This document shows positions 1 through 64,000 of a stretch of DNA of 64,000 nt, piece by piece (position 1 is the stretch's first letter; each line of letters begins with the position of its first letter). Location of the stretch: positions 10,664,001 through 10,728,000 of the forward strand of contig NC_079165.1 of the NCBI RefSeq assembly GCF_947568905.1. The letters run 5' to 3'. Source of the DNA: Ostrea edulis (lineage: Eukaryota). The notes beneath the pieces are model-generated. The model was not told the DNA's origin, did no database searches, and saw only the letters and a program-made list of their open reading frames with translations. Made by a program: the position numbers and the translations under genes.

Positions 1-3000
1 GTTGCTGCTGAGGAGACGGTGAGGGAAGAAGTCTCCATTGAAGCAGTGTCTAAAGAGCAACCCGAAATTGAAATAGTTGTGAAAATCCCAGAGGAGAAAC
101 CCTCTGCGGAAGTCAAAGCAGAACTGGGTGTGGACGAAACCCCGGAAGAGGTGAAGGAGGAAGTCGAGGCGGAGTTTGCTCCCTCCGACGAGGCAGCAGA
201 GGAAGTGGGTGTTGAAATCGCACCTGAGGAATTTGCCGAGTTGGCCGAGACCGAAATCACTGAGGAACTGAAACCTACTGAAACACCCAAAGAGACCGTG
301 GGTGTAGAAATCACCGCTGCTGAAACAGTGGAGTCACTGGAAGAGAAACCCACTGTTGAAATCCCCGTCAAAGAACAAGCGGCTGTACAAATCGCTGTTG
401 CTGCTGAGGAGACGGTGAGGGAAGAAGTCTCCATTGAAGCAGTGTCTAAAGAGCAACCCGAAATTGAAATGGTTGTGGAAATCCCAGAGGAGAAACCCTC
501 TGCGGAAGTCAAAGCAGAACTGGGTGTGGACGAAACCCCGGAAGAGGTGAAGGAGGAAGTCGAGGCGGAGTTTGCTCCCTCCGACGAGGCAGCAGAGGAA
601 GTGGGTGTTGAAATCGCACCTGAGGAAGCTGCCGAGTTGGCCGAGACCGAAATCACTGAGGAACTGAAACCTACTGAAACACCCAAAGAGACCGTGGGTG
701 TAGAAATCACCGCTGCTGAAACAGTGGAGTCACTGGAAGAAAAACTCACTGTTGAAATCCCCGTCAAAGAACAAGCGGCTGTACAAATCGCTGTTGCTGC
801 TGAGGAAACGGTGAGGGAAGAAGTCTCCATTGAAGCAGTGTCTAAAGAGCAACCCGAAATTGAAATGGTTGTGGAAATCCCAGAGGAGAAACCCTCTGCG
901 GAAGTCAAAGCAGAACTGGGTGTGGACGAAACCCCGGAAGAGGTGAAGGAGGAAGTCGAGGCGGAGTTTGCTCCCTCCGACAAGGCAGCAGAGGAAGTGG
1001 GTGTTGAAATCGCACCTGAGGAAGCTGCCGAGTTGGCCGAGACCGAAATCACTGAGGAACTGAAACCTACTGAAACACCCAAAGAGACCGTGGGTGTAGA
1101 AATCACCTCTGCTGAAACAGTGGAGTCAGTGGAAGAAAAACCCACTGTTGAAATCCCCGTCAAAGAACAAGCGGCTGTACAAATCGCTGTTGCTGCTGAG
1201 GAGACGGTGAGGGAAGAAGTCTCCATTGAAGCAGTGTCTAAAGAGCAACCCGAAATTGAAATGGTTGTGAAAATCCCAGAGGAGAAACCCTCTGCGGAAG
1301 TCAAAGCAGAACTGGGTGTGGACGAAACCCCGGAAGAGGTGAAGGAGGAAGTCGAGGCGGAGTTTGCTCCCTCCGACGAGGCAGCAGAGGAAGTGGGTGT
1401 TGAAATCGCACCTGAGGAAGCTGCCGAGTTGGCCGAGACCGAAATCACTGAGGAACTGAAACCTACTGAAACACCCAAAGAGACCGTGGGTGTAGAAATC
1501 ACCGCTGCTGAAACAGTGGAGTCACTGGAAGAAAAACTCACTGTTGAAATCCCCGTCAAAGAACAAGCGGCTGTACAAATCGCTGTTGCTGCTGAGGAAA
1601 CGGTGAGGGAAGAAGTCTCCATTGAAGCAGTGTCTAAAGAGCAACCCGAAATTGAAATGGTTGTGGAAATCCCAGAGGAGAAACCCTCTGCGGAAGTCAA
1701 AGCAGAACTGGGTGTGGACGAAACCCCGGAAGAGGTGAAGGAGGAAGTCGAGGCGGAGTTTGCTCCCTCCGACAGGGCAGCAGAGGAAGTGGGTGTTGAA
1801 ATCGCACCTGAGGAGGCTGCCGAGTTGGCCGAGACCGAAATCACTGAGGAACTGAAACCTACTGAAACACCCAAAGAGACCGTGGGTGTAGAAATCACCG
1901 CTGCTAAAACAGTGGAGTCAGTGGAAGAAAAACCCACTGTTGAAATCCCCGTTAAAGAACAAGCGGCTGTACAAATCGCTGTTGCTGCTGAGGAGACGGT
2001 GAGGGAAGAAGTCTCCATTGAAGCAGTGTCTAAAGAGCAACCCGAAATTGAAATGGTTGTGGAAATCCCAGAGGAGAAACCCTCTGCGGAAGTCAAAGCA
2101 GAACTGGGTGTGGACGAAACCCCGGAAGAGGTGAAGGAGGAAGTCGAGGCGGAGTTTGCTCCCTCCGACAAGGCAGCAGAGGAAGTGGGTGTTGAAATCG
2201 CACCTGAGGAAGCTGCCGAGTTGGCCGAGACCGAAATCACTGAGGAACTGAAACCTACTGAAACACCCAAAGAGACCGTGGGTGTAGAAATCACCTCTGC
2301 TGAAACAGTGGAGTCAGTGGAAGAAAAACCCACTGTTGAAATCCCCGTCAAAGAACAAGCGGCTGTACAAATCGCTGTTGCTGCTGAGGAGACGGTGAGG
2401 GAAGAAGTCTCCATTGAAGCAGTGTCTAAAGAGCAACCCGAAATTGAAATGGTTGTGAAAATCCCAGAGGAGAAACCCTCTGCGGAAGTCAAAGCAGAAC
2501 TGGGTGTGGACGAAACCCCGGAAGAGGTGAAGGAGGAAGTCGAGGCGGAGTTTGCTCCCTCCGACAAGGAAGCAGAGGAAGTGGGTGTTGAAATCGCACC
2601 TGAGGAAGCTGCCGAGTTGGCCGAGACCGAAATCACTGAGGAACTGAAACCTACTGAAACACCCAAAGAGACCGTGGGTGTAGAAATCACAGCTGCTGAA
2701 ACAGTGGAAAAGAAACCCACTGTTGAAATCCCCGTCAAAGAACAAGCAGATGTACAAATCGCTGTTGCTGCTGAGGAGACGGTGAGGGAAGAAGTCTACA
2801 TTGAAGCAGTGTCTAAAGAGCAACCCGAAATTGAAATGGTTGTGGAAATCCCAGAGGAGAAACCCTCTGCGGAAGTCAAAGCAGAACTGGGTGTGGACGA
2901 AACCCCGGAAGAGGTGAAGGAGGAAGTCGAGGCGGAGTTTGCTCCCTCCGACAAGGCAGCAGAGGAAGTGGGTGTTGAAATCGCACCTGAGGAAGCTGCC

Positions 3001-6000
3001 GAGTTGGCCGAGACTGAAATCACTGAGGAACTGAAACCTACTGAAACACCCAAAGAGACCGTGGGTGTAGAAATCACAGCTGCTGAAACAGTGGAAAAGA
3101 AACCCACTGTTGAAATCCCCGTCAAAGAACAAGCAGATGTACAAATCGCTGTTGCTGCTGAGGAGACGGTGAGGGAAGAAGTCTCCATTGAAGCAGTGTC
3201 TAAAGAGCAACCCGAAATTGAAATGGTTGTGGAAATCCCAGAGGAGAAACCCTCTGCGGAAGTCAAAGCAGAACTGGGTGTGGACGAAACCCCGGAAGAG
3301 GTGAAGGAGGAAGTCGAGGCGGAGTTTGCTCCCTCCGACAAGGCAGCAGAGGAAGTGGGTGTTGAAATCGCACCTGAGGAAGCTGCCGAGTTGGCCGAGA
3401 CCGAAATCACTGAGGAACTGAAACCTACTGAAACACCCAAAGAGACCGTGGGTGTAGAAATCACCTCTGCTGAAACAGTGGAGTCACTGGAAGAGAAACC
3501 CACTGTTGAAATCCCCGTCAAAGAACAAGCGGCTGTACAAATCGCTGTTGCTGCTGAGGAGACGGTGAGGGAAGAAGTCTCCATTGAAGCAGTGTCTAAA
3601 GAGCAACCCGAAATTGAAATGGTTGTGGAAATCCCAGAGGAGAAACCCTCTGCGGAAGTCAAAGCAGAACTGGGTGTGGACGAAACCCCGGAAGAGGTGA
3701 AGGAGGAAGTCGAGGCGGAGTTTGCTCCCTCCGACAAGGAAGCAGAGGAAGTGGGTGTTGAAATCGCACCTGAGGAAGCTGCCGAGTTGGCCGAGACCGA
3801 AATCACTGAGGAACTGAAACCTACTGAAACACCCAAAGAGACCGTGGGTGTAGAAATCACAGCTGCTGAAACAGTGGAAAAGAAACCCACTGTTGAAATC
3901 CCCGTCAAAGTACAAGCAGATGTACAAATCGCTGTTGCTGCTGAGGAGACGGTGAGGGAAGAAGTCTCCATTGAAGCAGTGTCTAAAGAGCAACCCGAAA
4001 TTGAAATGGTTGTGGAAATCCCTGAGGAGAAACCCTCTGCGGAAGTCAAAGCAGAACTGGGTGTGGACGAAACCCCGGAAGAGGTGAAGGAGGAAGTCGA
4101 GGCGGAGTTTGCTCCCTCCGACAAGGCAGCAGAGGAAGTGGGTGTTGAAATCGCACCTGAGGAAGCTGCCGAGTTGGCCGAGACCGAAATCACTGAGGAA
4201 CTGAAACCTACTGAAACACCCAAAGAGACCGTGGGTGTAGAAATCACCTCTGCTGAAACAGTGGAGTCACTGGAAGAGAAACCCACTGTTGAAATCCCCG
4301 TCAAAGAACAAGCGGCTGTACAAATCGCTGTTGCTGCTGAGGAGACGGTGAGGGAAGAAGTCTCCATTGAAGCAGTGTCTAAAGAGCAACCCGAAATTGA
4401 AATGGTTGTGGAAATCCCAGAGGAGAAACCCTCTGCGGAAGTCAAAGCAGAACTGGGTGTGGACGAAACCCCGGAAGAGGTGAAGGAGGAAGTCGAGGCG
4501 GAGTTTGCTCCCTCCGACAAGGAAGCAGAGGAAGTGGGTGTTGAAATCGCACCTGAGGAAGCTGCCGAGTTGGCCGAGACCGAAATCACTGAGGAACTGA
4601 AACCTACTGAAACACCCAAAGAGACCGTGGGTGTAGAAATCACAGCTGCTGAAACAGTGGAAAAGAAACCCACTGTTGAAATCCCCGTCAAAGAACAAGC
4701 AGATGTACAAATCGCTGTTGCTGCTGAGGAGACGGTGAGGGAAGAAGTCTCCATTGAAGCAGTGTCTAAAGAGCAACCCGAAATTGAAATGGTTGTGGAA
4801 ATCCCTGAGGAGAAACCCTCTGCGGAAGTCAAAGCAGAACTGGGTGTGGACGAAACCCCGGAAGAGGTGAAGGAGGAAGTCGAGGCGGAGTTTGCTCCCT
4901 CCGACAAGGCAGCAGAGGAAGTGGGTGTTGAAATCGCACCTGAGGAAGCTGCCGAGTTGGCCGAGACCGAAATCACTGAGGAACTGAAACCTACTGAAAC
5001 ACCCAAAGAGACCGTGGGTGTAGAAATCACAGCTGCTGAAACAGTGGAAAAGAAACCCACTGTTGAAATCCCCGTCAAAGAACAAGCAGATGTACAAATC
5101 GCTGTTGCTGCTGAGGAGACGGTGAGGGAAGAAGTCTACATTGAAGCAGTGTCTAAAGAGCAACCCGAAATTGAAATGGTTGTGGAAATCCCAGAGGAGA
5201 AACCCTCTGCGGAAGTCAAAGCAGAACTGGGTGTGGACGAAACCCCGGAAGAGGTGAAGGAGGAAGTCGAGGCGGAGTTTGCTCCCTCCGACAAGGCAGC
5301 AGAGGAAGTGGGTGTTGAAATCGCACCTGAGGAAGCTGCCGAGTTGGCCGAGACCGAAATCACTGAGGAACTGAAACCTACTGAAACACCCAAAGAGACC
5401 GTGGGTGTAGAAATCACCGCTGCTGAAACAGTGGAGTCACTGGAAGAAAAACCCACTGTTGAAATCCCCGTCAAAGAACAAGCGGCTGTACAAATCGCTG
5501 TTGCTGCTGAGGAGACGGTGAGGGAAGAAGTCTCCATTGAAGCAGTGTCTAAAGAGCAACCCGAAATTGAAATGGTTGTGAAAATCCCAGAGGAGAAACC
5601 CTCTGCGGAAGTCAAAGCAGAACTGGGTGTGGACGAAACCCCGGAAGAGGTGAAGGAGGAAGTCGAGGCGGAGTTTGCTCCCTCCGACAAGGCAGCAGAG
5701 GAAGTGGGTGTTGAAATCGCACCTGAGGAAGCTGCCGAGTTGGCCGAGACCGAAATCACTGAGGAACTGAAACCTACTGAAACACCCAAAGAGACCGTGG
5801 GTGTAGAAATCACCGCTGCTGAAACAGTGGAGTCACTGGAAGAAAAACTCACTGTTGAAATCCCCGTCAAAGAACAAGCGGCTGTACAAATCGCTGTTGC
5901 TGCTGAGGAGACGGTGAGTGAAGAAGTCTCCATTGAAGCAGTGTCTAAAGAGCAACCCGAAATTGAAATGGTTGTGGAAATCCCAGAGGAGAAACCCTCT

Positions 6001-8222
6001 GCGGAAGTCAAAGCAGAACTGGGTGTGGACGAAACCCCGGAAGAGGTGAAGGAGGAAGTCGAGGCGGAGTTTGCTCCCTCCGACAAGGCAGCAGAGGAAG
6101 TGGGTGTTGAAATCGCACCTGAGGAAGCTGCCGAGTTGGCCGAGACCGAAATCACTGAGGAACTGAAACCTACTGAAACACCCAAAGAGACCGTGGGTGT
6201 AGAAATCACCGCTGCTGAAACAGTGGAGTCAGTGGAAGAGAAACCCACTGTTGAAATCCCCGTCAAAGAACAAGCGGCTGTACAAATCGCTGTTGCTGCT
6301 GAGGAGACGGTGAGGGAAGAAGTCTCCATTGAAGCAGTGTCTAAAGAGCAACCCGAAATTGAAATGGTTGTGGAAATCCCAGAGGAGAAACCCTCTGCGG
6401 AAGTCAAAGCAGAACTGGGTGTGGACGAAACCCCGGAAGAGGTGAAGGAGGAAGTCGAGGCGGAGTTTGCTCCCTCCGACAAGGCAGCAGAGGAAGTGGG
6501 TGTTGAAATCGCACCTGAGGAAGCTGCCGAGTTGGCCGAGACCGAAATCACTGAGGAACTGAAACCTACTGAAACACCCAAAGAGACCGTGGGTGTAGAA
6601 ATCACCGCTGCTGAAACAGTGGAGTCACTGGAAGAAAAACTCACTGTTGAAATCCCCGTCAAAGAACAAGCGGCTGTACAAATCGCTGTTGCTGCTGAGG
6701 AAACGGTGAGGGAAGAAGTCTCCATTGAAGCAGTGTCTAAAGAGCAACCCGAAATTGAAATGGTTGTGGAAATCCCAGAGGAGAAACCCTCTGCGGAAGT
6801 CAAAGCAGAACTGGGTGTGGACGAAACCCCGGAAGAGGTGAAGGAGGAAGTCGAGGCGGAGTTTGCTCCCTCCGACAAGGCAGCAGAGGAAGTGGGTGTT
6901 GAAATCGCACCTGAGGAAGCTGCCGAGTTGGCCGAGACCAAAATCACTGAGGAACTGAAACCTACTGAAACACCCAAAGAGACCTTGGGTGTAGAAATCA
7001 CCTCTGCTGAAACAGTGGAGTCACTGGAAGAGAAACCCACTGTTGAAATCCCCGTCAAAGAACAAGCGGCTGTACAAATCGCAGTTGCTGCTGAGGAGAC
7101 GGTGAGGGAAGAAGTCTCCATTGAAGCAGTGTCTAAAGAGCAACCCGAAATTGAAATGGTTGTGGAAATCCCAGAGGAGAAACCCTCTGCGGAAGTCAAA
7201 GCAGAACTGGGTGTGGACGAAACCCCGGAAGAGGTGAAGGAGGAAGTCGAGGCGGAGTTTGCTCCCTCCGACAAGGCAGTAGAGGAAGTGGGTGTTGAAA
7301 TCGCACCTGAGGAAGCTGCCGAGTTGGCCGAGACCGAAATCACTGAGGAACTGAAACCTACTGAAACACCCAAAGAGACCGTGGGTGTAGAAATCACCGC
7401 TGCTGAAACAGTGGAGTCACTGGAAGAGAAACCCACTGTTGAAATCCCGACCAAAGATCAAGCGGCTGTACAAATCGCTGTTGCTGCTGAGGAGACGGTG
7501 AGGGAAGAAGTCTCCATTGAAGCAGTGTCTAAAGAGCAACCCGAAATTGAAATGGTTGTGGAAATCCCAGAGGAGAAACCCTCTGCGGAAGTCAAAGCAG
7601 AACTGGGTGTGGACGAAACCCCGGAAGAGGTGAAGGAGGAAGTCGAGGCGGAGTTTGCTCCCTCCGACAAGGCAGCAGAGGAAGTGGGTGTTGAAATCGC
7701 ACCTGAGGAAGCTGCCGAGTTGGCCGAGACCGAAATCACTGAGGAACTGAAACCTACTGAAACACCCAAAGAGACCGTGGGTGTAGAAATCACCGCTGCT
7801 GAAACAGTGGAGTCAGTGGAAGAAAAACCCACTGTTGAAATCCCCGTCAAAGAACAAGCGGCTGTACAAATCGCTGTTGCTGCTGAGGAGACGGTGAGGG
7901 AAGAAGTCTCCATTGAAGCAGTGTCTAAAGAGCAACCCGAAATTGAAATGGTTGTGGAAATCCCAGAGGAGAAACCCTCTGCGGAAGTCAAAGCAGAACT
8001 GGGTGTGGACAAAACCCCGGAAGAGGTGAAGGAGGAAGTCGAGGCGGAGTTTGCTCCCTCCGACAAGGCAGCAGAGGAAGTGGGTGTTGAAATCGCACCT
8101 GAGGAAGCTGCCGAGTTGGCCGAGACCGAAATCACTGAGGAACTGAAACCTACTGAAACACCCAAAGAGACCGTGGGTGTAGAAATCACCTCTGCTGAAA
8201 CAGTGGAGTCATTGGAAGAGAA
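1..8222 (+). repeat. Coding tandem array: 20 complete units plus a partial one; 15 units of 396 bp (132 aa) and 5 of 387 bp (129 aa)
   Basis: Unit starts (gttgctgctgagga) at 1, 397, 793, 1189, 1585, 1981, 2377, 2764, 3151, 3547, 3934, 4330, 4717, 5104, 5500, 5896, 6292, 6688, 7084, 7480, 7876. Confidence 0.97.
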
Positions 8223-8434
8223 ATTCACGATTGAAAATGAGGAAACAGTTGTGAAAATTGCACCTGATTATGAAATATTGAATGTCTTGTCTAAATCTGA
8301 CCTAAATAAATCAAATAGGTCACATGATATGAGTGTGGTTGATAGTACAGATCAAGACTTTGATTTCAATTTAAAAGAAAACTTAATATCATCCAAAAAA
8401 GATAGTGTAAATGTGTCAGAAACTATACATGAGG
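1..8434 (+). CDS. Exon 1 (5' end outside window): giant Glu/Val/Ala/Pro/Thr-rich PEVK-like repeat exon
   Basis: Frame 1 is open from base 1. Donor GAG G|GTAAGG after 8434; alternative same-phase donor GAA G|GTATCA after 8506. Confidence 0.85.
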
Positions 8435-10123
8435 GTAAGGATGAAATGCCTTTTGAAAAATCGAGGTCAAGCGCTCAAACTCTGGGCTCTGAGAAGGGAG
8501 AAGAAGGTATCAAGCTGCTGTTGCAGTGGCTATTGCTTTGTTTAGGCAGCTTGGAAACGCTGATGAATATTAAATATGTTGGTTATATTCTTCATATTTA
8601 GTTGAATGCCATTTTTATTCATTACACTTTTAACTGAGTGTCATTCTATTCATTGCATGGCTTTTTATTTTTCAGTTGTTACATATAGTACATAGATTTG
8701 AATTTTTATTTTTATATGAATGGTTTGACATTAATCAGGATTCTTTTAAAGAAATTTAGCTCCTGCAGGCAATATTGTTGTTCTTATTTACAAAATAATA
8801 ATTATTATAGTGTTCTTTGAACAGTTTGGATTTACTTTCATTTATTGATGAACTGTTTTCTATGCATGACATTGCATGTACTATCTTCTGGGTGTATACA
8901 TTTTTTCAAAATTTCAAAAATATTTCTGATTTTAGAAAAACATAAGAAATCATCTTTGTTAGTAAAATTAGTATTTTATGCCAGGAAGATTTTATGGTTT
9001 TGGTAATGTAGAATTTTATTTAGGAATCAAGAAAACATAAGCAGGGTTGGAATGGATCAAAGAGGTTTTGAAAATAGAGTAATAGGTTAAACATAAACAA
9101 CCACCAAAAGTTTACAGAAACTAGATACCCATAGAAACAGATTTTAGATTTCTTACTAGCTTTAGACTGGTTGTACAAATTCACTGCATTAGATTCTTAA
9201 GATAACAAAAGTCTAGAACAACTTGACTTTTATATACTCAAACTTGTTAAATTAGAAGAAATACTGTTTGAAAAGGTCATTTCATTCCTCCCTTTACTTG
9301 GCTTTATTATAAACTGTAGTCCTTTCTTAAAGACATAGTTACATTACAAAGTCTTTATCTTTTAAAATGTTGATAAACTGCTCAGTGGATTAAGGTCTTA
9401 GGTTAGCCATTTGTAGACCATGAGCCCGAGTCTAGCAGGGTTAGCTCAGTGAATTAAAGCATTAGGTTAGCAATCTGTGGACCATGAGCCCGAGTCTAGC
9501 AGGGCCTTTGATTTCTCTGTCTGTTTTTACACTGAAATTGCAGTGTTTCGTGAAGTAAGGTAGATTTGGATTTTACAATAACCATAAGGTTATTATATAC
9601 ATACCTTATAGTTTTTGTCGGTTATAATTTTCTTTGGTGTGTAATTCCTTCATACCATACATGTTTTAAAAGTAGGATTGACCACTCAGGGGCTCATTGT
9701 CCACATTTAATTATACCTATCGGAATAGGGTCAAGCAGTTTCATTACATTTTACTTTTTATTTTCATTCATTTTTCTATTGGTTTGTATAATATTTTGTA
9801 TATTTACTAACAATTGATACCTATGAACAGTTTTCAATCAAAAGTGAAAGATAGATATCATATTTATATTACCTTAGTTTTAGATTGCAGTGATGTAGAT
9901 AGCAGAGTTTAATTTATTTATATTAATGTATGCAAAGTTTATACTTATTCTGTTAGCAGAGAAAACTTTTTTTCTTGATTATTTTTTTGTAGTTTTGATT
10001 TCTTTTTATTAAAAGTAATATTTGATTTTCAATATTTTCAGAAAAACATGTTGAACACATTGATACTGAGTTTACCTTGAAAGATACATTATCTGAGAAA
10101 GAAAAACAATATGGTGTGTATAT

Positions 10124-10165
<42 letters not shown>

Positions 10166-13100
10166 GAGCCTGAAATTTTCGGTTTTGAATATGAGTGATC
10201 TTCTTTCACCTTGACCTTGTTTCTTGCAGAAGAGGAGAAGGAATCAACTTCAGATGAAGACAAAATACAGTCTCCAACTCCTTTTGGTGATTTCATTTTT
10301 ATCCAATGGAAATATTATTTTGCTCCTGATATATGAACAATTTTACTTACTTAGAATAATGTTGGGTTTTTTTTTCATTTTTTTTTAATATATTGGTTTC
10401 ATTTGTTTTTGAATAGTTGTGGAAGAAAAAGTAGAGAAACAAGCACCAGTGGTAATCTCCCCTTTGAAGAGCCTCCATTCCTCCGACGGAGAAGAGGCCC
10501 GTCTGGAATGTCAGATCACTGGATCACCCAAACCAACTGTCACCTGGTACAAAGAAGGCCAGGTCATCGTTAATTCTGAGGAGTTTAAAATATTCTATGA
10601 TGAAAACAATCTGTGTTCTCTCTTCATATCTGATGTCTATCCTGAGGATGCTGGGAAATATTCTTTGGTGGCTCAGAATGAACTTGGCACTGCTGAAACA
10701 ACAGCTGAGCTCTTTGTGGCAGGTATGCAACACTACAAAGATTTCTTGTTTCTGTTACATGAATCGGTCTATTTCCAAGAAAACTAAGTATTGAGATGCA
10801 TATTTAATTCTATAATGACATTATTGTTGGGGTAGCTCTCGAAAGTTATTTATTTCCGTTTCAGCACCAGATGAAATTTTGGAGGATGACTCTATTGCCC
10901 CAGCTTTCACACAAAAACCGAAATTCCAGACTGCCTCCATCAGTGAAACTGTGACCTTTGAGGCTACTGTTGTAGCTAACCCACAACCAGAAATTCGGTG
11001 GTCCAGGGAAAACACTGAATTAGTTCCAACTGACAAAGTGAAAGTGACAATCGATCAGAATGGCAACATCTATCACACCACGCTGACTCTGTCAGAGGTA
11101 GACGCAGAAGACGCGGGGACATTCAAAGTTCTGGCCACAAATGACCAGGGTGAAGCCAGCATCTCAGTCTCTCTGCTTGTCAAAAGTAAGTCTTCGTGAA
11201 AGAAAGATAGAAATAAAGAACATCTAAAATTCACATCCATGAGTGTGTCTAGCTACTAAATTTTTTTCTGTGTATTTCAGAACCAGAGGGACCACAAAGG
11301 GTTGACTTCAGAGACTCATTAACAACAGAAGTGTAAGCATCATTTAGTACTTTTATTTTTATCATATACCAAGAGGTTCCTTATGATAAAATTACAGAGT
11401 AACAAGAGAATATTTATGGAATTAATTCTTTTTATATTCAATACAGAGAATGAGTGTGATCCACAAGTCCATTAGTCAGAGTGCATGTGTCAGTGGACTT
11501 GTGACTTGTTTGATTCCTGGTTCTGTAGATTCCTTACTTTATATGAGTACTTAACAGCACAAAATTACCCGTAGACGTTAAATCGAAAGAACAAGAATTC
11601 ATCAGTGAACTGTTCATCAAGAGTTTTTACATGTAATTCAGCAATATAGAATTAAAAACTAGTCATTTTATTCCATGAATAGTGCTTCTCGCTATATTAT
11701 GCTACAATTAATTTCCCTCATATATTTAGGAATCTACAGTAACACATCTTTTTGCAATAAGTCCCATTTATATTTCAATTGTCAGTTTTCCAAGCATGAT
11801 TTTGAACCGTGTTGAAGATTTTAGAACAGATGCATCTTCTGTTTTGAAAAAATCAAAGTGTTGAATTTGAAATTTCTTTCTACCAGTACAGAATTGGATA
11901 TTAATTAGAATTTGCTATCTACTAATGATTATGAATTTCAACCATTGTTAACATGTTCTTTGCTTTTGACCTCTGCATGACCTTATTTCCTCGCTTACCC
12001 TGTACACAGGCAGACTAAGGTGGGCATTAAATATCAGGCAGAACAGATGGACTTCAGAACGCTATTAAAATCCACTTCAGTCAAGTCCAAGTAAGTTTTC
12101 GTCCCAAAAAAAAAATTTTTAAAAATAATATTTTTTATACTTAGTTTAATTAACCCCAGGAGATTAGGTACAGGTTTGCAACAAAAGCTGTTATCAAATT
12201 GTTTTATCTGGATATACATGGCATTACTTTATATTTGTGTAAAATGAAGCAGTAATATTTCTACTGGAAACCAACCAATGAAATGCATCCAAATGTCTCT
12301 TTCTCTTTTTGCATGGTGTTTGATAATGGCATGATCAGTTTGAGAGCATGTTTCACCATCTCACTAAGACTTCCACGCCTGATGTTTTTGTGTTTCTTCA
12401 TTTTAACAGGAAATTCTCACAGGAAGTTACAGAAGAAACTACCCAAGAAATTGTAGAAACTGAACAAGTGGACTTCCGGGAAGTGTTGAAAAAGGTCAGT
12501 GCTGAAAACAAAGTGTGGAAAGTGTTGCTGAATCGGACTTCTTCCAAAAATTGTTTTGCTGAAGCATCAATCCTATTTATACCCCCCGAATGAAGTTCTG
12601 GGGGGTATATAGGAATCACTCTGTCCGTCCGTCCGTCCGTCCGTCCGTCCGTCCGTCCGTCTGTCTGTCTCCAGATTCGTGTCCGGGCCATAACTTCTTT
12701 GTTCTTTGACATAGGCATACCATATTTGGCACACAGGTGGATCACCATGAGACGATGTGTCTGGTACCTTCATGACCTCTATATGACCTTACCCTTGACC
12801 TTAATGTCAAAATTAAATGTTTTTTTACAATGGATTCGTGTTTGGGCCATAACTTCTTTGTTCTTTGACATAGGCATACCATATTTGACACATGAGTGTA
12901 TCACCATGAGACGATATGTCATGTACCTTCATGACCTCCATATGACCTTGACCTCAAGGTCAAAATTAAACATTTTTACAATGGATTCATGTCAGGGCCA
13001 TAACTTCTTTGTTCTTTGACATAGGCATACCATATTTGATACATGAGTGTATCACCACGAGACAATGTGTCATGTACCTTCATGACCTCCATATGACCTT

Positions 13101-16100
13101 GACCTCAAGGTCAAAATTAAACGTTTTTACAATGGATTCGTGTCAGGGCCATGACTTCTTTATTCTTTGACATAGGCATACCATATTTGACACATGAGTG
13201 TATCACCATGAGACGATGTGTCAGGTACCTTCATTACCTCTATATGACCTTGAACTTTCACCTCAAGGTCAAAATTGATTATAGGGTTTTGACATAGTCA
13301 TACCATAAGACATGGATGTATCACCATGAGACTATGTGTCATGTACATTCATGACCTCTTTATGACCTTGACCTTTGATCTCAAGGTCAAAATTATAGGT
13401 TTATACCATGGATTTGTGTTCGCACTATATCTTCCATTTTCTTCTACAAAGGCATACTATATTTTTACACTCAGGAAAGAGGTAATTTATGCCTATTAAC
13501 AACACCCTTTGGGAGATTGGGGTAAGCAGGGGGCATTCTTATTGAGCATTGCTCACAGTACCTCTTGTTTGTTTTAAAAGTGCCTGTTCTTTTTGGTGCC
13601 AAAGTCTTCTGAAACTATCAGGTTAAAAGCATTCATTGTAAGTTATACTGATATGATGGCATAATTATTAGTGATCAATTATGCAAAGAAAAAGGGAAGA
13701 AAAATATATATTCATAATGAAAAATAGAAACATCTTTAAAATATCCTCAATCATTCCACAAATCACAGTTACATCAGTGGATCCAAGATATCACAAAAGG
13801 ATAATCAAATGAAGGTTCAGACAATGTTTTTATGTTATTGCAATGAAACTTGAAAGAAAAATGGTATGATAGAAAACCCATGGGTTGCCCCCCCCCCCCC
13901 CCCCCCCCCCCCCTCTCTCTTAAAATTGCTTAGCTGGTGGGTGCAGGCTAGGCCCACACTCCTGAATTTTGCATAGAATATAAGAAGAAAGAAATCGGTT
14001 CTGAATAACATGATTATGGGTTCCTGTAGATCTATTTCAGCATTAAATACATTGCAATATATGAATCTAACTCTTTCAGGAATAAAAATTTGAACAAACG
14101 TTACTTTATTTTCATTACATCAGTTTTACATCCTGTCCTCAAGCATCCTCAAACATCTACAAGTACATGTACATATATATAAAGCAACTTCTGATCTTGA
14201 CACTACTTGTATGAATTTAATCATTTATGTTTGACCGCAATCTAAATCTACATGAACTTATTGCAGACTGTCACTTCACCACAATTTGTTGTCATTATTG
14301 AGGACCTCAAAACTGAGGAAGGCTCTGAGGCAAAATTCATGGTCAAGGTTCGAGGTGAACCAACTCCAGAGGTCATGTGGTTCCATGAGAACGAACCAAT
14401 CAAAGACGATGACATCTACAAGATCATGGCTGGTGAGGAGGGTGAAGTAGTCCTGTATCTGCCTGAGGTGTTCATAGAGGATGCCGGTGTATACACGGTG
14501 AAAGCTGTCAATGAGGCCGGCGAAGTCTCCTGCTCAGCAATCCTCACAGTTCTTCAAGGTGAGTTGATTTACTCATTGAGTTTGTAGCATACCTGTAAAT
14601 CAGAAAGCACCAAAGAGATAGAAGTGGAGGAAACGCCTTCTGTATAATGGGTATTTCCTGCAGGTGGAAATTTTGTGACTTGATGATCCCAAGATATATT
14701 CTGCATTTCCAATTTCTGCAGTTGCAATATACCTATATATTCTTATAGGTATATTGCAAGTTTTATTTTTGTGGATTTTTCCTGTCTGCAAAATTCCACA
14801 CAAAAAATGGACAACCACAGAAAATACCCATAATGCAATATTTTGGAATGTTGTATATTCATGAACTTTCACCCTTAGGGAGGAAAGAAACATTATCTTG
14901 AAAGTTTAGAAATTGATGAAAAATATCTTAAGTATTTTAGAAATTGTTGAGGGAAGATTACCCATTCTTCATTTTGCAGAGGAGCTGGAAGATACAGAAG
15001 ACATCAAGGAGACACCTAAAGCAGAGTCAATCGAGGAAACACCTGCGAAACCGTTCACAATGCCAGATGCTGAACAACTGGACTTCAGAGCTGTACTCAA
15101 AAGCAAAGTGTAAGTTCTGTTTTATCATGCTTTATCTTTAGTTATAGTATTAACAAATCACCAAGTATCCTTATTATATTCAGAGTATTGACTATGATAC
15201 TACATTATTGTATTTTTGTAATGTTATCAAGAGATGTAAATTTAAGATTTTCTATCCTTATTTTAATATGAATCATTTGATTGTATAGCATACAGCATGC
15301 CTCCCATGTAAAAATGTCACTGTATGCTCTTCTTTGCATGCAATTTATAGCAAGACCAAATCGAACGAGAGCTTTGAAACTGAACAGCTGGATTTTAGAA
15401 GTGCGCTTAAAACTAAAGTGTAAGTCATACCCGGTGATGGAATCTGTGATGAATTTTCTGAATGATTGTCATTTTTTGAGTTTTATTGACCAGCTAAAGT
15501 TAAATATTTCATAAACAACTCTCTGTTCCTCATCAGGAAAACAAAGGCAAACCAAGAATTTGAGTCAAAACAACTCGACTTCCGAGGTGCTCTCAAATCA
15601 GAGCATGTGTAAGTTTCCTCGTTAAACTCTTAATCCTGTGGATTGTATTGGGATAAAACTGTCAGTTAATTTTTTTTTGTAAATCAATCTGTAACAGTTT
15701 TTGGCTTGTTTTGTATTCATACTCCCACAATTAACAACAGTAGATATACATATAAGACATATATTCCTCCTTTGACAGTGTGCCATTTAACAGATTTTGG
15801 ACTAACAACAGCCTTCAGTTTTGTACATATACTTATAGCATGCTTACATTATGTATATTCTAACAGACAAACCAAAGTGAACCAACAGTTTGCGCATGAA
15901 CAGTTGGACTTCCGAGATGCTATCAAAGCTCGCCATGTGTAAGTCAACCACTGTTCTGGTTAGGTGTACTGTTGTCATTTAATCTAGACGTTTAAAAAAG
16001 ACGAAAAATAATCCATGTTAAGAAGTGTGTAGGCAGGGGACAATTTTTTACTGAGTGTAACACTGACTTGGCTAGGAGGAGATAAATATTATCATCAAAG

Positions 16101-19100
16101 GTCATGATAAGCTTATACACGCATGAAATAGTTTGATCACATCATAAGATGTTCATGCAGTGCATGGTATGTGTTTTGCATGTCTTCCAGGGAAACTAAA
16201 GTCAACCAGCAGTTCCGGCATGAACAGTTAGATTTTAGAGAAGTCTTAAAAACAGAGACTGTGTAAGTACCACTAAGAGTGTGTGAGATTGTTGTATTAA
16301 GATGTGTAAGTACCATTTACAGTGTGTGAGATTGTTGTATTGAGATGTGTAAGTACCATTCACAGTGTGTGAGATTATTGTATTGAGATGTGTAAGTACC
16401 ACTAAGAGTGTGTGAGATTGTTGTATTGAGATGTGTAAGTATCATTCACAGTGTGTGAGATTGTTGTATTGAGATGTGTAAGTACCACTAAGAGTGTGTG
16501 AGATTGTTGTATTGAGATGTGTAAGTACCATTCACAGTGTGTGAGATTGTTGTATTGAGTTCTTCATTTGAATGACACCTTTTAATGCATGCTGTCTGCT
16601 TTTGCATGTTCACAGTGAGACCACATTTAATCAACAATTTCCTCATGAGCAGCTGGATTTCAGATCAGTACTCAAAGCCGACCGGTAAGGCACAGTGAGA
16701 GGGGTCTATTGTAAGACTACAGTGAGAGGGGTCTGTTGTAAGACTGCTGTTTAAGTCTGTAATTCTGACAATAACATGTGCCCAATCTTCTGTTTGCAGT
16801 GAATCCAGTGAAGAAATCACCCAAGAAGAGACTGTCATTGAGGTTTCCAAGAAACCAGAGGAGGAGGTACCTCAGGTGTCCCAGATAGAGGAAGTAGAAC
16901 TGGTGGCTCCTAAATTTATCACCAGAATTGACGACATCAAAGTGGAAGAAGGAGAAGAGGTCAAGTTTATTGCCAAGGTCACAGGCACACCCACTCCTGA
17001 GGTCACATGGCACCATGACAATGAGGTCATCAAAGAAGACAGTGATATATACAAAGTGTTGCCAGGAGAGGAAGGGGAGGTCACTCTATTGCTTACAGAG
17101 GCCTTTCCTGAGGATTCGGGTGTTTACACTGTCACTGCCTCAAATGCCGTCGGACGGGCGGAATGTACAGCCATGCTGACTGTCTCTGGTAAGCAATTAA
17201 CGCATTCATTTGCATTTTAGGTATAAGGATATCTATTTCAGAAAGTGGATTACTAAAATGACAGTGTCTCTTTCTGTAGAATTAATTGAAGATGAAGAAC
17301 AGGTTCCAGAAGAACAAGTTGAGTTGATTGAAAGCAAAGAAATTATTAAAGAGGAGGCAGCTGTCAAAATACAGGCAATGTTCCGAGGATACAAGGTTTG
17401 CATTTACAAACTACACCAGTGATATCACACATGTAGAAACATTTACACATCACACCAGTGATATCACACATGTAGAAACATTTACACATCACACCAGTGA
17501 TATCACATGTAGAAACATTTACACATCACATCAGTGATATCACACATGTAGAAACATTTACACATCACACCAGTGATATCACACATGTAGAAACATTTAC
17601 ACATCACACCAGTGATATCACATTTATAAACATTTACACATCACACCAGTGATATCTCATGTAGAAACATTTACACATCACACCAGTGATATCACATGTA
17701 TAAACATTTACACATCACACCAGTGATATCACACATGTAGAAACATTTACACATCACACCAGTGATATCACATGTAGAAACATTTACACATCACACCAGT
17801 GATATCACACATGTAGAAACATTTACACATCACACCAGTGATATCACATATATAAACATTTACACATCACACCAGTGATATCACATGTATAAACATATAC
17901 ACATCACACCAGTGATATCACATGTATAAACATATACACATCACACCAGTGATATCACACATGTAGAAACATTTACACATCACACCAGTGATATCACATA
18001 TATAAACATTTACACATCACACCAGTGATATCACACATGTAGAAACATTTACACATCACACCAGTGATATCACACATGTAGAAACATTTACACATCACAC
18101 CAGTGATATCACACATGTAGAAACATTTACACATCACACCAGTGATATCACATGTAGAAACATTTACACATCACACCAGTGATATCACACATGTAGAAAC
18201 ATTTACACATCACACCAGTGATATCACACATGTAGAAACATTTACACATCACACCAGTGATATCACACATGTAGAAACATTTACACATCACACCAGTGAT
18301 ATCTCATGTAGAAACATTTACACATCACACCAGTGATATCACACATGTAGAAACATTTACACATCACACCAGTGATATCACACATGTAGAAACATTTACA
18401 CATCACACCAGTGATATCACATGTAGAAACATTTACACATCACACCAGTGATATCACACATGTAGAAACATTTACACATCACACCAGTGATATCACACAT
18501 GTAGAAACATTTACACATCACACCAGTGATATCACACATGTAGAAACATTTACACATCACACCAGTAATATCACATGTAGAAACATTTCTATCCTAGCAT
18601 CAAGTCCAACATCACATCAACATGTGTTTTTATAACCGTGAAATGGTCAGGGTATATGGCGTTATCCTTTTCTGTCCATCATTTCATCACTTTGTCATTC
18701 TGCTCTTGTGTCATTCCATCATAGTTTTCCAGACTGTTATATTCTAATTTTGTTTCATTTCCTTTCAGTGTTATTTTCACATTATTGGACTATCAAACTT
18801 GAATATCAGCGGGGGGCATTTATGTCATACTGATCCTTTGTTGAACTGAGTCATAATGAGCTTGCAAATTTATTAATTTAACAGGCCAGAGAGGAGGTAA
18901 AGGACATGAAAGAGACCAAGGAACAGCAGGAAGTTCCCACATTTGAAGCTGATACGACCTTTGACATTAGTGACATCAGCACTGACACAGAGATTACAGC
19001 TCATCTTCCTAGAGAAGACCAATCACAGGATACACAGGTAGGTCATGACCTCTGTCACATGCACAGTCCAATGTCATCAATTATATACTCTAAAAATCAT

Positions 19101-22100
19101 TTCATAAGTGTATCCTGAGCACTAATCATATCAAACAGATAAAAGAGATTTTAAAGAGATTATCTTTAATACAAGTGAAATTTTTTTGATTGACTAATGA
19201 TTTCTTTAAAAAATATCAAAACTTAACTCTGAGCACTTAGAATGTAGAATAATCTAGTACTTGTCAAACTGATAGTATATATCAGCAGGTTAAATTCTCA
19301 GTGTAGTACTAGTATAGTTGTAGATGTTTTAACGATATCTAGTAAACAACATATCTGTATTATAATTAATCAGCAACAGAGATGTAAACTAAGTAGGAAA
19401 TCATTTTTGTTGAGCTAAGTTTGAAATGGAAGTTTTAATTGGCTGATGCGCACAAGTTTTAACATTATGGATGATTTAACAATTAAAAGCTAACATAACG
19501 ATTAAATCAAGAGTAGCTATCTTAACATAAATAATCAGGGCTCTAATTGAGTAACTTTCAATAGCTGGAGCTGCAAATACTTGTAGGTGATGGCTAACTA
19601 ATTCTGTAAATGTTTTGGTTTGGCTAGATTTTCCCAACATATACTCGATTTTATTTTCATAAGCATGGATTGCTAAAAAAAATTTATTTTGTTTGATGTC
19701 AGAGAAAGTTTTATTCAAAACTCTGCAACTGAAAGTTGGCATGACAATTTTGGCATGAATATTTTTGTTCTTTAAAATTTTACCCCAGAATGTTTAACTT
19801 TGCAAACATTTGACTGCAAAGCAATAATCACCAATGGTATGAACAAGAAGGCAACACAAAAAAATTAAAACTTTGGTTTATGATTTGATTAATCATTGTT
19901 GCTTTCTTGTTCTGTATATGTTTGCAGCTGTCTGCATGGTTAGCCGTAATTGTTTATTAGTGTTTGTTTACCACCTCACAGCAGCATTTGCATGCACACA
20001 GCAGCAATGACTACGATGTAGGCACTAAAGTCTATACCTGGAGGCTAGAGAGCACACCTCAAGACAGCTTTCCTCAATATGACACTTATTTGTTCAAGGA
20101 GGAACTTATTGTTACTGGCTCAGAGAGTGAGGATCAAGGATATCTTCCATCTGATGAGGAAGGTGAAAGGACCAAGACTGCAGAGGATGAAACTTCCACC
20201 TGGCATATAACAGGGGAAGAAGAAGAACCTCCTGCACTGCCTTCCACATCTGCTCCGGAGCTTACAACAGACTCCACTCTGCTCTCCAGCAGACCCGATA
20301 GGACATCAGAGGACTTCACATCCATACCAAGCTCCACTATACCCGAGGGCACAGATGAAGCATTCACTTTTGTAACAGCAGAAGATCTTCCAGAAAAACC
20401 TGTTGAGGAAGAGTTTACCATTCTCAGCAAGGAGGATATTCCACCTCTAGATCTTCAACTGGGAATTTCATCTTCTGATGAAAAAGAGGGATCTGAAAAA
20501 TCCTACCCTGAGGACTTCACTAGTTCTGATGAGGATGACAGCTCAGCTGAAAAACGTCTAGCAACTGAGGAAGAAAAGAAATTACTTGCCAAGCAAGATG
20601 GAATAGAAAAAGACAAAATTCCTCAAGAGAAACAAGACACAGGCGAAAGATCAGAGGAGTCTTCAACTTCAGAAGAGTCTGAAGGAGAAGATGGCTTTGT
20701 GAAACCTTCAATGCCAGACATTGTTCCCAAAGATTCCAACATTCTTGACAGGAGTTTTTCAAGTGAATCTGATGAAGAAGAGAAAGAACAAATAAAAGTT
20801 AAAGGTGTTCCATTACCTGATGGTTACAAAATGCCAAAAGCATCTTCACAGAAGGAAATTTCAGTGCCTGAAAAAGAACTTGAACAGCATCTCATTGAGG
20901 AGGAAATTGTTGTTCCATCAGAGGACAAACCAGATTTTGCAGGTCAAGTGATATCAGAAAAAGACACCATTCTTCAATTGGATAAGAATATCAAGGACAA
21001 ATTTGAGGGTTTCATTGAGGAAGGAAAAGATCATGGACCAACATCTATGGTGGACAAGGTCAGTCTTTGGGATGAGGAAAGTGAGGATGAAGAAAGAAAA
21101 CTTGTCCGAAAATTCTCTCCATTTGAAAAGTCAATGGATGAGCAACCTGTGAGTGATATCATCATTGAGGAAAATGAGGAAGATGCAATTAAACCTGATT
21201 TCAAACAGCAGGTTTCATTAGAGGAGAGTCAACCACCAGAGGCTGGGTTAATCACCCAAAAAGATTTGAAGGAAGGTGGTAAAGAAGGAAATAAGGAGTT
21301 GGTGGATCTATCTTTTGACAAGCTGTTGCAATCACCCACAGAAATGTCAGAAGAAAGAGAAATTGAGGAAGAATTTGAACAGCCTGAGTTGTATCAAAAG
21401 GACAGCTTTGCTCCAGAATTTGAAGTCAAACCGAAGGACATTTTCCATGCTGAACAGTATGATCTGTTTAGAGGTGTGCCAGAAAGAGATGAAGATTATG
21501 AGGAAGTTAGCATTGAGGAGGAAGAAATCATTGAGGAGGAAGAGGTTCACGATGAATTCATGGGTAGAGAATACATACTAGAGAATATTCCAGAAGAGGA
21601 GTCATTTGAAACTTCAGAGAATGAGGGATATACAGGAGAGGACCAACAGCTGAGCCCTGAGGAAACACGAACGAAACCAAGCAAAGATCAAACTTCTGAG
21701 GTAGGCCATTAACATAGAAGTGTAGCTTAGACAAATCAGAGGGTGGTTAGAGGATTCAGACAAAGGCAGCAAAACACTCACACAAATACCAATTAGTAGA
21801 TATTAACATCAGTCTCTTTGGTAAGTATTGTACAGATATATATTCATGTGTATTCCAGATATATAATGTGTATAAATATATATACGTCTTCACAAAGCTT
21901 TGGCTTATATCACTGTTTTGTCTTTTAACCTTCAAACAAATGGCCCTCAAGCATAATCTCTGTCCTCCCTGTATGTGTTTATTCAAATGTTCCATTATGT
22001 ATACATTTTTGTGATTATAATTGACTTTCAGGTATTTTCAGAAACATTAAGCATGAAATGATCCCTATTTTGAACAGCAGTATGAATAGATAGAGGGTGG

Positions 22101-25100
22101 TTTTTGTCTTTTTGTGGTGTACCCATTGGATAATCTTTACTTTTGCATGAGTTTTACCCCTTTGAATATTACGGTTTGGGGTTGAAATTTTTTCCCCTTT
22201 TTTATTTCCTTAATCCTTAAACATAGTGGATACTTTTGTTGAATAAACTGCCTATGGTTTCATTGTAAAAATCTGAATGACAATTTGCCAGGATGTGGAG
22301 GCTGCACTGACCCTGACGGAGGATGAGGAGCCCACCTTCTTGCGAGAACTCTCTGACCAGGAAGTGACCGAGGAAGACACAGTGACCTTCATTATACAAG
22401 TCAGCGGCACTCCATTCCCAGAAATCACTTGGTAGGGTCAAACTCAGAAATCTGTACATGTATTTTCATTGAAGAATCATTGAATTTTTTTAATATTCCA
22501 AGATTAGTTTTATGCCATGAAAGAAACAAAGCAGATGTGAAGTGTAGGTATCCTTATAGATCAATTGTACTAGTACATTGAACCTTGTTTTGATGTATTT
22601 AAGATAGAGGAGAGCCGTATAGTTTGTGATTATATTCAGAATATTGGAATTAAATTTTAGTGAGCTCTTCATTTTAATGAGGTAGAATATTTAATGGTCT
22701 GGTGTAACAACATGTATATAAGATCTCACCAATCCTGAGAACCATACTAATATTGCCAAAATTAAATCCTTGCCAAAAATTCCAATTAAATTGTATACAA
22801 GTATATCGTAAAATCCAAAAGACTCTATAGTATCTCTCAGATCAATTTTTATTTTATATGAAACAGGTACAAGGATGGAGTTGAAATTAAATCAGATGAC
22901 CATTTCAATACTGAAGTTCGAGGAAACTTTGCCTCTCTCATTATCAAAGATGTCATCATTGACGATGATGCAGAATATGCTGTAAAGGCCAGCAACAAAG
23001 CAGGCTCAAAGACCAGTAAAGGAGAACTCTTTGTCAATCCCTCTGGTACGATGTTTACACAAGACGGTTTACCAAGTTAGATAGTAAAGGGCTCCGATTT
23101 TGAGGCTTTTCAAATCCTAAATGACTTCACAAAATTTATTTCCTTTTATTGTAGGTGAGGCACCATCCATCCTCTCGAGAATTGAAGACATTGAGGTGGA
23201 ACCAAGTGCTCCGATTGTCCTTGAATGTCAGGTCAAAGGTCATCCAAAGCCAAAGGTCACCTGGTTGAAAGATGGAGAAGAAATATCAGGTCCACAGTAT
23301 AGGTAGGAAAAACTCCATGATAATTCACCTTAGCAAAAAAAATACCTGTGATGAAAGCCATTGAATTTATTCTGAAAGTTTGTTGATTTTGATTAGTTCT
23401 TATTCATGAAATTTATAATTGTTAGATGGAGATACATAATATGTTGTTATGTTACTGATAAGGTTGTGACGTTTACATAGGGTGGACTACGTTAATATGT
23501 TACTAATAAGGTTGTGACATTTACATAAGGTCAACTACATTGATGTGTTGCTGATAAGGTTGTGATGTTTACATAAGGTCAACTACATTAATATGTTGCT
23601 AATAAGGTTGTGACGTTTACATAGGGTCAACTATGTTAATATGTTGCTGATAAGGTTGTGACGTTTACATAGGGTGGACTATGTTAATATGTTGCTGATA
23701 AGGTTGTGACGTTTACATAGGGTGGACTATGTTAATATGTTGCTGATAAGGTTGTGACATTTACATAGGGTGGACTATGTTGATATGTTGCTGATAAGGT
23801 TGTGATGTTTACATAGGGTGGACTATGTTGATATGTTGCTGATAAGGTTGTGATGTTTACATAGGGTCAACTATGTTAATATGTGGCTGATAAGGTTGTG
23901 ACATTTACATAGGGTCGACTACGTGGATGACATTGTGTCGTTGGAGATTGCAGCGGCTGAAATAGAGGATGAGGGGGAATACACTCTCAGTCTCACCAAC
24001 GAGAAAGGTGTGGCTTCCTGCTCCTCAATGGTCATGATACAACTCGACAAGCCGGTGATCACCCACCCACTGTCAGACGTGACAGTGTCTGCTGCAGATA
24101 CAGCCAGGCTGCAATGTGAAATCATTGGTCGACCAACACCTGACGTAGTGTGGCTGGCCAATCAGTCGGTCATCGAGGAAAGCCCCAAATACCGCATGAG
24201 TTATGACGGAACTACCGCAGTGTTGGAAATTCACGACACCGGATTTAATGACGCTGAAGTGACATATACGTGCAGAGCTCAAAACCATGCTGGGACATGT
24301 GATACTACGGCTCATGTCGAATTACAAGGTATTTTATAATAACCAGAAGTTATCTAACGGACAGCAGACTAGTGTGGCATTATATCTATTATGATTTCAT
24401 TCTCTTTTGAGCTGAGGCTTCTTTTTTTTTATGTAGGAGTGAAACACACTTTTGAATACCAGTGATATACTATTAGCAATTGGATCAACATTAACAAATT
24501 TTTATTCATGTGAAACATTTTTGTGTGTGTTATTTAGTTTTGTAGAGAAATTTCATTTTATCAATGGTGTGTTTCACATCCATATTTGCAATAAAATCCC
24601 GTCATCTGCTTGAGTCCTGCATGAGAGTTCATCCTTGTCTATTGTGATCCATGCTGAGTGTTTTATGCTTTGTAAGATTGTGTGAATTGAATTGCAGTTA
24701 TTTACACCTGAGAAAGAATCTCAGATTTAAGGAAAGAGAACTCTTTGATTGGCATCAAAGTTTTGTGTTGTTGATTTTCCTATACAAGTTCAAGTTGTGG
24801 CAATTGTTGAATTTTTTGTCTAATTTTTTTTTTGGACACACGTAATCTGCATGCTATATTTATGTGCTTATGATGTATAAGGTCATATATGATATTAACA
24901 ATCAACAATTTATTCTTTTCTGAATTTTTCCCCCCTGCATTTTTCATGACTGATCAATATGTATGCACTGTAATCCAGTTTAACTAACATGTATCTTTCT
25001 GTAGAAATAGTAAATCATACCTATCAAATTGATAACTGATGAAGGACTACCCCTGTAGTGTGCATGATTTTCAACCATTAGAGAATATGCAAAGATAGTG

Positions 25101-28100
25101 AGTCTACTGAATTTCTTGTAGCATAATTCATACTGACATTCCTGATTTTGAGCAAATTTATACATATTTCTTGTTCCATTAATGACATTCCACAATTTTT
25201 AGCAAATATTGAATTTATTATATTTACAGAGTTTACATTTTTCACCTTTTTGGACTTTTTCCAACATAGATAATTATGTAGTCAATATCTGTTCAAAACA
25301 AATGAATACAGATTTTGTCTTAGTATGTTGCATGAATGAGTGTGTTTTGTGAGGCATTAAACCTGCATTAGGATTTTTATCGGAATTCAAAAGTACAAAA
25401 ATTAAATTTTCTGAAGTCAGTTTATGAGAAAACATTGTTTTATAGATTTGTTATCAGTGAACTAGTTTGTCTACCATGAAGGAATAACAAGTCTTATTAA
25501 CTACCTCTACTGTTACACAGAAATGTTTGATGTCTTTTTGAGTTTGCATGAAAGAAATGTCATCTACTATGCAGATATTGACAAATAAATAATTTTTAAA
25601 TATTGCTGACGTGCATGTTAATTCTTTTCTGGTCAGACTTGGAGTCTGGGGCACCTTGCAGTTGTGAGAAATATGAGGCCATCAGCTTACACTGTTTCAC
25701 TGCAGTATGGAAAATAATGACAATAGAAAATTTAATCTTTAAACTAAATAAATTATGTTCCTCTCTTATTTAATTGAAGCAATATCACATTGCACCTTTG
25801 TTTGGTTGCAAATGGGTTTATTTTGCTCTGATGGCAAGTTGCATGACAAATGGGCAAGCCTTCTTGTGTATGAATGCAAATTTTTCATTGAAAACAGTTA
25901 TTATTTTCCATTTGCTTTGATGTCAAACATCTTTTGTCAAATGTGCAATATTTTGGACAGTGTGTCCCACCCCTGAGGTTTCCCTGGTGATGTGCTTCAC
26001 CTGAGATACCTTGATGACACTCAAGATTAATGTTCACCTTATCAGAGCCTGGGTCACCCCACAATTCTTTTCTTCTACAGGCAGTCTATACAATGTAAAT
26101 TGAAATTTAAGTAAACTTTTTCAATTATTGTTAGATCATTATCCCCATCTGAGAGTGAATATTGTTCACAACTGTGTGACATAGCACGGAATTGACTCTG
26201 CACACCTGAGTGATATTTTATTATGATTAACCACCAAAGCCTAGGCCATAAGGTGTATTTATGTACACAATCTGCCTTTTAATGTAGTTGGGGATATTTA
26301 GATTTTGTTGCCTGGATATGAATCATCAAAGGGGTCCCCCCCATCTAAAAATATTTTGAGGCTCTAGAGGAATGGGTCTATTTAATTGTTCCTTGAGGCT
26401 CTAGAGGAGGGGGATTCAGGCTTGTATTTCGTCTGCATAATATCATGTTGAACAGGAAAATTTCTTCAGGATATGCTGATAGGCATAAACTCAGTGGAAT
26501 GCTGATAAATCATATCAATTGAAGCATGTTTAGGAATGCATACAAGGTATTTTATAAAAATTGTAGATGTCACCTTTCAGAGCCTCAATGAAGTCAAAAG
26601 TTGTATGTTCAGTCAAGAGATTAAGACAATGGATAAATGGAGATATATCTTTATGTCTTTATAAATATCAGGCCCGTCAGGACTATAATCATTGACTCTT
26701 GAAAAAAAAAACAATGCTTGGACGCCCAGGGATTTAGATGATATCACAACACAATGCCAAAACAGCTGAGCAGATTAGCCAGGGATAAAGAAATGAAAAG
26801 TTTTTGAAGAGAGGCGGAGAACCCTAACATTATGAATGATTTGACAATGTATGAGAACATGTACTGTACAAACAATGATATTTATTCTAGAGTGTATAGG
26901 CATTTCAGAGATTAAGACTTCCTAAACAGGAAAAAAAAAAGATCAAAGATTATCAGATAAGGAAAGAATTTAACGAATACACACAGAGCGATTTGTTGTA
27001 AGTCTATTTAATTGACATATCAATTAATGAATGGGTTATAAGGTTATGTTTATGTTGTATTTAACAATGATACATTGTTATTGAGGTTTTATATTAAGCT
27101 TTCCAACTATGTGGCTATGAGGCTCTAGATGGTAAAATGCATGTCTCTATGTAATACTGCATATACACTGATGTGGTTTGGGAGTATAATTCATTTTTGC
27201 TCAATTTTCTTGAACAGATTTATAAACAAGTTTTGTTTTGTTTTTTACAATATTGTAAACACATCTTTTCTCTCAATATTTCAGCACACACTTGTTCTAG
27301 GCAGTTTTTTTTTTTATTTCTAGATGAAATGGTATATTACACTTGTCTTGCATGGAAGTTTACACTTTTACTTGTAAAAACAAGACTAATGCATTAATCT
27401 TTGGTTTGACTGGTTGTAGAAACAAGTCTTACAGAGTTATCTACCTTTTCCTGTGTTGGTGTTTTGTATACAAACTAGATTTTCACTAAAGTTTTTTTTT
27501 TAATACATGAGTTTTTGATAAATGCATGAAAATATAAAGTTTAACTTTTATGAGCATGTATAATTCTGATATTTTCAGCAAATATTTTGTTTTCATTTTT
27601 TGGTGTGTGATATATCTGATATACAAATACAGGTATAACTATAATGGGGAAAATTGAATTTAAAGAAAGTGCATAAAATGTATGAGATGTTTTCTGGACT
27701 AAAAAAGATCTATGAATTTTATATCTAATGTAGAAAAAAAGAGTTATCTTTTCAAAGATTAGTTTGATCTTAAATAATGAGAAATGCAATAACAAAAAAG
27801 ATCAAATAATTTTTATAAATGATTTTTTAGTACCACCAAGCATCCTCAGCTTCCCTGAGAAGATCACGATACTAGAGGGAGAGGAGGTGTCCATCGTTTG
27901 TAAGATAGAGGGAGTGCCCTCCCCCAAACTCTCCTGGACTGTCGAGGACAAGGAGCTCATCCCAGATCAACACCACCTGTTGGAGGTCATCGATGACACA
28001 GTGGTCCTCAAAATCCCACAATGCACTGCTGATGATGAGGCCATCTATGTTCTGAAGGTCGAAAACCCAGCAGGCAGCGATACAGTGGCCATTCCTGTCA

Positions 28101-31100
28101 AAGTTGAGGGTAGGTTTTTACTCCATCTTAAGGAGGAATACCACACAAGAGAAATTTGATATGGATGAAAAGTGGGGGATATGTACAAAATATTTCAAAT
28201 TTAATTTTTTAGTTGAAAATTACACTTATTGCAGAAAGTAATCTGAAAAAAATTTAAAACTTTTTCTGGACTTGAACCCGCAATCTACCGATCAGCAGTC
28301 GACACATTAACTGACTGAGCTACTCAGCTAGACAAAAGGAATATATAAATATTGCTGATATTCATATCTTTATTCATGTTTTAAAAGGACATCAGTCATA
28401 TGAGGATGTAGTATATTCCTCCTTGAGATTTACATTCTATCACCAGTGAATTAGATTATGGATTACTGCTGAGCTTCAACACTTGATCAAGTGTTTGATT
28501 GAAAACATTAATATGTATATATACACTGTACATGTATTGAAATAAGAAAAAGAATTATTTTGATTTATGTATATTTACTTGTAAAATTTCAGATGAATTT
28601 AGCTTGTTTTCCTACAGTCTAGTGTGTAGTAAGTTATGATGAGTTCAGAATTTCATTGATTAACTTAATCATTGTAATCAGAGTGTTCTCTGACCTGTTC
28701 ATAATCCAGAAAATAATTTCACTTTTGCTCTAGCTGTCATTGGGAAGCCCTTTACCTTGATAGAGTGCACCTGCTAACAGTACTTAGAGAATTTCCTTCA
28801 TGCACAATTATGCACATCATTAGCATATAATAAATCATGGTTCTAAAGGTTAATTAGATGAATTGTGTGTAATCTGACAGGTCTGTGTACAGGCAGATAT
28901 TGTCTATTTTTAAAAAGTGTTGGGAAATTTAAATACTGAAATAGAATCTCATTATCTTTTACGATTTAGTGTTCTGAAGAGACTTTCTTGTCGTAGTCTT
29001 TGTTTCAACTTCCAGCATGACAAGCTTAAGGTCATCAAAGACAGTTACTTCTGTGGGCAAAACATTTAATTTTTTTTTCTAAAAGTGAATTACTGAACTA
29101 TGCAAATGGGGACAAATGGGACTTTTCATGAAAAAGAGGCTTTGAAAATTATTAAGATTTATTGTGTTGTGTTTAAAATCAGGAGGGCGGTTTTAGATTA
29201 GACAAACCTCTTCAGGATTATCAGCTGCAGTTGAAAAGATAATAGAAGATTGCATATTGTTTCTTATGTCATGTGGGTACTTGAAAACTTTAAAATCAAT
29301 ACCTGCTAGGAAAACTTGGAGATGCCTGCTGTGAGCAGAGCTTTAGACCCCAGAAACTTAAACTGCGGATTATTTACAATTCCAAGCACATTTAGTACGA
29401 GGAATCGAAAGAATGATTAGCAGAGTATAGTGATGGCGAAAGAAAATTGACAGTTGTCTGTTTAAAATGATTGTAAACAATAAAATTGTTTTTATTGAGA
29501 TTTTGCCAAAGAAAGGTTTAAGAAGTTACAACCCTCCCAAACCAATTGGGTTATCTTAGGAGATTTACAGGACCTGTGTTCACAAGGAGGCTGTACTTTA
29601 ATGTTTGTTCAATATTACTTGGGTATAAGCTCACTTGACTTCAGTTATTTGAAGGACTTACCAATTGCATCACGTAATTTATTCAGATGAGGAATTTTAA
29701 ACCTATTGTTATCAGGTGTTAAATCTGTAGCAGAATTTTTAAATCAATTTTTTCTTCGATTTATATTCCTTGTGTGATGGGAGAAGATTTCAAAGGCCTT
29801 CTTGATAGCAGTGTTGACTTTGAATCCTTTTTCTTGTTTATATTAGTCGTGGCGATCAGGATTTAATCAGTGGTCAGAGATCGATGATGACCGCATTTTT
29901 TGAACATTACCTGGTACACTGTCCTGTTAGTATACTGTGCGTCTTCACTTACGTGATACAGGAATGATATACTCAGGCTTATGACAGTTACCCCATTAAC
30001 CTTTATTGCTGTGATGATGCACATGGATATAAAGTGAATAAAACACGGGTCAGAAAATTGGTGGAGGATCCCATCCTCCTTAAAGATTCAGAAAGTGAAA
30101 CTAGTTCAATGATCTGAGAAGTGTTGCAGTCTGATTTGAGTTTAATACACTGGAATTAAAAATGACAATTTTAGGGAAAGCTTATATATTGATTATCAGC
30201 AGTTTAAGGATTGAGGATTTAGTTCTGGAATATGTTAATTATGGTAAGGTATTTCTTGAAATAAATAAATACTGACCAGTTATCTGTTCTAGAAGGAGAA
30301 AACAAATGGAAAAACATGTACTTTACCATTTTACACTTTTTTTTTGTTATGATTATTTTTATCTGAAAAGTAGCCATACATGTATGTTCTACCATTCCCA
30401 GGAATCTTAATTATCTTCTCTAAAAATAAACATAAACACCACCCCTTATCATCCAAAAAATTATCAAATTTCAAAAAACATGGGCCATTAAATGGTTTTG
30501 TTATGTATATATACAGGGTGTGAGATGCCAGTCTGTATAGGTGTATTTCATGTTTCATCGCCTATCAGCGTGGCGTCTGATCAGTGCAAATTAGTGAGAA
30601 CTCTCCTATATGTTTCTTCTTTAATATCCTCTCCTCACATCAGCAAGTTCATTAACTGCAGATACTGCTTCCCATCAACCTCTGTAATTAAATTCACCAC
30701 CAGGGGGATTTACCCAAATCTCAGTGAAAGTTTACCACTGGAGAGGTACCTAAGTGTATCTAGACATGGGCTGTTTAAAGCAATAATATGAAACGAAGTT
30801 TTAAAAACACAATTTGCTTGGTTGTTATGCATATTTTAATACATTCGAATCGGTAGCTCACAAGTTTTGTCATGTAGGTAATTTGATAAGATTCAGCTGC
30901 TTTTTTTCACCGGAATTGGAAAAATATGCATTAAAATGTCTCAGTCAACAGCACATTAACGGTTTTATAAACATTTGGAAATATTTATTGCATATTAAGT
31001 CCTTGGAACATAGATTTTTTATGATTTGGATGTACACAGTGTTTTGTCCAGTGTTTTGTCCGAGCATTCAAGTGTTTGTTAATAATCATGACCATGAACC

Positions 31101-34100
31101 AAATAGTGATAATAATAGATACCATAATTTGTTGCTTTTGAATGCTATGCCTACTCTGAGCTTTCTAAACTCCACATAATTACAAACACACCTTACTATT
31201 AAATACAACCAGTATATACCACAGCATATAGAATATTCAAGAAGACAACATCATATTTCAATGTAGTATTTATTTGGATTTATTTATTTTGTTGGTATGA
31301 ACTAAGACAAAAAATTGAAGCCACTTTGCTCATTCATATTTAATGCTACCTTGCAAAAAGTTTGATAGATATAAAAGGTCAAGGTCAACAAAGAGGAAAT
31401 TAAAGAGGTACACATGAATCACAAGGGGGGGGGGGGGGGGGGCACTTTATGACCTTAGTTTATTTACATGTGCATTGCAAGGAAGTGAATTATTTTGAAT
31501 TACACAAACTAATTAGTATTTGAATGACCTTTTTCAGGAACTGAGAAAGTTGTTAAGACGAAGGATACAGCTATCATCACACCGGAAGGAAGAGCTCCAG
31601 AATTCGTGCTTCGCATCAAGACAGAAAAGGTAACTACTCGAGCATGCAGGGCCAGGTGATTAGTACGCAGAAGTCAAGGGAAATAACTCAGTTTACGATA
31701 CTCGAAGAATTTATTCCCTACAAGTTCTTTACAGGACACTGTCACAATTTTTAATTATATTAAGATCAGTAATTTTCATGGGGATTGAACTTTTGTTAAT
31801 TCTATGGGATAGACACATATCCATAGATTCAAAACTTCAACAGAGCATGGAACTTCCATAAACAACATTAGTAGTGAACTGTAAATATCAAGCTCCTACA
31901 GAGAGTGGAACTTCCATAAACAACATTAGTAGTGAACTGTAAATATCAAGCTCCTACAGACATGCTATTTTTTCCCAAACCACAGAAATATTACACTTTG
32001 AAAATAAGTGATTCTACAGGAATAGAAAATTTCATCAACAACAAATTCTTACTGTCTCTAGGCACCTAATCCTACCTCTGGAGTTTCCAGGGGTCCATGT
32101 TTGCCCTAATCTCTGTTTTGTATTCTTTATAGGTTTTATAAGATTGGTCACTGTTCATTATCTTCATTTTTTTCATCTTATTCACCTCAGGTTGAGGAGG
32201 GTGAACTCGCTGATTTCACATGTGAGGTGGTAGGTACCCCCAAACCCCAGCTCAACTGGATCTACAATGGCCGCCAGCTGGTGGATGATGGAAGATATGT
32301 CATCTTTGAGGATGACGACGTGAACCATTTACAGATATACGACATCAAACCGGAGGACGCAGGAGAATACAGGGTACAGGCAGAGAATGAACACGGCCAA
32401 GTCAGCTGTTCAGCCGAACTACAGGTGGAAGGTATGAACACAAAACAAGACCATCAGTTCTAAGTGTGTGATACAGTATGTGTTATTTTCTCTGTTTGAA
32501 TGTTTTATCTTCATGCATTTAATTCTGAATCATTATAAAGTATGATCAATGGAAGATATTCAAAGACACTCTTTTCAGCGTTTCCTTATTTAGATGTCTA
32601 TTGATGTGATAGATTTTGTTCAGTCTTTTCATTGTAATATGTTATATGATTGTGTGATGTGAGAAAAATTACGATTTTATTTAGCTCTGCCGGTCCAAGA
32701 AGAAGTGACAGAACTAGAGGCTCCTAAGTTTGTTGTGGAGATTCAGACGTTAGAGTCCAGTATTCACGACAAAGCCAAATTCACTTGTAAAGCTACTGGC
32801 AAACCAACTCCAGGAATCCTCTGGTACAAAAACGACAAGGAAATCTCCAAAACTGACAACAGATTCACTATTCAGTTCGAGGACAAGGGAGAGTCTTCCT
32901 TGCTTATAGTAGATGTCCTACCCGAACATGACGGTACATACACAGCCGAAGCTAAAAACCCGGCGGGGACAGCCAGATGTAAAGCGGAGCTCTTCGTGGA
33001 AGGTAAGGGGCACTTGTTGTTTCTAATGGTGTGCTTCAAACAATGATTTCTTCCGTTTCAAGAATCTGAAGGATATGTTGCACATTACAGAACCAAAAGA
33101 AGACAAACCGTCCATTCCTGAATTCATCAAAGTTCCAGAACAGATTGTTGCAAGGGAACGTGACCTTGCACAATTCATTGTCAAGGTCATTGGTACACCT
33201 AAGCCCACAGGTCAGTGACTTCTGAATTTCTGTGTGTTTGGAATACCCCAGTTTTCTGGCACTTTTGTGCATTTTAAAATGTTTACTGTAATCATGCTAT
33301 AAACCATTGAGTTATTTAAAAAATTCTTCAAAATTGACACTTTTTCAATCTCCTTACAATCAAGTTGCATTGCATAGAAAAAGCAGATAAAGATATGAAT
33401 AGAGTAAGTGAGAAGAGACTAGGTTAGCACAACAAATGTTCTAATTTTCTTACAAAAACACCAGAATTGTTGGATAGATTATAAATGTTATTTTAAGGAA
33501 CTTTCTGAATTGAGGAGTACCTTATTCTAGGTCCAGGGATTGTTTATAGGTGCACTTAATGGGATGAATATGGCATATTTTTTTATCAGTTCTCTGGAAG
33601 AAGGACAACATGGTTTTAGAAGATCTTGAACTTTACCACTTTGAGAAATACGAGGACACATACTGTTTTGAGATTAAGACTGTAGAGACAGAAGATGCTG
33701 GAGTTTACACCTGTGTGGCCAAAAACACAGAAGGGGAGGCAACCTGTGACATTCCACTCGTAGTCAATGGTCAGTACACATCTGTACACAGGACTGTCAA
33801 TTCTTAGTCAGAAGTACAGAAATGTATTGTAATATAACGGTAAAAACACTGCACCAAGTACACATCTGTACACAGGACTGTCAATTCATAGTCAGAAGTA
33901 CGACGGTAAAAATACTACACCAAGAAACAAAACAGCTTTCAATAGGACCTTACAAGAAATTGTGTTGATAATTCTTATAATATGGGCAGTATCTTATAAA
34001 GTTGACTTTTTGACAACCTGAGTGTGATTGTAATGTGATTGACCGTTGTCCATTTACAGAGATCAGAAGAGACCAGAGACTCTCAGAATCTCCGCTAGTC

Positions 34101-37100
34101 CTACGACACCAAGACTCCTCACAGGCACCAGAGTTCACCGAGGTCTTTGACACCTGTGTAAGTGTATTTTTTCACTCAAATACTAATAAGGGATATACCA
34201 CTGCTATGATTATGAAATTTTCACAAGCACTGCAACATTGTGAACTCTGGATGAAAATTCTAGTTTCACCATCTGATAGACTTTGGTGGAAACCACGTGG
34301 ATACTTCATGTTTTCATCAGGTTTCCAGCATATATTTTCTTTGTAAAATATTTTATTTTAACAATATTCCATATTGGAAGATTACTATGCCCTGGATTCT
34401 GAAGTGTCTCCTTGTAGGAAGACCTAGAAAGTAGGAAGATTCCTGAAAACACATGTAGTTTCTCAAAATCATACCCTAGTTTGTACTTTCTCTTTGAGAT
34501 AATTAGAGAGCAGCTGTTTTTAATTGTCTAAATCTGAACTTTTGCAGACTGTCATGGAGGATAAGCCGTTGTCCTTGATGGCAAAGGTGACCGGAACTCC
34601 TCGTCCAGAGGTCATGTGGTACCGTAACAACAAGGAGCTGGTGACCACGCCCAATGTCAAGCTGTCTTACGAGGATGAAACATGCTCGCTCATCATCAAG
34701 AAAATGACAATGGATTTGGAGGGAGAGTACAAATGTGTGGCTAAAAACCCTGCTGGTTCCTCCGATATCGCTGCCAAGGTCATTGTGGAAGGTAAGCACA
34801 TCAATTTTATATCCTGTGTTGCCAGTTATGAATCACTGTTAATTTTCCCATTATTATCAGCTGTATCTGAAATCTTTTTTCATGTAAATCACTGTACAAA
34901 AAGCACTTGAAGCATGATTTCAACAAATATCACTCTTTATAATATGTATAAAAAAAAAAAAAAAAAAAATTCTATTAATATTGAATGTATCTGATGTTCC
35001 ATGTGCTTTCTAACAATAGAATGTCTGTACTAGTCCAATATTTGTCCATTTCAAATCTTGAAGACAATGTTTTGTGTGCATATTGAAGAAAATTGCATCT
35101 TGAATTTTAGAGCAAATGAATGATTGCCGTATGTTGTACCTCGTTCATTTTTCTTCTTAACTAACTGTGTGAATTCTCGAGATCTGTGGAATTGCGATGC
35201 TATTTGTAAGGCAGAAAACTCTCGTTTGAAAGAGACCGATTTCGTCTCCTCTATCAGTCACTATTTTATCCTCCGTTTCAGATGAGTACACCTGGTTCTG
35301 TTATTTCACCTCTGATAGTAAGTCACACACAAGTTATCTGGAGAAAAAAAAATACTTATCAAAAACATCTACCTGGAAGAGTAACAGAGGCCATTTATAA
35401 AATATCTAAATTTAATGCTTTTATCATATACAAACTGATACATTTTTACCTGTATTTATGAAAATATAAGTTTATATGAAATACTTCATAACCACATTTT
35501 CTGGTTACAGAGAAACCGTTTTGGTATTTTTCACCTGTGCATCGTAAGTTGTTGAAGGTTCAAATGATTAATATGCAAAAATGCAAAAAGAAAAATTAAT
35601 GAATTATATAAAAGAATCTCTGGAGATTTTCTGGGAAGATTAATATATTAAAGTTTGGTGTCCACTCTTTCTCTCTGCTTTAACACAGAGTGGCTTATTG
35701 CCTTCAGTATGCATTCTGTGATATTCCATATTTAGCCGTAAAATTTATCTCTGCTTTTTTTGTTATCAGAAGTATCGATGTATCGTTTAATCAAATATAA
35801 AGTGATATGATTCATTATTCCCATAGTTTTAATACAGAGAAGTAGACAAACTAAATGTCTTTGAGAGCTAAACAATTACAAACATATTTCTCCAGAATAT
35901 ACCTGTGTATTAGTTGTGTATTCAGAATACCTTACAACCTCACTGTATTGACTGAGAACAAAATTGCATGCTTATTTTCTTCAGGCTGTGATTGTTGAAA
36001 TGTACAATGTGTATTTCTTGTGCATGCAAAAATGATCTTTTCTAAGGGCAGTAACTCTTGCAGCATAACACATTTGTAAGGCATATTGGTTTTCTATTGG
36101 CCACACATATATTTATGTTGTGATTTGCATGAGTGATTTTAGTATTTAGAACAGGTGATGTTTAACAGGTGGATAGAGGGCTGGTAACAGCATGGGATGC
36201 AAATTTTGTAGATACCTACCCATAGAATACACAAATGTGTGCATATCTATTCAGCACAATATTTTTTTCCATTTTGTATTATACCGGTTTTTTTTAGATA
36301 CCAATGATTTATGTTGTAGTGCAGATTATTTTATTTGCTTTAAAATGTTCATCAGAAAGTATCTCATTGATCATTCATTACATCATTTTGTATCTATGCC
36401 AGTTGAAATTAAGATTTTCATGCAAATGCATGTATCTACATTAATATCGGTTGGTAGAGGCTAATTACTGTTGTGAATGGGTTTTCCAGGAAGGGCGGAG
36501 ACTCCCATCTTCTCCCGCAAACTCAACAACAGAGAATGCAAGGAGGGCCGACCAATCAAATTTGAGTGTGCTGCTAAAGGCATTCCTCAACCTGAAGTCA
36601 CATGGTAAGTCAATCAAAATTACATCACCCAATCAGAATTGATATAGGGTGGTCAGGGACACACTTTGAGTTTCTTGTGAAGGTGATACTTGTACAAGGT
36701 AATTTAGGGCATCCAGAAGGGGGCGGGACCATCAAGTCTCTTAATTGTAGAAACAATTATACTTAATTTCGAAAACATTAGTTGTAGCACAAAGTGAATT
36801 GGAGTAACCATTACGATTTAGTGGAAGGATATTCAGTATCTAAGTCCTTGAATTCTTAATCTACAAATTAATTGAGAACAGCGTATTCTGTAAATATCTT
36901 CTATAAAGATGTTTTTTAAAATTACTTTGTTTCTAATGTTGGTTTGTCCTTTCCCTCAGGTACTTGAACAACCAGCCGGTGGAGGCGGGCCTACGTTTCC
37001 ACACCGATGTTCGTAAGAGTTACGCTGACGTGGTATACAGCCTCAGCATTGACAACTCCGAGGTGGAGGATGCTGGTGAAGTCAAAGCTATCGCTCACAA

Positions 37101-40100
37101 CAAAGCTGGAGAAGCTGTCACCATTGCCAAACTCATTGTGGAAGGTAAAGTCCCATCAAATGAAAACTCATAAACCACTCCAATGATAGGAATGATGATT
37201 CAAGGCGCAGGACAGGTTTGAAGGTTTTGATTTCAGTTTTTCTGATGAAGAATTGTTACTTTTACAGAGAAAAAAGAGGCTCCCAAATTCATCAAAAAAC
37301 TGGACAATGTGGATGTTGTGGAAAAGGGTACTGCCGTACTGGAAGTGGAGGTCTCAGGAAAACCCAAGCCACATGTCAGCTGGTGGGTTCTTTTATCATT
37401 TAGATAGATGTAATTGATGATTGCAATTAACAAACTGAAATAGCTTTGCAATGTATCACGATGTTCTCTCCTTTATCAGATTTGCCTATAAAACTGAAGT
37501 AGCATGTATATTTTCATATATCTATCTCTTATGATAATGTTGGAATGATTTATTTTTTCAGGCTTAGAGCAGATAAGGAACTTAAAGAGAGTGATCAAGT
37601 GAAGTTTGAGGTAGAGGAGAAGGTCCACAGAATGATCTTGAACTCTGTGACCCCATCTGATGCTGCCCTCTACACTGCCAAGGCCCATAACACAGCTGGA
37701 TCTGTATCCTGCAATGGACGAGTCAAAATTCAACGTAAGTATTTTTTCGGTAGATTTACTCCAGAAGAGAGAACACAAAACTGAAGTCCAATGATTTGTT
37801 CAGGACTAATGACATATATATAATTAATTTTCAGCTGCCAGACGTCCTTCCATCCAGCCCAGGAAGATGTCAGACACTTTGGTACCAGAAGATGGACAAG
37901 TCACATTCGAGTGTAAAGTGGAAGGTCTTCCACTTCCTGAGGTTAAATGGTAAGGCATCACTTCCATGTAGATTTTTTTTTTTCAACTTGTATTTCCTGC
38001 AAGTTCAAGAAAGGTAATGAAAGCAGATGAAAATACAGTATTTGGTAGAGGATATCCCCACAATTTTTATGCCCCCCTTCAAAGAAGAGGGGAATATTGC
38101 TTTGCACCTGTCAGTCGGTCGGTATGTCGGACGGCCTGTAGACTACATATTGTCCGCTCAATATCTTGAGAACCATTCACTTGATCGTAATGATAATTCA
38201 TATGTGGGTTGTTTATGAGTAGAAGAGGACCCCTATTGTTTTTCAGGTCAAAGGTCAAGGGTCAATCTACCCTGGACATAGGAAGACATTGTCCACTCAT
38301 TACCCCTATTGATTTTTAGGTCAAATTGGACATAGGAACACATTGTCCATTCAATATCTTAAGAACCCTTTGCTTGACAGACATCAAATTTGGTACACTG
38401 GTACATGTTCAGGAGAAGATGGCCTCTATTGATTTTGAGGTCACATGGTCAAAGTTCAAGGTTTAAACTGGACATAGTAATATATTGTTTCCTATATTTT
38501 AAGAATTAATTGCTTGATTGACACCAAACTTGGTACACTGGTACAACATAAGAAGTAGATGACCCCCGTTGATTTTTAGATCACATGGTCAATCCACTCT
38601 TGACAGGATGATATTGTTTGCTCAATATTTTGAATTGGTGATACTACTATCAATTAAATGATGCATGTGTATAACCCTTTTCAATTTTGCACCATGGGGA
38701 GCATATATGTGTTACAAACATCTCTTGTTTCCCTTCAGGTTTATCAATGATAAGGAGATTGAGGAAGGAGAAGATGTCCATTTGACCTTCAATCGCCGTG
38801 ACAGTACTTATTCCCTGGTCATTGACAAAGCCTCTGCTGAGTTACAGGGTACACTGAAAGCCGTAGCTGTCAGTAATGTGGGAGAGGATCTCGTTACTGC
38901 AGAACTAGAAATCCGAGGACAAGCACCTGTTTTCTCTGAAGTACCAATCAAGTGCACAATCCTGGAAGGTAAGTCATAGATACAGCATATGTTATTAAAA
39001 GTTAAAGGTTACATTAGAGGGACAGGAAATGCAGTATGTTGGATGAACATATTTAAATGAAAATATATTTTCCAGGAAACACTGCCATATTCCGTTGTAA
39101 AGTGAATGGTGAACCCACTCCAGGAATCCAATGGTCAAAAGGAAAGTGGAACAAGCTCAAAGATGGTGGTCGCTACAAGATTTTCCAGGATGAGACCACA
39201 GGGGAACATGTTCTAGAGATTGCAGACATCAAAAGGAAAGATGCTGGTACCTATTTAGTGAAGGCAACCAATGAGCATGGCAGCTCGGATGCTCCGGCTA
39301 CACTGATTGTGACGGACAAACCTGAAGAGGCTGAGGACTGGATGGCTAGACTCAAACATAGGTAACATATCTGTCACAGGTTAAACAAATATAATAGGGA
39401 GTTCATGTAATATCAGGAAAATTTTGATAACATTAACCACAGAGTTAAGGATTGTATGCCTGAATTTGCAGAGAAATAGAGAAGAAGGAAATCCCTGAAG
39501 AAGAACTCATACTACCAAGTCTGAAGCACGTAGAACAGGAAGGGAAACCTGAAGAGAAGAAGAAATACAAACCAGATGCCAAAGACATTGAAGAACCATC
39601 AGAATACGAGATCGTGTTCAAGAGGAGACAATCACAGGTGATTATAGAACTTCATTCTAAACTTTTACTTTCTTTGATAAAAAAAATTGACACAGAATAC
39701 AGACTTGTTATTATGACTCTAGGTAACTGTGTATATTGAAACACCAGTAGATATTAACTTTTTCTGGCAACTCATTTCAGATGCTAGAGAGGGTTTCAGA
39801 GGAAGTGCAAGAACTGGCTAAAAGAGAAAAACCAGAAAAAGAGGAAACTCCTGCCAAGAAAGAAGAAGCACCAAAGGAAGCTGGACCAGACGAGGTGGAC
39901 AAAGGATCGTACCAGCGTGCACGTCACGAGGCTGAGCTGGAGGAAGCAGAGGAGACCATGCTAACCATCCCTAAAGCTCAGTGGAAGGTCGTCAGACCAC
40001 TCAAGGACATGGCTGTGACTGAGACTGAGGAAGCAGTGTTCGAGTGTGAATTCAATGTTCCCAAAGTGAATGTCACGTGGAAGGTCAATGGTGAAGAGAT

Positions 40101-43100
40101 TGCACAATCTCCCAAACACATCATCAAATCAGAGGGCACAGTTCACATACTGATCATCACTAAGTGCAGAATACCAGATCAGGGGACGGTGTCATGCTCG
40201 TATGCTAAGCTCGAGACTACTGCCAAATTAACTGTCACAGGTGAGTTTCTACACATGAACATTTCACTCATCTTTACCTATGCTTTCAGGGAATATGCAA
40301 TTCAAAAATGTATTGTGCTTGTTAAAAGTATTGCTGTAAGGTTTTTTTAAAAAAAAATTTACAATCTTTCAGAACTAGTCAAAGAATTCACATTAAATCT
40401 AGAAGACACAGTAGTAGAAAAGGACAGTGATGTGACCTTCACCTGCAAGGTCAACGACGAAGATCTGGATGTGAAGTGGTTGATTGACAGCCAGACTCTA
40501 CCTGAGTCGGACAAATACTCGGTGATCTCGGAGGACGTGACACATTCTCTCACCATCAGAGATATCCAACCACAGGACTCCTGTGATGTCACAGCAACAT
40601 TCGGAGATGAATCAACCTCTGCTAGACTCTCTGTTGCAGGTCAATTTCACCAACATTTTTGTGATCCAATTTCCTACTATCAGTCAAATTAAAAAAAACA
40701 CTTTTGTCAGGTGCTGTGGGATAGGTTAAATTAGACTTCTTGACTTTGCTTTCCTCATAAATCAACTTTCAGTAATTTTGATGAAATGCTAAAACGTACA
40801 TCTTTTTTCACAGATGTCAAAGCAGACTTTGTCCTACCTCTCAAAGACCAAAAAGCCAAAGAAAACACCTCAGTAGAATTTGACTGCACCTTGACGATAT
40901 CCACAAACGATGTCCACTGGTTCCTCAATGACGTGGAACTCCACCCCACCGAGAATGTGGAAATTATAAAAGAAGGAACCAAGCACAAGCTAATCCTGAA
41001 AAATGTCAGCCCCCAACAAACCGGCCAAGTCACGGTCAGCGTGGGAGAGAAGAGTTCGACTGCTACTCTCATTGTTGAAGGTCTGTTTATGAGCTTAGTG
41101 TTTACACTTTTCTCTGCTTTGTTATTCATACATTTCTTTACCATTTGATGTTTGTTTGTCACTCATTCTGTCATGGTAGCTTCATTGTGAACTATTAATC
41201 CGTGTTGACTAGAGTGTCCATCTTCTAGGAATAAACTATCGATATACAGGCTTGCTTAGCATCAAGTCTATTTTCCATACAGCTGCTATCGGAGACTTTT
41301 TTTATGCATACAGTATCACTCAGTTTTAGAAGGTTTTCCATTGTTATGTTGAATCAGAAGCCAATGAAGACCCAGGAGAAATAACTTTTATTTTGTGAGA
41401 CTTTATTTTCACATGGATAAAATAATGTATTTATTCACTATCCATAACTTCAATGAATCATTATTTATTGCATGTAAGATTTTATTTGCGAGAACTAAGT
41501 TTTCCTGAATGGCTAGTCTCATGAAATTACACGTAAATAATGTTCTCACAAATGAAATGTGATTTACAGTAAACAATATCAGGAAAATAGCTATTTAAAG
41601 TACCTCGTATCTCTCAGTGTACAGCAGTATGGTGTTTACTAGTTCTAAGCTCTGATCTGGATTTCTTGAAAATATCTCAAACTTGATAATTTAACAGTCA
41701 AAATTTGAGCAAAATCTCAGACCAAGCTTCGATTTATGTTTCTTTTGAGAAATTCAGGACTGCATGGTCTCAATGCCATAAACTGAGAATAGACTGAAGT
41801 CTAAATTTTGAATCTAACTAACTTTTTAAATAATCTTCATAAACAAATAAAATTTTCAGTATATGTTTGCATTTAATCTTTTTTATAAACCAGCAGTTTT
41901 TTTAAACAGCTGTGCTAGATAAATATTAAGATATAAGTAAAATTTTGACTTAAGTTTATTCTCAGTTTAAGGTAATAAGAATTGAAAGACATTTATTTGT
42001 TTGTAGAAGTCCCTGTAGAATTCAGTGCAACATTAGCAGAACAGCGCGTGGAAGAAAATACAGAGTGCCACTTCACTTGTGAACTCAATAAGGAGGATGT
42101 CCCGGTCACATGGCACAAGGACACCAGTAAAATTGTGCCCAGCAACAAGTATCGTGTCGAGGACGTGGGAACCAGTCACACGCTGGTCATCAGCGACGTG
42201 AACAGGGAAGATGTGGCAGAATATTCTGTGACTGCCGGTGACGTACGAAGCACTGCCAGACTGCATGTCGATGGTGAGTAGCCTCACGCATATCCATCTC
42301 ATGAAAAATTCTGAAATTCTTTTTAACAATAACATATTCCAAAGTTCTAATGCATATATTTCAATCTATGTAAGCAATTATATATGTATTCCATGCATCT
42401 ATGTAATGAACAACACTAGTATTCAGAGATTAAAAAATCAATAATGATTCCTCATATACACGTATATTTAAGACGAAACGCAATTTTAATTCTGTACACT
42501 GTACCTGCATACAATGTATTGTTAAAGTGCATGACTGTGTAATATTAAGAGAAACCATTACAAATATTCTGACACATTTTCGATAAGTTTGAGCATGAGT
42601 GTTTAGTTTACCTCTATTTTTTTTTTATTTATCCACAGCATGGTCTGGTGGTTTGATAGAGGAGTTTGTCATTCAGATTTAAATAAACTGAAATGAAATT
42701 AAAAAAAAAAAAGATGACTATATATTCAGTGCTTTGTCAGAAAATTAATTCACAGAAATTTGGAATGTTTCACAAGCATGCATGGTGATTTCTTGGAAAT
42801 TCAAATGCGTAATTTGAGTTTTATATTTTTTGTTGTCATGTTGCACTAACCAGAGCATGTTCTTCTAATTACTTTACAGACTCGCTGGTCGAAATTCTAA
42901 CTCCGTTAAAATTATCTCGATCTCCCGTCACACAGGAAGTGACTCTGTCTTGCCAGTTATCGAAACAGATCACTCGTTGTGTGTGGTTGAAAGACGGAGA
43001 GCCAATTGAACTCTGTGATAAATATAGAATGACCTTCAGAGGTCATTACCACAATCTTGTAATCATTGACCTTGACATTGAAGATGAAGGAGTGTATTCA

Positions 43101-46100
43101 TTAACTGTGGATGACCTTAACACGTCATACTATGTTGTTAAGGAAGGTCGGTAGCCATGGTTGCAAAGATGGTGTGATTAACTTATCTATCTACAATATT
43201 TGAACTTGTCAAGCACAGGATTGAAGACAATGCACTGGCAATGTGATGTGATTAACTTATTCATGTATAATGATGAACTTGTCATGCAGATTTGGATCTG
43301 CTGAAAAGAAAGCACAGACAGTGTGATGTGATTAATTTATTAATGATTACAACTCTGACTGATTTAAACAGACACATTTGGATTAAAGATTTTCATGAAT
43401 TAATGAAAGCACATGAAAGAAATTTTGTGTCAGCACAATATTATATTCAGCAATTTATACGTGTAGGTGAACTTTGTATGTATGACTTATTTGTGACTTA
43501 TAATTTGTATTTTGTCTAATGTCTTTACTATTAATGCTCTCACACATGCTGCCGTGTTCATATAACTAGTGAATTGCATATCACAGCATGGTGTTAGAAT
43601 TAACCCACAGAATATCATAATCAAGAAAACAATGTTAAACTAAACTAAGGGAGGAAGCCCTGGAAATATACGTTATTCATTGGCACTAACATGGAATTAC
43701 CTGTACTCTGAAAAAAAAAAGAAATAATTCTTGGAATGACTGCCTGCTGTGAGCTCCAGTGGTAGTTTAATGTAATCCTATTGTTTGGGAACTGATACAA
43801 TGCAATCTCATTGGTGAGTTTTGAAATATTTTGTTTAAAAATATTTTGGAAATTTACAATTGATATTTGGTCGTAATTTAGATAATTGAATTGAATAGAT
43901 TATTAGCATGTGATGCATTAAAGAAACAGAAGAGCATGAAAAAGTTTAGTGTTATTTCTGAACAGCATGCGTATGGCATGATTTTGAAATAATTGGTCTA
44001 CTGCAGTTAAATATCCTCTTTTTTGTCTAACAATTACTCCCATCTCACAACAGAAAAACCACTAGAATTCATTGAACCTCTACAAGAAGCTACCTGCTCA
44101 GAAGGAGAAAATGTGACCTTCACTTGTGAGGTCAGCCAAGATCAGGTCAAGGCCACTTGGATGAAGGATGGTAAAGAACTGGTTCCCTCTGAGGATGTCG
44201 ATATTCAGGCTGTCGGAAAGGTGCACAAACTGACCCTGAAAAATGCTACACTGGACGACAGAGCAGAATACACTATCTGTGTCAAGGACAAGAAGAGCAC
44301 TGCACCACTCTTTGTTGAGGGTCAGTATGGTAGTGACAGTAATCAATCATCCGATTTTTATTTTTGTGTGATGTAAATGTGTTAATGTAAATTTTGTTTG
44401 AAATTGATGTTGGGGCACTAATGTATAATTTCATTTTCAGATAAGATGTGTTAATATTCTATAAGAGTGTTCCTCTGTCGGAAATTGATGTTGGGGCACT
44501 AATGTATAATTTCATTTTCAGATAAGATGTATTAATATTCTATGAAAGTATTCCTCTGTCTACTTGTAGAATCACCACTTGAGTGGGTGGTGTCTCTGAG
44601 AGATCGCTATGATATAGCGGAAGGTGACTGCATCTCAATGATTTGTGAGGTCAACAAGCCGAACGTGCCCGCCATGTGGCTGAAGGATGGGGAACAGATA
44701 ACTGTGGCTGACGGATACGAGATCATCATGGACGGCTGCCGCCACATCCTGCGCATTCCTTCCTGTGAACTGGAAGATGATGCGGAATATACAGTAATGG
44801 TGGGAGATTTGGAATCTATCACAAGCCTCTTTGTGGAAGGTATGAAGACAAGAAAAATCATTGATATATTGCAAAGGAAAATATACATCTGGTATAATTA
44901 TGTATATAGATATATACGTCAGTTGCAAAAAGAACTCCAGTTCTCATTATGTTTGTATTAATGTGTAATGCGTATATACATACCAATCTAACCTGCAGTT
45001 ACATATCACAAATTTTGAATTTAAGAAGAATTCGCAAATGTTTGATATTTGTAGAAGTCGTGCTTGAGTTCACACACAAACTGAACGATGCCACATTCAC
45101 TGAGGGTGAAATGTTCGAGCTCAGCTGTGTGCTGAGTAAGCCGGACGTACCAGTCACCTGGATGAAGAATCGGCAGCCTCTGACTCCCAGTGACAGAATC
45201 CGGATCCTGTGTGAGCGCTACAGACACGTCCTCCAGATCATGGAGGCTATTCCTGAGGACGAGGGCGAATACACTCTGATGTTGCCCAACAACACTGAGA
45301 CATCAGCTATTATCAAGGTCAAAGGTCAGTAAAACCCTATTGAAATAGTTTTCCTATTGTAAACAAATTCTATAAATTTGCATCTCAGTTTGACGTATTG
45401 ATTTATTCGTTTTAGTGCTTGTACAATAATATAGTTTTAACATTTGCTGAAACACATGTATGGGGAATAAGTTTTATCCATTATTAATTTGTGAAATTTC
45501 TAGAAAAACCAGCCAAATTCACCAAACCTCTTGGAGAGATAAAAGCCAAAGAGGGTGACAGTGTGACCTTGACCTGTGAACTTGATAAGCAGGATGTATT
45601 CTGCACGTGGCTAAAGGATGGAGAAGAACTGAAGCCTAGTGACCACGTCCAGATTTCTGCTGATGGTTTCACTCAACAACTCCTCCTGACTGATGTCACC
45701 ATTAAGGATACCGCTAAATACACCTGTGTGTGTGGTGATGTGTCTACAGAGGCCACCCTCCAAGTAGAAGGTAAGGATGTGTCCACTGTCATATATATAC
45801 ATGTTGTCATTCATTAATCACATGTTGTGAAGGACGGTTGTTGTAAATTTTGTAATAATTCTACCTTCATGCTCTCCTTACAATGTCATAATTTTAATTG
45901 TTGTGGTAACAAGATTATGGCTTACATAACCCTTTTCATGCATGTAAACTATTTCGATACAGCTAATGGGTTCCTGCACTTCCTTAATTTTTGCTTTCCT
46001 CACATCCTCCTGTATATCCTAACAGAATTCCCAGAGACCCAAGTAACAGAATTACCAGAAACCCCAATAACAGAAACTCCTCAAGAGACCCCAGAAACTG

Positions 46101-49100
46101 AAGAAAGAGAAGAGGAGGTCATAGTAACGGAGGCCTTAGTTACAGAAACCCCTGTAACAGAGGTCCCAGAAATTAAGGCAAAAGAAATTGAGGTCATAGT
46201 AACCAAGGCCCCAGAAACAGATGCCACAGTAACAGAAACCCCTGAAGCTGAGGTCACAGTAATTGAAACTCCTGAAGCTGATGTCATAGCAGAAGAGGTC
46301 CCAGAAACAGAGGCAAAAGAAATTGATGTCATAGTAACCGAGGCCCCAGAAACAGATGCCATAGTAACTGAGACCCCTGAAGCTGAGGTCACAGTAACAG
46401 AAACACCTGAAGCTGAGGTCATAGCAGAAGAGGTTCCAGAAACAGAGGCAAAAGAAATTGATGTCATAGTCACTGAGGCCCCAGAAACAGATGCCATAGT
46501 AACAGAAACCCCTGAAGCTGAGGTCACAGTAACCGAAACTCCTGAAGCTGAGGTCATAGCAGATGAGGTCCCAGAAACTAAGGCAACAGATATTGAGATC
46601 ATAGTAACCGAGACCCCAGAAACAGATGCCATAGTAACAGAGACTCCAGAAGCTGAGGTCACAGTAACAGAAACTCCTGAAGCTGAGGTCATAGCAGAAG
46701 GGGTCCCGGAAACTGAGGCAAAAGAAATTGATGTCATAGTAACCGAGACCCCAGAAAAAGATGCCATAGTAACAGAAACCCCTGAAGCTGAGGTCACAGT
46801 AACCGAAACTCCTGAAGCTGAGGTCATAGCAGAAGGGGTCCCGGAAACTGAGGCAAAAGAAATTGATGTCATAGTAACTGAGGCCCCAGAAACAGATGCT
46901 ATAGTAACAGAAACCCCTGAAGCTGAGGTCACAGTAACAGAAACTCCTGAAGCTGAAGTCATAGCAGAGGAGGTCCCGGAAACTAAGGCAAAAGAAATTG
47001 ATGTCATAGTAACTGAGGCCCCAGAAACAGATGCTATAGTAACAGAAACCCCTGAAGCTGAGGTCACAGTAACCAAAACACCTGAAGCTGAGGTCATAGC
47101 AGAAGAGGTCCCAGAAACAGAGGCAAAAGAAATTGAGATCATAGTCACTGAGGCCCCAGAAACAGATGCCATAGTAACAGAGACTCCAGAAGCTGAGGTC
47201 ACAGTAACAGAAACCCCTGAAGCTGAGGTCATAGCAGATGAGGTCCCAGAAATGGAGACAAAAGAAATTGAGATCATAGTAACCGAGACCCCAGAAAAAG
47301 ATGCCATAGTAACAGAAACCCCTGAAGCTGAGGTCACAGTAACAGAAACTCCTGAAGCTGAGGTCATAGCAGTAAAGGTGCCAGAAAAAGAGGTAAAAGA
47401 AATTGATGTCATAGTAACTGAGGCCCCAGAAACAGATGCCATAGTAACAGAGACTCCTGAAGCTGAGGTCCCAGTAACCGAAACTCCTGAAGCTGAGGTC
47501 ATAGCAGAAGAGGTTCCAGAAACAGAGGCAAAAGAAATTGATGTCATAGTAACTGAGGCCCCAGAAACAGATGCCATAGTAACAGAGACTCCTGAAGCTG
47601 AGGTCCCAGTAACTGAAACTCCTGAAGCTGAGGTCATAGCAGAAGAGGTTCCAGAAACAGAGGCAAAAGAAATTGAGGTCATAGTAACTGAGGCCCCAGA
47701 AACAGATGCCATAGTAACAGAGACTCCTGAAGCTGAGGTCACAGTAACAGAAACTCCTGAAGCTGAGGTCATAGCAGAAGAGGTCCTGGAAACAGAGGCA
47801 ACAGTAATGAAAGTCCCAGAAACAGATGCCATAGTAACAGAAACCCCTAAAGCAGAGGTGAAGGTAACAGAGACACCAGAAACTCTGGAGGAAGAGATCA
47901 AAGAAACTGAAGTTCCAGTAACTGAAATCCCAGCAGAGGAGACTCTAGGAATTGTGGCTATAGAAAAAGAGGTTAAAGCTACAGAGACAGAAGTCATCAT
48001 TACAGATGTACATGAGACAGAGGTGACTGAAGGGGAGGCCCAAGGAACAGAAACTCCAGAGGTGATAGATATAGAGGTCCAAGCACAGGAATCCCCAGTT
48101 ACAGAGACAACACAGGCAGAGGGCCCTGTGACAGGAGTTTCAGAGGAAGAGGTTTTAGTGACCATGACTACAGAGACAGATGTCTCAGTACCAGAAGCTC
48201 AAGAAACAACTCCAGAAAAAATAACCTTTGAGACAGATATTGAAGAAACTACAGCCACTGGAAAAGAAATCTCAGTGACAGGAGCCCTAAAGTCAGACGT
48301 GACAGTTACTGAGAAAGAGACCTTGGCAATGGTTACCCCAGAAACAGAGGTGACAGTGTCTGAGGAAGAGGCCTTGGTAATGGCTACCCCAGAAACAGAA
48401 GTGACAGTCTCTGAAACTGCCAAAAAGGAGGCTCCAGAAATAGATATCACAGTGACTGAAGTCTCAGAAAAAGAGGCCCCTGTTGAAGAGGCCATACCTG
48501 CAGAGGTTCCAGTTTCAGCAACAGAATTTCAAGATTCATTTGTCACAGAAGCAGACGTTCCAGATTCAGGGGTCACAGAAACAGAGACTGAAGAGGCAGA
48601 AACAACAGAGAAAGATGTCCCAGTTGCAGAAATTGTAGTAACGGAGGCCACAGAAGCAGATGTTACAGTGCCACAGGCCCCAGAAACAGTCGCACCAGAA
48701 ACACAGGTCCTAGTATCAGAGAAAACAATAACAGAATCTCTAGAGAAAGAATCTGAAGAATCTGTTGAGATGGAGATTCCATTGAAAGAGGCTCCTGCCA
48801 CTGAGGTCCCAGAAATGATTGAAACAAAGGTCCCAGGAGAGGAATCATTTGTGATGGACACTCCTGTGGTCCCAGTTTCAGAGAGCTCAGAAACTGAAGT
48901 TACAGTGACAGAAGTCCCAGAAGCAGAAGCTTCAGAAGAAGAGGTATTAGTGACAGAAACTCTAGAGGCCCCAATGACAGAGGTCTCAGAAGCAGAAGAC
49001 ACTGTCATCGAAATTTCAGAAACAGAGGCACAAGAAAAGGAAGCCTTTTTTACCAAACCAATGGAGGACCTTGGAACAGAAGAAGAAACAAATTTCCAAG

Positions 49101-52100
49101 AAAAAGATGTAATTTTGATAGAAACTCCAGATGCCCAAGATACAGAAAAAGATTTCTCTATGACAGAAATTTCTGAATCCGACGTGCATGTAAAAGAGAC
49201 TACCACAGCAGAAACCTTGGCAACAGAAATCTCAGTACCAGAAACTTCAACACCTGAAATCCCAACATCCTTCAGAACACCTCTCACTGACCTCTTTGCT
49301 AAAGAAAATGACACAGTAACCTTAACCTGTGAACTTGTTCAACCCAACATTCTATGCAAATGGCTTAAAAATGACTCTGAAATCAAACCTACTGACCACT
49401 CACAAATTTCCCATGATGGCTTTACACAACAGCTTGTACTAACTGGTGTTACTGTGGATGACACAGCTAAATATTGTTGTGTATGTGGTGATGTGTCTAC
49501 TGAAGCCATGCTGCAAGTAGAGGGTAACTAAAACTTACATCAATTATATAATCAAGAAATTTAACAAATCTTATCATTCTCATACAAATAAATCTTAATC
49601 ACAATTTTACCATTAATGAATTCATTAATTATTCCTTTGAATTTAAACAATTTGATTTATCCTAAGAGATTTTTAACCTATGATTTTAGAAGCACCATTC
49701 ACCTTTACCAAACCCCTCACTGACCTCACTGCCAAAGAGAAGGACACTGTAACCTTGACCTGTGAACTTTCCAAACCAAATATTCCTTGCAAATGGCTCA
49801 AAGATGGCACTGAAATTAAACCTAGTGACCATGCACAGATCTCCTATGATGGTTACACTCAGCAGCTCATACTAACTGATGTCAGTGTTGATGACACTGC
49901 CAAATATTCATGTCAGTGTGGTGATGTTTCATCCGAAGCCACACTTCAAGTTCAGGGTATTTAGCCAAGCAGTTTACATTATTTTCCTTTTAATCACATT
50001 TTTGTATTTGCAATTAATTTATCCTATCCTCAGATAACAATATTTTTCACTGACCTTTTCTAGAAGCACCTGCCACCTTTACCAAACCCCTCACTGACCT
50101 CACTGCCAAAGAGAAGGACACTGTAACCTTGACCTGTGAACTTTCCAAACCAAATATTCCTTGCAAATGGCTCAAAGATGGCATTGAAATTAAACCTAGT
50201 GACCATGCACAGATCTCCTATGATGGTTACACTCAGCAGCTCATACTAACTGATGTCAGTGTTGATGACACTGCCAAATATTCATGTCAGTGTGGTGATG
50301 TTTCAACTGAAGCCACACTTCAAGTTCAGGGTATGTGCTAGTTGTTTTAGCTATAGTTGTGTTCTTTTCATTCTGCAGACATGCCATGGTGTAGTGGTCT
50401 GACACCATTGTGATCGGCCATTGACTGTTAAGTCGTTAAGAATGTGGAAACCTATAGTTCTTAACTGTATTTGTTTGACGTTGTAGACTCGCTGAAATTC
50501 ATCCGAGAACTGACAGAGACGCGTGTAATTGAGGAGCACACAGTGACCTTGGAATGTGAGGTCAACCTGCCCGGCCTGACCGCAACATGGCTGAAGGACA
50601 AAGAACCTGTGGTCCTCAGAAAGTCCAACTCAATCCGTGTCAAAGACGGCATACACAGCCTTGTGATAGGTTCAGCTGAGATTGATGATGAGGCCGAGTA
50701 CACAGTACAGATAGGAGATATCTCATGTTCAGCTGCTCTCTTTGTGGAAGGTAAACTTTGATTAGATGGTATCTTGAGTTCTTAACGAAAAGACAATCTT
50801 TCTGTCTGTTTTTGAAACATTTAAACATAGATTGTTATGATAGTCTTTCACCAAAGAATTATGATTTACATGTATGATTGCAATTTTTGGGGGTAAATAA
50901 TTCATGTGTTTTTGCTATATTCTGAATTTGTATTCATCAACAGAGGCTCCTGTAGAATTCATCAAACCACTCAAGGACATTCAGGTCATGGAGAAGACCA
51001 AGGTCACTCTGGAGTGCGAGGTAAACAAACCTAATCTGATAGCCACCTGGTACCTGGAGGGGGAGGAGATCAAATCTGATGACAGAGTGGAACTAGTGGT
51101 TTATGACACAGTCCACCAGCTCATTATCCAGACCACTAAACTCACAGACGAGGGAAAATACACCATTGATGTGGAGGGCCAGAAATCCTCCTCTACACTG
51201 CTCGTAGACGGTAAGCTATCGTTTGGTGGATTTGTCGTTTTTATTGTGTTTCTCTGGTATTTGATTGTGTCCAAGCAAAAAGTACTAACTTACTCCTCAA
51301 CTGTCAAAATTTGTCAAAATAATTGTTTTGAATTCTCCTAAAACCTGTCGGACATGATTGTTTTGTAATTTGGGGGAGAATGGCTGCGGTGCATGTAAGT
51401 TATTATAAATGTGAAATAATCGTTCAACCCTCATCATGATTAACCACTACTGTGTTCTCCACACTCTGTGAAGCAAAAATGACTACCACTAAACTTTCAG
51501 CTAAAACCGGTGAGTGTACCTTTTATATATAACATGAAAATCTTCAAAATGTTACTATCATGTCTCCATTTTACCTTGCTCTCAGAATCCCCAGTCGAAT
51601 TGGTTGCACGCTTGCATGACATTTGTGTCCCGGCTAAAGGCACAGCTGTGTTTGAATGCGAAGTATCACTGCCTGGTGTCAAACCGCAGTGGTACAAAGA
51701 TGAAGAACCAATCACAATCAGCGATGGTTATGACATCAGAACAGATGGGACACACCACTATTTGTACCTAGAGAAAGTGGGACTTGATGACATCGGGGAC
51801 TATTCGGTCCAATTTGATGATGTGGAGTGTACTGCCACTCTTCAGATTGAAGGTAGCTGCAGGAGTATATACTAGTCATCACCATTAGGACAGACAGCGA
51901 TATATTTGTCTTTTGTTTCATTTTAACATGTTTTGATTTATTTAACCATTGCATGACCTTAGCATGTTTCTTCTCTTTATAACTACATGTATATTAAATA
52001 TTCCTCCATAAAGAGTACGGTTTTAGAACTTTCAGTTGGTATTTAATGTGGTAGATTTTCTTAATTTATTTTCTTTGAATATTTTTCATTCTTTAGTTCC

Positions 52101-55100
52101 ATGGAAATTTCTTGATATTTTGCCAAATTGAGTTGAGTTTTTGGAATAAATAGAAATGACATTTGTTCATAGAACCTCCTTTGAAAATCACTAAACCACT
52201 GGAAAAGAAAGAAGTTCCTGAGAAAGAACCATTGACCTTGACCTGTGAAGTCTCCAAACCAGGAGTCATGGGCAAATGGTTCAAGGACAACAAAGAAGTT
52301 TTACCCTCCGAAAATATTAAAATCATAGACGATGAGAATGTTCATAAACTGGAAATTCTGGATGCCACATTAGCTGACAGTGGAAACTACAAATGTAAAC
52401 TGGAGGACAAAGAAACCACCTGCAAGGTCGCTGTGAAAGGTCAGGATCACATGCAACATTATATCTTCTATTTGATTGATGAATTTAAAATCTGAAAATG
52501 AAAATATGAAGAGAATGTAAATTATTGGCTTTGTAAAATTTGCAGAAAAGCCTTTGGATTTCATCAAACCTTTGAAAGACACAGAAGTTGCAGAGGGTCA
52601 AGATATTGAACTCGAATGTGTAGTGTCCAAGAAAGACATTAAGGCCAAATGGCTGAAGAATAATAAACCACTGCCTGTGGACAACAGAGTCAAGGTCACT
52701 GCTGACAAGGACACACACAAACTGACCATCAGATCTGCAATTGTTGAGGACAAAGCAGAATACTGTGTCAAGATTGCTGATAAAACATCAACTGCTAAAG
52801 TCTTTGTAGAAGGTAGGAAATCAAAAAATTGACACGATACCTGTATAAGGTATTGGATCTTACAGTGTTAACTTACCAATACAAATTGACACGATACCTG
52901 TATAAGGTATTGAATCCTACAGTGTTAACTTAACAATACTTGTGATCCTACATGATGTATGACTTTGTCATTTATTTCGAATGACCTTTTCATTTCAGAA
53001 GAAGTAGTGGAATACGTTAGAAAACTTGCTGATGTGGAGGTTAAAGAGATTCCCTCTACCGTAACCTTTGAATGTGAGCTCTCTAAACCCGACATTGTAG
53101 TCAAATGGTTCAGAGATGGAAAACCACTGGGAGAGAGTGATAAATACCAGATGATTGTGGATAAGACTGTTCACAGACTGGTTATCGCAGATGTGGACGG
53201 AGAGGATGAAGGCGACTACAGCATTGTTGTTAGAGGGAAGAAATCAGAGGGAGAACTCATTGTAGAGGGTAAATATAGTATCATCATTCAAAATGAGACT
53301 CTTGTTTCTGTTGTTAGAGGGAAGAAATCAGAGGGAGAACTCATTGTAGAGGGTAAATATAGTATCACCATTCAAAATGAGACTCTTGTTTCTGTTGTTA
53401 GAGGGAAAAAAATCAGAGGGAAAACTCTTTGTAGAGGGTAAATATAGTACATGTATTATCATTCAAAATGAGACTCTTGTTTCTGTTGGTTGAAATACTG
53501 GTCATAAGCATGAAAATGATGTGATGTTTCAATTCTTGTTAATCAGTGAAGATTAGGTAAAGGGAAATAACTGGGATGTCACCCACATTCATTTTTGTCA
53601 GCAGGTGATAATAGTTTTGCAATATTGCACCCATTGAGCTCAAGTTAACATGGAGATAATTCTTTAGGATTGAGTTGAATATGAGTAGGGTTATATCTCA
53701 AACCAACAGCACTACAACATGAATCCCATGAAAATAAGTATGCATGCAATATATCCCAAGATTAACTCTATTTGCATCTGACAAAATGTGATGTCTCCTG
53801 GCAATAAGGCAATGACTAGGAAGAATTCACACTTTGGTTCTAATTGTTATAATGATCTTTATGTTCTTCTTCAATTTTCAGTACCTCCACAGCTTTTCTT
53901 GGACAAACAGTTTGAAGAGGAGGTTGTTTTGAAGGCTGGACAGTCCATGGCATTCGAGATTCCATTCAAAGGTAACCCACAGCCAAAGGTGACCTGGACC
54001 TACAACGATGAACCTCTTCCACAGGAGAAGAGAATTGAGAGTGAGACCATCTACAACATGACCACACTTAGACTCGGAAAGGTCAAGAGGTCAGACACAG
54101 GAAACTACACCCTTACTTTGGAGAACTCTGCTGGCAAAGTCTCTATAACCATCAAACTGACAGTATTGGGTATGTGTACGCTTATATGGGGAATTATATT
54201 TCAGCATGATTGTCCGCTTTAAGTAAAGTCATGAGTAAATTCACTTTTAAATGACCTAGGGGTATGTAACAAACTATCAAATTCAGATGTTTTGAAAGCA
54301 AATGGTGGTACCTGGTTAATAGCTGTGTTGAATTTCATGAATTTTGCAATATATTGATATGTTGTATGTAGACAAACCCAGTGTCCCACAAGAGTTAACT
54401 GCCCCTGAGGTCAATGCAGAATCCATCACTCTGAACTGGCAGCCTCCAGCAGACAATGGAGGCAGTGAAATCCTGGAGTACAGTATTGAAAAGAAAGAAT
54501 TCAACCGCAGAACATGGCAACAAGTTGGCACCACCAAAGATCTGACCTTCACTATTCCTAAACTCTTGGAAGGCAACAAGTACTTCTTCAAGGTCGCTGC
54601 CAGAAATGACATCGGCATTGGAGAAGCTGTAGAGCTGACAGAGGCTATCACAGCCAAGAATCCATTTGGTAGGGATCTGAAACTGAATATGTTGAATACT
54701 GATGATCATTCAGAGCAATGATGGTTATAAACACTCATTTCCTGTACTTGATGTTGATTTGTTGTTTCATTCTAACAGTGGTGCCCGATGCCCCTGATGC
54801 TCCAGTCATTTCAGACATCACAGCTACCTCAGCAGTTGTCACATGGCAACCACCAGCCAATGACGGTGGGTCCCCTGTCATCGGATACCGCCTGGAGAGG
54901 ATTTCTGGTTTCAGTGGACGATGGGTTTCTGTGACCAAGGATCTCATCCCAGAGATGACCTTCAGTGTCGCTGACCTTGTGGAAAATAACACCTATGAAT
55001 TCAGAGTTATTGCTGAAAATAAAGCTGGCCAGAGCAAGCCCAGTCCACCTTCAGAAAATACCAAAGCACTCAACCCTTGGAGTAAGTTTTGGTTGTATTC

Positions 55101-58100
55101 AATTCTTAAAGAATGGGAAGAAGTTTCTCATTCTAGGTCTTGTTACACATTTCATGTGAGTAGTATTTGTAACTTGTATTTCACTGTTGTAGCTAAACCA
55201 AGTGCACCAGGAACTCCAGATATTATCAAAACAGACAAAACCTCAGCTGACCTCAAGTGGACTCCACCCACAGAGGATGGGGGTGCTCCTATCACTAACT
55301 ATGTCATCGAACACCGCCCCAGTGGTGCCGTCCGTTGGACCCGAGCCAACAAGTCTCCCATCACAGACACCACATTTAGTGTACCTGACCTTAAGGAGGG
55401 ATCTGAGTATGAATTCCGTGTGTCAGCTGAAAACAAAGCTGGTGTTGGGCCAGCTTCAGAACCCACCAAATCTGTCAAGGTGGAGAAACCTATAGGTATA
55501 GAACATTTAAATATTTTACAGCACAACAAGAAGTCAATCATAAATGTTACATTTTGCTACATTATGGAATAAATTCAAACAGTATTCTATTCAAAAAGAA
55601 TAGAATTGGGCAACAGGTAATACCTATGTATACCCTCTCCATATAGAAATTTGAATTTGAAGTGGGATTATGGTTTTATTATCACCTGTTTCAGAGGGCA
55701 GAGCACCAAAAGTCGTGGAGAACTTGAAGGATGCTACCAGTATATCCCCAGGGGAAGTCACCTTAAAGTGTGACCTTGAACTGGGAGAACCATTAGCAGA
55801 AATAAAATGGTTCAAAGGACCAAAGGAAATCAAGAAAAGTCCAAAATATGTCACAAAACTCGAGAACAAGGTTGCCTCCATTGTCATCCATGAAACAGAA
55901 CCTCAGGATGCTGGTGTGTATTGTTGCCAGGCAACCAACCAGCTTGGACAAGTTCAGACTGAGGCAACTCTGGCAGTGCACAGTATGTACATTTTCTTAG
56001 TTGTGAAAAGTGGGGGGTTTTTTGTAATTCACTGGAAAAATCTTATTAGACCATGCAAATCAATCTTTATGCTTGCAGTTAGGCTAGTGAGAAACACCAT
56101 TAAAGCAGTTTTTAATCTATTCCTGCTGCCAATCTTTCCCTTTATAATTGCAGCACATCCCAAACTGGAATATGAAAATAAACTTAAAACTAAACAGCTG
56201 ATCAAGGTTGGACAGTCTATCTCCCTACAAGTGAACATTAGTGGTATACCCAATCCCACCGTCAACTGGACACTGAACAAGATCATCATCGAAAAATCCC
56301 CGAAGATCAGCATCGAGACTACAGACGACTTTAGCATGCTGACTGTGAAGAATGCTACACTGGATGACACAGGAGCCTATGCCATTACTGCTGAAAATGT
56401 GGTGGGCAAGGCTGAGGCAGAATTTAACGTCGCTGTTAGAGGTCAGTCAGTATCACCTTATATCAATAAAAGTACTAAATACTTTGTATGAGAGTGATTC
56501 TGTTTATGATATACATGCATTTATTACAATTCACTTGCATGTTCTGTATTCTTCAGACAAACCTGGAAAACCCAACAATCTCGAGGTTCTACAAGTCATG
56601 AAGGACTCTGTTGTGTTGTCATGGCAACAACCTACCAATACAGGTGGCTCAGACATTTCTGGTTACATCGTTGAGAAGCGTGATGCCAAACGTAATACAT
56701 GGGCACCCGTGGAAAATGTTGACAGTAACACCACAACCTATGCTGTACAAAAATTGGTAGAGGGCAATGAATACTTCTTCAGAGTATCTGCCAAAAATGA
56801 TATGGGCACTGGAGAGGCAGCTGAGATTGACAGAGGAACAATTGCAAAGAGTCCATTTGGTGAGTAAAATTGTAATGAACTTGCAGACCTTAAATTCTGG
56901 ATTTTTTAGCACTTTCAATAATTTTTCCCTGAAGTAATTTACAGAGAGGGGGTATGTTTATTTTGAGGTAAGCTGGAACTAAGTGTAGAGCAAAAGTAAT
57001 ATTTGCCAATGTTATTGTGCTATATTTAGATGTACCTGGGGCTCCAAGGAATCTTCAAGTCTCAAAGGTGACAAAGTCCAGCATCTCTCTGACCTGGGAG
57101 GTTCCTGAACAGGATGGTGGCTCCCCAGTAACTAGTTACATAGTGGAGCGCCGCCAGATGACCTCCACAAGGTGGACCAAGGCTCATAAACAACCCGTGA
57201 CAGAAACTGTGTTCACATCTACTGATCTCATAGAAATGGCAGAGTACAGCTTCAGAGTGACTGCTGAAAATGTTGCTGGCATTGGTAAACCCTGTGAACC
57301 AGTAGGACCCATTCTCACCAAGAGTCCGTTCGGTAATTAGCATTATTCTGGCATTTGTAATTCTGGTAAAAAGGTAAAAAAATTGATTTTCATGCAATGT
57401 TTTGAAGTAGGTTTGAATATTTATTTTCTACATTTCTTTTATAGATGTGCCAGATGCTCCTGGCAAACCTCAGATTTCTGAAGTGACCAAAGACACTGCA
57501 ACATTAACCTGGACACCACCTGAAAAAGATGGTGGAAATCCCGTCTTTAACTACGTCATTGAATACAAACCAACAAGAGCCTCCAAATGGATCGCAGCCA
57601 GTCACAATATCACTGTGGCAAAGACAGAGTTTACTGTGAAGGAGCTAACCGAGGGAATGGAGTATGAATTCAGAATTAAGGCAGAAAACCAAGCCGGACT
57701 CAGCAAACCCTCACCTTCCACCAGTGCTATCATCAAAGAACCCGTCAGTAAGTAGCCAGACTGATCTCCGAACTTACTTCTATAAAAGATAGCTGTGTTG
57801 TTTTATAGAGTGTAATCTTTATGTCCCTTCCTACATTGTATTGTTTAGAACTGATCAGTTGACTATACCACTGTGTTGTTCTGTGTTTGTAGGTGGAGAG
57901 GCACCCTCTGTACTGGAGGGGCTTCCAGATGTCAGTGTACTGCTGGGTGAAGACGCCACCCTCGAATGCCAGATAAGTGGCAAACCTGAACCCTCGGTTA
58001 CTTGGTAAGTCATCATGACAAGGATCCAGATCCAGATATGGAAATTCAGTTTTTTTTGTATGGAAATTGGAGTTAACTGTCTAAATGTTGTTACATTTTC

Positions 58101-61100
58101 TGTAAAAGTGATTTTTGGCTATATTGATCTTAACATGATTCATTGTTCATTCTCAAAATAGGAGCAAAGACACTCGTACAATTGCTGAGAGTAAGAAGTA
58201 TGATATGAGCCGAGATGAGGTATCTGTGTCACTGACCATTCGAGATGTCTCTGAGAAAGACTCAGGGAGCTACACTTTGGAGGCTTCAAACGATCTCGGT
58301 TCAGTGTCCACATCGGGACAACTGGACGTGCAAGGTAGTCCTAAAATTCCTGATTTCAGGATGTGCCATACATTTTTATTAATTCAAAGGTCATTTAGCA
58401 GTGCATCAGAAAATATGACTTAATTCAGATAGAATTTCAACATCTTGAAGATTATTAAATCAAAGAAATTTGATTCATTGCTGTATAAAGATCAAAGTTT
58501 TGCTTGATGAAGTGTATTCATATGTTATTTTATATACATATCTTTGTAGCCAAACCAGAACTTGAATTTGACAACAAATTCCGAGATGTGATAACTCTCA
58601 ACAGCGGAACATCATTGAGAATACCGGTTACTTACAAAGGTCTTCCAAAGGCCACCATAACCTGGGGCAAGGACGAGAAAACTCTGAAAACAGGCGGTAA
58701 TATCACCATAGATACAAAGGATACCCTCACTACTCTACAGGTCAAGAAGGTCACACGGGCAGATGATGGCCTCTATTTCATCACAGCTGAAAATGAGGCT
58801 GGCAAAGCCAAAGCAAGCTTTGATGTAGAAGTAATTGGTAAGGTTTCTGTTTCCTTAGATCTAAATGCTAAAAATTTATCTGTGCTAATAATGGACATGA
58901 ATTGAAGAGTTTTCTCTCTGTACAGATGTACCTGACCAACCAGAGGGCCCAATAAAGATCAGTGACATCAACCGTGACCACGTCACCCTCGCTTGGGCAC
59001 CACCCAAGGATGACGGTGGCAGCAAAATCAAATCCTATATTGTGGAAAGAAGAGAACAGGGCAGATCTATGTGGAGCAAAGTGGACACAGTGGATGCCTC
59101 AAAGACCTCCATTGTGGCTACTGGACTCTCTCAAGGAAAGGAATATTTCTTCCGCATCTTTGCTGAAAATGACATCGGAATGTCCAAGGGTCTTGAATCC
59201 AAGCAGGCAGTTATTCCCAAAAGTCCGTTCGGTATGTGTGATGCCATGTTCTCCCCAACAAGAGCAGATGGCTTCTTCCTGAAGTTCTGATTAACATGTT
59301 TTGTTATTAATTCTGTGTTGATTTTTATTAACAGTTTGTGATTGAGAAATGATAATAACGGCATGATTCACTGTTATGCATTAGTTGAGTTTGGCACGTT
59401 TAAAAAATTTAGCAATATAGGGAATATGCGCTGGATAATTTAATACTGTGGATACATGTAGTTAGTGAGAAATTGTGTACTTTGATACAGCATGTTTCTT
59501 CCTAATGAAAGTGCAATGTGAACAGTGTGTTAAACTGTCACAATGTGTTTGTTTTCATGCAGCTTCTTATCATTGTGTGTCAAGCCGTGTTGCACATCAA
59601 ACAACTTGCAATAATTAAACTTCTCTTGATTCAGAAAGAGATTTCAGGAAATAATTAATTTTTGAACAAACTTAATTTTACATTATCTGTTTGTGAATTG
59701 AGATTATAAACAAGATGCTGTGATATTTTACTCTTAAGACCTTGTAATGCAATAATGAACTCGCCCAGGAAAGTTTATTGTATTAAGCTACAGCAATTTG
59801 AGTGGACATCAAGTGTTGTGAACTGGCATATGTGATTCGGATTTTGACATATCAGATTTTTTTTATGAATATAGGTTTAATTGTTATAATGTTCAGAGTT
59901 TAAACTTTTGTTAATCAGTTAGATGTAGAAAATCATTCTATTTAAACATATATAAAGGCCTGTACAGTGTTTACAATTGTGATGTATATTTACAAGGATT
60001 TTTGTTTTATTTGGATCGTTTTACATATTTATCAGGAGCTTGAAACTTGTGGCAGCTTTAAATTTGCATATATTTTGTAGGAGCTGTCCTTAATAAATAT
60101 GTATATATATAGAATTTCATTCCTTACCTTCACAGAGAAAAAATGCATAGTGGTCCCCCATTTTCTGTGAGAGTATCTCATAAATGAGTTTCAAGAATAT
60201 TTTTGAGAAATGTGGGTTTTTGATGGGGAAAACCTAGGATCAGATTTATAGGACCCATGCTATTGGTGGGGGAGGGGGCTATGAAAGTTTGGTAATGCAT
60301 GTGTTTTTTGAGAAGAGAGTTTTGCAGTATTGTCAAAATCATTTTTAATCTAATTTGCATGATTGTGTTAGTAATGAATGTAAAATTTTCTTTATTTGTC
60401 TTGTGTTAACATGGAATTATTTCCACATCTAGGTATATGCAGATTAACATTCATCATTGATTTCCATTTTGTGTGTGCTTGTGTATGTGTGTTTTGAATA
60501 TATTCTACCCTAGTGATGAAATAATATACTTATCAATATGTACTTAGGAATACAATGCATAAGACTGCATTTAATAAAAGCAATATATACTAAATGAGTG
60601 CATGATTTTTTTCCCCACTTATTTTGTCCTGTGTTAAGATGATTTTGTGATTGTGCGGCAACAGTAATGTCCATTGGCTACACGGCTCACCTTGGTCACC
60701 TTGCTCTCACTAGAAACATGAATGATCAAAATTGGCAACTCCATCGAGTCCTCCTAGAACACATTCCAAACATAGGATTACATTATGAACTACTCGTTAT
60801 TCAATTAATAATGGGATTAAAGCTGAATATTAATAATAAAGAATTAAATCTAAAGATAAGCAATCATTACATGTCAATGCTCAATTTATTGTGTAATTGG
60901 AATTTTTAGCGAGACACAAATTTTAATAGCAATTATTCCCATAAAAATGGGTGTATATATTTAGCATGAGCTAATTTTAACGATTTTATAATTGCAAGAA
61001 AAATAATCAATATCTACAATATGGAATAAATTGTTAGTGGTATTCAATTTTTAATAGTGATCTTAACACCCTCGCTAATAATGCCAAAATTAAATCCTCG

Positions 61101-64000
61101 CTAAAAATTCTGCTAAATACTGTAATTAATCGCAGAGAAATGACTAACTACTGTGCTGGTTTTGAAGGATGAGTTATGCCAAGTTCTCTGAAAAATGATT
61201 TCGTGATTCTGGCAAAATAAAAGATATGAAATGGTTATCATGTAGACTTAAGGTGACCTAAAATTTATAGTGTATGCACCAAGAACAAAAAGAGTATGTT
61301 CAAATTGACCACCAAACCATTGGAAAACATTTCTTTGGAAGAGGTTAAGGATGAAATGACCAGAAACTAAGGATCTGCTGTGCTTGATGTGCACATGTAA
61401 CATTCATCTTATACCGTGTGTTTTCTAACTTTGCACAATATTCAGAAAAGGTATCAAATAACTAGTACATATTACAACTTACATCTACCTGTGACTCGGA
61501 GGTAGAGACAGGGTTGACACAGGAGTATGCATGCATTGTTAGCATGCACTGTTTGCTGAGGAGAATCTTGCTGCATTGCCAGAGTAATTTGAAAATGGTA
61601 AGGCACCGAATGATGTTGTAATCTAAGCTGTTTCTTGTAGTGTTCTATTTATCATGGAAATTCTTCAAATATTGCTAAAGATTTAAAACAATATTGCAAC
61701 AGCAAAGACTATTTGAATGTAAATACATAAATTCATAAGAATCTGTACATTAAATTTCACCAGAGAAAAAACATAGTAAGACTTTTTTCATTTGTGTCTA
61801 AAGAAAAACCAACCAGTCCAACTGGTCCCCTATCAACCAAGGATATCACTACTGACTCGGTGACCTTGACCTGGCAACCACCAGCTTCAGATGGTGGCTC
61901 TGCTATCAAAGGATACTTGGTGGAGAAATATGACAGTCGCAGAATGACATGGGTAAAAGTTGCTGACATTGATGAGAAGACCACATCATACATAGTTCCC
62001 AAACTTATTGAAGGACAGAAATACAAGTTCAGGGTCTCAGCTTTAAATGCTGAAGGTCAAGGACAACCATTGGAGACAGAAGGAGATGTGGTGCCAAGAA
62101 AACCCCCAGCTGCACCAGAAAAGCCATCTGGACCAATAAAATTCTCCAACATTCTGGGTGATTCTGTGACCTTAACTTGGTCTCCACCCAAGAAGGATGG
62201 AGGAGCCCCAGTGAAGTCTTATAATGTGGAACGGTCAGTGGATAACGGAAAGACATGGGAAAAAGTGGAGAACATAGACACCACCAAGTACACAGTCACT
62301 GGTCTCAAGGCCGGAGACAAGTACAAATTCAGAGTGGCAGCTGTCAACGAACTTGGGGAGGGAGATATGCTTGTGTCAGAAGCAGTTGTACCTCAAAGAC
62401 CAACTGGTAATGAAATTTAGTTATCTTGGGCCCCCTTTCTATATTATGTGTGTGTTAATGTCCCAAATCTCAACATCATATACAGTAAAACTCTGATATA
62501 GCGAATTTTTAGGGACCCTCTATAAAAATTCGCTATAAGCGTAATTCGCTATATGTTTATAGCGAATTCATAATTCAAATATAACGAATTCATTATAAAA
62601 CTGGTTTGTTCTACATGTATACCAGTTATATAAAAAAAAGCAGCAATCGATATACTTGCGTTTGTATTGTCTTTAAGTGAAATGAAGCCTATATGTTTTC
62701 GAGAAGAAATATTTTTATACAAGAAATATACACATTGATTTATATATGATAATTTATCTTGATGGATTATTAAGTCATGCAAGAACATGTCGAGAGAGAA
62801 ATGTCAACAAAATTTTGCGCAATACATACATGTACAGTCTATTGCAATTGGCATTTACTTGTTGCTTTACACAAATAAAGAAGTGTACGATAAAATAAAT
62901 GGAATCAAACTTCAAATTTAATTAATGAGAATAGTAAACAATACCGACAATATATTTCCTAAACGTATGTGTAAGTATTGGTTTCCTTTAACAACCTTTT
63001 TAGAAAAAATACAAACAGAAATTTTGTAATAAGTGGGAATCCTTTATGTCAATGGAAAACGATTGTTAAAAATCACAAAGAGTTTAAAATGAAAAAAATA
63101 AATTCGTTATAAAAGGTGATTTTTACTTTCATTTTTAATTCAAGGGGAATAGGAATTTACTTCGTTATATCCGTAAATTCGCTATATCCGTGTTCGTTAT
63201 AGACGCAGATTTTTATTTAGAATATATAAAGAATTTGCCGGGGAAATCGTTTTCACTTCGCTATAGCTGTAATTTCACTATATCCATGTTCACTATATTC
63301 GAGTTTTACTGTTTATACTAAGCAAATTGGATCTAGATTGTAAACTGTTTATGGCATTTATTTCTTGGCACAGATGCTCCATCTCAACCATTCGGACCTC
63401 TGGAGCCAAAGAACATCAGAAAAGATTCCCTAACACTGACTTGGCAACCTCCTAAAGATGATGGGGGGAGTCCCATCACAGGATATATCATTGAGAAAAG
63501 AGAGAACAAGAAAGGAAAATGGACACCTGTGGAGAAGGTTGGCAAAGGAATCACAGAACTGGATGTGAAGAGACTACAAGAAGGAAAAGAGTACTACTTC
63601 AGAGTCAAAGCTGAGAACAAGAAGGGAATCAGTGAGGCTCTAGAAACAGAGACATCTGTTGTTCCCAAGAGTCTGTTTGGTAGGTTATGCTGAATTTGAT
63701 TGTGTATAAGTAGTCATGTTAATTTCATGTAATTGTTATCAGTAACTACTACATAGTTTTATGTAAAATCATGGAAAATGTCATTTATCCAGACAAACCT
63801 GCAGCACCAGAAGGACCTCTCACTATGTCCAATTTGACTGCTACCTCTGCTGATCTGGAGTGGAAACCACCAAAGACAGATGGTGGTTCTCCCATTACTG
63901 GCTACATCATTGAGTCCAAACCCAGCGCGAGGGCCAGTTGGAATAAGGTGGCCAATGTGGATTCAGGCACCACCAGATACACTCCTAAAGATCTGCGTGA
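1..64000 (+). CDS. Partial multi-exon gene for a giant titin-family muscle protein (Ig/Fn3/PEVK-like; titin/twitchin/projectin/sallimus superfamily), 73 traced exons, both ends outside the window
   Basis: Continuous phase-compatible GT-AG exon chain encoding 39 I-set Ig domains, 11 Fn3 domains and Glu-rich repeats. Orthology cannot be assigned without a search. Confidence 0.93.
9380..9504 (+). repeat. Two tandem 64-bp copies of a degenerate tRNA/SINE-head-like sequence
   Basis: gctcagtg at 9380 and 9444. A-box-like TAGCTCAGTGAATTAAAGC; only a weak B-box-like segment. Confidence 0.4.
10042..10113 (+). CDS. Short linker exon EKHVEHIDTEFTLKDTLSEKEKQY
   Basis: ttttcag acceptor, 72 nt, phase 1-1, open; weak donor GTGTGT. 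Confidence 0.6.
10126..10162. repeat. (CT)n microsatellite, about 18 units
   Basis: Seen directly. Confidence 0.98.
10230..10286 (+). CDS. Short linker exon EEEKESTSDEDKIQSPTPF
   Basis: cttgcag acceptor, 57 nt, phase 1-1, donor GTGATT. Confidence 0.7.
10417..10722 (+). CDS. Ig domain 1 exon
   Basis: I-set motifs LECQITGSPKPTVTWYK and DAGKYSLVAQNELG; 306 nt, phase 1-1. Confidence 0.93.
10865..11185 (+). CDS. Ig domain 2 exon
   Basis: APAFTQKP...EIRWSR...DAGTFKVLATN; 321 nt, phase 1-1. Confidence 0.93.
11281..11332 (+). CDS. DFRxxL exon 1: KPEGPQRVDFRDSLTTEV
   Basis: tatttcag acceptor, GT|GTAAGC donor, phase 1-2. Confidence 0.85.
12010..12090 (+). CDS. DFRxxL exon 2: QTKVGIKYQAEQMDFRTLLKSTSVKS
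   Basis: 81 nt, phase 2-2, acacag acceptor, GTAAGT donor. Confidence 0.85.
12410..12494 (+). CDS. DFRxxL exon 3: KFSQEVTEETTQEIVETEQVDFREVLKK
   Basis: 85 nt, phase 2-0, ttttaacag acceptor, AAG|GTCAGT donor. Confidence 0.85.
12576..13569 (+). mobile_element. Non-autonomous Helentron/HINE (pearl/CvA-like) element with internal 151-159 bp tandem repeats
   Basis: 5' palindrome ATACCCCCC..GGGGGGTAT, (GTCC)n tract, repeats at 12711, 12870, 13021, 13172, 13294, 3' GGGGGCAT plus hairpin TGAGCattGCTCA, T-rich ends. Confidence 0.8.
12623..12670. repeat. (GTCC)9(GTCT)3 microsatellite inside the HINE-like element
   Basis: Seen directly. Confidence 0.95.
13888..13913. repeat. Poly-C run, 26 nt
   Basis: Seen directly. 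Confidence 0.95.
14267..14558 (+). CDS. Ig domain 3 exon
   Basis: TVTSPQFV...EVMWFH...DAGVYTVKAVNEAG; phase 0-1. Confidence 0.93.
14980..15109 (+). CDS. DFRxxL exon 4: EELEDT...PDAEQLDFRAVLKSKV
   Basis: 130 nt, phase 1-2, GT|GTAAGT donor. Confidence 0.88.
15351..15419 (+). CDS. DFRxxL exon 5: KTKSNESFETEQLDFRSALKTKV
   Basis: 69 nt, phase 2-2, GTAAGT donor. Confidence 0.88.
15537..15608 (+). CDS. DFRxxL exon 6: KTKANQEFESKQLDFRGALKSEHV
   Basis: 72 nt, phase 2-2, GTAAGT donor. Confidence 0.88.
15867..15938 (+). CDS. DFRxxL exon 7 (variant DFRDAI): QTKVNQQFAHEQLDFRDAIKARHV
   Basis: 72 nt, phase 2-2, GTAAGT donor. Confidence 0.88.
16191..16262 (+). CDS. DFRxxL exon 8: ETKVNQQFRHEQLDFREVLKTETV
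   Basis: 72 nt, phase 2-2, GTAAGT donor. Confidence 0.88.
16261..16559 (+). repeat. 43-bp minisatellite x7, each unit carrying a copy of the exon 8 donor
   Basis: gtgtaagta at 16261, 16304, 16347, 16390, 16433, 16476, 16519. Confidence 0.96.
16616..16684 (+). CDS. DFRxxL exon 9: ETTFNQQFPHEQLDFRSVLKADR
   Basis: 69 nt, phase 2-2, CG|GTAAGG donor. Confidence 0.88.
16800..17188 (+). CDS. Acidic linker plus Ig domain 4 exon
   Basis: ESSEEI...APKFITRI...DSGVYTVTASNAVG; phase 2-1. Confidence 0.92.
17280..17395 (+). CDS. Exon with the first part of an IQ motif (...EEAAVKIQAMFRGYK)
   Basis: 116 nt, phase 1-0, ttctgtag acceptor, AAG|GTTTGC donor. Confidence 0.85.
17413..18588. repeat. Intronic minisatellite of 39/37-bp units, about 30 copies
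   Basis: Unit acaccagtgatatcacacatgtagaaacatttacacatc; the 37-bp variant lacks one ac. Confidence 0.97.
18627..18842 (+). mobile_element. Short degenerate HINE-like element
   Basis: ttttataaccg...ggtatat 5' end and cggggggcattt...cctttgtt 3' end resemble the elements at 12576 and 38064. Confidence 0.4.
18885..19037 (+). CDS. Exon completing the IQ motif (AREEVKDMK...)
   Basis: 153 nt, phase 0-0, ttaacag acceptor, CAG|GTAGGT donor. Confidence 0.85.
19982..21700 (+). CDS. Large acidic Glu/Ser/Asp-rich low-complexity exon (573 aa)
   Basis: Open frame, 1719 nt, phase 0-0. Acceptor cacctcacag with a NAGNAG alternative at 19985; start less certain than end (GAG|GTAGGC). Confidence 0.8.
22292..22431 (+). 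CDS. Ig 5, N-terminal half
   Basis: DVEAAL...PTFLRELSD...GTPFPEITW; phase 0-2. Confidence 0.88.
22747..22782 (+). repeat. Dispersed repeat fragment shared with 61075-61110 (probable MITE end)
   Basis: ctaatattgccaaaattaaatccttgccaaaaattc vs ctaataatgccaaaattaaatcctcgctaaaaattc, 33/36 identical. Confidence 0.55.
22867..23045 (+). CDS. Ig 5, C-terminal half
   Basis: YKDGVEI...DDAEYAVKASNKAG; phase 2-1. Confidence 0.9.
23155..23302 (+). CDS. Ig 6, N-terminal half
   Basis: GEAPSIL...LECQVKGHPKPKVTWLKDG; phase 1-2. Confidence 0.92.
23449..23924 (+). repeat. 48-bp minisatellite x10 whose last unit contains the functional acceptor and first exon bases
   Basis: Units at 23449 + 48n; tttacatag|gg in 8 of 10 units. 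Confidence 0.96.
23913..24328 (+). CDS. Ig 6 C-terminal half plus Ig 7
   Basis: VDYVDDIVSLEI...DEGEYTLSLTNEKG...DKPVITHPL; phase 2-1. Confidence 0.9.
24437..24465 (+). CDS. Candidate alternative terminal exon GVKHTFEYQ*
   Basis: Strong acceptor cttttttttttatgtag, phase 1, TGA at 24463, AATAAA at 24590. Confidence 0.35.
24590..24595 (+). promoter_or_regulatory. Candidate intronic polyadenylation signal AATAAA
   Basis: Hexamer 125 nt after the candidate stop; AT-rich background weakens it. Confidence 0.3.
27831..28109 (+). CDS. Ig 8 exon
   Basis: VPPSILSFP...DEAIYVLKVENPAG; 279 nt, phase 1-1. Confidence 0.92.
28262..28333 (-). mobile_element. tRNA-derived SINE-like relic (not a functional tRNA)
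   Basis: Minus strand has A-box-like TAGCTCAGTCAG and B-box-like GGTTCAAGTCC at tRNA spacing; stems are degenerate. Confidence 0.45.
28593..28628 (+). CDS. Candidate microexon DEFSLFSYSLVC
   Basis: aaatttcag acceptor, A|GTAAGT donor, 36 nt, phase 1-1, open. Confidence 0.5.
31425..31442. repeat. Poly-G run, 18 nt
   Basis: Seen directly. Confidence 0.95.
31538..31629 (+). CDS. Linker plus start of Ig 9 (GTEKVV...RAPEFVLRIKTEK)
   Basis: 92 nt, phase 1-0. Confidence 0.85.
31848..31960. repeat. 58-bp tandem duplication
   Basis: tggaacttccata at 31848 and 31906. Confidence 0.9.
32058..32166 (+). mobile_element. Fragment of an abundant oyster-type interspersed repeat
   Basis: ctaggcacctaatcctacctctgg...ggggtccatgtttgccc...gattggtcactgttcattatcttca resembles, from memory only, a high-copy Ostreidae repeat; not verified. 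Confidence 0.4.
32191..32431 (+). CDS. Ig 9, remainder
   Basis: VEEGELADFTCEVVGTPKP...DAGEYRVQAENEHG; phase 0-1. Confidence 0.92.
32685..33002 (+). CDS. Ig 10 exon
   Basis: APKFVVEI...HDGTYTAEAKNPAG; 318 nt, phase 1-1. Confidence 0.92.
33091..33210 (+). CDS. Ig 11, N-terminal half
   Basis: EPKEDKPSIPEFIKVP...GTPKPT; 120 nt, phase 1-1. Confidence 0.88.
33590..33769 (+). CDS. Ig 11, C-terminal half
   Basis: VLWKKDN...DAGVYTCVAKNTEG; 180 nt, phase 1-1. Confidence 0.9.
33773..33924. repeat. 84-bp tandem duplication starting inside the donor site; second copy partly deleted
   Basis: agtacacatctgtacacaggactg at 33773 and 33857. Confidence 0.85.
34060..34157 (+). CDS. Linker plus start of Ig 12 (EIRRDQRLSESP...APEFTEVFDTC)
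   Basis: 98 nt, phase 1-0, GTAAGT donor. Confidence 0.85.
34548..34791 (+). CDS. Ig 12, remainder
   Basis: TVMEDKP...LEGEYKCVAKNPAG; phase 0-1. Confidence 0.92.
35282..35317 (+). CDS. Candidate microexon DEYTWFCYFTSD
   Basis: Long pyrimidine tract ending ttttatcctccgtttcag, A|GTAAGT donor, 36 nt, phase 1-1, open. Confidence 0.55.
35511..35543 (+). CDS. Candidate microexon EKPFWYFSPVH
   Basis: ttttctggttacag acceptor, C|GTAAGT donor, 33 nt, phase 1-1, open. Confidence 0.55.
36490..36604 (+). CDS. Ig 13, N-terminal half
   Basis: GRAETPIFSRKL...KGIPQPEVTW; phase 1-2. Confidence 0.9.
36960..37144 (+). CDS. Ig 13, C-terminal half
   Basis: YLNNQPV...DAGEVKAIAHNKAG; phase 2-1. Confidence 0.9.
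37268..37382 (+). CDS. Ig 14, N-terminal half
   Basis: EKKEAPKFIKKL...GKPKPHVSW; phase 1-2. Confidence 0.9.
37562..37734 (+). CDS. Ig 14, C-terminal half
   Basis: LRADKEL...DAALYTAKAHNTAG; phase 2-1. Confidence 0.9.
37835..37949 (+). CDS. Ig 15, N-terminal half (PARRPSIQPRKMSD...EVKW)
   Basis: 115 nt, phase 1-2. Confidence 0.9.
38064..38729 (+). mobile_element. Non-autonomous Helentron/HINE-like element
   Basis: 5' ttttatgcccccc palindrome, gtcggtcggt tract, internal ggtcaaaggtcaag repeats, 3' ggggagcata...caaacatctcttgtt. Confidence 0.7.
38739..38968 (+). CDS. Ig 15 C-terminal half plus start of Ig 16
   Basis: FINDKEI...RGQAPVFSEVPIKCTILE; phase 2-1. Confidence 0.9.
39076..39361 (+). CDS. 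Ig 16 (WSKGKW type) plus DWMARLKHR
   Basis: 286 nt, phase 1-2; DAGTYLVKATNEHG. Confidence 0.92.
39472..39637 (+). CDS. Charged linker exon ending EEPSEYEIVFKRRQSQ
   Basis: 166 nt, phase 2-0, open; not in the ORF track. Confidence 0.85.
39781..40240 (+). CDS. Linker plus Ig 17
   Basis: MLERVSEE...VRPLKDMAV...ETTAKLTVT; phase 0-1. Confidence 0.92.
40373..40639 (+). CDS. Ig 18
   Basis: 267 nt, phase 1-1. Confidence 0.92.
40814..41080 (+). CDS. Ig 19
   Basis: 267 nt, phase 1-1. Confidence 0.92.
41283..41312 (+). CDS. Weak candidate microexon AAIGDFFYAY
   Basis: ttttccatacag acceptor, A|GTATCA donor, 30 nt, phase 1-1. Confidence 0.3.
42007..42273 (+). CDS. Ig 20
   Basis: 267 nt, phase 1-1. 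Confidence 0.92.
42880..43146 (+). CDS. Ig 21 (divergent G-strand)
   Basis: 267 nt, phase 1-1; CVWLKDG...DEGVYSLTV. Confidence 0.85.
44054..44320 (+). CDS. Ig 22
   Basis: 267 nt, phase 1-1. Confidence 0.92.
44401..44560. repeat. 81-bp tandem duplication ending 9 nt before an acceptor
   Basis: aaattgatgttggggcac at 44401 and 44482. Confidence 0.9.
44570..44839 (+). CDS. Ig 23
   Basis: 270 nt, phase 1-1. Confidence 0.92.
45055..45324 (+). CDS. Ig 24
   Basis: 270 nt, phase 1-1. Confidence 0.92.
45504..45770 (+). CDS. Ig 25
   Basis: 267 nt, phase 1-1. Confidence 0.92.
46026..49523 (+). CDS. 3.5-kb exon: second PEVK-like (P/E/V/T/A) region ending in Ig 26
   Basis: 3498 nt, phase 1-1; atatcctaacag acceptor, GAG G|GTAACT donor. 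Confidence 0.9.
46160..47880 (+). repeat. Coding tandem array: 12 units of 135 bp (45 aa) plus a partial one
   Basis: gaggtcccagaaa-like starts at 46160 + 135n up to 47780. Confidence 0.95.
49690..49956 (+). CDS. Ig 27
   Basis: 267 nt, phase 1-1; near-identical to Ig 28. Confidence 0.93.
50064..50330 (+). CDS. Ig 28
   Basis: 267 nt, phase 1-1. Confidence 0.93.
50487..50750 (+). CDS. Ig 29
   Basis: 264 nt, phase 1-1. Confidence 0.92.
50944..51210 (+). CDS. Ig 30
   Basis: 267 nt, phase 1-1. Confidence 0.92.
51501..51509 (+). CDS. Candidate 9-nt microexon (AKT)
   Basis: ctaaactttcag|CTAAAACCG|gtgagt, phase 1-1. Confidence 0.55.
51586..51852 (+). CDS. Ig 31
   Basis: 267 nt, phase 1-1. Confidence 0.92.
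52173..52439 (+). CDS. Ig 32
   Basis: 267 nt, phase 1-1. Confidence 0.92.
52546..52812 (+). CDS. Ig 33
   Basis: 267 nt, phase 1-1. Confidence 0.92.
52826..52940. repeat. 57-bp tandem duplication 13 nt after a donor
   Basis: aaattgacacgatacc at 52826 and 52883. Confidence 0.9.
52999..53268 (+). CDS. Ig 34
   Basis: 270 nt, phase 1-1 at the first donor. Confidence 0.92.
53226..53488 (+). repeat. 84-bp repeat x3 spanning the exon end and donor
   Basis: Units at 53226, 53310, 53394; third has a 1-nt insertion. Confidence 0.95.
53882..54169 (+). CDS. Ig 35 (A-band type)
   Basis: VPPQLFLD...FKGNPQPKVTW...DTGNYTLTLENSAG; 288 nt. Confidence 0.93.
54372..54668 (+). CDS. Fn3 domain 1
   Basis: DKPSVP...WQPPADNGGS...YFFKVAARN; 297 nt. 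Confidence 0.94.
54779..55081 (+). CDS. Fn3 domain 2
   Basis: 303 nt; WQPPANDGGSP...YEFRVIAENKAG. Confidence 0.94.
55193..55495 (+). CDS. Fn3 domain 3
   Basis: 303 nt; WTPPTEDGGAP...YEFRVSAENKAG. Confidence 0.94.
   Translation, partial: LNQVHQELQILSKQTKPQLTSSGLHPQRMGVLLSLTMSSNTAPVVPSVGPEPTSLPSQTPHLVYLTLRRDLSMNSVCQLKTKLVLGQLQNPPNLSRWRNL
55695..55982 (+). CDS. Ig 36
   Basis: 288 nt, phase 1-1. Confidence 0.93.
56154..56441 (+). CDS. Ig 37
   Basis: 288 nt, phase 1-1. Confidence 0.93.
56557..56859 (+). CDS. Fn3 domain 4
   Basis: 303 nt, phase 1-1. Confidence 0.94.
57030..57332 (+). CDS. Fn3 domain 5
   Basis: 303 nt, phase 1-1. Confidence 0.94.
57445..57747 (+). CDS. Fn3 domain 6
   Basis: 303 nt, phase 1-1. 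Confidence 0.94.
57893..58004 (+). CDS. Ig 38, N-terminal half
   Basis: SGEAPSVLEGL...GKPEPSVTW; phase 1-2. Confidence 0.9.
58162..58334 (+). CDS. Ig 38, C-terminal half
   Basis: SKDTRTI...DSGSYTLEASNDLG; phase 2-1. Confidence 0.9.
58550..58837 (+). CDS. Ig 39
   Basis: 288 nt, phase 1-1. Confidence 0.93.
58926..59231 (+). CDS. Fn3 domain 7
   Basis: DVPDQPEGPI...WAPPKDDGGS; 306 nt. Confidence 0.93.
61804..62406 (+). CDS. Fn3 domains 8 and 9 (one exon)
   Basis: 603 nt, phase 1-1; non-consensus AAG acceptor. Confidence 0.88.
62483..63311. mobile_element. MITE (829 bp), probably Tc1/mariner-pogo type
   Basis: TIRs CAGTAAAACTC..TATAGCGAA and TTCACTATA..GAGTTTTACTG; TA at left flank, degenerate right flank; subterminal TTCGCTATA repeats; no ORF. 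Confidence 0.8.
63374..63679 (+). CDS. Fn3 domain 10
   Basis: DAPSQPFGPL...WQPPKDDGGSP...YYFRVKAEN; 306 nt; absent from the ORF track. Confidence 0.92.
63793..64000 (+). CDS. Fn3 domain 11 (truncated by window end)
   Basis: DKPAAPEGPL...WKPPKTDGGSPITGY. Confidence 0.9.

What the first reader, a model, noticed from the sequence alone, without database searches (positions are those of the whole stretch)
11281..16684. Nine DFRxxL actin-binding motifs, one per short exon, with six skippable in frame
Seen: DFRDSL, DFRTLL, DFREVL, then Ig 3, then DFRAVL, DFRSAL, DFRGAL, DFRDAI, DFREVL, DFRSVL, with consensus (E)Q(L/V/M)DFRxxLK. Each motif has its own 52-130 nt exon. Six exons are phase 2-2 and 69-81 nt long, and no skip junction creates a stop, so 3 to 9 motifs (64 combinations) are possible. 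Motif spacing in the second cluster is 23-24 aa. Ig 3 and Ig 4 are clear paralogues, so a motif-array-plus-Ig module was duplicated. Known: DFRxxL is the F-actin-binding motif of smooth-muscle myosin light chain kinase (three copies, five in the long form), and as I recall one copy is reported in Mytilus twitchin. Inference: a splice-tunable thin-filament anchor, possibly relevant to catch versus striated adductor muscle. The ORF track shows only fragments of it.
Basis: partly seen in the sequence, partly recalled or inferred. Interest (0 to 1): 0.9.

Follow-up and report, generated by a model that had tools for sequence, protein, structure and literature searches.

The report
Nine actin-anchor motifs on separate exons
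A giant titin-like muscle gene of a bivalve carries nine copies of the short motif that myosin light chain kinase uses to bind actin filaments, each on its own tiny exon. Six of these exons can be left out without breaking the reading frame, and most of those six have conserved splicing-control signals beside them, so the protein's grip on thin filaments may be adjustable.

Summary
Nine DFRxx[L/I] motifs lie on the + strand between 11304 and 16673. Shuffles of that stretch give 0.28.

- **Exons:** each motif has its own exon (52, 81, 85, 130, 69, 72, 72, 72, 69 nt) with AG/GT sites. With Ig1-Ig4 and the IQ exon they splice into 708 aa without a stop.
- **Skippable exons:** six exons (M2, M5-M9) are phase 2-2, and no skip junction can make a stop.
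- **Selection:** M5-M9 have one-to-one orthologues in a related species and M7-M9 in a second, with pN/pS about 0.1.
- **Kinship:** the extended consensus EQ[LVM]DFRxxLK and the Ig-Ig-array-Ig order match deuterostome MLCK proteins.
- **Origin:** Lottia and two other mollusc proteins have one module (3-4 motifs, Ig, IQ). Lottia DNA has no room for a second, so M4-M9 plus Ig4 is a lineage-specific expansion.
- **Splicing signals:** The M5, M8 and M9 sites recur in the relatives, and Lottia's M2-type exon has one too.

No transcript could be found, and actin binding is inferred. The gene looks titin-like, not twitchin.

The parts
10417..10722 (+). Ig1 exon (I-set), phase 1-1
   Evidence: Pfam I-set E 2e-26. 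Splice sites. Colinear with Lottia P0135 and P0114.
10865..11185 (+). Ig2 exon (I-set), phase 1-1. It lies directly upstream of the first motif, as in MLCK-like proteins.
   Evidence: Pfam I-set E 2e-19. Splice sites.
11281..11332 (+). M1: 52-nt exon, phase 1-2, peptide PEGPQRVDFRDSLTTE
11974..11979 (+). TGCATG 36 nt upstream of the M2 acceptor
   Evidence: Lottia's M2-type exon has TGCATG 13 nt upstream of its acceptor (motif at L014 5931-5936) and five more within 663 nt.
12010..12090 (+). M2: 81-nt exon, phase 2-2, peptide QTKVGIKYQAEQMDFRTLLKSTSVKS. It is the prototype of the M5-M9 exon class.
   Evidence: An exon of about the same size and position (about 81 nt) exists in Lottia DNA. Exactly this exon is missing from P0173 and P0221.
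12410..12494 (+). M3: 85-nt exon, phase 2-0, acidic lead-in followed by EQVDFREVLKK
14267..14558 (+). Ig3 exon (I-set), phase 0-1, paralogue of Ig4
   Evidence: Pfam I-set E 2e-22. 59% identical to Ig4.
14980..15109 (+). M4: 130-nt exon, phase 1-2, acidic lead-in followed by AEQLDFRAVLKSK
15335..15340 (+). TGCATG 16 nt upstream of the M5 acceptor, inside the pyrimidine tract
   Evidence: Present at the same place in L001.
15351..15419 (+). M5: 69-nt exon, phase 2-2, DFRSAL
   Evidence: Orthologue in L001.
15537..15608 (+). M6: 72-nt exon, phase 2-2, DFRGAL
   Evidence: The orthologue in L001 has TGCATG upstream; the window does not.
15838..15843 (+). GCATGC (core GCAUG) about 25 nt upstream of the M7 acceptor
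   Evidence: Conserved in L001.
15867..15938 (+). M7: 72-nt exon, phase 2-2, DFRDAI
   Evidence: Orthologues in L001 and L002.
16161..16182 (+). Two TGCATG, 30 and 14 nt upstream of the M8 acceptor
   Evidence: Two copies in L002; one copy plus a GCATG in L001.
16191..16262 (+). M8: 72-nt exon, phase 2-2, DFREVL
16586..16608 (+). Two TGCATG, 30 and 13 nt upstream of the M9 acceptor
   Evidence: Two copies in each of the window, L001 and L002.
16616..16684 (+). M9: 69-nt exon, phase 2-2, DFRSVL
16800..17188 (+). Ig4 exon: 35-aa acidic linker plus I-set domain, phase 2-1
   Evidence: Pfam I-set E 2e-23. 81-84% identical genomic ORFs in related species.
17280..17395 (+). Exon holding the first half of an IQ motif (AAVKIQAMFRGYK), directly after the second module
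   Evidence: The same IQ follows the single module in P0114, P0135 and P0173.

Best explanation
The region encodes two arrays (3 + 6) of the MLCK-type DFRxxL motif. They sit between Ig domains in the elastic, I-band-like part of a giant titin-like muscle protein of a bivalve. Upstream lies a spring exon of at least 20.9 copies of a 132-aa unit. Downstream lie an IQ motif, an acidic exon, a second spring exon, and then Ig/Fn3 repeats.

**Shown here**
- The exons are real and under purifying selection.
- The motif and its flanks are homologous to the actin-binding repeats of MLCK.
- The ancestral mollusc module is Ig-Ig, 3-4 motifs, Ig, IQ.
- In this lineage the module was extended by M4, five M2-type exons (M5-M9) and Ig4.
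- Of the six phase 2-2 exons, M2, M5, M8 and M9 carry TGCATG 13-36 nt upstream of their acceptors. M7 carries the GCATG core and M6 carries none in this window.

**Inferred**
- Each motif binds one actin protomer, as in MLCK. The 23-24-aa spacing would let six motifs follow one long-pitch strand. The protein would then be tethered to the thin filament with an avidity set by the number of motifs.
- An Rbfox-type factor bound at UGCAUG inside the branch-point and pyrimidine-tract region would block 3' splice-site recognition. It would cause skipping of M2, M5, M8, M9 and possibly M7, so muscles with different factor levels would make anchors of different valency.
- The neighbouring IQ motif may add calmodulin control.
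For: - **Enrichment:** nine motifs against 0.28 expected.
- **Gene model:** canonical splice sites and matching phases give 708 aa without a stop.
- **Orthology and selection:** M5-M9 are one-to-one in L001 and M7-M9 in L002. Amino-acid identity is 0.82-0.85 and pN/pS 0.09-0.11, with synonymous sites saturated and introns unalignable.
- **Profile test:** an HMM built only from the window's motifs picks out the DFR-bearing proteins among the ~210 mostly Ig-rich proteins fetched by then. It matches (A)EQ[LVIM]DFRxxL(K), and V.TK in lamprey MLCK.
- **Colinear alignments:** 42-44% over 400-450 aa to Lottia XP_009049556 and P0114. Also 27-31% to DFR-bearing relatives: the crinoid MLCK-like P0102, the starfish MLCK-like P0050 and the unnamed Logan protein P0053.
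- **MLCK biology:** the motif binds F-actin, one kinase per three actin monomers for three motifs (PMC2196421). The three motifs lie within 75 residues (PMC4586593).
- **TGCATG:** found within 40 nt upstream of 4 of the 6 phase 2-2 exons, against 2.8% of random 40-nt windows (P 9e-6). A crude control gives 1 of 26 domain exons. The sites upstream of M5, M8 and M9 are conserved in L001 and L002, and Lottia's M2-type exon has one too.
- **Rbfox rule:** the factor binds UGCAUG and acts by position, also in invertebrate muscle (PMC8742874).
- **Missing exon:** P0173 and P0221 lack exactly the M2-type exon.
- **Junctions:** all skip junctions stay open.
Against: - No spliced transcript or isoform of this gene was obtained. 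All relatives found were genomic ORFs and a metagenome scan was blank.
- Eight of the nine donors are GTAAG (five of them the full GTAAGT), as constitutive exons often are.
- M6 has no TGCATG in this window, and M7 has only the GCATG core.
- In such short introns the same elements lie 220-340 nt downstream of the preceding exon, where Rbfox sites usually promote inclusion.
- TGCATG also sits at the acceptors of the acidic exon near 20000 and of one Fn3 exon, at 56536.
- The period is 23-24 aa, not the 28-32 aa of the MLCKs fetched.
- The arrays are near neutral or acidic (net -1, -7 and +1), against +3 to +7 in vertebrate MLCK arrays.
- No kinase lies in the window.
- Actin binding is an inference from homology.
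Confidence: 0.55

Rival explanations
1. The array is constitutive. All nine exons are always spliced in. The small symmetric exons are only the trace of tandem exon duplication. The UGCAUG elements either help muscle cells recognise very short exons or act on neighbouring exons, without producing variable motif numbers.
For: Donors are near consensus. Each of M5-M9 is kept one-to-one, with pN/pS about 0.1. The Lottia and P0114 models include the M2-type exon. TGCATG is also found at acceptors of exons not expected to be cassettes.
Against: The elements sit inside the 3' splice-site region, the position associated with repression. They are conserved while the rest of the introns is unalignable. 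Lottia's M2-type exon lies in a cluster of six TGCATG within 663 nt. P0173 and P0221 lack exactly that exon.
Confidence: 0.27
2. M5-M9 are mutually exclusive exons. One of five similar 69-72-nt exons is chosen per transcript, so the second array always has two motifs (M4 plus one variant) and the variants differ in fine binding properties.
For: The exons are tandem duplicates of equal phase and almost equal length, a pattern common among mutually exclusive exons (established knowledge).
Against: Exon lengths are multiples of three, so nothing enforces exclusivity. The introns (about 115-350 nt) are long enough for consecutive splicing. No conserved docking or selector complementarity was found, only chance-level inverted repeats. 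In MLCK the motif works as a tandem array.
Confidence: 0.06
3. The motif here is not an actin anchor. DFRxxL(K) after an Ig domain is an old linker motif of the titin/twitchin/MLCK superfamily with some other partner or a structural role, and the expansion serves that role.
For: Single DFRxxLK motifs follow an Ig domain in twitchin-like proteins of a crinoid, a hemichordate and a mosquito, and in vertebrate titin fragments. For none of these do I know of a demonstrated actin-binding role (memory only). The charge is less basic than in vertebrate MLCK.
Against: The only experimentally defined function of the motif is F-actin binding in MLCK. The flanks and domain order here match MLCK.
Confidence: 0.12

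Closest known systems
N-terminal DFRxxL actin-binding repeats of smooth-muscle/non-muscle myosin light chain kinase (MYLK)
   Same: Same hexapeptide. Same preceding (A)EQ-hydrophobic residues and following basic residue. Regular tandem spacing. Same position after an Ig domain and before another Ig domain. Colinear alignment with MLCK-like proteins. The motif binds one actin monomer each in MLCK.
   Different: Nine motifs instead of three to five. Period 23-24 aa instead of 28-32. Split by an Ig domain into 3 + 6. Near-neutral charge. Embedded between spring segments of a titin-like giant, with no kinase in the 64 kb. One exon per motif here; the exon structure of the vertebrate repeats was not examined.
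Titin PEVK exons (one roughly 28-aa PPAK motif per short symmetric exon, differentially spliced) and nebulin actin-binding modules (from established knowledge, not tested here)
   Same: One short repeat per small phase-symmetric exon in a giant sarcomeric protein, which allows isoforms with different repeat numbers. In nebulin, one module binds one actin monomer.
   Different: The sequence family is different. The DFR exons are Q/K/E/T-rich, not P/E/V/K-rich. Differential splicing is demonstrated for titin and nebulin and only inferred here.
Single DFRxxLK motif of twitchin/projectin-type proteins
   Same: A motif of the same form directly after an Ig domain, for example LDFRSLLKHR in Anneissia twitchin-like and MDFRAMLKKR in Anopheles twitchin.
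   Different: One copy, not an array. It is a different gene: this genome's twitchin is noted on another piece (unchecked).
Rbfox-regulated cassette exons
   Same: (U)GCAUG elements close to small symmetric exons of a muscle structural gene, conserved across species while the surrounding intron is not. Position-dependent action is documented in fly muscle.
   Different: Neither binding nor regulated inclusion has been shown here. The elements could act on the upstream or the downstream exon because the introns are short.

Membership tests
MLCK-type DFRxxL actin-binding repeat | Hexapeptide D-F-R-x-x-L | tested here: met
   Eight of nine are DFRxxL and one is DFRDAI. Nine observed against 0.28 expected.
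MLCK-type DFRxxL actin-binding repeat | Shared flanks beyond the hexapeptide: (A)EQ plus a hydrophobic residue before the motif, a basic residue after it, and V.TK in the spacer | tested here: met
   An HMM built from window motifs M2-M9 matches these flanks in lamprey, Komodo dragon, crinoid and starfish MLCK or MLCK-like proteins. Its significant hits are confined to DFR-bearing proteins among the ~210 mostly Ig-rich proteins in the set.
MLCK-type DFRxxL actin-binding repeat | Regular tandem spacing (28-32 aa in the MLCKs fetched here) | tested here: inconclusive
   The spacing is regular but shorter: 23, 23, 24, 24 and 24 aa in the second array, and 23 and 34 aa in the first.
MLCK-type DFRxxL actin-binding repeat | Array placed between Ig domains in the order Ig-Ig-array-Ig | tested here: met
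   Colinear BLASTP alignments with the crinoid and starfish MLCK-like proteins and with the unnamed DFR-bearing Logan protein P0053. In these and in mollusc proteins the first motif follows an Ig domain directly.
MLCK-type DFRxxL actin-binding repeat | Same polypeptide carries an MLCK-type kinase domain | not testable with these tools
   There is no kinase in the 64-kb window, which ends in Ig/Fn3 exons. The rest of the gene was not available. Pecten maximus has a separate MLCK-like gene with one motif.
MLCK-type DFRxxL actin-binding repeat | DFR-dependent binding to F-actin, one motif per actin monomer | not testable with these tools
   This needs co-sedimentation or electron microscopy. It is known only for vertebrate MLCK.
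Rbfox-regulated cassette exon | (U)GCAUG in the flanking intron close to the exon | tested here: met
   TGCATG lies 13-36 nt upstream of M2, M5, M8 (two copies) and M9 (two copies), and GCATGC upstream of M7. P 9e-6 against random windows.
Rbfox-regulated cassette exon | Element conserved across species | tested here: met
   The sites upstream of M5, M8 and M9 recur at the same places in L001 and L002, although the introns are otherwise unalignable. Lottia's M2-type exon has TGCATG 13 nt upstream of its acceptor and five more nearby.
Rbfox-regulated cassette exon | Exon observed both included and skipped | not testable with these tools
   No transcript-derived sequence of this gene was found. 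The only hint is that the M2-type exon is absent from P0173 and P0221.
Twitchin | About 0.5-MDa protein with Fn-Fn-Ig repeats and one kinase, and without large spring repeats | tested here: not met
The window holds a 396-nt x 20.9 tandem-repeat exon running off its start, and a 135-nt x 12.2 repeat exon.
Titin PEVK-type modular exons | One repeat per short exon with symmetric phase | tested here: met
   M2 and M5-M9 are 69-81 nt and phase 2-2.
Titin PEVK-type modular exons | P/E/V/K-rich composition | tested here: not met
   The peptides are Q/K/E/T/F-rich with an invariant DFR.

The most novel reading that the evidence does not exclude
A titin-like spring protein carries a splice-set valency dial for the thin filament. 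An Rbfox-type factor sets how many of up to nine MLCK-type actin-binding motifs are included in each muscle type. The adjacent IQ motif lets calcium-calmodulin release or engage the tether. This would give bivalve muscles an adjustable titin-to-actin link that contributes to passive stiffness or catch-like force holding independently of twitchin.
Probability: 0.2. Interest if true: 0.8.

Novelty: new variant of a known kind. Interest (0 to 1): 0.62.

Why it matters
How giant elastic proteins engage the thin filament is an open question in muscle mechanics, and so is what holds force cheaply in bivalve muscle.

It lies inside a titin-like spring, in an exon layout that permits graded copy number, and it carries conserved splicing-control elements.

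This makes a concrete hypothesis directly testable with RT-PCR and co-sedimentation. It also shows that the DFRxxL-after-Ig motif is shared by MLCK, twitchin-like and titin-like proteins across bilaterians. None of the seven papers in the searched library that name the motif treats invertebrates.

Tried and rejected
- **Transcript evidence.** All three word-indexed protein searches returned only genomic ORFs of this gene from relatives or from the same species. The queries were the Ig4 exon, Lottia P0135 residues 55-500, and the 582-aa acidic exon. The metagenome scan with Ig4 was blank. L013 is simply the same genome.
- **Representative search.** It ranks by summed Ig matches, so it gave no bivalve full-length protein. 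It was still useful as a panel for motif counting.
- **Literature on DFRXXL in twitchin.** No paper in the library holds both terms. Funabara 2003, Funabara 2007 and Butler 2010 are not held. One search with match 'anywhere' was wasted on 'twitching'.
- **Run accessions.** They did not lead to a species name.
- **Ig4 linker as a decayed M3 copy.** The similarity is not above composition: 433 of 2000 shuffles reach the score.
- **Ig tree to date the duplication.** It is unresolved. Only the pairwise identities favour a lineage-specific copy.
- **Docking or selector RNA pairing for mutually exclusive splicing.** Nothing beyond chance-level inverted repeats.
- **Upstream exons in another mollusc.** The contigs L006-L012 reach only 348 nt upstream of the Ig exon and hold no motif.
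- **Rfam scan of 10000-19500.** No match.

Full report
**Observation**

A six-frame scan finds DFRxx[LIVM] nine times on the + strand, at 11304, 12050, 12471, 15081, 15391, 15577, 15907, 16231 and 16656. Only three further matches occur in the remaining 58 kb, over all six frames. Shuffling 11281-16684 gives a mean of 0.28 and never more than 2 in 300 trials.

Each motif lies in a short open stretch bounded by a pyrimidine-rich AG acceptor and a GTAAG or GTCAG donor.

| Exon | Coordinates | Length (nt) | Phase |
|---|---|---|---|
| M1 | 11281-11332 | 52 | 1-2 |
| M2 | 12010-12090 | 81 | 2-2 |
| M3 | 12410-12494 | 85 | 2-0 |
| M4 | 14980-15109 | 130 | 1-2 |
| M5 | 15351-15419 | 69 | 2-2 |
| M6 | 15537-15608 | 72 | 2-2 |
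| M7 | 15867-15938 | 72 | 2-2 |
| M8 | 16191-16262 | 72 | 2-2 |
| M9 | 16616-16684 | 69 | 2-2 |

The phases fit the neighbouring I-set exons: Ig1 10417-10722, Ig2 10865-11185, Ig3 14267-14558 and Ig4 16800-17188. They also fit the exon 17280-17395, which starts an IQ motif. Joined, the fourteen exons read 708 aa without a stop.

Motif spacing is 23, 34, 139, 23, 23, 24, 24 and 24 aa. The donors of the phase-2 exons end in GT, AA or CG, so every conceivable skip junction encodes Val, Lys, Asn or Arg and never a stop.

**Are these real exons?**

The Ig4 exon found genomic ORFs at 81-84% identity in sequencing runs of related species. Their contigs carry the neighbouring motif exons. L001 has orthologues of M5, M6, M7, M8 and M9 in the same order. 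L002 and L004 have M7, M8 and M9.

- Amino-acid identity across the motif exons is 0.85 (L001) and 0.82 (L002).
- pN/pS is 0.09 and 0.11, with synonymous sites saturated (pS about 0.8).
- BLASTN aligns only the exons and some 30 nt upstream of them. The rest of the introns does not align.

Each of these small exons has therefore been kept individually by selection over a long divergence.

**What the motif is**

In the held literature DFRXXL occurs only in papers on vertebrate MLCK.

- There are three copies in the short kinase and five in the long one. Saturation is at one kinase per three actin monomers, and binding is lost on mutation (PMC2196421).
- The three copies lie within 75 residues, and the domain can diffuse along actin (PMC4586593).

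Among 150 Ig-rich proteins returned by an exhaustive search with Ig4, tandem clusters of the motif occur in named MLCK or MLCK-like proteins of lamprey, Komodo dragon, a crinoid and a starfish. They also occur in three mollusc-type proteins and in two unnamed entries, P0053 and P0065.

In most of the invertebrate proteins (molluscs, starfish, crinoid, P0053, P0065) the first motif follows an Ig domain directly, for example SLIVNKTQEEKT-DFRDQL and VSVVVHALEEEQT-DFRQLL.

A profile built only from the window's M2-M9 units retrieves just the DFR-bearing proteins from the ~210 proteins fetched by then. It matches (A)EQ[LVIM]DFRxxL(K) and, in lamprey MLCK, the V.TK of the spacer.

The window's Ig1-Ig2-array-Ig3 aligns colinearly with the crinoid and starfish MLCK-like proteins and with the unnamed P0053, at 27-31%. 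I take the motif arrays to be homologous to the MLCK actin-binding repeats. Actin binding itself is an inference.

**Origin of the second array**

Lottia XP_009049556 (P0135) and P0114 align with Ig1-Ig2-M1-M3-Ig3 at 42-44% over 400-450 aa. A second alignment places their single post-array Ig and the following IQ motif on the window's Ig4 and IQ.

In Lottia genomic DNA:
- The M2-type exon is about the same size and in the same place (about 81 nt).
- Motifs 1 and 2 share one exon.
- Only 348 nt separate the Ig exon from the IQ exon.
- No further motif is present.

The second module is therefore truly absent there, not merely unannotated.

Ig3 and Ig4 are 59-60% identical to each other, 43-58% to the single Ig of the other molluscs, and 32-39% to Ig1 and Ig2. 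The tree does not resolve the order of events. M5-M9 match M2 in phase, in size and in full register, QTKV...EQxDFR...K...V.

The simplest history is a duplication of the array-plus-Ig module followed by amplification of the M2-type exon.

**What gene this is**

- Upstream of Ig1 lies an open exon that runs off the window start: 396 nt x 20.9 copies at 97% identity, which is a 132-aa E/P/V/K/A-rich unit.
- Downstream come a 582-aa acidic exon, more Ig exons, a second repeat exon (135 nt x 12.2, E/T/P/V-rich), and then Ig/Fn3 exons.
- No kinase lies in the window.

This is the layout of a titin/sallimus/TTN-1-like protein, not of the roughly 0.5-MDa twitchin. An earlier, unchecked note places this genome's twitchin on another piece. 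Pecten maximus has a separate MLCK-like gene with one motif.

The arrays thus sit between two spring segments, next to an IQ motif.

**Is the number of motifs regulated?**

I could not obtain transcripts, so the evidence is indirect.

*In the window.* TGCATG lies 36 nt upstream of the M2 acceptor and 16 nt upstream of M5. It lies 30 and 14 nt upstream of M8, and 30 and 13 nt upstream of M9. None lies upstream of the other eight exons of the region.

*Against controls.* Only 2.8% of random 40-nt windows of the non-repeat DNA hold the hexamer, which gives P = 9e-6 for 4 of 6 exons. Counting M8 and M9 as one gives 2e-4. A crude control finds it at 1 of 26 domain-exon acceptors.

*In relatives*:

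| Exon | Window | L001 | L002 |
|---|---|---|---|
| M5 | TGCATG | TGCATG, same place | exon not on contig |
| M6 | none | TGCATG | exon not on contig |
| M7 | GCATGC | GCATGC | upstream intron cut off |
| M8 | two TGCATG | one TGCATG plus GCATG | two TGCATG |
| M9 | two TGCATG | two TGCATG | two TGCATG |

*In Lottia.* The M2-type exon has TGCATG 13 nt upstream of its acceptor, another a few nucleotides past the donor, and six within 663 nt, out of thirteen in 17.5 kb.

*Known biology.* UGCAUG is the Rbfox binding element. Its effect depends on whether it lies upstream or downstream of the exon, and Rbfox1 shapes fibre-type isoforms of structural genes in fly muscle (PMC8742874).

*Reading.* Elements embedded in the branch-point and pyrimidine-tract region would be expected to hinder 3' splice-site recognition. 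This rests on established knowledge of Rbfox-repressed exons and was not tested here.

*One more hint.* P0173 and P0221, close relatives of P0114, read LQTEV|KFATD. They lack exactly the M2-type exon that P0114 has between those residues.

**What speaks against tuning**

- Eight of the nine donors are GTAAG, five of them the full GTAAGT.
- M6 has no element in this window.
- In introns this short the same elements lie 220-340 nt downstream of the preceding exon, where they would usually enhance inclusion.
- The hexamer also sits at the acceptors of the acidic exon and of one Fn3 exon.

Mutually exclusive use of M5-M9 is possible in principle. However, nothing enforces it: the lengths are multiples of three, the introns are 115-350 nt, and no selector pairing was found.

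**Differences from MLCK**

- The period is shorter: 23-24 aa, against 28-32 in the MLCKs fetched here.
- The arrays are near neutral or acidic, against a mildly basic charge in vertebrates.
- An Ig domain divides the motifs into 3 + 6.

Twenty-four residues can still span the 5.5-nm actin repeat if largely extended. That is an inference from geometry.

**Verdict**

- The homology to the MLCK actin-binding repeats and the module duplication hold.
- Splice tuning is plausible and now has conserved cis-elements behind it, but it is unproven.
- The twitchin association does not apply to this gene.

This is a new variant of a known kind: an expanded array of the MLCK motif, one exon per motif, inside a titin-like spring.

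Noticed in passing
window 16255-16559: A minisatellite of 43 nt x 7.1 copies starts inside the 3' end of M8 and repeats its donor (GTGTAAGTACC) seven times. The relatives lack it: the M8-to-M9 motif distance is 167 nt in L001 and 186 nt in L002, against 425 nt here. An in-frame TAA sits at the intron start, so any later copy used as donor would bring in a stop.
   Followed up: partly
window 1-8223 and 46159-47808: There are two giant tandem-repeat coding exons. The first is 396 nt x 20.9 copies at 97% identity (a 132-aa E/P/V/K/A-rich unit) and runs off the window start. The second is 135 nt x 12.2 copies at 92% (a 45-aa E/T/P/V-rich unit). Both look like PEVK-like springs flanking the actin-motif region. 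Neither has a Pfam match.
   Followed up: partly
window 17280-17395 and 18874-19043: An IQ motif (AAVKIQAMFRGYK) follows Ig4 directly and is split by an intron that holds a 39-nt x 31 minisatellite (17401-18588). The same IQ follows the single module in Lottia, P0114 and P0173. The block at 18874-19043 is conserved at 82-84% in the relatives.
   Followed up: partly
P0013 residue 1659, P0015 residue 1886, P0103 residue 1113 (vertebrate titin or titin-like fragments): Vertebrate titin fragments carry one DFRSVL or DFRAVL directly after an Ig domain and before a P/E/K-rich stretch (QQRE-DFRSVL-RRAPEPK). The motif after an Ig domain therefore seems common to titin, twitchin and MLCK.
   Followed up: no
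L014 5590-6253 (Lottia gigantea KB200919.1): Six TGCATG within 663 nt surround the Lottia M2-type DFR exon, out of 13 in 17.5 kb on that strand. The opposite strand has only 3.
   Followed up: partly
window 19933-19994: Two TGCATG lie just upstream of the probable acceptor of the 582-aa acidic exon. That exon may also be under the same kind of control. Ten more TGCATG cluster at 24.6-27.5 kb. Over the whole window the hexamer is strand-biased: 45 on the + strand and 24 on the - strand.
   Followed up: no
window 12623-13394: The intron between M3 and Ig3 holds a (GTCC)n run and a 151-nt tandem repeat (3.8 copies, 90%). This looks like a repetitive-element insertion. Its ORFs on both strands are spurious.
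   Followed up: no
P0173 975-1035 versus P0114 2901-2990: Two related mollusc proteins differ by exactly the M2-type exon. In P0173 the last motif has also decayed to DFTAVL.
   Followed up: partly

What the first reader, a model, noticed from the sequence alone, without database searches (positions are those of the whole stretch)
17280..19037. Calmodulin-type IQ motif split by an intron, next to the actin-binding array
Seen: joining 17395 to 18885 gives EEAAVKIQAMFRGYK|AREEVKDMK. Known: this fits the IQxxxRGxxxR consensus and resembles the neuromodulin/neurogranin IQ (AAxKIQAxFRGHxxRK), which binds calmodulin or EF-hand light chains. Inference: Ca/calmodulin sensing one Ig domain downstream of the DFRxxL array could gate thin-filament attachment. 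The complete motif appears only after splicing.
Basis: partly seen in the sequence, partly recalled or inferred. Interest (0 to 1): 0.7.

Follow-up and report, generated by a model that had tools for sequence, protein, structure and literature searches.

The report
IQ calmodulin-docking motif in mollusc titin-like gene
A giant titin-like muscle gene of a mollusc carries one real, expressed and conserved IQ motif, a short helix that usually holds calmodulin, split between two exons just after its actin-binding array; it is a new example of a kind already known from vertebrate obscurin.

Summary
Exon A (17280-17395) ends in ...AAVKIQAMFRGYK at a GT donor. Exon B (18885-19037) starts AREEVKDMK after an AG.

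- Splicing: transcript contigs of two runs of a ~98%-identical organism read straight from 17395 into 18886 onwards.
- Profile: the spliced peptide passes Pfam IQ (28.7 bits against a cut-off of 20.3). Exon A alone only just passes (21.6).
- Copy number: the motif is unique in the window and the exon is single-copy in the genome.
- Conservation: three related bivalve genomes and the limpet Lottia gigantea keep the motif after the same Ig domain, split at the same codon boundary. Between classes it is an island of identity in a divergent linker.
- Nearest solved relatives: axonemal IQs (RSP23, CFAP91, Sp17), not neurogranin.
- Nearest relative among giant muscle proteins: the obscurin IQ, which binds calmodulin independently of Ca2+.
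- Modelled binding: calmodulin with the orthologous IQ peptide scored 0.65 against 0.02 for the best control. This may reflect the model's memory of solved complexes.

Best reading: a calmodulin or calmodulin-like docking site on a titin-like protein. Ca-gated release from actin is untested and is not favoured by what is known of MLCK. This is a new member of a known kind, of moderate interest.

The parts
16191..16684 (+). Last two DFRxxL exons of the actin-binding array (16191-16262 and 16616-16684), given for context
   Evidence: Joints with GT..AG in transcript contigs. The spliced translation shows ...EQLDFREVLK... and ...EQLDFRSVLK....
16800..17188 (+). Exon encoding an acidic linker plus one I-set Ig domain, directly upstream of the IQ exon
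   Evidence: Joints 16684|16800 and 17188|17280. Pfam I-set 82.9 bits, E 1.7e-23.
17280..17395 (+). Exon A: acidic linker and the N-terminal half of the IQ motif (EEAAVKIQAMFRGYK). It enters in phase 1 and leaves in phase 0.
   Evidence: Pfam IQ on this exon alone scores 21.6 bits. Single copy in the genome.
17396..18884 (+). Phase-0 intron that splits the IQ motif, 1489 nt, with donor GTTTGC and acceptor ...TTTAACAG
   Evidence: The loose ends at 17396 in X1 and X2 equal 18886-18915. The same intron is 86-89 nt in three related genomes and about 631 nt in Lottia.
17401..18588 (.). 39-bp minisatellite of about 31 copies that fills the intron; not part of the protein
   Evidence: Tandem Repeats Finder, score 2068. 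Absent from the short introns of the relatives.
18885..19037 (+). Exon B: the C-terminal half of the IQ motif (AREEVKDMK) followed by a conserved acidic Ser/Thr-rich stretch. It is 153 nt, in phase 0 at both ends, so it could be skipped in frame.
   Evidence: Adding it raises the Pfam IQ score from 21.6 to 28.7 bits.
19982..21700 (+). Next exon (boundaries inferred): 573 codons of acidic, probably disordered sequence lying between the IQ and the next Ig domains
   Evidence: AG at 19980-1 and GT at 21701-2, in frame with exon B. 66-74% identical ORFs in related genomes. The boundaries were not checked with reads.

Best explanation
This is a genuine, expressed IQ motif (Pfam PF00612) in the I-band-like part of a titin-like giant muscle protein gene of a mollusc.

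The window shows, in order: a PEVK-like repeat array, Ig exons, an array of DFRxxL exons, one Ig, then the IQ, then about 620 residues of acidic linker, more Ig domains, and finally Ig-Fn3 repeats.

The motif is encoded across a phase-0 intron whose position is shared by bivalves and a gastropod. In this genome the intron has been inflated from about 90 nt to 1489 nt by a minisatellite.

Shown: the exons, use of the junction, the profile match, single-copy status, and conservation of the motif as an island in a divergent linker.

Inferred: the 23 or so residues EAAVKIQAMFRGYKAREEVKDMK form an amphipathic helix that holds calmodulin or a calmodulin-like light chain, most likely whether or not Ca2+ is present, as the same type of IQ does in vertebrate obscurin. 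In the model, the calmodulin C-lobe sits on the part encoded by exon A and the N-lobe reaches the part encoded by exon B. The tethered EF-hand protein would then be a resident Ca2+ sensor or adaptor close to the thin-filament anchors. What it regulates is unknown.
For: - Splice sites and translation.
- Transcript contigs: joints, and loose ends equal to exon B, in two runs.
- Stop-free spliced frame.
- Pfam IQ: 28.7 bits against a cut-off of 20.3, E 8.2e-7.
- Uniqueness: the only IQxxxRG in six frames, and the exon is single-copy in the 895-Mb genome.
- Three related genomes (L001, L005, L002-4): same Ig-IQ-exon B-big exon order, same split FRGFK|AREEVK, GT/AG kept.
- Lottia gigantea XP_009049556.1: DFRxxL x3, Ig, IQ, split at FRGYQ|AREQVK. 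UniParc protein P0123 has the same order. Both pass Pfam IQ.
- In the six-sequence alignment nearly all invariant columns fall inside the IQ.
- Same IQ type in giant Ig proteins of deuterostomes: obscurins, Saccoglossus unc-89/titin-like, Patiria MLCK-like. IQ plus the following Ig aligns collinearly.
- The obscurin IQ binds calmodulin with and without Ca2+ (PMC2196875).
- Model of calmodulin with P0123:3158-3200: score 0.65, best of 3 controls 0.02. That mark was reached by 51 of 78 solved complexes and 2 of 108 mismatched pairs. The three runs agree in at least 95% of contacts and the partner's pLDDT is at least 71. The interface covers 3166-3194, that is the IQ and both exon-encoded halves.
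Against: - No binding was measured.
- The model used the orthologue's peptide (17 of 23 core residues identical), not the window's own spliced peptide. Peptides are outside the tool's calibration, and calmodulin-IQ complexes are well represented among solved structures, so the pass may be memory.
- The junction 17395|18885 was seen in an organism 95-99% identical to the window, not in the 100%-identical RNA runs, which end inside exon A.
- The window's donor GTTTGC is weak.
- The tail of the motif is more acidic (AREEVKDMKE) than classical calmodulin-binding IQs.
- The genome has a very large calmodulin-like family (145 EF-hand matches), so the partner may not be calmodulin itself.
Confidence: 0.65

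Rival explanations
1. One reading: Ca2+/calmodulin binding at the IQ switches the neighbouring DFRxxL array on or off actin, so that thin-filament attachment of the giant protein is gated by Ca2+.
For: - The IQ lies about 165 residues (a linker plus one Ig) after the last DFRxxL.
- This adjacency is kept in Lottia and in P0123.
- Young et al. note that a constitutively bound calmodulin could still confer Ca2+ sensitivity (PMC2196875).
- From my own knowledge, not tested here: S100A1/Ca2+ modulates binding of titin's PEVK region to actin.
Against: - Complete IQ motifs of this type bind calmodulin independently of Ca2+ in the nearest precedent (PMC2196875).
- MLCK anchored by DFRXXL is reported not to be released from thin filaments by Ca2+ or Ca2+-calmodulin (PMC2196421).
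- A folded Ig domain separates the IQ from the array.
- Nothing here tests actin binding.
Confidence: 0.1
2. The IQ holds a specialised EF-hand protein rather than calmodulin, for example a myosin-type light chain or one of the many calmodulin-like proteins of this genome, and serves as a structural or tissue-specific adaptor.
For: - IQ motifs bind light chains as well as calmodulin (PMC2196875).
- The genome has at least 145 EF-hand_7 matches, with large tandem clusters on contig C5.
- The tool states that a pass does not tell which member of a family binds.
Against: - The motif is of the complete type, and the nearest muscle precedent pulled out calmodulin in six of seven yeast two-hybrid clones (PMC2196875).
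- The motif is conserved between mollusc classes and resembles deuterostome IQs, which fits a conserved partner such as calmodulin better than a lineage-specific one.
Confidence: 0.15
3. It is an IQ-like helix with no EF-hand partner: a conserved linker helix kept for another reason, such as mechanics, another binding partner or splicing signals.
For: - Pfam IQ is a 21-position profile and matches many helices.
- The closest solved matches sit in axonemal complexes, where the partner was not examined here.
- The C-terminal half is acidic.
Against: - Conservation is concentrated exactly on the residues that define the IQ consensus (I, Q, R, G, R) across mollusc classes, not on the exon ends.
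- The model passed against its controls.
Confidence: 0.1

Closest known systems
Obscurin IQ motif (vertebrates; Young et al. 2001, PMC2196875)
   Same: - Same sequence type: obscurins AA[VI]KIQAAFKGYK[AV]RK against AAVKIQAMFRGYKAREE here, 12-14 of 23 identical.
- It sits in non-modular linker of a giant Ig-rich sarcomeric protein.
- In the orthologue P0123, the IQ plus the following Ig aligns collinearly with obscurin's IQ plus Ig.
- It lacks the PKC serine of neuromodulin, as here.
- It was shown to bind calmodulin independently of Ca2+.
   Different: - Obscurin's IQ is followed by SH3-DH-PH and kinase domains. This gene shows PEVK-like arrays, DFRxxL exons and Ig-Fn3 repeats, and no RhoGEF was seen in the window.
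- In this gene the IQ is followed by about 620 disordered residues before the next Ig.
- A review states that invertebrate obscurins (UNC-89, Drosophila) lack the IQ (PMC12812942).
- Common descent of the two IQs is not established.
Axonemal IQ motifs: Sp17, Chlamydomonas RSP23, CFAP91
   Same: These are the best matches among all solved structures: RSP23 E 2.7e-8, CFAP91 8.9e-6, Sp17 1.2e-5. Sp17 reads AALKIQAAFRGHLAREEVKKMK against AAVKIQAMFRGYKAREEVKDMK here.
   Different: They are small or ciliary proteins with other domains. There are no Ig domains and no muscle context. The likeness is confined to about 25-35 residues.
Neuromodulin (GAP-43) / neurogranin IQ
   Different: - The match is weak (neurogranin IQ E 0.2, 15 bits).
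- The PKC-site serine (SFR) is Met here and Val or Ala in relatives.
- The tail here is acidic rather than basic.
- Those proteins are small and neuronal.
Smooth-muscle MLCK N-terminus (DFRXXL actin anchors plus a calmodulin-regulated kinase)
   Same: A DFRxxL array followed by PEVK-like and Ig modules. A calmodulin site lies on the same polypeptide. A starfish MLCK-like giant protein has both DFRxxL motifs and an IQ.
   Different: - Calmodulin binds MLCK at the kinase's regulatory segment, not at an IQ.
- Its actin anchoring is reported to be insensitive to Ca2+-calmodulin (PMC2196421).
- No kinase was seen in this window.

Membership tests
IQ calmodulin-binding motif (Pfam PF00612) | Profile score above the curated gathering cut-off | tested here: met
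   The spliced peptide scores 28.7 bits against 20.3 (E 8.2e-7) and exon A alone 21.6. The orthologues score 27.8 and 29.0 bits.
IQ calmodulin-binding motif (Pfam PF00612) | Complete consensus [ILV]QxxxRGxxx[RK] | tested here: met
   IQAMFRGYKAR after splicing. The unspliced DNA reads RGYKVC and does not fit.
IQ calmodulin-binding motif (Pfam PF00612) | Binds calmodulin or another EF-hand light chain | tested here: inconclusive
   A model only. Calmodulin with the orthologous peptide scored 0.65, best control 0.02. The mark was reached by 51 of 78 solved and 2 of 108 mismatched pairs. Contact agreement was at least 95% and partner pLDDT at least 71. The pass may be memory, and no measurement was made.
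Neuromodulin/neurogranin-type IQ | PKC-phosphorylated serine directly before FRG (IQASFRG) | tested here: not met
   The window has IQAMFRG. Relatives have IQSMFRG, IQSVFRG, IQSAFRG or IQAAFRG. None has Ser directly before the Phe.
Neuromodulin/neurogranin-type IQ | Closest sequence relatives are these proteins | tested here: not met
   Neurogranin IQ E 0.2, against Sp17 1.2e-5 and RSP23 2.7e-8.
Obscurin-type IQ of giant sarcomeric proteins | IQ in a non-modular linker between Ig domains of a giant Ig-rich muscle protein | tested here: met
   An Ig exon lies directly upstream, and Ig exons follow downstream after the acidic exon. P0123 has Ig-IQ-Ig.
Obscurin-type IQ of giant sarcomeric proteins | Host protein is an obscurin/UNC-89 (SH3-DH-PH, tandem kinases) | tested here: not met
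   The window downstream of the IQ shows Ig, a second PEVK-like array and Ig-Fn3 repeats, and no SH3 or DH-PH was recognised on reading the ORFs. The gene beyond the window was not examined, so this holds for the window only.

The most novel reading that the evidence does not exclude
The IQ-plus-Ig cassette may be an ancient bilaterian module of giant sarcomeric proteins. It is shared by vertebrate obscurin, hemichordate unc-89/titin-like proteins, an echinoderm MLCK-like protein and molluscan titin-like proteins. Reviews, in contrast, treat the obscurin IQ as absent from invertebrates. In molluscs the tethered calmodulin, sitting next to nine MLCK-type actin anchors, would make the link between the titin-like protein and the thin filament sensitive to Ca2+. 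That could bear on passive tension or on catch-like holding.
Probability: 0.12. Interest if true: 0.65.

Novelty: new member of a known kind. Interest (0 to 1): 0.4.

Why it matters
IQ motifs, and the calmodulin-binding IQ of obscurin, are well known. Titin is described as lacking one (PMC6509138), and invertebrate obscurins are said to lack it too (PMC12812942).

This report shows a conserved, expressed IQ in a molluscan titin-like protein, placed directly after an array of MLCK-type actin anchors. It also shows the same type of IQ in hemichordate and echinoderm giant proteins. Together these give a concrete, testable site where Ca2+ signalling could meet the elastic filament of invertebrate muscle. 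They also suggest that calmodulin docking on giant sarcomeric proteins is older than vertebrates.

The motif is already present in public predicted proteins, for example Lottia XP_009049556.1, although no paper that my searches found discusses it.

Tried and rejected
- The contigs of a more distant relative (L006-L012, Ig 58% identical) have no IQ in the roughly 1.3 kb downstream of the Ig. They are too short to say anything.
- The word search with the big acidic exon found only genomic ORFs and no transcript-derived protein.
- P0123's contig is not on record, so its taxon stays unknown.
- The SRA and ENA ids of the related contigs occur in no paper held.
- No intronless full-length calmodulin exists in this genome. 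The canonical gene (L014) is split by introns. A calmodulin with identical core residues was therefore taken from the protein search.
The orthologue's peptide was used instead.
- Literature searches for an IQ motif in invertebrate titin, twitchin, sallimus or projectin, or in bivalve titin, found nothing specific.
- The search of earlier findings by words found nothing.

Full report
**What is in the sequence**

Exon A (17280-17395) follows an AG. It starts with two bases of a split codon and ends on a codon boundary at GT (17396-7). It encodes LIEDEEQVPEEQVELIESKEIIKEEAAVKIQAMFRGYK.

Exon B (18885-19037) follows AG (18883-4), is 153 nt long in phase 0 at both ends, and is followed by GT. It encodes AREEVKDMKETKEQQEVPTFEADTTFDISDISTDTEITAHLPREDQSQDTQ.

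The 1489-nt intron is almost entirely a 39-bp minisatellite of about 31 copies (17401-18588).

**Is the junction used?**

I therefore laid 14200-17600.

- All four runs show the junction 17188|17280.
- In X1 and X2 the contig that lies on 17279-17396 runs on with CCAGAGAGGAGGTAAAGGACATGAAAGAGA. This is exactly window 18886-18915, so exon A is joined to exon B.
- One such contig is 4669 nt long and continues about 4 kb further.

Caveat: X1 and X2 carry a different organism label and are 95-99% identical to the window. The 100%-identical RNA contigs (X3, X4) end inside exon A.

I joined eleven exons from 14265 to 21709. The junctions up to 17280 were seen in reads. The 17395|18885 junction rests on the loose ends, and the big exon's acceptor at 19982 is inferred. 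The result is one open frame with no stop. It encodes Ig, six DFRxxL exons, a linker plus Ig, the IQ, exon B and a long acidic exon.

**Is it an IQ motif, and more than chance?**

- The spliced peptide scores 28.7 bits on Pfam IQ (cut-off 20.3, E 8.2e-7).
- Exon A alone scores 21.6, so the core is in exon A and exon B adds about 7 bits.
- It is the only IQxxxRG in all six frames of the window.
- The exon is single-copy in the 895-Mb genome.

**The gene**

The window holds:

- a PEVK-like array of 21 copies of a 132-residue unit (1-8223);
- Ig exons and DFRxxL exons;
- the IQ;
- a 573-codon acidic exon;
- many more Ig exons;
- a second Pro/Glu/Thr/Val-rich array;
- Ig-Fn3 repeats.

**Conservation**

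Genomic contigs of three related species (Ig exon 81-83% identical) have the same order of Ig, exon A, exon B and big exon. They have the same split (FRGFK|AREEVK) and intact GT/AG sites. Their introns are only 86-89 nt, so the long intron here is a lineage-specific minisatellite expansion.

An exhaustive search with the Ig exon returned giant Ig proteins. Twelve of the best 150 carry an IQ of the same AAxKIQxxF[RK]G type. Two of these have the mollusc architecture:

- Lottia gigantea XP_009049556.1: DFRxxL x3, Ig, IQ.
- An unnamed UniParc protein, P0123: DFRxxL x4, Ig, IQ, Ig.

Both pass Pfam IQ. In the Lottia genome the motif is split at the same codon boundary, FRGYQ|AREQVK. The intron position therefore predates the split between bivalves and gastropods. 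In an alignment of the six mollusc sequences the linker is barely alignable, and nearly all invariant columns lie within AAxKIQxxFRGxxAREx​VK.

**Relatives outside molluscs**

The other ten proteins are vertebrate obscurins (coelacanth, fishes, lamprey, opossum), Saccoglossus titin-like/unc-89-like proteins (one of them with four IQs) and a starfish MLCK-like protein that also has DFRxxL motifs. The IQ plus following Ig of P0123 aligns collinearly with the IQ plus Ig of obscurins and of the Saccoglossus proteins. Much of that score is generic Ig similarity.

Among solved structures the best matches are axonemal IQs:

| Match | E-value |
|---|---|
| RSP23 | 2.7e-8 |
| CFAP91 | 8.9e-6 |
| Sp17 | 1.2e-5 |
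| Neurogranin IQ | 0.2 |

The PKC serine of that family is absent here.

**Function**

Young et al. showed that the obscurin IQ binds calmodulin in yeast two-hybrid screens and on beads, with or without Ca2+. They suggested that the bound calmodulin might still act as a Ca2+ sensor (PMC2196875).

The canonical calmodulin gene of this genome is split by introns (L014). I therefore used a database calmodulin whose residues 12-140 are identical to the two calmodulin exons read in L014, and folded it with the orthologous IQ segment P0123:3158-3200.

- Score 0.65; best of three controls 0.02.
- That mark was reached by 51 of 78 solved complexes and 2 of 108 mismatched pairs.
- The runs agree in at least 95% of contacts, and the partner's pLDDT is at least 71.
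- The calmodulin C-lobe contacts the AAIKIQSAF part. The N-lobe contacts G3180 and A3183, on either side of the exon junction. The interface runs on to residue 3194, so both exon-encoded halves take part.

This supports binding but does not show it. Peptides are outside the tool's calibration, and similar complexes are already solved, so the pass may be memory.

**The gating idea**

The idea is attractive because the IQ-DFRxxL adjacency is conserved. However, the nearest precedents speak against a simple Ca2+ switch. Calmodulin binding to obscurin's IQ does not depend on Ca2+. MLCK anchored by DFRXXL is reported not to leave thin filaments with Ca2+-calmodulin (PMC2196421).

**Novelty**

Reviews describe titin as lacking an IQ (PMC6509138) and invertebrate obscurins as lacking it (PMC12812942). 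My literature searches found no mention of an IQ in molluscan or other invertebrate titin-like proteins. The motif does, however, sit in public predicted proteins.

I rate it a new member of a known kind. It is real and conserved, of moderate interest, and its function remains to be measured.

Noticed in passing
window 17396-18884: The intron that splits the IQ is 1489 nt here but 86-89 nt in three related genomes. The difference is a 39-bp minisatellite of about 31 copies that starts 5 nt after the donor. Each unit contains the palindrome GTGATATCAC and GT dinucleotides that could act as decoy donors. The real donor here is a weak GTTTGC, against GTGAAT or GTAAGT in the relatives.
   Followed up: partly
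window 18930-18995 (exon B): The acidic Ser/Thr-rich stretch ADTTFDISDISTDTE after the IQ is identical in all four bivalve genomes, and the preceding EVPTFE differs only in L002 (DVPTLE). Overall it is better conserved than the acidic linker before the IQ. It may be a phosphorylation cluster or a second binding site.
   Followed up: no
window 15109-16800: The transcript contigs show alternative joints from 15109 to 15351, to 16191 and to 16800. Some transcripts therefore skip three or all five of the following DFRxxL exons, which are each 69-72 nt and in frame. The tool marks these three joints 'between: not known'.
   Followed up: partly
L035 = G000:C2:3468727-3471816, minus strand: A 143-residue open frame with three IQ motifs (...DPEVEKAATKIQAGFKGYKTRK...), and a fourth in a neighbouring frame. 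It looks like a small multi-IQ protein of the neuromodulin/igloo kind. The DPxxEKAAxKIQ lead-in resembles that of obscurin and the Saccoglossus IQs.
   Followed up: no
G000 contig C5, about 15.04-15.19 Mb and 17.67-17.94 Mb: Large tandem clusters of calmodulin-like EF-hand exons. The genome has 145 matches over the Pfam cut-off, which is a lower bound. The canonical calmodulin gene (L014) lies in the first cluster and is split by introns.
   Followed up: partly
window 17333: One RNA contig (X3) ends inside exon A and runs on with eight A's that are not in the genome. This may be internal priming or an artefact of a very small library.
   Followed up: no
P0150 (Saccoglossus kowalevskii titin-like, XP_006823017.1): Four identical IQ motifs spaced 432-457 residues apart, each followed by an Ig. 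The IQ-Ig unit has been tandemly duplicated in a hemichordate giant protein.
   Followed up: no

What the first reader, a model, noticed from the sequence alone, without database searches (positions are those of the whole stretch)
28593..35543. Hidden family of aromatic-rich microexons in Ig-Ig linkers
Seen: three frame-preserving phase-1 exon candidates with GTAAGT donors: 28593-28628 DEFSLFSYSLVC, 35282-35317 DEYTWFCYFTSD and 35511-35543 EKPFWYFSPVH. The first two, 6.7 kb apart, are both 36 nt, both start cag|ATGA and align as DE[FY][ST][LW]F[SC]Y. The last two share the tttcacct segment and a W..YF[ST] pattern. All lie in unusually long introns for this gene. Inference: short hydrophobic inserts that could be docking motifs or membrane/partner anchors. 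The resemblance between independent candidates argues against chance splice signals.
Basis: partly seen in the sequence, partly recalled or inferred. Interest (0 to 1): 0.75.

Follow-up and report, generated by a model that had tools for sequence, protein, structure and literature searches.

The report
Conserved aromatic microexons in oyster titin-like gene
Three tiny optional exons (36, 36 and 33 bases) hidden in long introns of an oyster's giant titin-like muscle gene are real: one is spliced in or left out in RNA of a sister species, and all three are kept, in frame, in distant oysters. Each would put a short aromatic-rich peptide between two immunoglobulin domains.

Summary
All three candidates sit exactly where stated: tttcag/ttacag acceptors, GTAAGT donors, 36/36/33 nt, open in phase 1.

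- **Candidate 2 (35282-35317)** is a proven cassette exon. A spliced 4477-nt contig of a sister species joins 34791|35282 and 35317|36490. Another contig of that species joins 34791|36490 directly.
- **Candidates 1 and 3** were skipped in those contigs.
- **Conservation:** all three are sharp islands of about 82-90% identity, as high as in the flanking coding exons, in otherwise unalignable introns of other oysters. One of these is Crassostrea gigas/angulata. Length, both splice sites and frame are kept, and changes are mostly synonymous in phase 1 only (c2 3 of 3, c3 about 9 of 10, c1 about 5 of 9).
- **Origin:** they are single copy, not transposon-derived. A more distant bivalve lacks candidates 2 and 3.
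- **Regulation:** three TGCATG and one GCATG conserved downstream of c2/c3 suggest Rbfox-type control.
- **Family claim:** only partly supported. DNA likeness between members is at chance level. Peptide likeness of c1 and c2 is suggestive.
- **Function:** docking motif or linker tuning remains inference.

This is a new member of a known kind, the conserved alternative microexon. Whether public gene models already list these exons could not be checked.

The parts
27831..28109 (+). Ig (I-set) exon before candidate 1; phase 1 at both ends
   Evidence: ttttag|TA..., GAG G|gtaggt. Orthologous ORFs P0005-P0010 carry PF07679. The X1 loose end shows this exon's 3' end joined directly to 31538.
28593..28628 (+). 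Microexon 1, 36 nt, phase 1-1, peptide DEFSLFSYSLVC. Conserved; inclusion in RNA not yet seen.
   Evidence: Orthologues of 36 nt with tttcag/gtaagt in L017, L042, L019, L043, L044 and L018. Flanks unalignable. Synonymous bias P of about 0.02. Single copy. Skipped in the X1 contig.
29184..29761 (.). Conserved non-coding block about 560 nt downstream of microexon 1; candidate splicing-control region
   Evidence: 76% identity to Crassostrea contigs L017 and L019. Single copy. Mismatches 43/49/47 by position mod 3, non-triplet indels and stops. No Rfam family.
31538..31629 (+). Exon after microexon 1 (linker plus start of next Ig)
   Evidence: X1 and X2 contigs join 31629|32191.
34060..34157 (+). 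98-nt exon (linker plus first strand of the Ig before microexon 2)
   Evidence: Joints 33768>34059 (cut +1) and 34157>34548 in X1 and X2. 84% identity to L006.
34548..34791 (+). Ig (I-set) exon before microexons 2 and 3
   Evidence: P0001-P0004 carry PF07679.
35282..35317 (+). Microexon 2, 36 nt, phase 1-1, peptide DEYTWFCYFTSD. A proven cassette exon.
   Evidence: X1 contig joints 34789>35280 (cut +2) and 35317>36490, GT..AG, with 38 contig letters between records 1792 and 1831. X2 contig joins 34789>36488 directly. Peptide invariant in three oyster lineages, 3 of 3 changes synonymous. Single copy.
35511..35543 (+). Microexon 3, 33 nt, phase 1-1, peptide EKPFWYFSPVH. Under coding constraint; inclusion in RNA not yet seen.
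   Evidence: ttacag/gtaagt and length kept in L001-L013 and L014. 5 of 5 and 6 of 7 differences are synonymous in phase 1 only, including a last-base C>A that keeps Arg with the next exon's GA. P of about 3e-6. Skipped in X1 and X2.
35965..36194 (+). Conserved (U)GCAUG elements at 35965, 36021 and 36126, with GCATG at 36190, inside conserved intronic islands downstream of microexons 2 and 3
   Evidence: Alignment of three oyster lineages. Islands 35998-36070 and 36105-36138. TGCATG 69 against 41.8 expected in the window.
36490..36607 (+). Exon after microexons 2 and 3 (first half of next Ig)

Best explanation
The window carries the tandem-Ig (I-band-like) part of a giant titin/connectin-like muscle gene of an oyster. 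Two unusually long phase-1 introns between Ig domains hold three evolutionarily conserved, frame-preserving cassette microexons. Microexon 1 lies in one intron. Microexons 2 and 3 lie in tandem, 193 nt apart, in the other.

Inclusion replaces the junction Gly by an 11-12 residue insert followed by Arg. The insert starts acidic (DE or E) and has an aromatic core (FxxF.Y, YxWFxYF, FWYF). This turns a roughly 5-residue hydrophilic Ig-Ig linker into a roughly 17-residue hydrophobic one.

**Shown**
- Microexon 2 is alternatively included and skipped in mRNA.
- All three keep their length, splice sites and reading frame between oyster genera.

**Inferred**
- Microexons 1 and 3 are used in tissues or stages not sampled here.
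- Inclusion is controlled by the conserved intronic elements around them, including three conserved UGCAUG (Rbfox-type) sites downstream of microexons 2 and 3.
- At the protein level the inserts act as splice-switched short linear motifs that dock a partner or an adjacent Ig domain, or as adjustable linkers that change spacing and mechanics of the Ig chain.
For: **RNA.** X1's 4477-nt contig is spliced at nine GT..AG joints and contains 35282-35317. X2's 1983-nt contig of the same species skips it.

**Conservation.**
- Identity islands of 0.82-0.90 lie at the microexons, against 0.0-0.5 in the flanking intron.
- Orthologues occur in at least three or four lineages. L019 is from a C. angulata x gigas hybrid (PMC10546077).

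**Coding signature.** Only phase 1 is stop-free and rich in synonymous changes. Binomial P against the 17-19% synonymous expectation is 0.005 for c2, about 3e-6 for c3 and about 0.02 for c1.

**Not repeats.** Single copy.

**Regulation.** TGCATG at 35965, 36021 and 36126 and GCATG at 36190 are conserved, and the window is enriched in TGCATG.

**Paralogy hint.** The Ig before c1 has the Ig before c2 as its best paralogue in the window.

**General knowledge.**
- Splice inserts in an Ig-Ig linker can act as adjustable linkers or recognition elements (PTPdelta meA/meB, PMC4423211).
- An added interdomain linker changes titin Ig mechanical stability (PMC9456048).
Against: - Microexons 1 and 3 were not seen in any RNA contig. 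X1 joins 28109 directly to 31538 and 35317 directly to 36490.
- Only contigs of two or three RNA-like runs were available. Contigs drop minor isoforms and say nothing on tissue.
- The RNA evidence is from a sister species ('organism A', about 97% identical in exons), not the window's own species.
- Microexon 1 has several non-synonymous changes (Y>N, C>W, L>P, S>I), so its constraint is weaker.
- The same introns hold other conserved non-coding islands, so conservation alone is not proof of coding.
- No protein-level test of any function was possible.
- A more distant bivalve (L016) has no counterpart of microexons 2 and 3, so the feature is lineage-restricted.
Confidence: 0.8

Rival explanations
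1. Only microexon 2 is a true coding exon. Candidates 1 and 3 are conserved non-coding splicing elements (decoy or pseudo-exons, or recursive-splicing-like sites) that help process the long introns or regulate neighbouring exons, and they never reach mature mRNA.
For: Both are skipped in the only contigs that cross them. Their introns contain many other conserved non-coding islands. Strong consensus splice sites on very short exons are typical of decoys.
Against: - Changes concentrate on phase-1 synonymous sites. For c3 about 9 of 10 events are synonymous, including the last-base C>A that keeps Arg only if c3 is spliced to the next exon's GA. For c1 about 5 of 9 are synonymous against about 19% expected.
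- Exact length and an open frame are kept in every lineage.
- The other two frames carry stops or only non-synonymous changes.
- The other conserved islands show no 3-base periodicity.
Confidence: 0.13
2. The three sites are chance AG...GTAAGT combinations in AT-rich introns.
For: AT-rich sequence readily gives Phe/Tyr-rich open frames. The DNA likeness between candidates is at chance level.
Against: Spliced RNA contains candidate 2. All three are conservation islands with both splice sites kept across genera whose introns are otherwise unalignable.
Confidence: 0.01
3. The microexons are exonised fragments of a transposable element or other repeat.
For: A high-copy repeat does sit nearby, at about 31894-32291 (depth 4,000-14,000 in DNA run X4).
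Against: Both microexon regions give a single match in the 895-Mb genome. They lie at orthologous positions in other genera.
Confidence: 0.01

Closest known systems
Alternatively spliced, conserved cassette microexons of animals (neuronal and muscle programmes; from general knowledge, Irimia et al. 2014 and Li et al. 2015)
   Same: Very short, a multiple of three, strong splice sites, conserved exon and flanking intron, insertion into a surface or linker region, and both inclusion and skipping forms (shown for microexon 2).
   Different: At 33-36 nt they exceed the strict 3-27 nt class. There is no UGC motif just upstream of the acceptor, unlike SRRM4/eMIC-dependent exons. The host is a giant muscle filament protein of a mollusc. 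The peptides are unusually aromatic and hydrophobic.
PTPdelta/LAR-RPTP mini-exon peptides meA and meB (PMC4423211)
   Same: [quoted passage not shown] This is the best-documented model for both proposed roles.
   Different: meB has 4 hydrophilic residues (ELRE) in an extracellular synaptic receptor. Here the inserts have 11-12 aromatic-rich residues in an intracellular sarcomeric protein. No homology.
NCAM muscle-specific domain MSD1 microexons (15, 48, 42 and 3 nt; from memory, not checked here)
   Same: A cluster of tiny muscle-regulated exons inserted between modules of an Ig-superfamily protein, creating a hinge.
   Different: MSD1 is Ser/Thr/Pro-rich and O-glycosylated, and lies between Fn3 domains of a cell-surface protein.
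Differential splicing of vertebrate titin I-band (whole Ig and PEVK exons)
   Same: Phase 1-1 symmetric exons in a tandem-Ig spring region that can be skipped without a frame shift. Linker length affects Ig mechanics (PMC9456048).
   Different: Vertebrate titin tunes length by whole-domain or PEVK exons. Aromatic microexons within Ig-Ig linkers are not described in the papers found.

Membership tests
Frame-preserving cassette microexon (51 nt or less) | Length of 51 nt or less, and a multiple of 3 | tested here: met
   36, 36 and 33 nt. The same lengths occur in all orthologues. They exceed the stricter limit of 27-30 nt.
Frame-preserving cassette microexon (51 nt or less) | Canonical AG/GT splice sites used in mature RNA | tested here: met
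   Met for microexon 2 only: GT..AG joints on both sides in the X1 contig. Sites are present and conserved for 1 and 3, but their use was not observed.
Frame-preserving cassette microexon (51 nt or less) | Both inclusion and skipping isoforms exist | tested here: met
   Microexon 2 is included in X1 and skipped in X2. For 1 and 3 only skipping was seen, so the result there is inconclusive.
Frame-preserving cassette microexon (51 nt or less) | Conservation of the exon with a coding-type substitution pattern | tested here: met
SRRM4/eMIC-dependent neural microexons | UGC motif between the polypyrimidine tract and the AG, within about 15-20 nt of the acceptor | tested here: not met
   No TGC in the 25 nt upstream of any of the three acceptors.
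Rbfox-enhanced cassette exons | Conserved (U)GCAUG in the downstream intron | tested here: met
   Met for microexons 2 and 3: TGCATG at 35965, 36021 and 36126 and GCATG at 36190 are kept in three lineages, 420-650 nt downstream of microexon 3. Not met for microexon 1, which has no TGCATG on + in 28629-31537 and only a GCATG at 29015.
Rbfox-enhanced cassette exons | Inclusion depends on the Rbfox protein | not testable with these tools
   Needs a knock-down or CLIP experiment.
Recursive-splicing or decoy exon | No protein-coding constraint; acts only as a splice-site pair | tested here: not met
   Synonymous bias in phase 1. Microexon 2 is retained in mRNA.
Titin/connectin-like tandem-Ig region | Flanking exons encode I-set Ig domains joined by phase-1 introns | tested here: met
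   PF07679 on P0001-P0010. Phases.
Transposon-derived exon | Multiple dispersed copies in the genome | tested here: not met
   One match each.

The most novel reading that the evidence does not exclude
The three inserts form an oyster-lineage family of splice-switched acidic-aromatic 'sticky linkers'. Each inclusion exposes a hydrophobic strand-forming motif between two Ig domains. The motif docks a filament partner or clamps the neighbouring Ig domain. Muscle types (striated, smooth or catch, cardiac) could then set the stiffness or anchoring of the titin-like filament by microexon choice under Rbfox-type control. This mode of tuning is not known for vertebrate titin.
Probability: 0.25. Interest if true: 0.75.

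Novelty: new member of a known kind. Interest (0 to 1): 0.58.

Why it matters
Giant titin-like proteins set passive tension and scaffold the sarcomere. Their known isoform diversity comes from skipping whole Ig or PEVK exons. Conserved microexons that put aromatic, hydrophobic peptides into Ig-Ig linkers would be a finer and different tuning device.

Such inserts should be costly (aggregation-prone) unless they bind something. Their strict amino-acid conservation across oyster genera therefore points to a specific partner or an intramolecular clamp. Bivalve muscle has striated and catch types, which gives a natural system to test this.

Practically, these exons are easy to miss in annotation and in standard RNA-seq mapping. 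The result also shows that sequence-only reading picked out real exons.

Tried and rejected
1. **Chance explanation.** My starting view was about 70% chance. Searches rejected it.
2. **DNA homology among the three candidates.** Local alignments with 100-nt flanks are not better than shuffles for c1/c2 and c1/c3, and marginal for c2/c3. The shared tttcacct is not conserved.
3. **RNA stem looping out microexon 3.** I tested a stem between TCTGGAGAA just after microexon 2's donor and TTCTCCAGA downstream of microexon 3. Duplex energies (-23 to -25 kcal/mol) equal shuffled controls, and the best partner differs in L014. Not supported.
4. **The search of protein representatives with the Ig before microexon 2.** Hits are ranked by summed score over many Ig domains, and none of the 150 is the orthologue (best 47% identity). 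It gave no information on annotated isoforms.
5. **Word searches.** They returned only genomic read-through ORFs and no transcript-derived fragments, so no RNA evidence for c1 or c3 came from that route. They did give the orthologous contigs.
6. **Other conserved islands tested as hidden microexons.**
   - 37830-37928 is an ordinary half-Ig exon.
   - 42620-42694 is conserved but changes are non-synonymous in every frame.
   - 29184-29761 is non-coding.
7. **Relaxed scan of 264 kb** (GT[AG]AG donors). No further convincing member.
8. **Rfam on 27500-37000.** Nothing.
9. **Literature.** No paper found on microexons in titin-like Ig linkers.
10. Searching or folding a joined (spliced) Ig-insert-Ig protein model was left out, so no structure or complex prediction was made.

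Full report
**Setting.** The + strand of the window carries part of a giant titin/connectin-like muscle gene.
- It has a 2866-codon repeat exon (1-8598), then tandem I-set Ig exons joined by phase-1 introns, then Ig/Fn3 repeats.
- The window is G000:C2:10664001-10728000.
- Earlier notes of this scan call the genome the flat oyster. I did not verify the species myself.

**The observation.** Searches confirm each stated coordinate, length, acceptor, GTAAGT donor and phase.
- The upstream Ig exons end ...GAG G|gt (28109) and ...GAA G|gt (34791).
- The downstream exons begin ag|GA (31538, 36490).
- Inclusion therefore changes the junction Gly into Asp or Glu, adds 10-11 residues and ends in Arg.
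- The host introns (3428 and 1698 nt) are much longer than the neighbouring ones (88-561 nt).

Two RNA-like runs of a sister species ('organism A') gave spliced contigs. They differ from the window in 1-7% of the letters of each exon.
- **X1, record 1 (4477 nt).** It shows seven ordinary GT..AG joints through 31538-34791. It then shows 34789>35280 (cut +2, that is 34791|35282) and 35317>36490. Exactly 38 contig letters lie between the pieces, which is the 36-nt exon plus the ambiguous AG.
- **X2 (1983 nt).** It joins 34789>36488 directly.
- **Microexon 2** is thus a genuine cassette exon, both included and skipped.
- **Microexon 3** is absent from both contigs.
- **Microexon 1** lay outside the laid stretch. 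X1's loose end before 31537 reads the last 30 letters of exon 27831-28109, so microexon 1 is skipped in that transcript.
- Contigs cannot show minor isoforms, so this is no evidence of non-use.
- The same call confirmed an exon at 34060-34157.

**Conservation.**
- A word search with the read-through ORF around the Ig exon before microexon 2 returned genomic ORFs of other oysters. Their contigs were fetched as L001-L016.
- A three-lineage MAFFT alignment of 34548-36607 shows 30-50% identity over most of the intron. It shows 82-90% over microexon 2 (plus about 40 nt after it) and over microexon 3. That equals or exceeds the flanking Ig exons.
- The same approach for the Ig before microexon 1 found a 36-nt orthologue with tttcag and gtaagt in six contigs of at least three lineages. 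Its flanks are unalignable.
- L019 comes from run SRR21185637, a Crassostrea angulata x C. gigas hybrid (PMC10546077). The comparison therefore spans oyster genera.
- A more distant bivalve contig (L016, 55% protein identity) has a 367-nt intron at this place with no counterpart of microexons 2 and 3.

**Coding signature.**
- **Microexon 2:** 2-3 differences, all synonymous; the peptide is invariant.
- **Microexon 3:** 5 of 5 differences synonymous against lineage 1 and 6 of 7 against lineage 2 (one F>I). The last-base C>A keeps Arg only when joined to the next exon's GA.
- **Microexon 1:** 4:1, 3:2 and 2:2 synonymous to non-synonymous.
- The other two frames show stops or almost only non-synonymous changes.
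- Only 17-19% of random single-base changes would be synonymous. My rough event counts give P of about 0.005 (c2), 3e-6 (c3) and 0.02 (c1).
- The large conserved block at 29184-29761 shows no periodicity (43/49/47) and non-triplet indels. Conservation in these introns is thus not coding by default.

**Not repeats, and how many members.**
- Both microexon regions and the 578-nt block are single copy in the 895-Mb genome.
- I scanned 264 kb around the window (120 kb upstream, 80 kb downstream). Only these three fit the pattern on the gene strand, even with relaxed GT[AG]AG donors.
- Comparison with L006 over 34-46 kb found no other hidden coding island.

**Are they one family?**
- DNA likeness between members is at chance level.
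- The tttcacct shared by 2 and 3 lies on sites that differ in Crassostrea.
- At peptide level, microexons 1 and 2 share D-E-[FY]-[ST]-hydrophobic-F-[SC]-Y. This 8-mer score ties for 3rd-4th among 83,290 window 8-mers, but the choice of eight residues is post hoc.
- The Ig before microexon 1 has the Ig before microexon 2 as its best paralogue in the window (35.8% identity). This fits an old block duplication without proving it.
- I rate common descent at about one in three. A shared functional constraint (acidic start, aromatic core) is somewhat more likely.

**Regulation (inferred).**
- Downstream of microexons 2 and 3 the intron holds a run of conserved islands. TGCATG at 35965, 36021 and 36126 and GCATG at 36190 are kept in all three lineages.
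- TGCATG is enriched in the window (69 against 41.8 expected), as other notes of this scan also remarked.
- Downstream UGCAUG is the classic Rbfox enhancer arrangement (established knowledge). Dependence on Rbfox is untested.
- Microexon 1 has no such motif. It is followed by several conserved non-coding islands, including the roughly 580-nt block.
- No acceptor has the upstream UGC of SRRM4-type microexons.
- A tested idea of an RNA stem looping out microexon 3 did not beat shuffles.

**Function (inferred).**
- The inserts lengthen a short hydrophilic linker by 11-12 residues with 3-5 aromatic residues each. Overall 12 of 35 residues are F, W or Y.
- Strict amino-acid conservation of such aggregation-prone peptides argues for a specific contact.
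- Two documented models exist. Splice inserts at Ig-Ig linkers of PTPdelta act as recognition elements (meA) or adjustable linkers (meB) (PMC4423211). Artificial linkers change the mechanical stability of titin Ig domains (PMC9456048).
- I favour a splice-switched docking or clamp motif, with linker-geometry tuning second.

**Verdict.**
- It is unproven on family descent and on function.
- The kind of feature (a conserved alternative microexon in an interdomain linker) is known. This set in a molluscan titin-like gene was not found in the literature searched.
- Whether public gene models already include the exons could not be checked with these tools.

Noticed in passing
window 29184-29761: A block of about 580 nt, single copy, 76% identical between this oyster and Crassostrea inside an otherwise unalignable intron. 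It is non-coding (no 3-base periodicity, stops, non-triplet indels) and has no Rfam match. It may be a splicing-control region, an enhancer or an unannotated RNA.
   Followed up: partly
window 28820-28950 and 30010-30235: Further short conserved non-coding islands in the intron that holds microexon 1, for example around 28820-28842, 28925-28950, 30012-30040 and 30203-30232.
   Followed up: no
window 35673-35927: Three conserved intronic islands (35673-35714, 35842-35872, 35880-35927) between microexon 3 and the conserved TGCATG sites. None reads as a coding exon.
   Followed up: partly
window 31894-32291: DNA run X4 piles up to depths of 4,000-14,000 here against about 12 elsewhere, with many loose ends at 32058-32176. 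This is a high-copy repeat just upstream of exon 32191-32431.
   Followed up: no
window 34060-34157: A 98-nt exon (linker plus first strand of the next Ig), confirmed by spliced contigs in X1 and X2 and not mentioned in the finding.
   Followed up: yes
window 34770-34922: In RNA run X3 (100% identical, so probably the window's own species) one contig runs from the Ig exon 131 nt into the intron past the 34791 donor. This is unspliced pre-mRNA, intron retention or DNA carry-over.
   Followed up: no
window 42620-42694: A 58-75 nt conserved island about 180 nt upstream of exon 42870. It starts after ccacag and reads MVWWFDRG in one frame. Its changes against Crassostrea are non-synonymous and no good donor follows, so it is probably regulatory.
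   Followed up: partly
L016 1176-1842: In a more distant bivalve the orthologous intron is only 367 nt and lacks microexons 2 and 3. The next Ig domain is encoded without the intron that splits it after ...VTW in oysters.
   Followed up: partly
window, both strands; 264 kb around it: GTAAGT is three times commoner on the gene strand (29 against 9 in the window; 138 against 45 in 264 kb). This reflects strong consensus donors throughout this gene.
   Followed up: yes

What the first reader, a model, noticed from the sequence alone, without database searches (positions are those of the whole stretch)
38739..54169. A myosin-binding protein C / IGFN1-like module embedded in an invertebrate giant protein
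Seen: Ig 16 has QWSKGKWNKL, followed by DWMARLKHR, then EEPSEYEIVFKRRQSQ|MLERVSEE. After it, domain style switches abruptly to short-FG-hairpin Ig domains on 264-270 nt exons, then to Ig/Fn3. Known (recalled sequence): cardiac MyBP-C C1 has KWFKGKWVDL, and its M-motif has PKA sites, DFSSLLKKR and PPSEYERIAF...[10 protein letters not shown], followed by C2-C4 Ig domains; MyBP-C is generally regarded as vertebrate. Inference: four matches in the same order (KGKW, LKxR, PSEYE..F, MLxR) suggest homology, with a PKA site (KRRQS) inside the would-be tri-helix segment. This bears on the origin of MyBP-C.
Basis: partly seen in the sequence, partly recalled or inferred. Interest (0 to 1): 0.85.

Follow-up and report, generated by a model that had tools for sequence, protein, structure and literature searches.

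The report
Titin N2A-like hinge in a bivalve
A giant titin-like muscle gene of a bivalve has, where its long Ig domains give way to short ones, an Ig–linker–Ig junction related to the titin N2A element and the regulatory N-terminus of MyBP-C, but the three-helix core of the vertebrate linker is not recognisably conserved.

Summary
The quoted peptides are present, and RNA contigs confirm all four splice junctions. The Ig type switches exactly at this linker to 18 short Igs. The 15 of their exons checked are 267 or 270 nt. Ig/Fn3 follows.

Ig16 belongs to the small class of Igs that precede this kind of linker in titin (I80), MyBP-C (C1), IGFN1/IGSF22, an amphioxus protein and a crinoid "twitchin-like" protein. 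Support comes from reciprocal best hits, a W-x-KGK-W/F signature found only in that class, and a best tree that unites the class. The DWMARLKHR motif lies 68 residues after the Trp, as in vertebrate titin (68–69).

The nearest counterpart is titin's own N2A element (38% identity, E 3e-19), not MyBP-C C1 (28%, E 4e-4). So this is an old titin element, not an embedded MyBP-C.

The "PSEYE…MLER" similarity to the tri-helix bundle is not significant. Pfam THB gives no hit, my linker HMM scores no better than shuffles, and hhalign gives P 0.04–0.2. KRRQS is a predicted kinase site, conserved in a close relative and in one distant invertebrate fragment.

The function is inferred only: a phosphorylation-tunable filament-docking hinge at the start of the spring.

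The parts
38739..38968 (+). Exon A: end of the preceding long-type Ig and first strand of Ig16
   Evidence: AG/GT borders and open frame. The junction 38968|39076 is seen in RNA contigs of runs X1, X2 and X3.
39076..39361 (+). Exon B: body of Ig16 with W-S-KGK-W (39132-39149) and, 68 residues after that Trp, the DFRxxL-type motif DWMARLKH(R) (39336-39361)
   Evidence: Pfam I-set E 1e-17. Reciprocal best hit with titin I80, the IGFN1 N-terminal Ig, the amphioxus and P0137 Igs, and MyBP-C C1. 38% identity and E 3e-19 to elephant titin I80, with the alignment running through the motif. Signature and spacing.
39472..39637 (+). Exon C (166 nt): charged unique sequence EIEKKE..LKHVEQEG.., PSEYEIVF (39596-39619) and the predicted basophilic-kinase site KRRQS (39620-39634)
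   Evidence: Both junctions are RNA-confirmed. The first 42 linker residues align to the crinoid P0089 linker with z 7.1 and 0 of 1000 shuffles as good. 95% identical in the related bivalve locus L002. KRRQS is also in fragment P0146. No Pfam family. AlphaFold2 on this exon alone puts a helix at residues 44-54, block pLDDT 86-91.
39781..40240 (+). Exon D: MLERVSEEVQELAKREK, an E/K/P-rich spacer, then Ig17, the first short-type Ig (about 39976-40240)
   Evidence: RNA-confirmed junctions. Pfam I-set E 4e-11 at residues 69-152. Best PDB matches are titin I81-I83 (7ahs), then cMyBP-C C3, then other titin Igs. Falls in the short class. The AlphaFold2 single-sequence model is poor, pLDDT 45.
40373..40639 (+). 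Exon E (267 nt): Ig18, short type, one Ig per symmetric exon
   Evidence: RNA-confirmed. Pfam I-set E 8e-14. Best PDB matches are titin I9-I11 and I81-83, then cMyBP-C C4 and obscurin.
40814..45770 (+). Seven further short-type Igs (starts 40814, 42007, 42880, 44054, 44570, 45055, 45504), each on a 267- or 270-nt phase 1-1 exon
   Evidence: Domain scan and class assignment. Exon lengths.
46020..49258 (+). PEVK-like, E/T/P/V-rich repeat segment between the two runs of short Igs (start approximate)
   Evidence: Read from the ORF 45827-49531. Borders not verified by RNA.
49259..53268 (+). Nine more short-type Igs
53893..54169 (+). Ig that opens the Ig/Fn3 (A-band-like) part; Fn3 domains follow from 54344
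   Evidence: Pfam I-set E 2e-20; fn3 E 4e-14, 2e-17 and 7.5e-35.

Best explanation
Positions 38739-40639 encode the junction between the long-Ig array and the short-Ig spring of a bivalve titin-like protein.

The junction has four parts: (1) an I80/C1-type Ig with the loop W-x-KGK-W; (2) a basic DFRxxL-type motif (DWMARLKHR) at the same distance from that Trp as in vertebrate titin; (3) the rest of a roughly 135-residue charged unique linker, with a predicted PKA/CaMK-type site (KRRQS); (4) the first of 18 short Igs. The 15 short-Ig exons checked are skippable.

It is the invertebrate counterpart of the module known in vertebrates as titin N2A (I80-UN2A-I81-83), MyBP-C C1-M-C2-C4 and IGFN1 Ig-THB-Ig. 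It is closest to titin's own N2A. Shown here: homology of Ig16 and of the first ~40 linker residues, and the conserved long-to-short architecture.

Inferred only: like N2A, the M-domain and molluscan twitchin linkers, it acts as a docking or hinge site for thin (and perhaps thick) filaments at the start of the extensible region, with binding tuned by phosphorylation at KRRQS. The canonical tri-helix bundle is either too diverged to recognise or was never present. The crinoid homologue has no room for one.
For: Colinear best HSP of the spliced module with the N2A region of vertebrate titin fragments: E 1e-41 against 1e-10 for the next HSP in P0159.

Ig16's top hits are P0137, amphioxus P0047, fourteen titin I80 domains and IGFN1. 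In the reverse search each of these, and MyBP-C C1, hits 39075-39314 best among about 33 window Igs.

W-x-KGK-[WF] occurs in 6 of 182 Ig domains, and all six precede such a linker. In 236 proteins (417,789 aa) it and the D-phi-xxx-L-[KR]-[KH]-x motif occur only in this module. The spacing is 68-69 in titin and 68 here.

FastTree joins all nine linker-preceding Igs in one clade, SH-like support 61. With IQ-TREE the label is clustered (0 of 500 shuffles as low). The tree constrained to hold them together is 6.9 lnL units better than the free search, p-AU 0.68.

In titin, MyBP-C, IGFN1, amphioxus, the crinoid, P0137 and the window, the linker always sits at a long-to-short Ig transition.

Linker chain: window to crinoid z 7.1. 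Crinoid to vertebrate-linker HMM 13.2 bits, with 0 of 2000 shuffles as good.

The linker is 95% conserved in a related bivalve. KRRQS recurs at similar spacing in P0146. The module is transcribed inside the long mRNA.

Literature: N2A is Ig80-uN2A-Ig81-83, is phosphorylated by PKA and is reported to bind F-actin and CARP (PMC8305307). An M-domain actin-binding sequence was first found through homology to molluscan twitchin (PMC7721898).
Against: The linker beyond its first ~40 residues has no significant similarity to UN2A or the M-motif.

A motif HMM built from vertebrate sequences alone does not pick out DWMARLKHR in the six-frame window. The regular expression was written after seeing the window's variant.

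Ig trees on ~90 columns are weakly supported: SH 61 for the clade, and the free IQ-TREE does not recover it.

The Igs after the linker do not form one clade.

The PEVK-like segment follows nine Igs after the linker, not three as in vertebrate N2A.

No binding or phosphorylation data exist for this protein. AlphaFold2 on single exons was uninformative for tertiary structure.
Confidence: 0.7

Rival explanations
1. One reading: a genuine MyBP-C-type M-motif. The linker folds into a tri-helix bundle (PSEYE..F helix, MLER helix) with a PKA site inside it, and behaves like C1-M-C2 (myosin S2/actin binding switched by PKA).
For: The order of motifs matches. hhalign aligns EPSEYEIVFK..QSQMLERV with PKEYEKIA..YGITDxRGxL at P 0.038. 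The distance from PSEYE to AKREK (31 residues) is close to that from PKEYE to LKKEK in titin (30), counted from the sequences printed. AlphaFold2 predicts a confident helix starting at EYEIVF. The flanking Ig and the first motif are homologous. Amphioxus, an invertebrate, has a canonical THB after the same Ig type.
Against: No Pfam THB hit and no PDB MyBP-C hit at E up to 10. HMM score no better than shuffles. z 0.5-1.5 against MyBP-C linkers. The YGITD(F/L)RG core is replaced by KRRQSQ. The segment aligned to helix 1 carries a proline (LILPSL) and about 19 extra residues before PSEYE. MAFFT and BLAST each choose a different register for this region. The crinoid homologue has no such segment. 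The MyBP-C phospho-loop upstream of the DF motif is absent.
Confidence: 0.15
2. Ordinary interdomain linker. The resemblances (KGKW, LKxR, PSEYE, MLxR) are chance or convergence in E/K-rich sequence between generic I-set domains.
For: The linker is E/K/R-rich, and most pairwise and profile tests of the linker are not significant. Ig domains are numerous and similar, and tree support is low.
Against: Reciprocal best hits in both directions across five protein families. The W-x-KGK-W/F signature is exclusive to linker-preceding Igs. Identical spacing to titin. z 7.1 to the crinoid linker. The same long-to-short architecture in seven proteins. 0 of 500 label shuffles as clustered.
Confidence: 0.08
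3. Twitchin-type catch linker. The segment is the titin-like paralogue of the bivalve twitchin interdomain linker that carries a DFRXXL motif and PKA sites. It tethers thick and thin filaments when unphosphorylated. This is a special case of the best explanation, not an opposite.
For: DWMARLKHREIEKKE..LKHVEQEG aligns without internal gaps to DFRSLLKHREVERRE..LKHVEGEE of a crinoid protein named twitchin-like. Harris 2020 (PMC7721898) links an M-domain actin-binding sequence to twitchin. An RRxS site is present.
Against: The position of the twitchin linker (between Ig7 and Ig8) is from my memory only. The motif has W and M where DFR is expected. Twitchin is a different gene elsewhere in this genome (unchecked note).
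Confidence: 0.3

Closest known systems
Vertebrate titin N2A element (I80 - UN2A - I81-I83, before PEVK)
   Same: Same gene family. An I80-type Ig with W-x-KGK-W; a D-phi-xxx-LKK motif 68-69 residues after the Trp; a unique charged sequence of ~100-135 residues split over small exons; followed by short-type Igs and a PEVK-like segment. Best colinear BLAST match. PKA phosphorylation and actin/CARP binding are reported for N2A (PMC8305307).
   Different: The THB core of UN2A (PKEYEKYARMYGITDFRGLL) is not recognisable. Nine Igs rather than three lie before the PEVK-like segment. In the elephant titin fragment the Igs before I80 are of a third type, whereas here they are long-type. CARP and calpain-3 binding are unknown.
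MyBP-C N-terminal regulatory module (C1 - M-motif - C2-C4)
   Same: An Ig with W-F-KGK-W, a DFSxLLKKR motif, then a linker, then three short-type Igs. C1 finds Ig16 as its only window hit. C1 lies in the nine-member clade.
   Different: C1 is only 28% identical (23.5 bits) and has insertions. MyBP-C has a phospho-loop before the DF motif and a clear THB after it; neither is found here. MyBP-C is a stand-alone protein of ~1,200-1,300 aa, whereas this is an internal part of a giant transcript.
IGFN1 / IGSF22 (P0135, P0311) and amphioxus 'obscurin-like protein 1' (P0047)
   Same: A long-type Ig, DFKKKLKKR (IGFN1), THB, then a run of short Igs. Amphioxus P0047 is Ig16's second-best hit (40%, 68.6 bits) and has W-Q-KGK-F.
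   Different: Both have a canonical THB (66-70 bits against my THB profile). IGFN1 lacks KGKW. Amphioxus lacks the first DF motif.
Crinoid 'twitchin-like' protein XP_033116214 (P0089); by extension the molluscan twitchin linker with DFRXXL and PKA sites
   Same: The best linker match (z 7.1). Two blocks, D-phi-xxx-LKHRE-phi-E and LKHVE-x-E, at the same spacing. Long Ig before and short Igs after.
   Different: The crinoid linker is only 48 residues and ends where the window's PSEYE/KRRQS part begins. Its Ig lacks KGKW. Comparison with Mytilus twitchin itself was not possible.
MLCK-type DFRxxL actin-binding motif
   Same: D-aromatic-x-x-x-L followed by basic residues. The same gene has DFRTLLK and DFREVLKK exons upstream.
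   Different: Here the motif is DWMARL (W for F, M for R). Actin binding is untested.

Membership tests
MyBP-C M-motif / Pfam THB (PF18362) | Match to the tri-helix bundle profile | tested here: not met
   No THB hit at E up to 10 for exon C, exon D or the junction peptide. The same scan finds THB in fish titin P0095 at E 2.7e-5. My own linker HMM gives -4.5 bits, no better than shuffles. hhalign P 0.038, probability 1.4%.
MyBP-C M-motif / Pfam THB (PF18362) | Preceded by an Ig with the W-x-KGK-W loop | tested here: met
   WSKGKW at 39132-39149. The signature is exclusive to linker-preceding Igs.
MyBP-C M-motif / Pfam THB (PF18362) | Phosphorylatable loop (RRxS sites) upstream of the DFSxLLKKR motif | tested here: not met
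   The motif follows Ig16 after 8 residues with no Ser/Thr. The only RRxS (KRRQS) lies about 50 residues downstream.
MyBP-C M-motif / Pfam THB (PF18362) | Stand-alone C0/C1-C10 protein of ~1,100-1,300 aa | tested here: not met
   The exons are spliced into a long transcript with upstream and downstream Ig exons. At least 33 Igs, PEVK-like exons and Fn3 domains lie on the same strand.
Titin N2A element | I80-type Ig as reciprocal best hit | tested here: met
   (38% identity, E 3e-19).
Titin N2A element | D-phi-xxx-LKK motif at fixed distance after the Ig | tested here: met
   Offset 68 here against 68-69 in ten titin fragments. Caveat: the pattern was widened to admit W and H, and a vertebrate-only motif HMM does not rank the site.
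Titin N2A element | Helical unique sequence homologous to UN2A | tested here: inconclusive
   z 4.5 against elephant titin but 0.5-1.4 against two fish titins. hhalign P 0.21. One confident helix is predicted in exon C.
Titin N2A element | Followed by short Igs and then PEVK | tested here: met
   Nine short Igs, then an E/T/P/V-rich repeat exon at about 46.0-49.3 kb; vertebrates have three Igs.
Titin N2A element | Binding of CARP/MARPs, calpain-3, F-actin | not testable with these tools
   Needs biochemistry.
Twitchin DFRXXL/PKA linker | Sequence similarity to the bivalve twitchin interdomain linker | not tested
Only a crinoid 'twitchin-like' protein was compared (z 7.1).
Twitchin DFRXXL/PKA linker | PKA-dependent filament binding | not testable with these tools
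   KRRQS fits the RRxS consensus by reading only.

The most novel reading that the evidence does not exclude
The Ig(W-x-KGK-W) - DFxxLKK - regulatory linker - short-Ig module is ancestral to Bilateria and originally belonged to titin-like giants. Under this reading MyBP-C and IGFN1 arose in chordates from a titin segment spanning the N2A-like junction and the first Ig/Fn3 repeats. The bivalve linker would be a working, PKA-switched tether between filaments: an invertebrate functional equivalent of the M-domain inside titin.
Probability: 0.25. Interest if true: 0.75.

Novelty: new variant of a known kind. Interest (0 to 1): 0.55.

Why it matters
N2A is treated as a vertebrate signalling hub of titin, and MyBP-C as a vertebrate invention. 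The N2A review I read does not mention MyBP-C (PMC8305307), and the 2025 titin-evolution paper mentions N2A only as a vertebrate isoform name (PMC12198301).

A recognisable counterpart of the I80/C1 Ig and its basic motif, at the same architectural position, occurs in a mollusc, a crinoid and other invertebrates. That places the scaffold of this module before the protostome-deuterostome split. It also ties together three vertebrate modules (N2A, C1-M-C2, IGFN1).

Two questions become testable. Is the tri-helix bundle a chordate addition? Did phosphorylation-tuned filament docking exist in the ancestral titin?

It also offers a concrete candidate site (KRRQS) for cAMP-dependent regulation of a second giant protein in bivalve muscle, besides twitchin.

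Tried and rejected
- phmmer of the exon C|D junction peptide against all PDB chains, which include full-length cMyBP-C 8g4l: only spurious hits.
- Pfam on each exon and on the junction: only Ig families.
- The search of protein representatives with exon D: the top 150 were dominated by obscurin and multi-Ig proteins through summed Ig scores. It was useful only through side hits P0095, P0089, P0135, P0137, P0146, P0047.
- Profile search for fragments (A1): only exon-level ORFs, none spanning the linker, because spliced proteins exceed the length filter.
- The look-up of encoding contigs for P0113 and P0147: no DNA served. L006 and L008 (the P0146 clade): upstream exons not on the contigs.
- Vertebrate-only motif HMM on the six-frame window: does not rank DWMARLKHR; the best hit is the upstream DFRTLLK exon at 0.2 bits.
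- AlphaFold2 of exon D alone: pLDDT 45, unusable. Of exon C alone: secondary structure only.
- AlphaFold2 of the spliced Ig16-linker-Ig17 was left out, because a spliced protein has no reference and I did not type a long sequence.
- Orthology of Ig17 with I81 or C2 specifically: rejected. The Igs after the linker share only the short class.
- Papers on twitchin (PMC3003364, PMC1483069) are not held.

Full report
**What is there.** The window is a stretch of one giant muscle gene on the + strand. Its parts, in order:
- an 8.6-kb E/V/P-rich exon;
- long-type I-set Igs with short linker exons;
- the region in question;
- 18 short Igs interrupted by a second PEVK-like exon;
- from 54.3 kb on, Ig/Fn3 repeats.

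A twitchin gene is noted elsewhere in the genome, so this is a different, titin-like gene (unchecked note).

**The observation.** I spliced five exons: 38739-38968, 39076-39361, 39472-39637, 39781-40240 and 40373-40639. Logan contigs of three RNA runs carry exactly these four junctions. One 4.5-kb contig continues into upstream and downstream exons, so the segment is an internal part of the long mRNA and not a nested gene.

The change of Ig style is real and sharp. In a tree of 182 Ig domains, Ig16 and nearly all window Igs before it are in a 'long' class. All 18 Igs from 39976 to 53001 are in a 90-member 'short' class with SH-like support 99. Fifteen of fifteen short-Ig exons tested are 267 or 270 nt, phase 1-1.

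**Direct tests of the MyBP-C reading.**
- The junction peptide finds no MyBP-C chain in the PDB and no Pfam family at E up to 10. The same Pfam scan does detect THB in a fish titin fragment.
- Ig16's best PDB relatives are titin I65-I70 and Robo. Within full-length cMyBP-C its best stretch is C10, not C1.
- Ig17 and Ig18 are nearest to titin I81-I83 and I9-I11, then MyBP-C C3/C4 and obscurin.

**The turn.** Among the hits of the exhaustive search was P0095. It has an Ig with VKWMKGKWRQV..GGR, then a linker with a THB hit, then a short Ig. Its relatives are named titin, and nearly all carry PF18362. This is the N2A element of vertebrate titin, Ig80-uN2A-Ig81-83 (PMC8305307).

Laid side by side, titin UN2A (..GDLRAKLKKTPS..IDIVELLRNVDPKEYEKYARMYGITDFRGLLQAIE..) and the MyBP-C M-motif (..[47 protein letters not shown]..) are plainly homologous. 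IGFN1/IGSF22 (P0135) and an amphioxus protein (P0047) have the same unit.

**Where the window fits.** The spliced module gives one colinear best HSP over the N2A region in most of the vertebrate titin fragments (E 1e-41 in P0159, against 1e-10 for the next HSP).

Ig16's best hits among about 880 HSPs are, in order:
- an unnamed invertebrate protein, P0137 (44%);
- amphioxus P0047 (40%);
- fourteen titin I80 domains (36-41%);
- IGFN1 (35%).

In the reverse direction I80, the IGFN1 Ig, the amphioxus Ig, the P0137 Ig and even C1 each hit 39075-39314 best among all Igs of the window. In direct comparison, exon B against elephant I80 gives 63.5 bits, 38% identity and E 3e-19, with the alignment running through DWMARLK/DLRAMLK. 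Against MyBP-C C1 it gives 23.5 bits, 28% and E 4e-4.

**Signatures.** W-x-KGK-[WF] occurs in 6 of 182 Ig domains, and all six precede this kind of linker. In 236 fetched proteins (417,789 residues, mostly obscurins and titins) that loop and the motif D-phi-xxx-L-[KR]-[KH]-x occur nowhere outside the module. The distance from the Trp to the Asp is 68-69 in titin and 68 in the window. I widened the second pattern after seeing the window's W and H. A motif HMM built from vertebrates alone does not rank the site. The motif therefore counts mainly through its position.

**Trees.** FastTree places exactly the nine linker-preceding Igs in one clade, with SH-like support 61. They are the window's Ig16, P0137, IGFN1, two I80s, amphioxus, the crinoid and two C1s. 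A careful IQ-TREE on 47 rows leaves them in an unresolved cluster of 20. The label is still far more clustered than 500 shuffles. The tree constrained to hold them together has a likelihood 6.9 units higher than the free search (p-AU 0.68). I defined the group by position in the protein, not from the tree.

**Architecture.** In titin, MyBP-C, IGFN1, amphioxus P0047, crinoid P0089, P0137 and the window, the linker always lies between a long-type Ig and a run of short-type Igs. The Igs after the linker share the class but not a clade.

**The linker itself.**
- Its first 42 residues align without internal gaps to the whole 48-residue linker of the crinoid protein: DW/DF-xxx-LKHRE-I/V-E.. and LKHVE-Q/G-E. 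This gives z 7.1, with 0 of 1000 shuffles as good.
- The crinoid linker in turn scores 13.2 bits against a vertebrate-linker HMM, above all 2000 of its own shuffles.
- The rest of the window's linker is not demonstrably related to the tri-helix bundle. The HMM gives -4.5 bits, with 875 of 2000 shuffles as good. Local alignment to MyBP-C, IGFN1, amphioxus and two fish titins gives z 0.5-1.5; only elephant titin reaches z 4.5. hhalign gives P 0.21 for the whole linker and 0.038 for the THB core.
- BLAST, MAFFT and hhalign each choose a different register around PSEYE.
- The linker is nevertheless constrained: 95% identical in a related bivalve locus where the E/K spacer varies more. The words E-x-E-I-x-x-KRRQS-x-LE recur about 66-70 residues before the first short Ig in fragment P0146, whose Igs are only about 37% identical. 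By the shuffle test that similarity alone is not significant (p 0.19).
- AlphaFold2 without an alignment gives a confident helix from EYEIVF to the exon end, and nothing usable for exon D.

**Reading.**

Shown: this is the bivalve counterpart of the Ig-linker-Ig(short) junction that vertebrates have in titin N2A, MyBP-C and IGFN1. It is nearest to titin's own.

Not shown: a tri-helix bundle, PKA phosphorylation, or any binding.

Inferred from what is reported for N2A (PKA site, actin and CARP binding; PMC8305307), for the M-domain, and for twitchin (PMC7721898): a docking or hinge site for filaments at the start of the extensible segment, tunable at KRRQS. Because the crinoid homologue lacks the second half of the linker, and amphioxus and vertebrates have a clear bundle there, the bundle may be a chordate addition. 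Alternatively the bivalve segment is a degenerate or independent insertion. The data do not decide.

**Scores.** The finding is real and more interesting than an ordinary linker, but its most striking claim (M-motif homology with an internal PKA site) is the unsupported part. I rate it a new variant of a known kind, interest 0.55.

Noticed in passing
window 38600-38743: The intron sequence just upstream of exon A is a very high-copy element. Summed contig depth is about 46,000-57,000 in run X19 (kind not on record; it also covers the introns), against 2-5 over the neighbouring unique sequence. Many variant loose ends.
   Followed up: no
P0153:2466-2525, P0155:1639-1698 (vertebrate titin) against P0281, P0288 (MyBP-C): Titin's UN2A and the MyBP-C M-motif are clearly homologous over the DFxxLKK motif and the whole tri-helix bundle, and both follow a W-x-KGK-W Ig. 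The N2A review I read does not mention MyBP-C. The bundle's third helix starts with a DFRxxL-like word (TDFRGLL), like the starfish MLCK word TDFRQLLK.
   Followed up: partly
window 44570-44839: In the 47-row IQ-TREE this short Ig pairs with MyBP-C C2 (95/86). C2 of two species hits it best in the window (52-59 bits, up to 39.5% identity).
   Followed up: partly
window 39076-40240: Exon C (166 nt) cannot be skipped alone without a frameshift. Exons B+C+D sum to 912 nt and could be skipped together in frame. No skipping was seen in the contigs laid.
   Followed up: partly
window 40373-53268: All 15 short-Ig exons tested are 267 or 270 nt and phase 1-1. Each is individually skippable, like the differentially spliced I-band Igs of vertebrate titin.
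   Followed up: yes
window 12050 and 12471: DFRTLLKSTSVKSK and DFREVLKKVSAENK on short exons. They are the same kind of motif as DWMARLKHR, and the first scores best in the window against the vertebrate motif HMM.
   Followed up: partly
P0137:160-320: The closest relative of Ig16 (44%) comes from an unnamed Logan assembly. Its linker is 166 residues, full of Asn/His runs, with RRRRRK and RRRPR but no DF motif, so the linker is highly plastic between lineages.
   Followed up: no
runs X1, X2 laid on window 38739-40639: Transcripts of 'organism A' differ from the window at about 2% of exon positions with identical splice sites: a sister species or a divergent haplotype.
   Followed up: no
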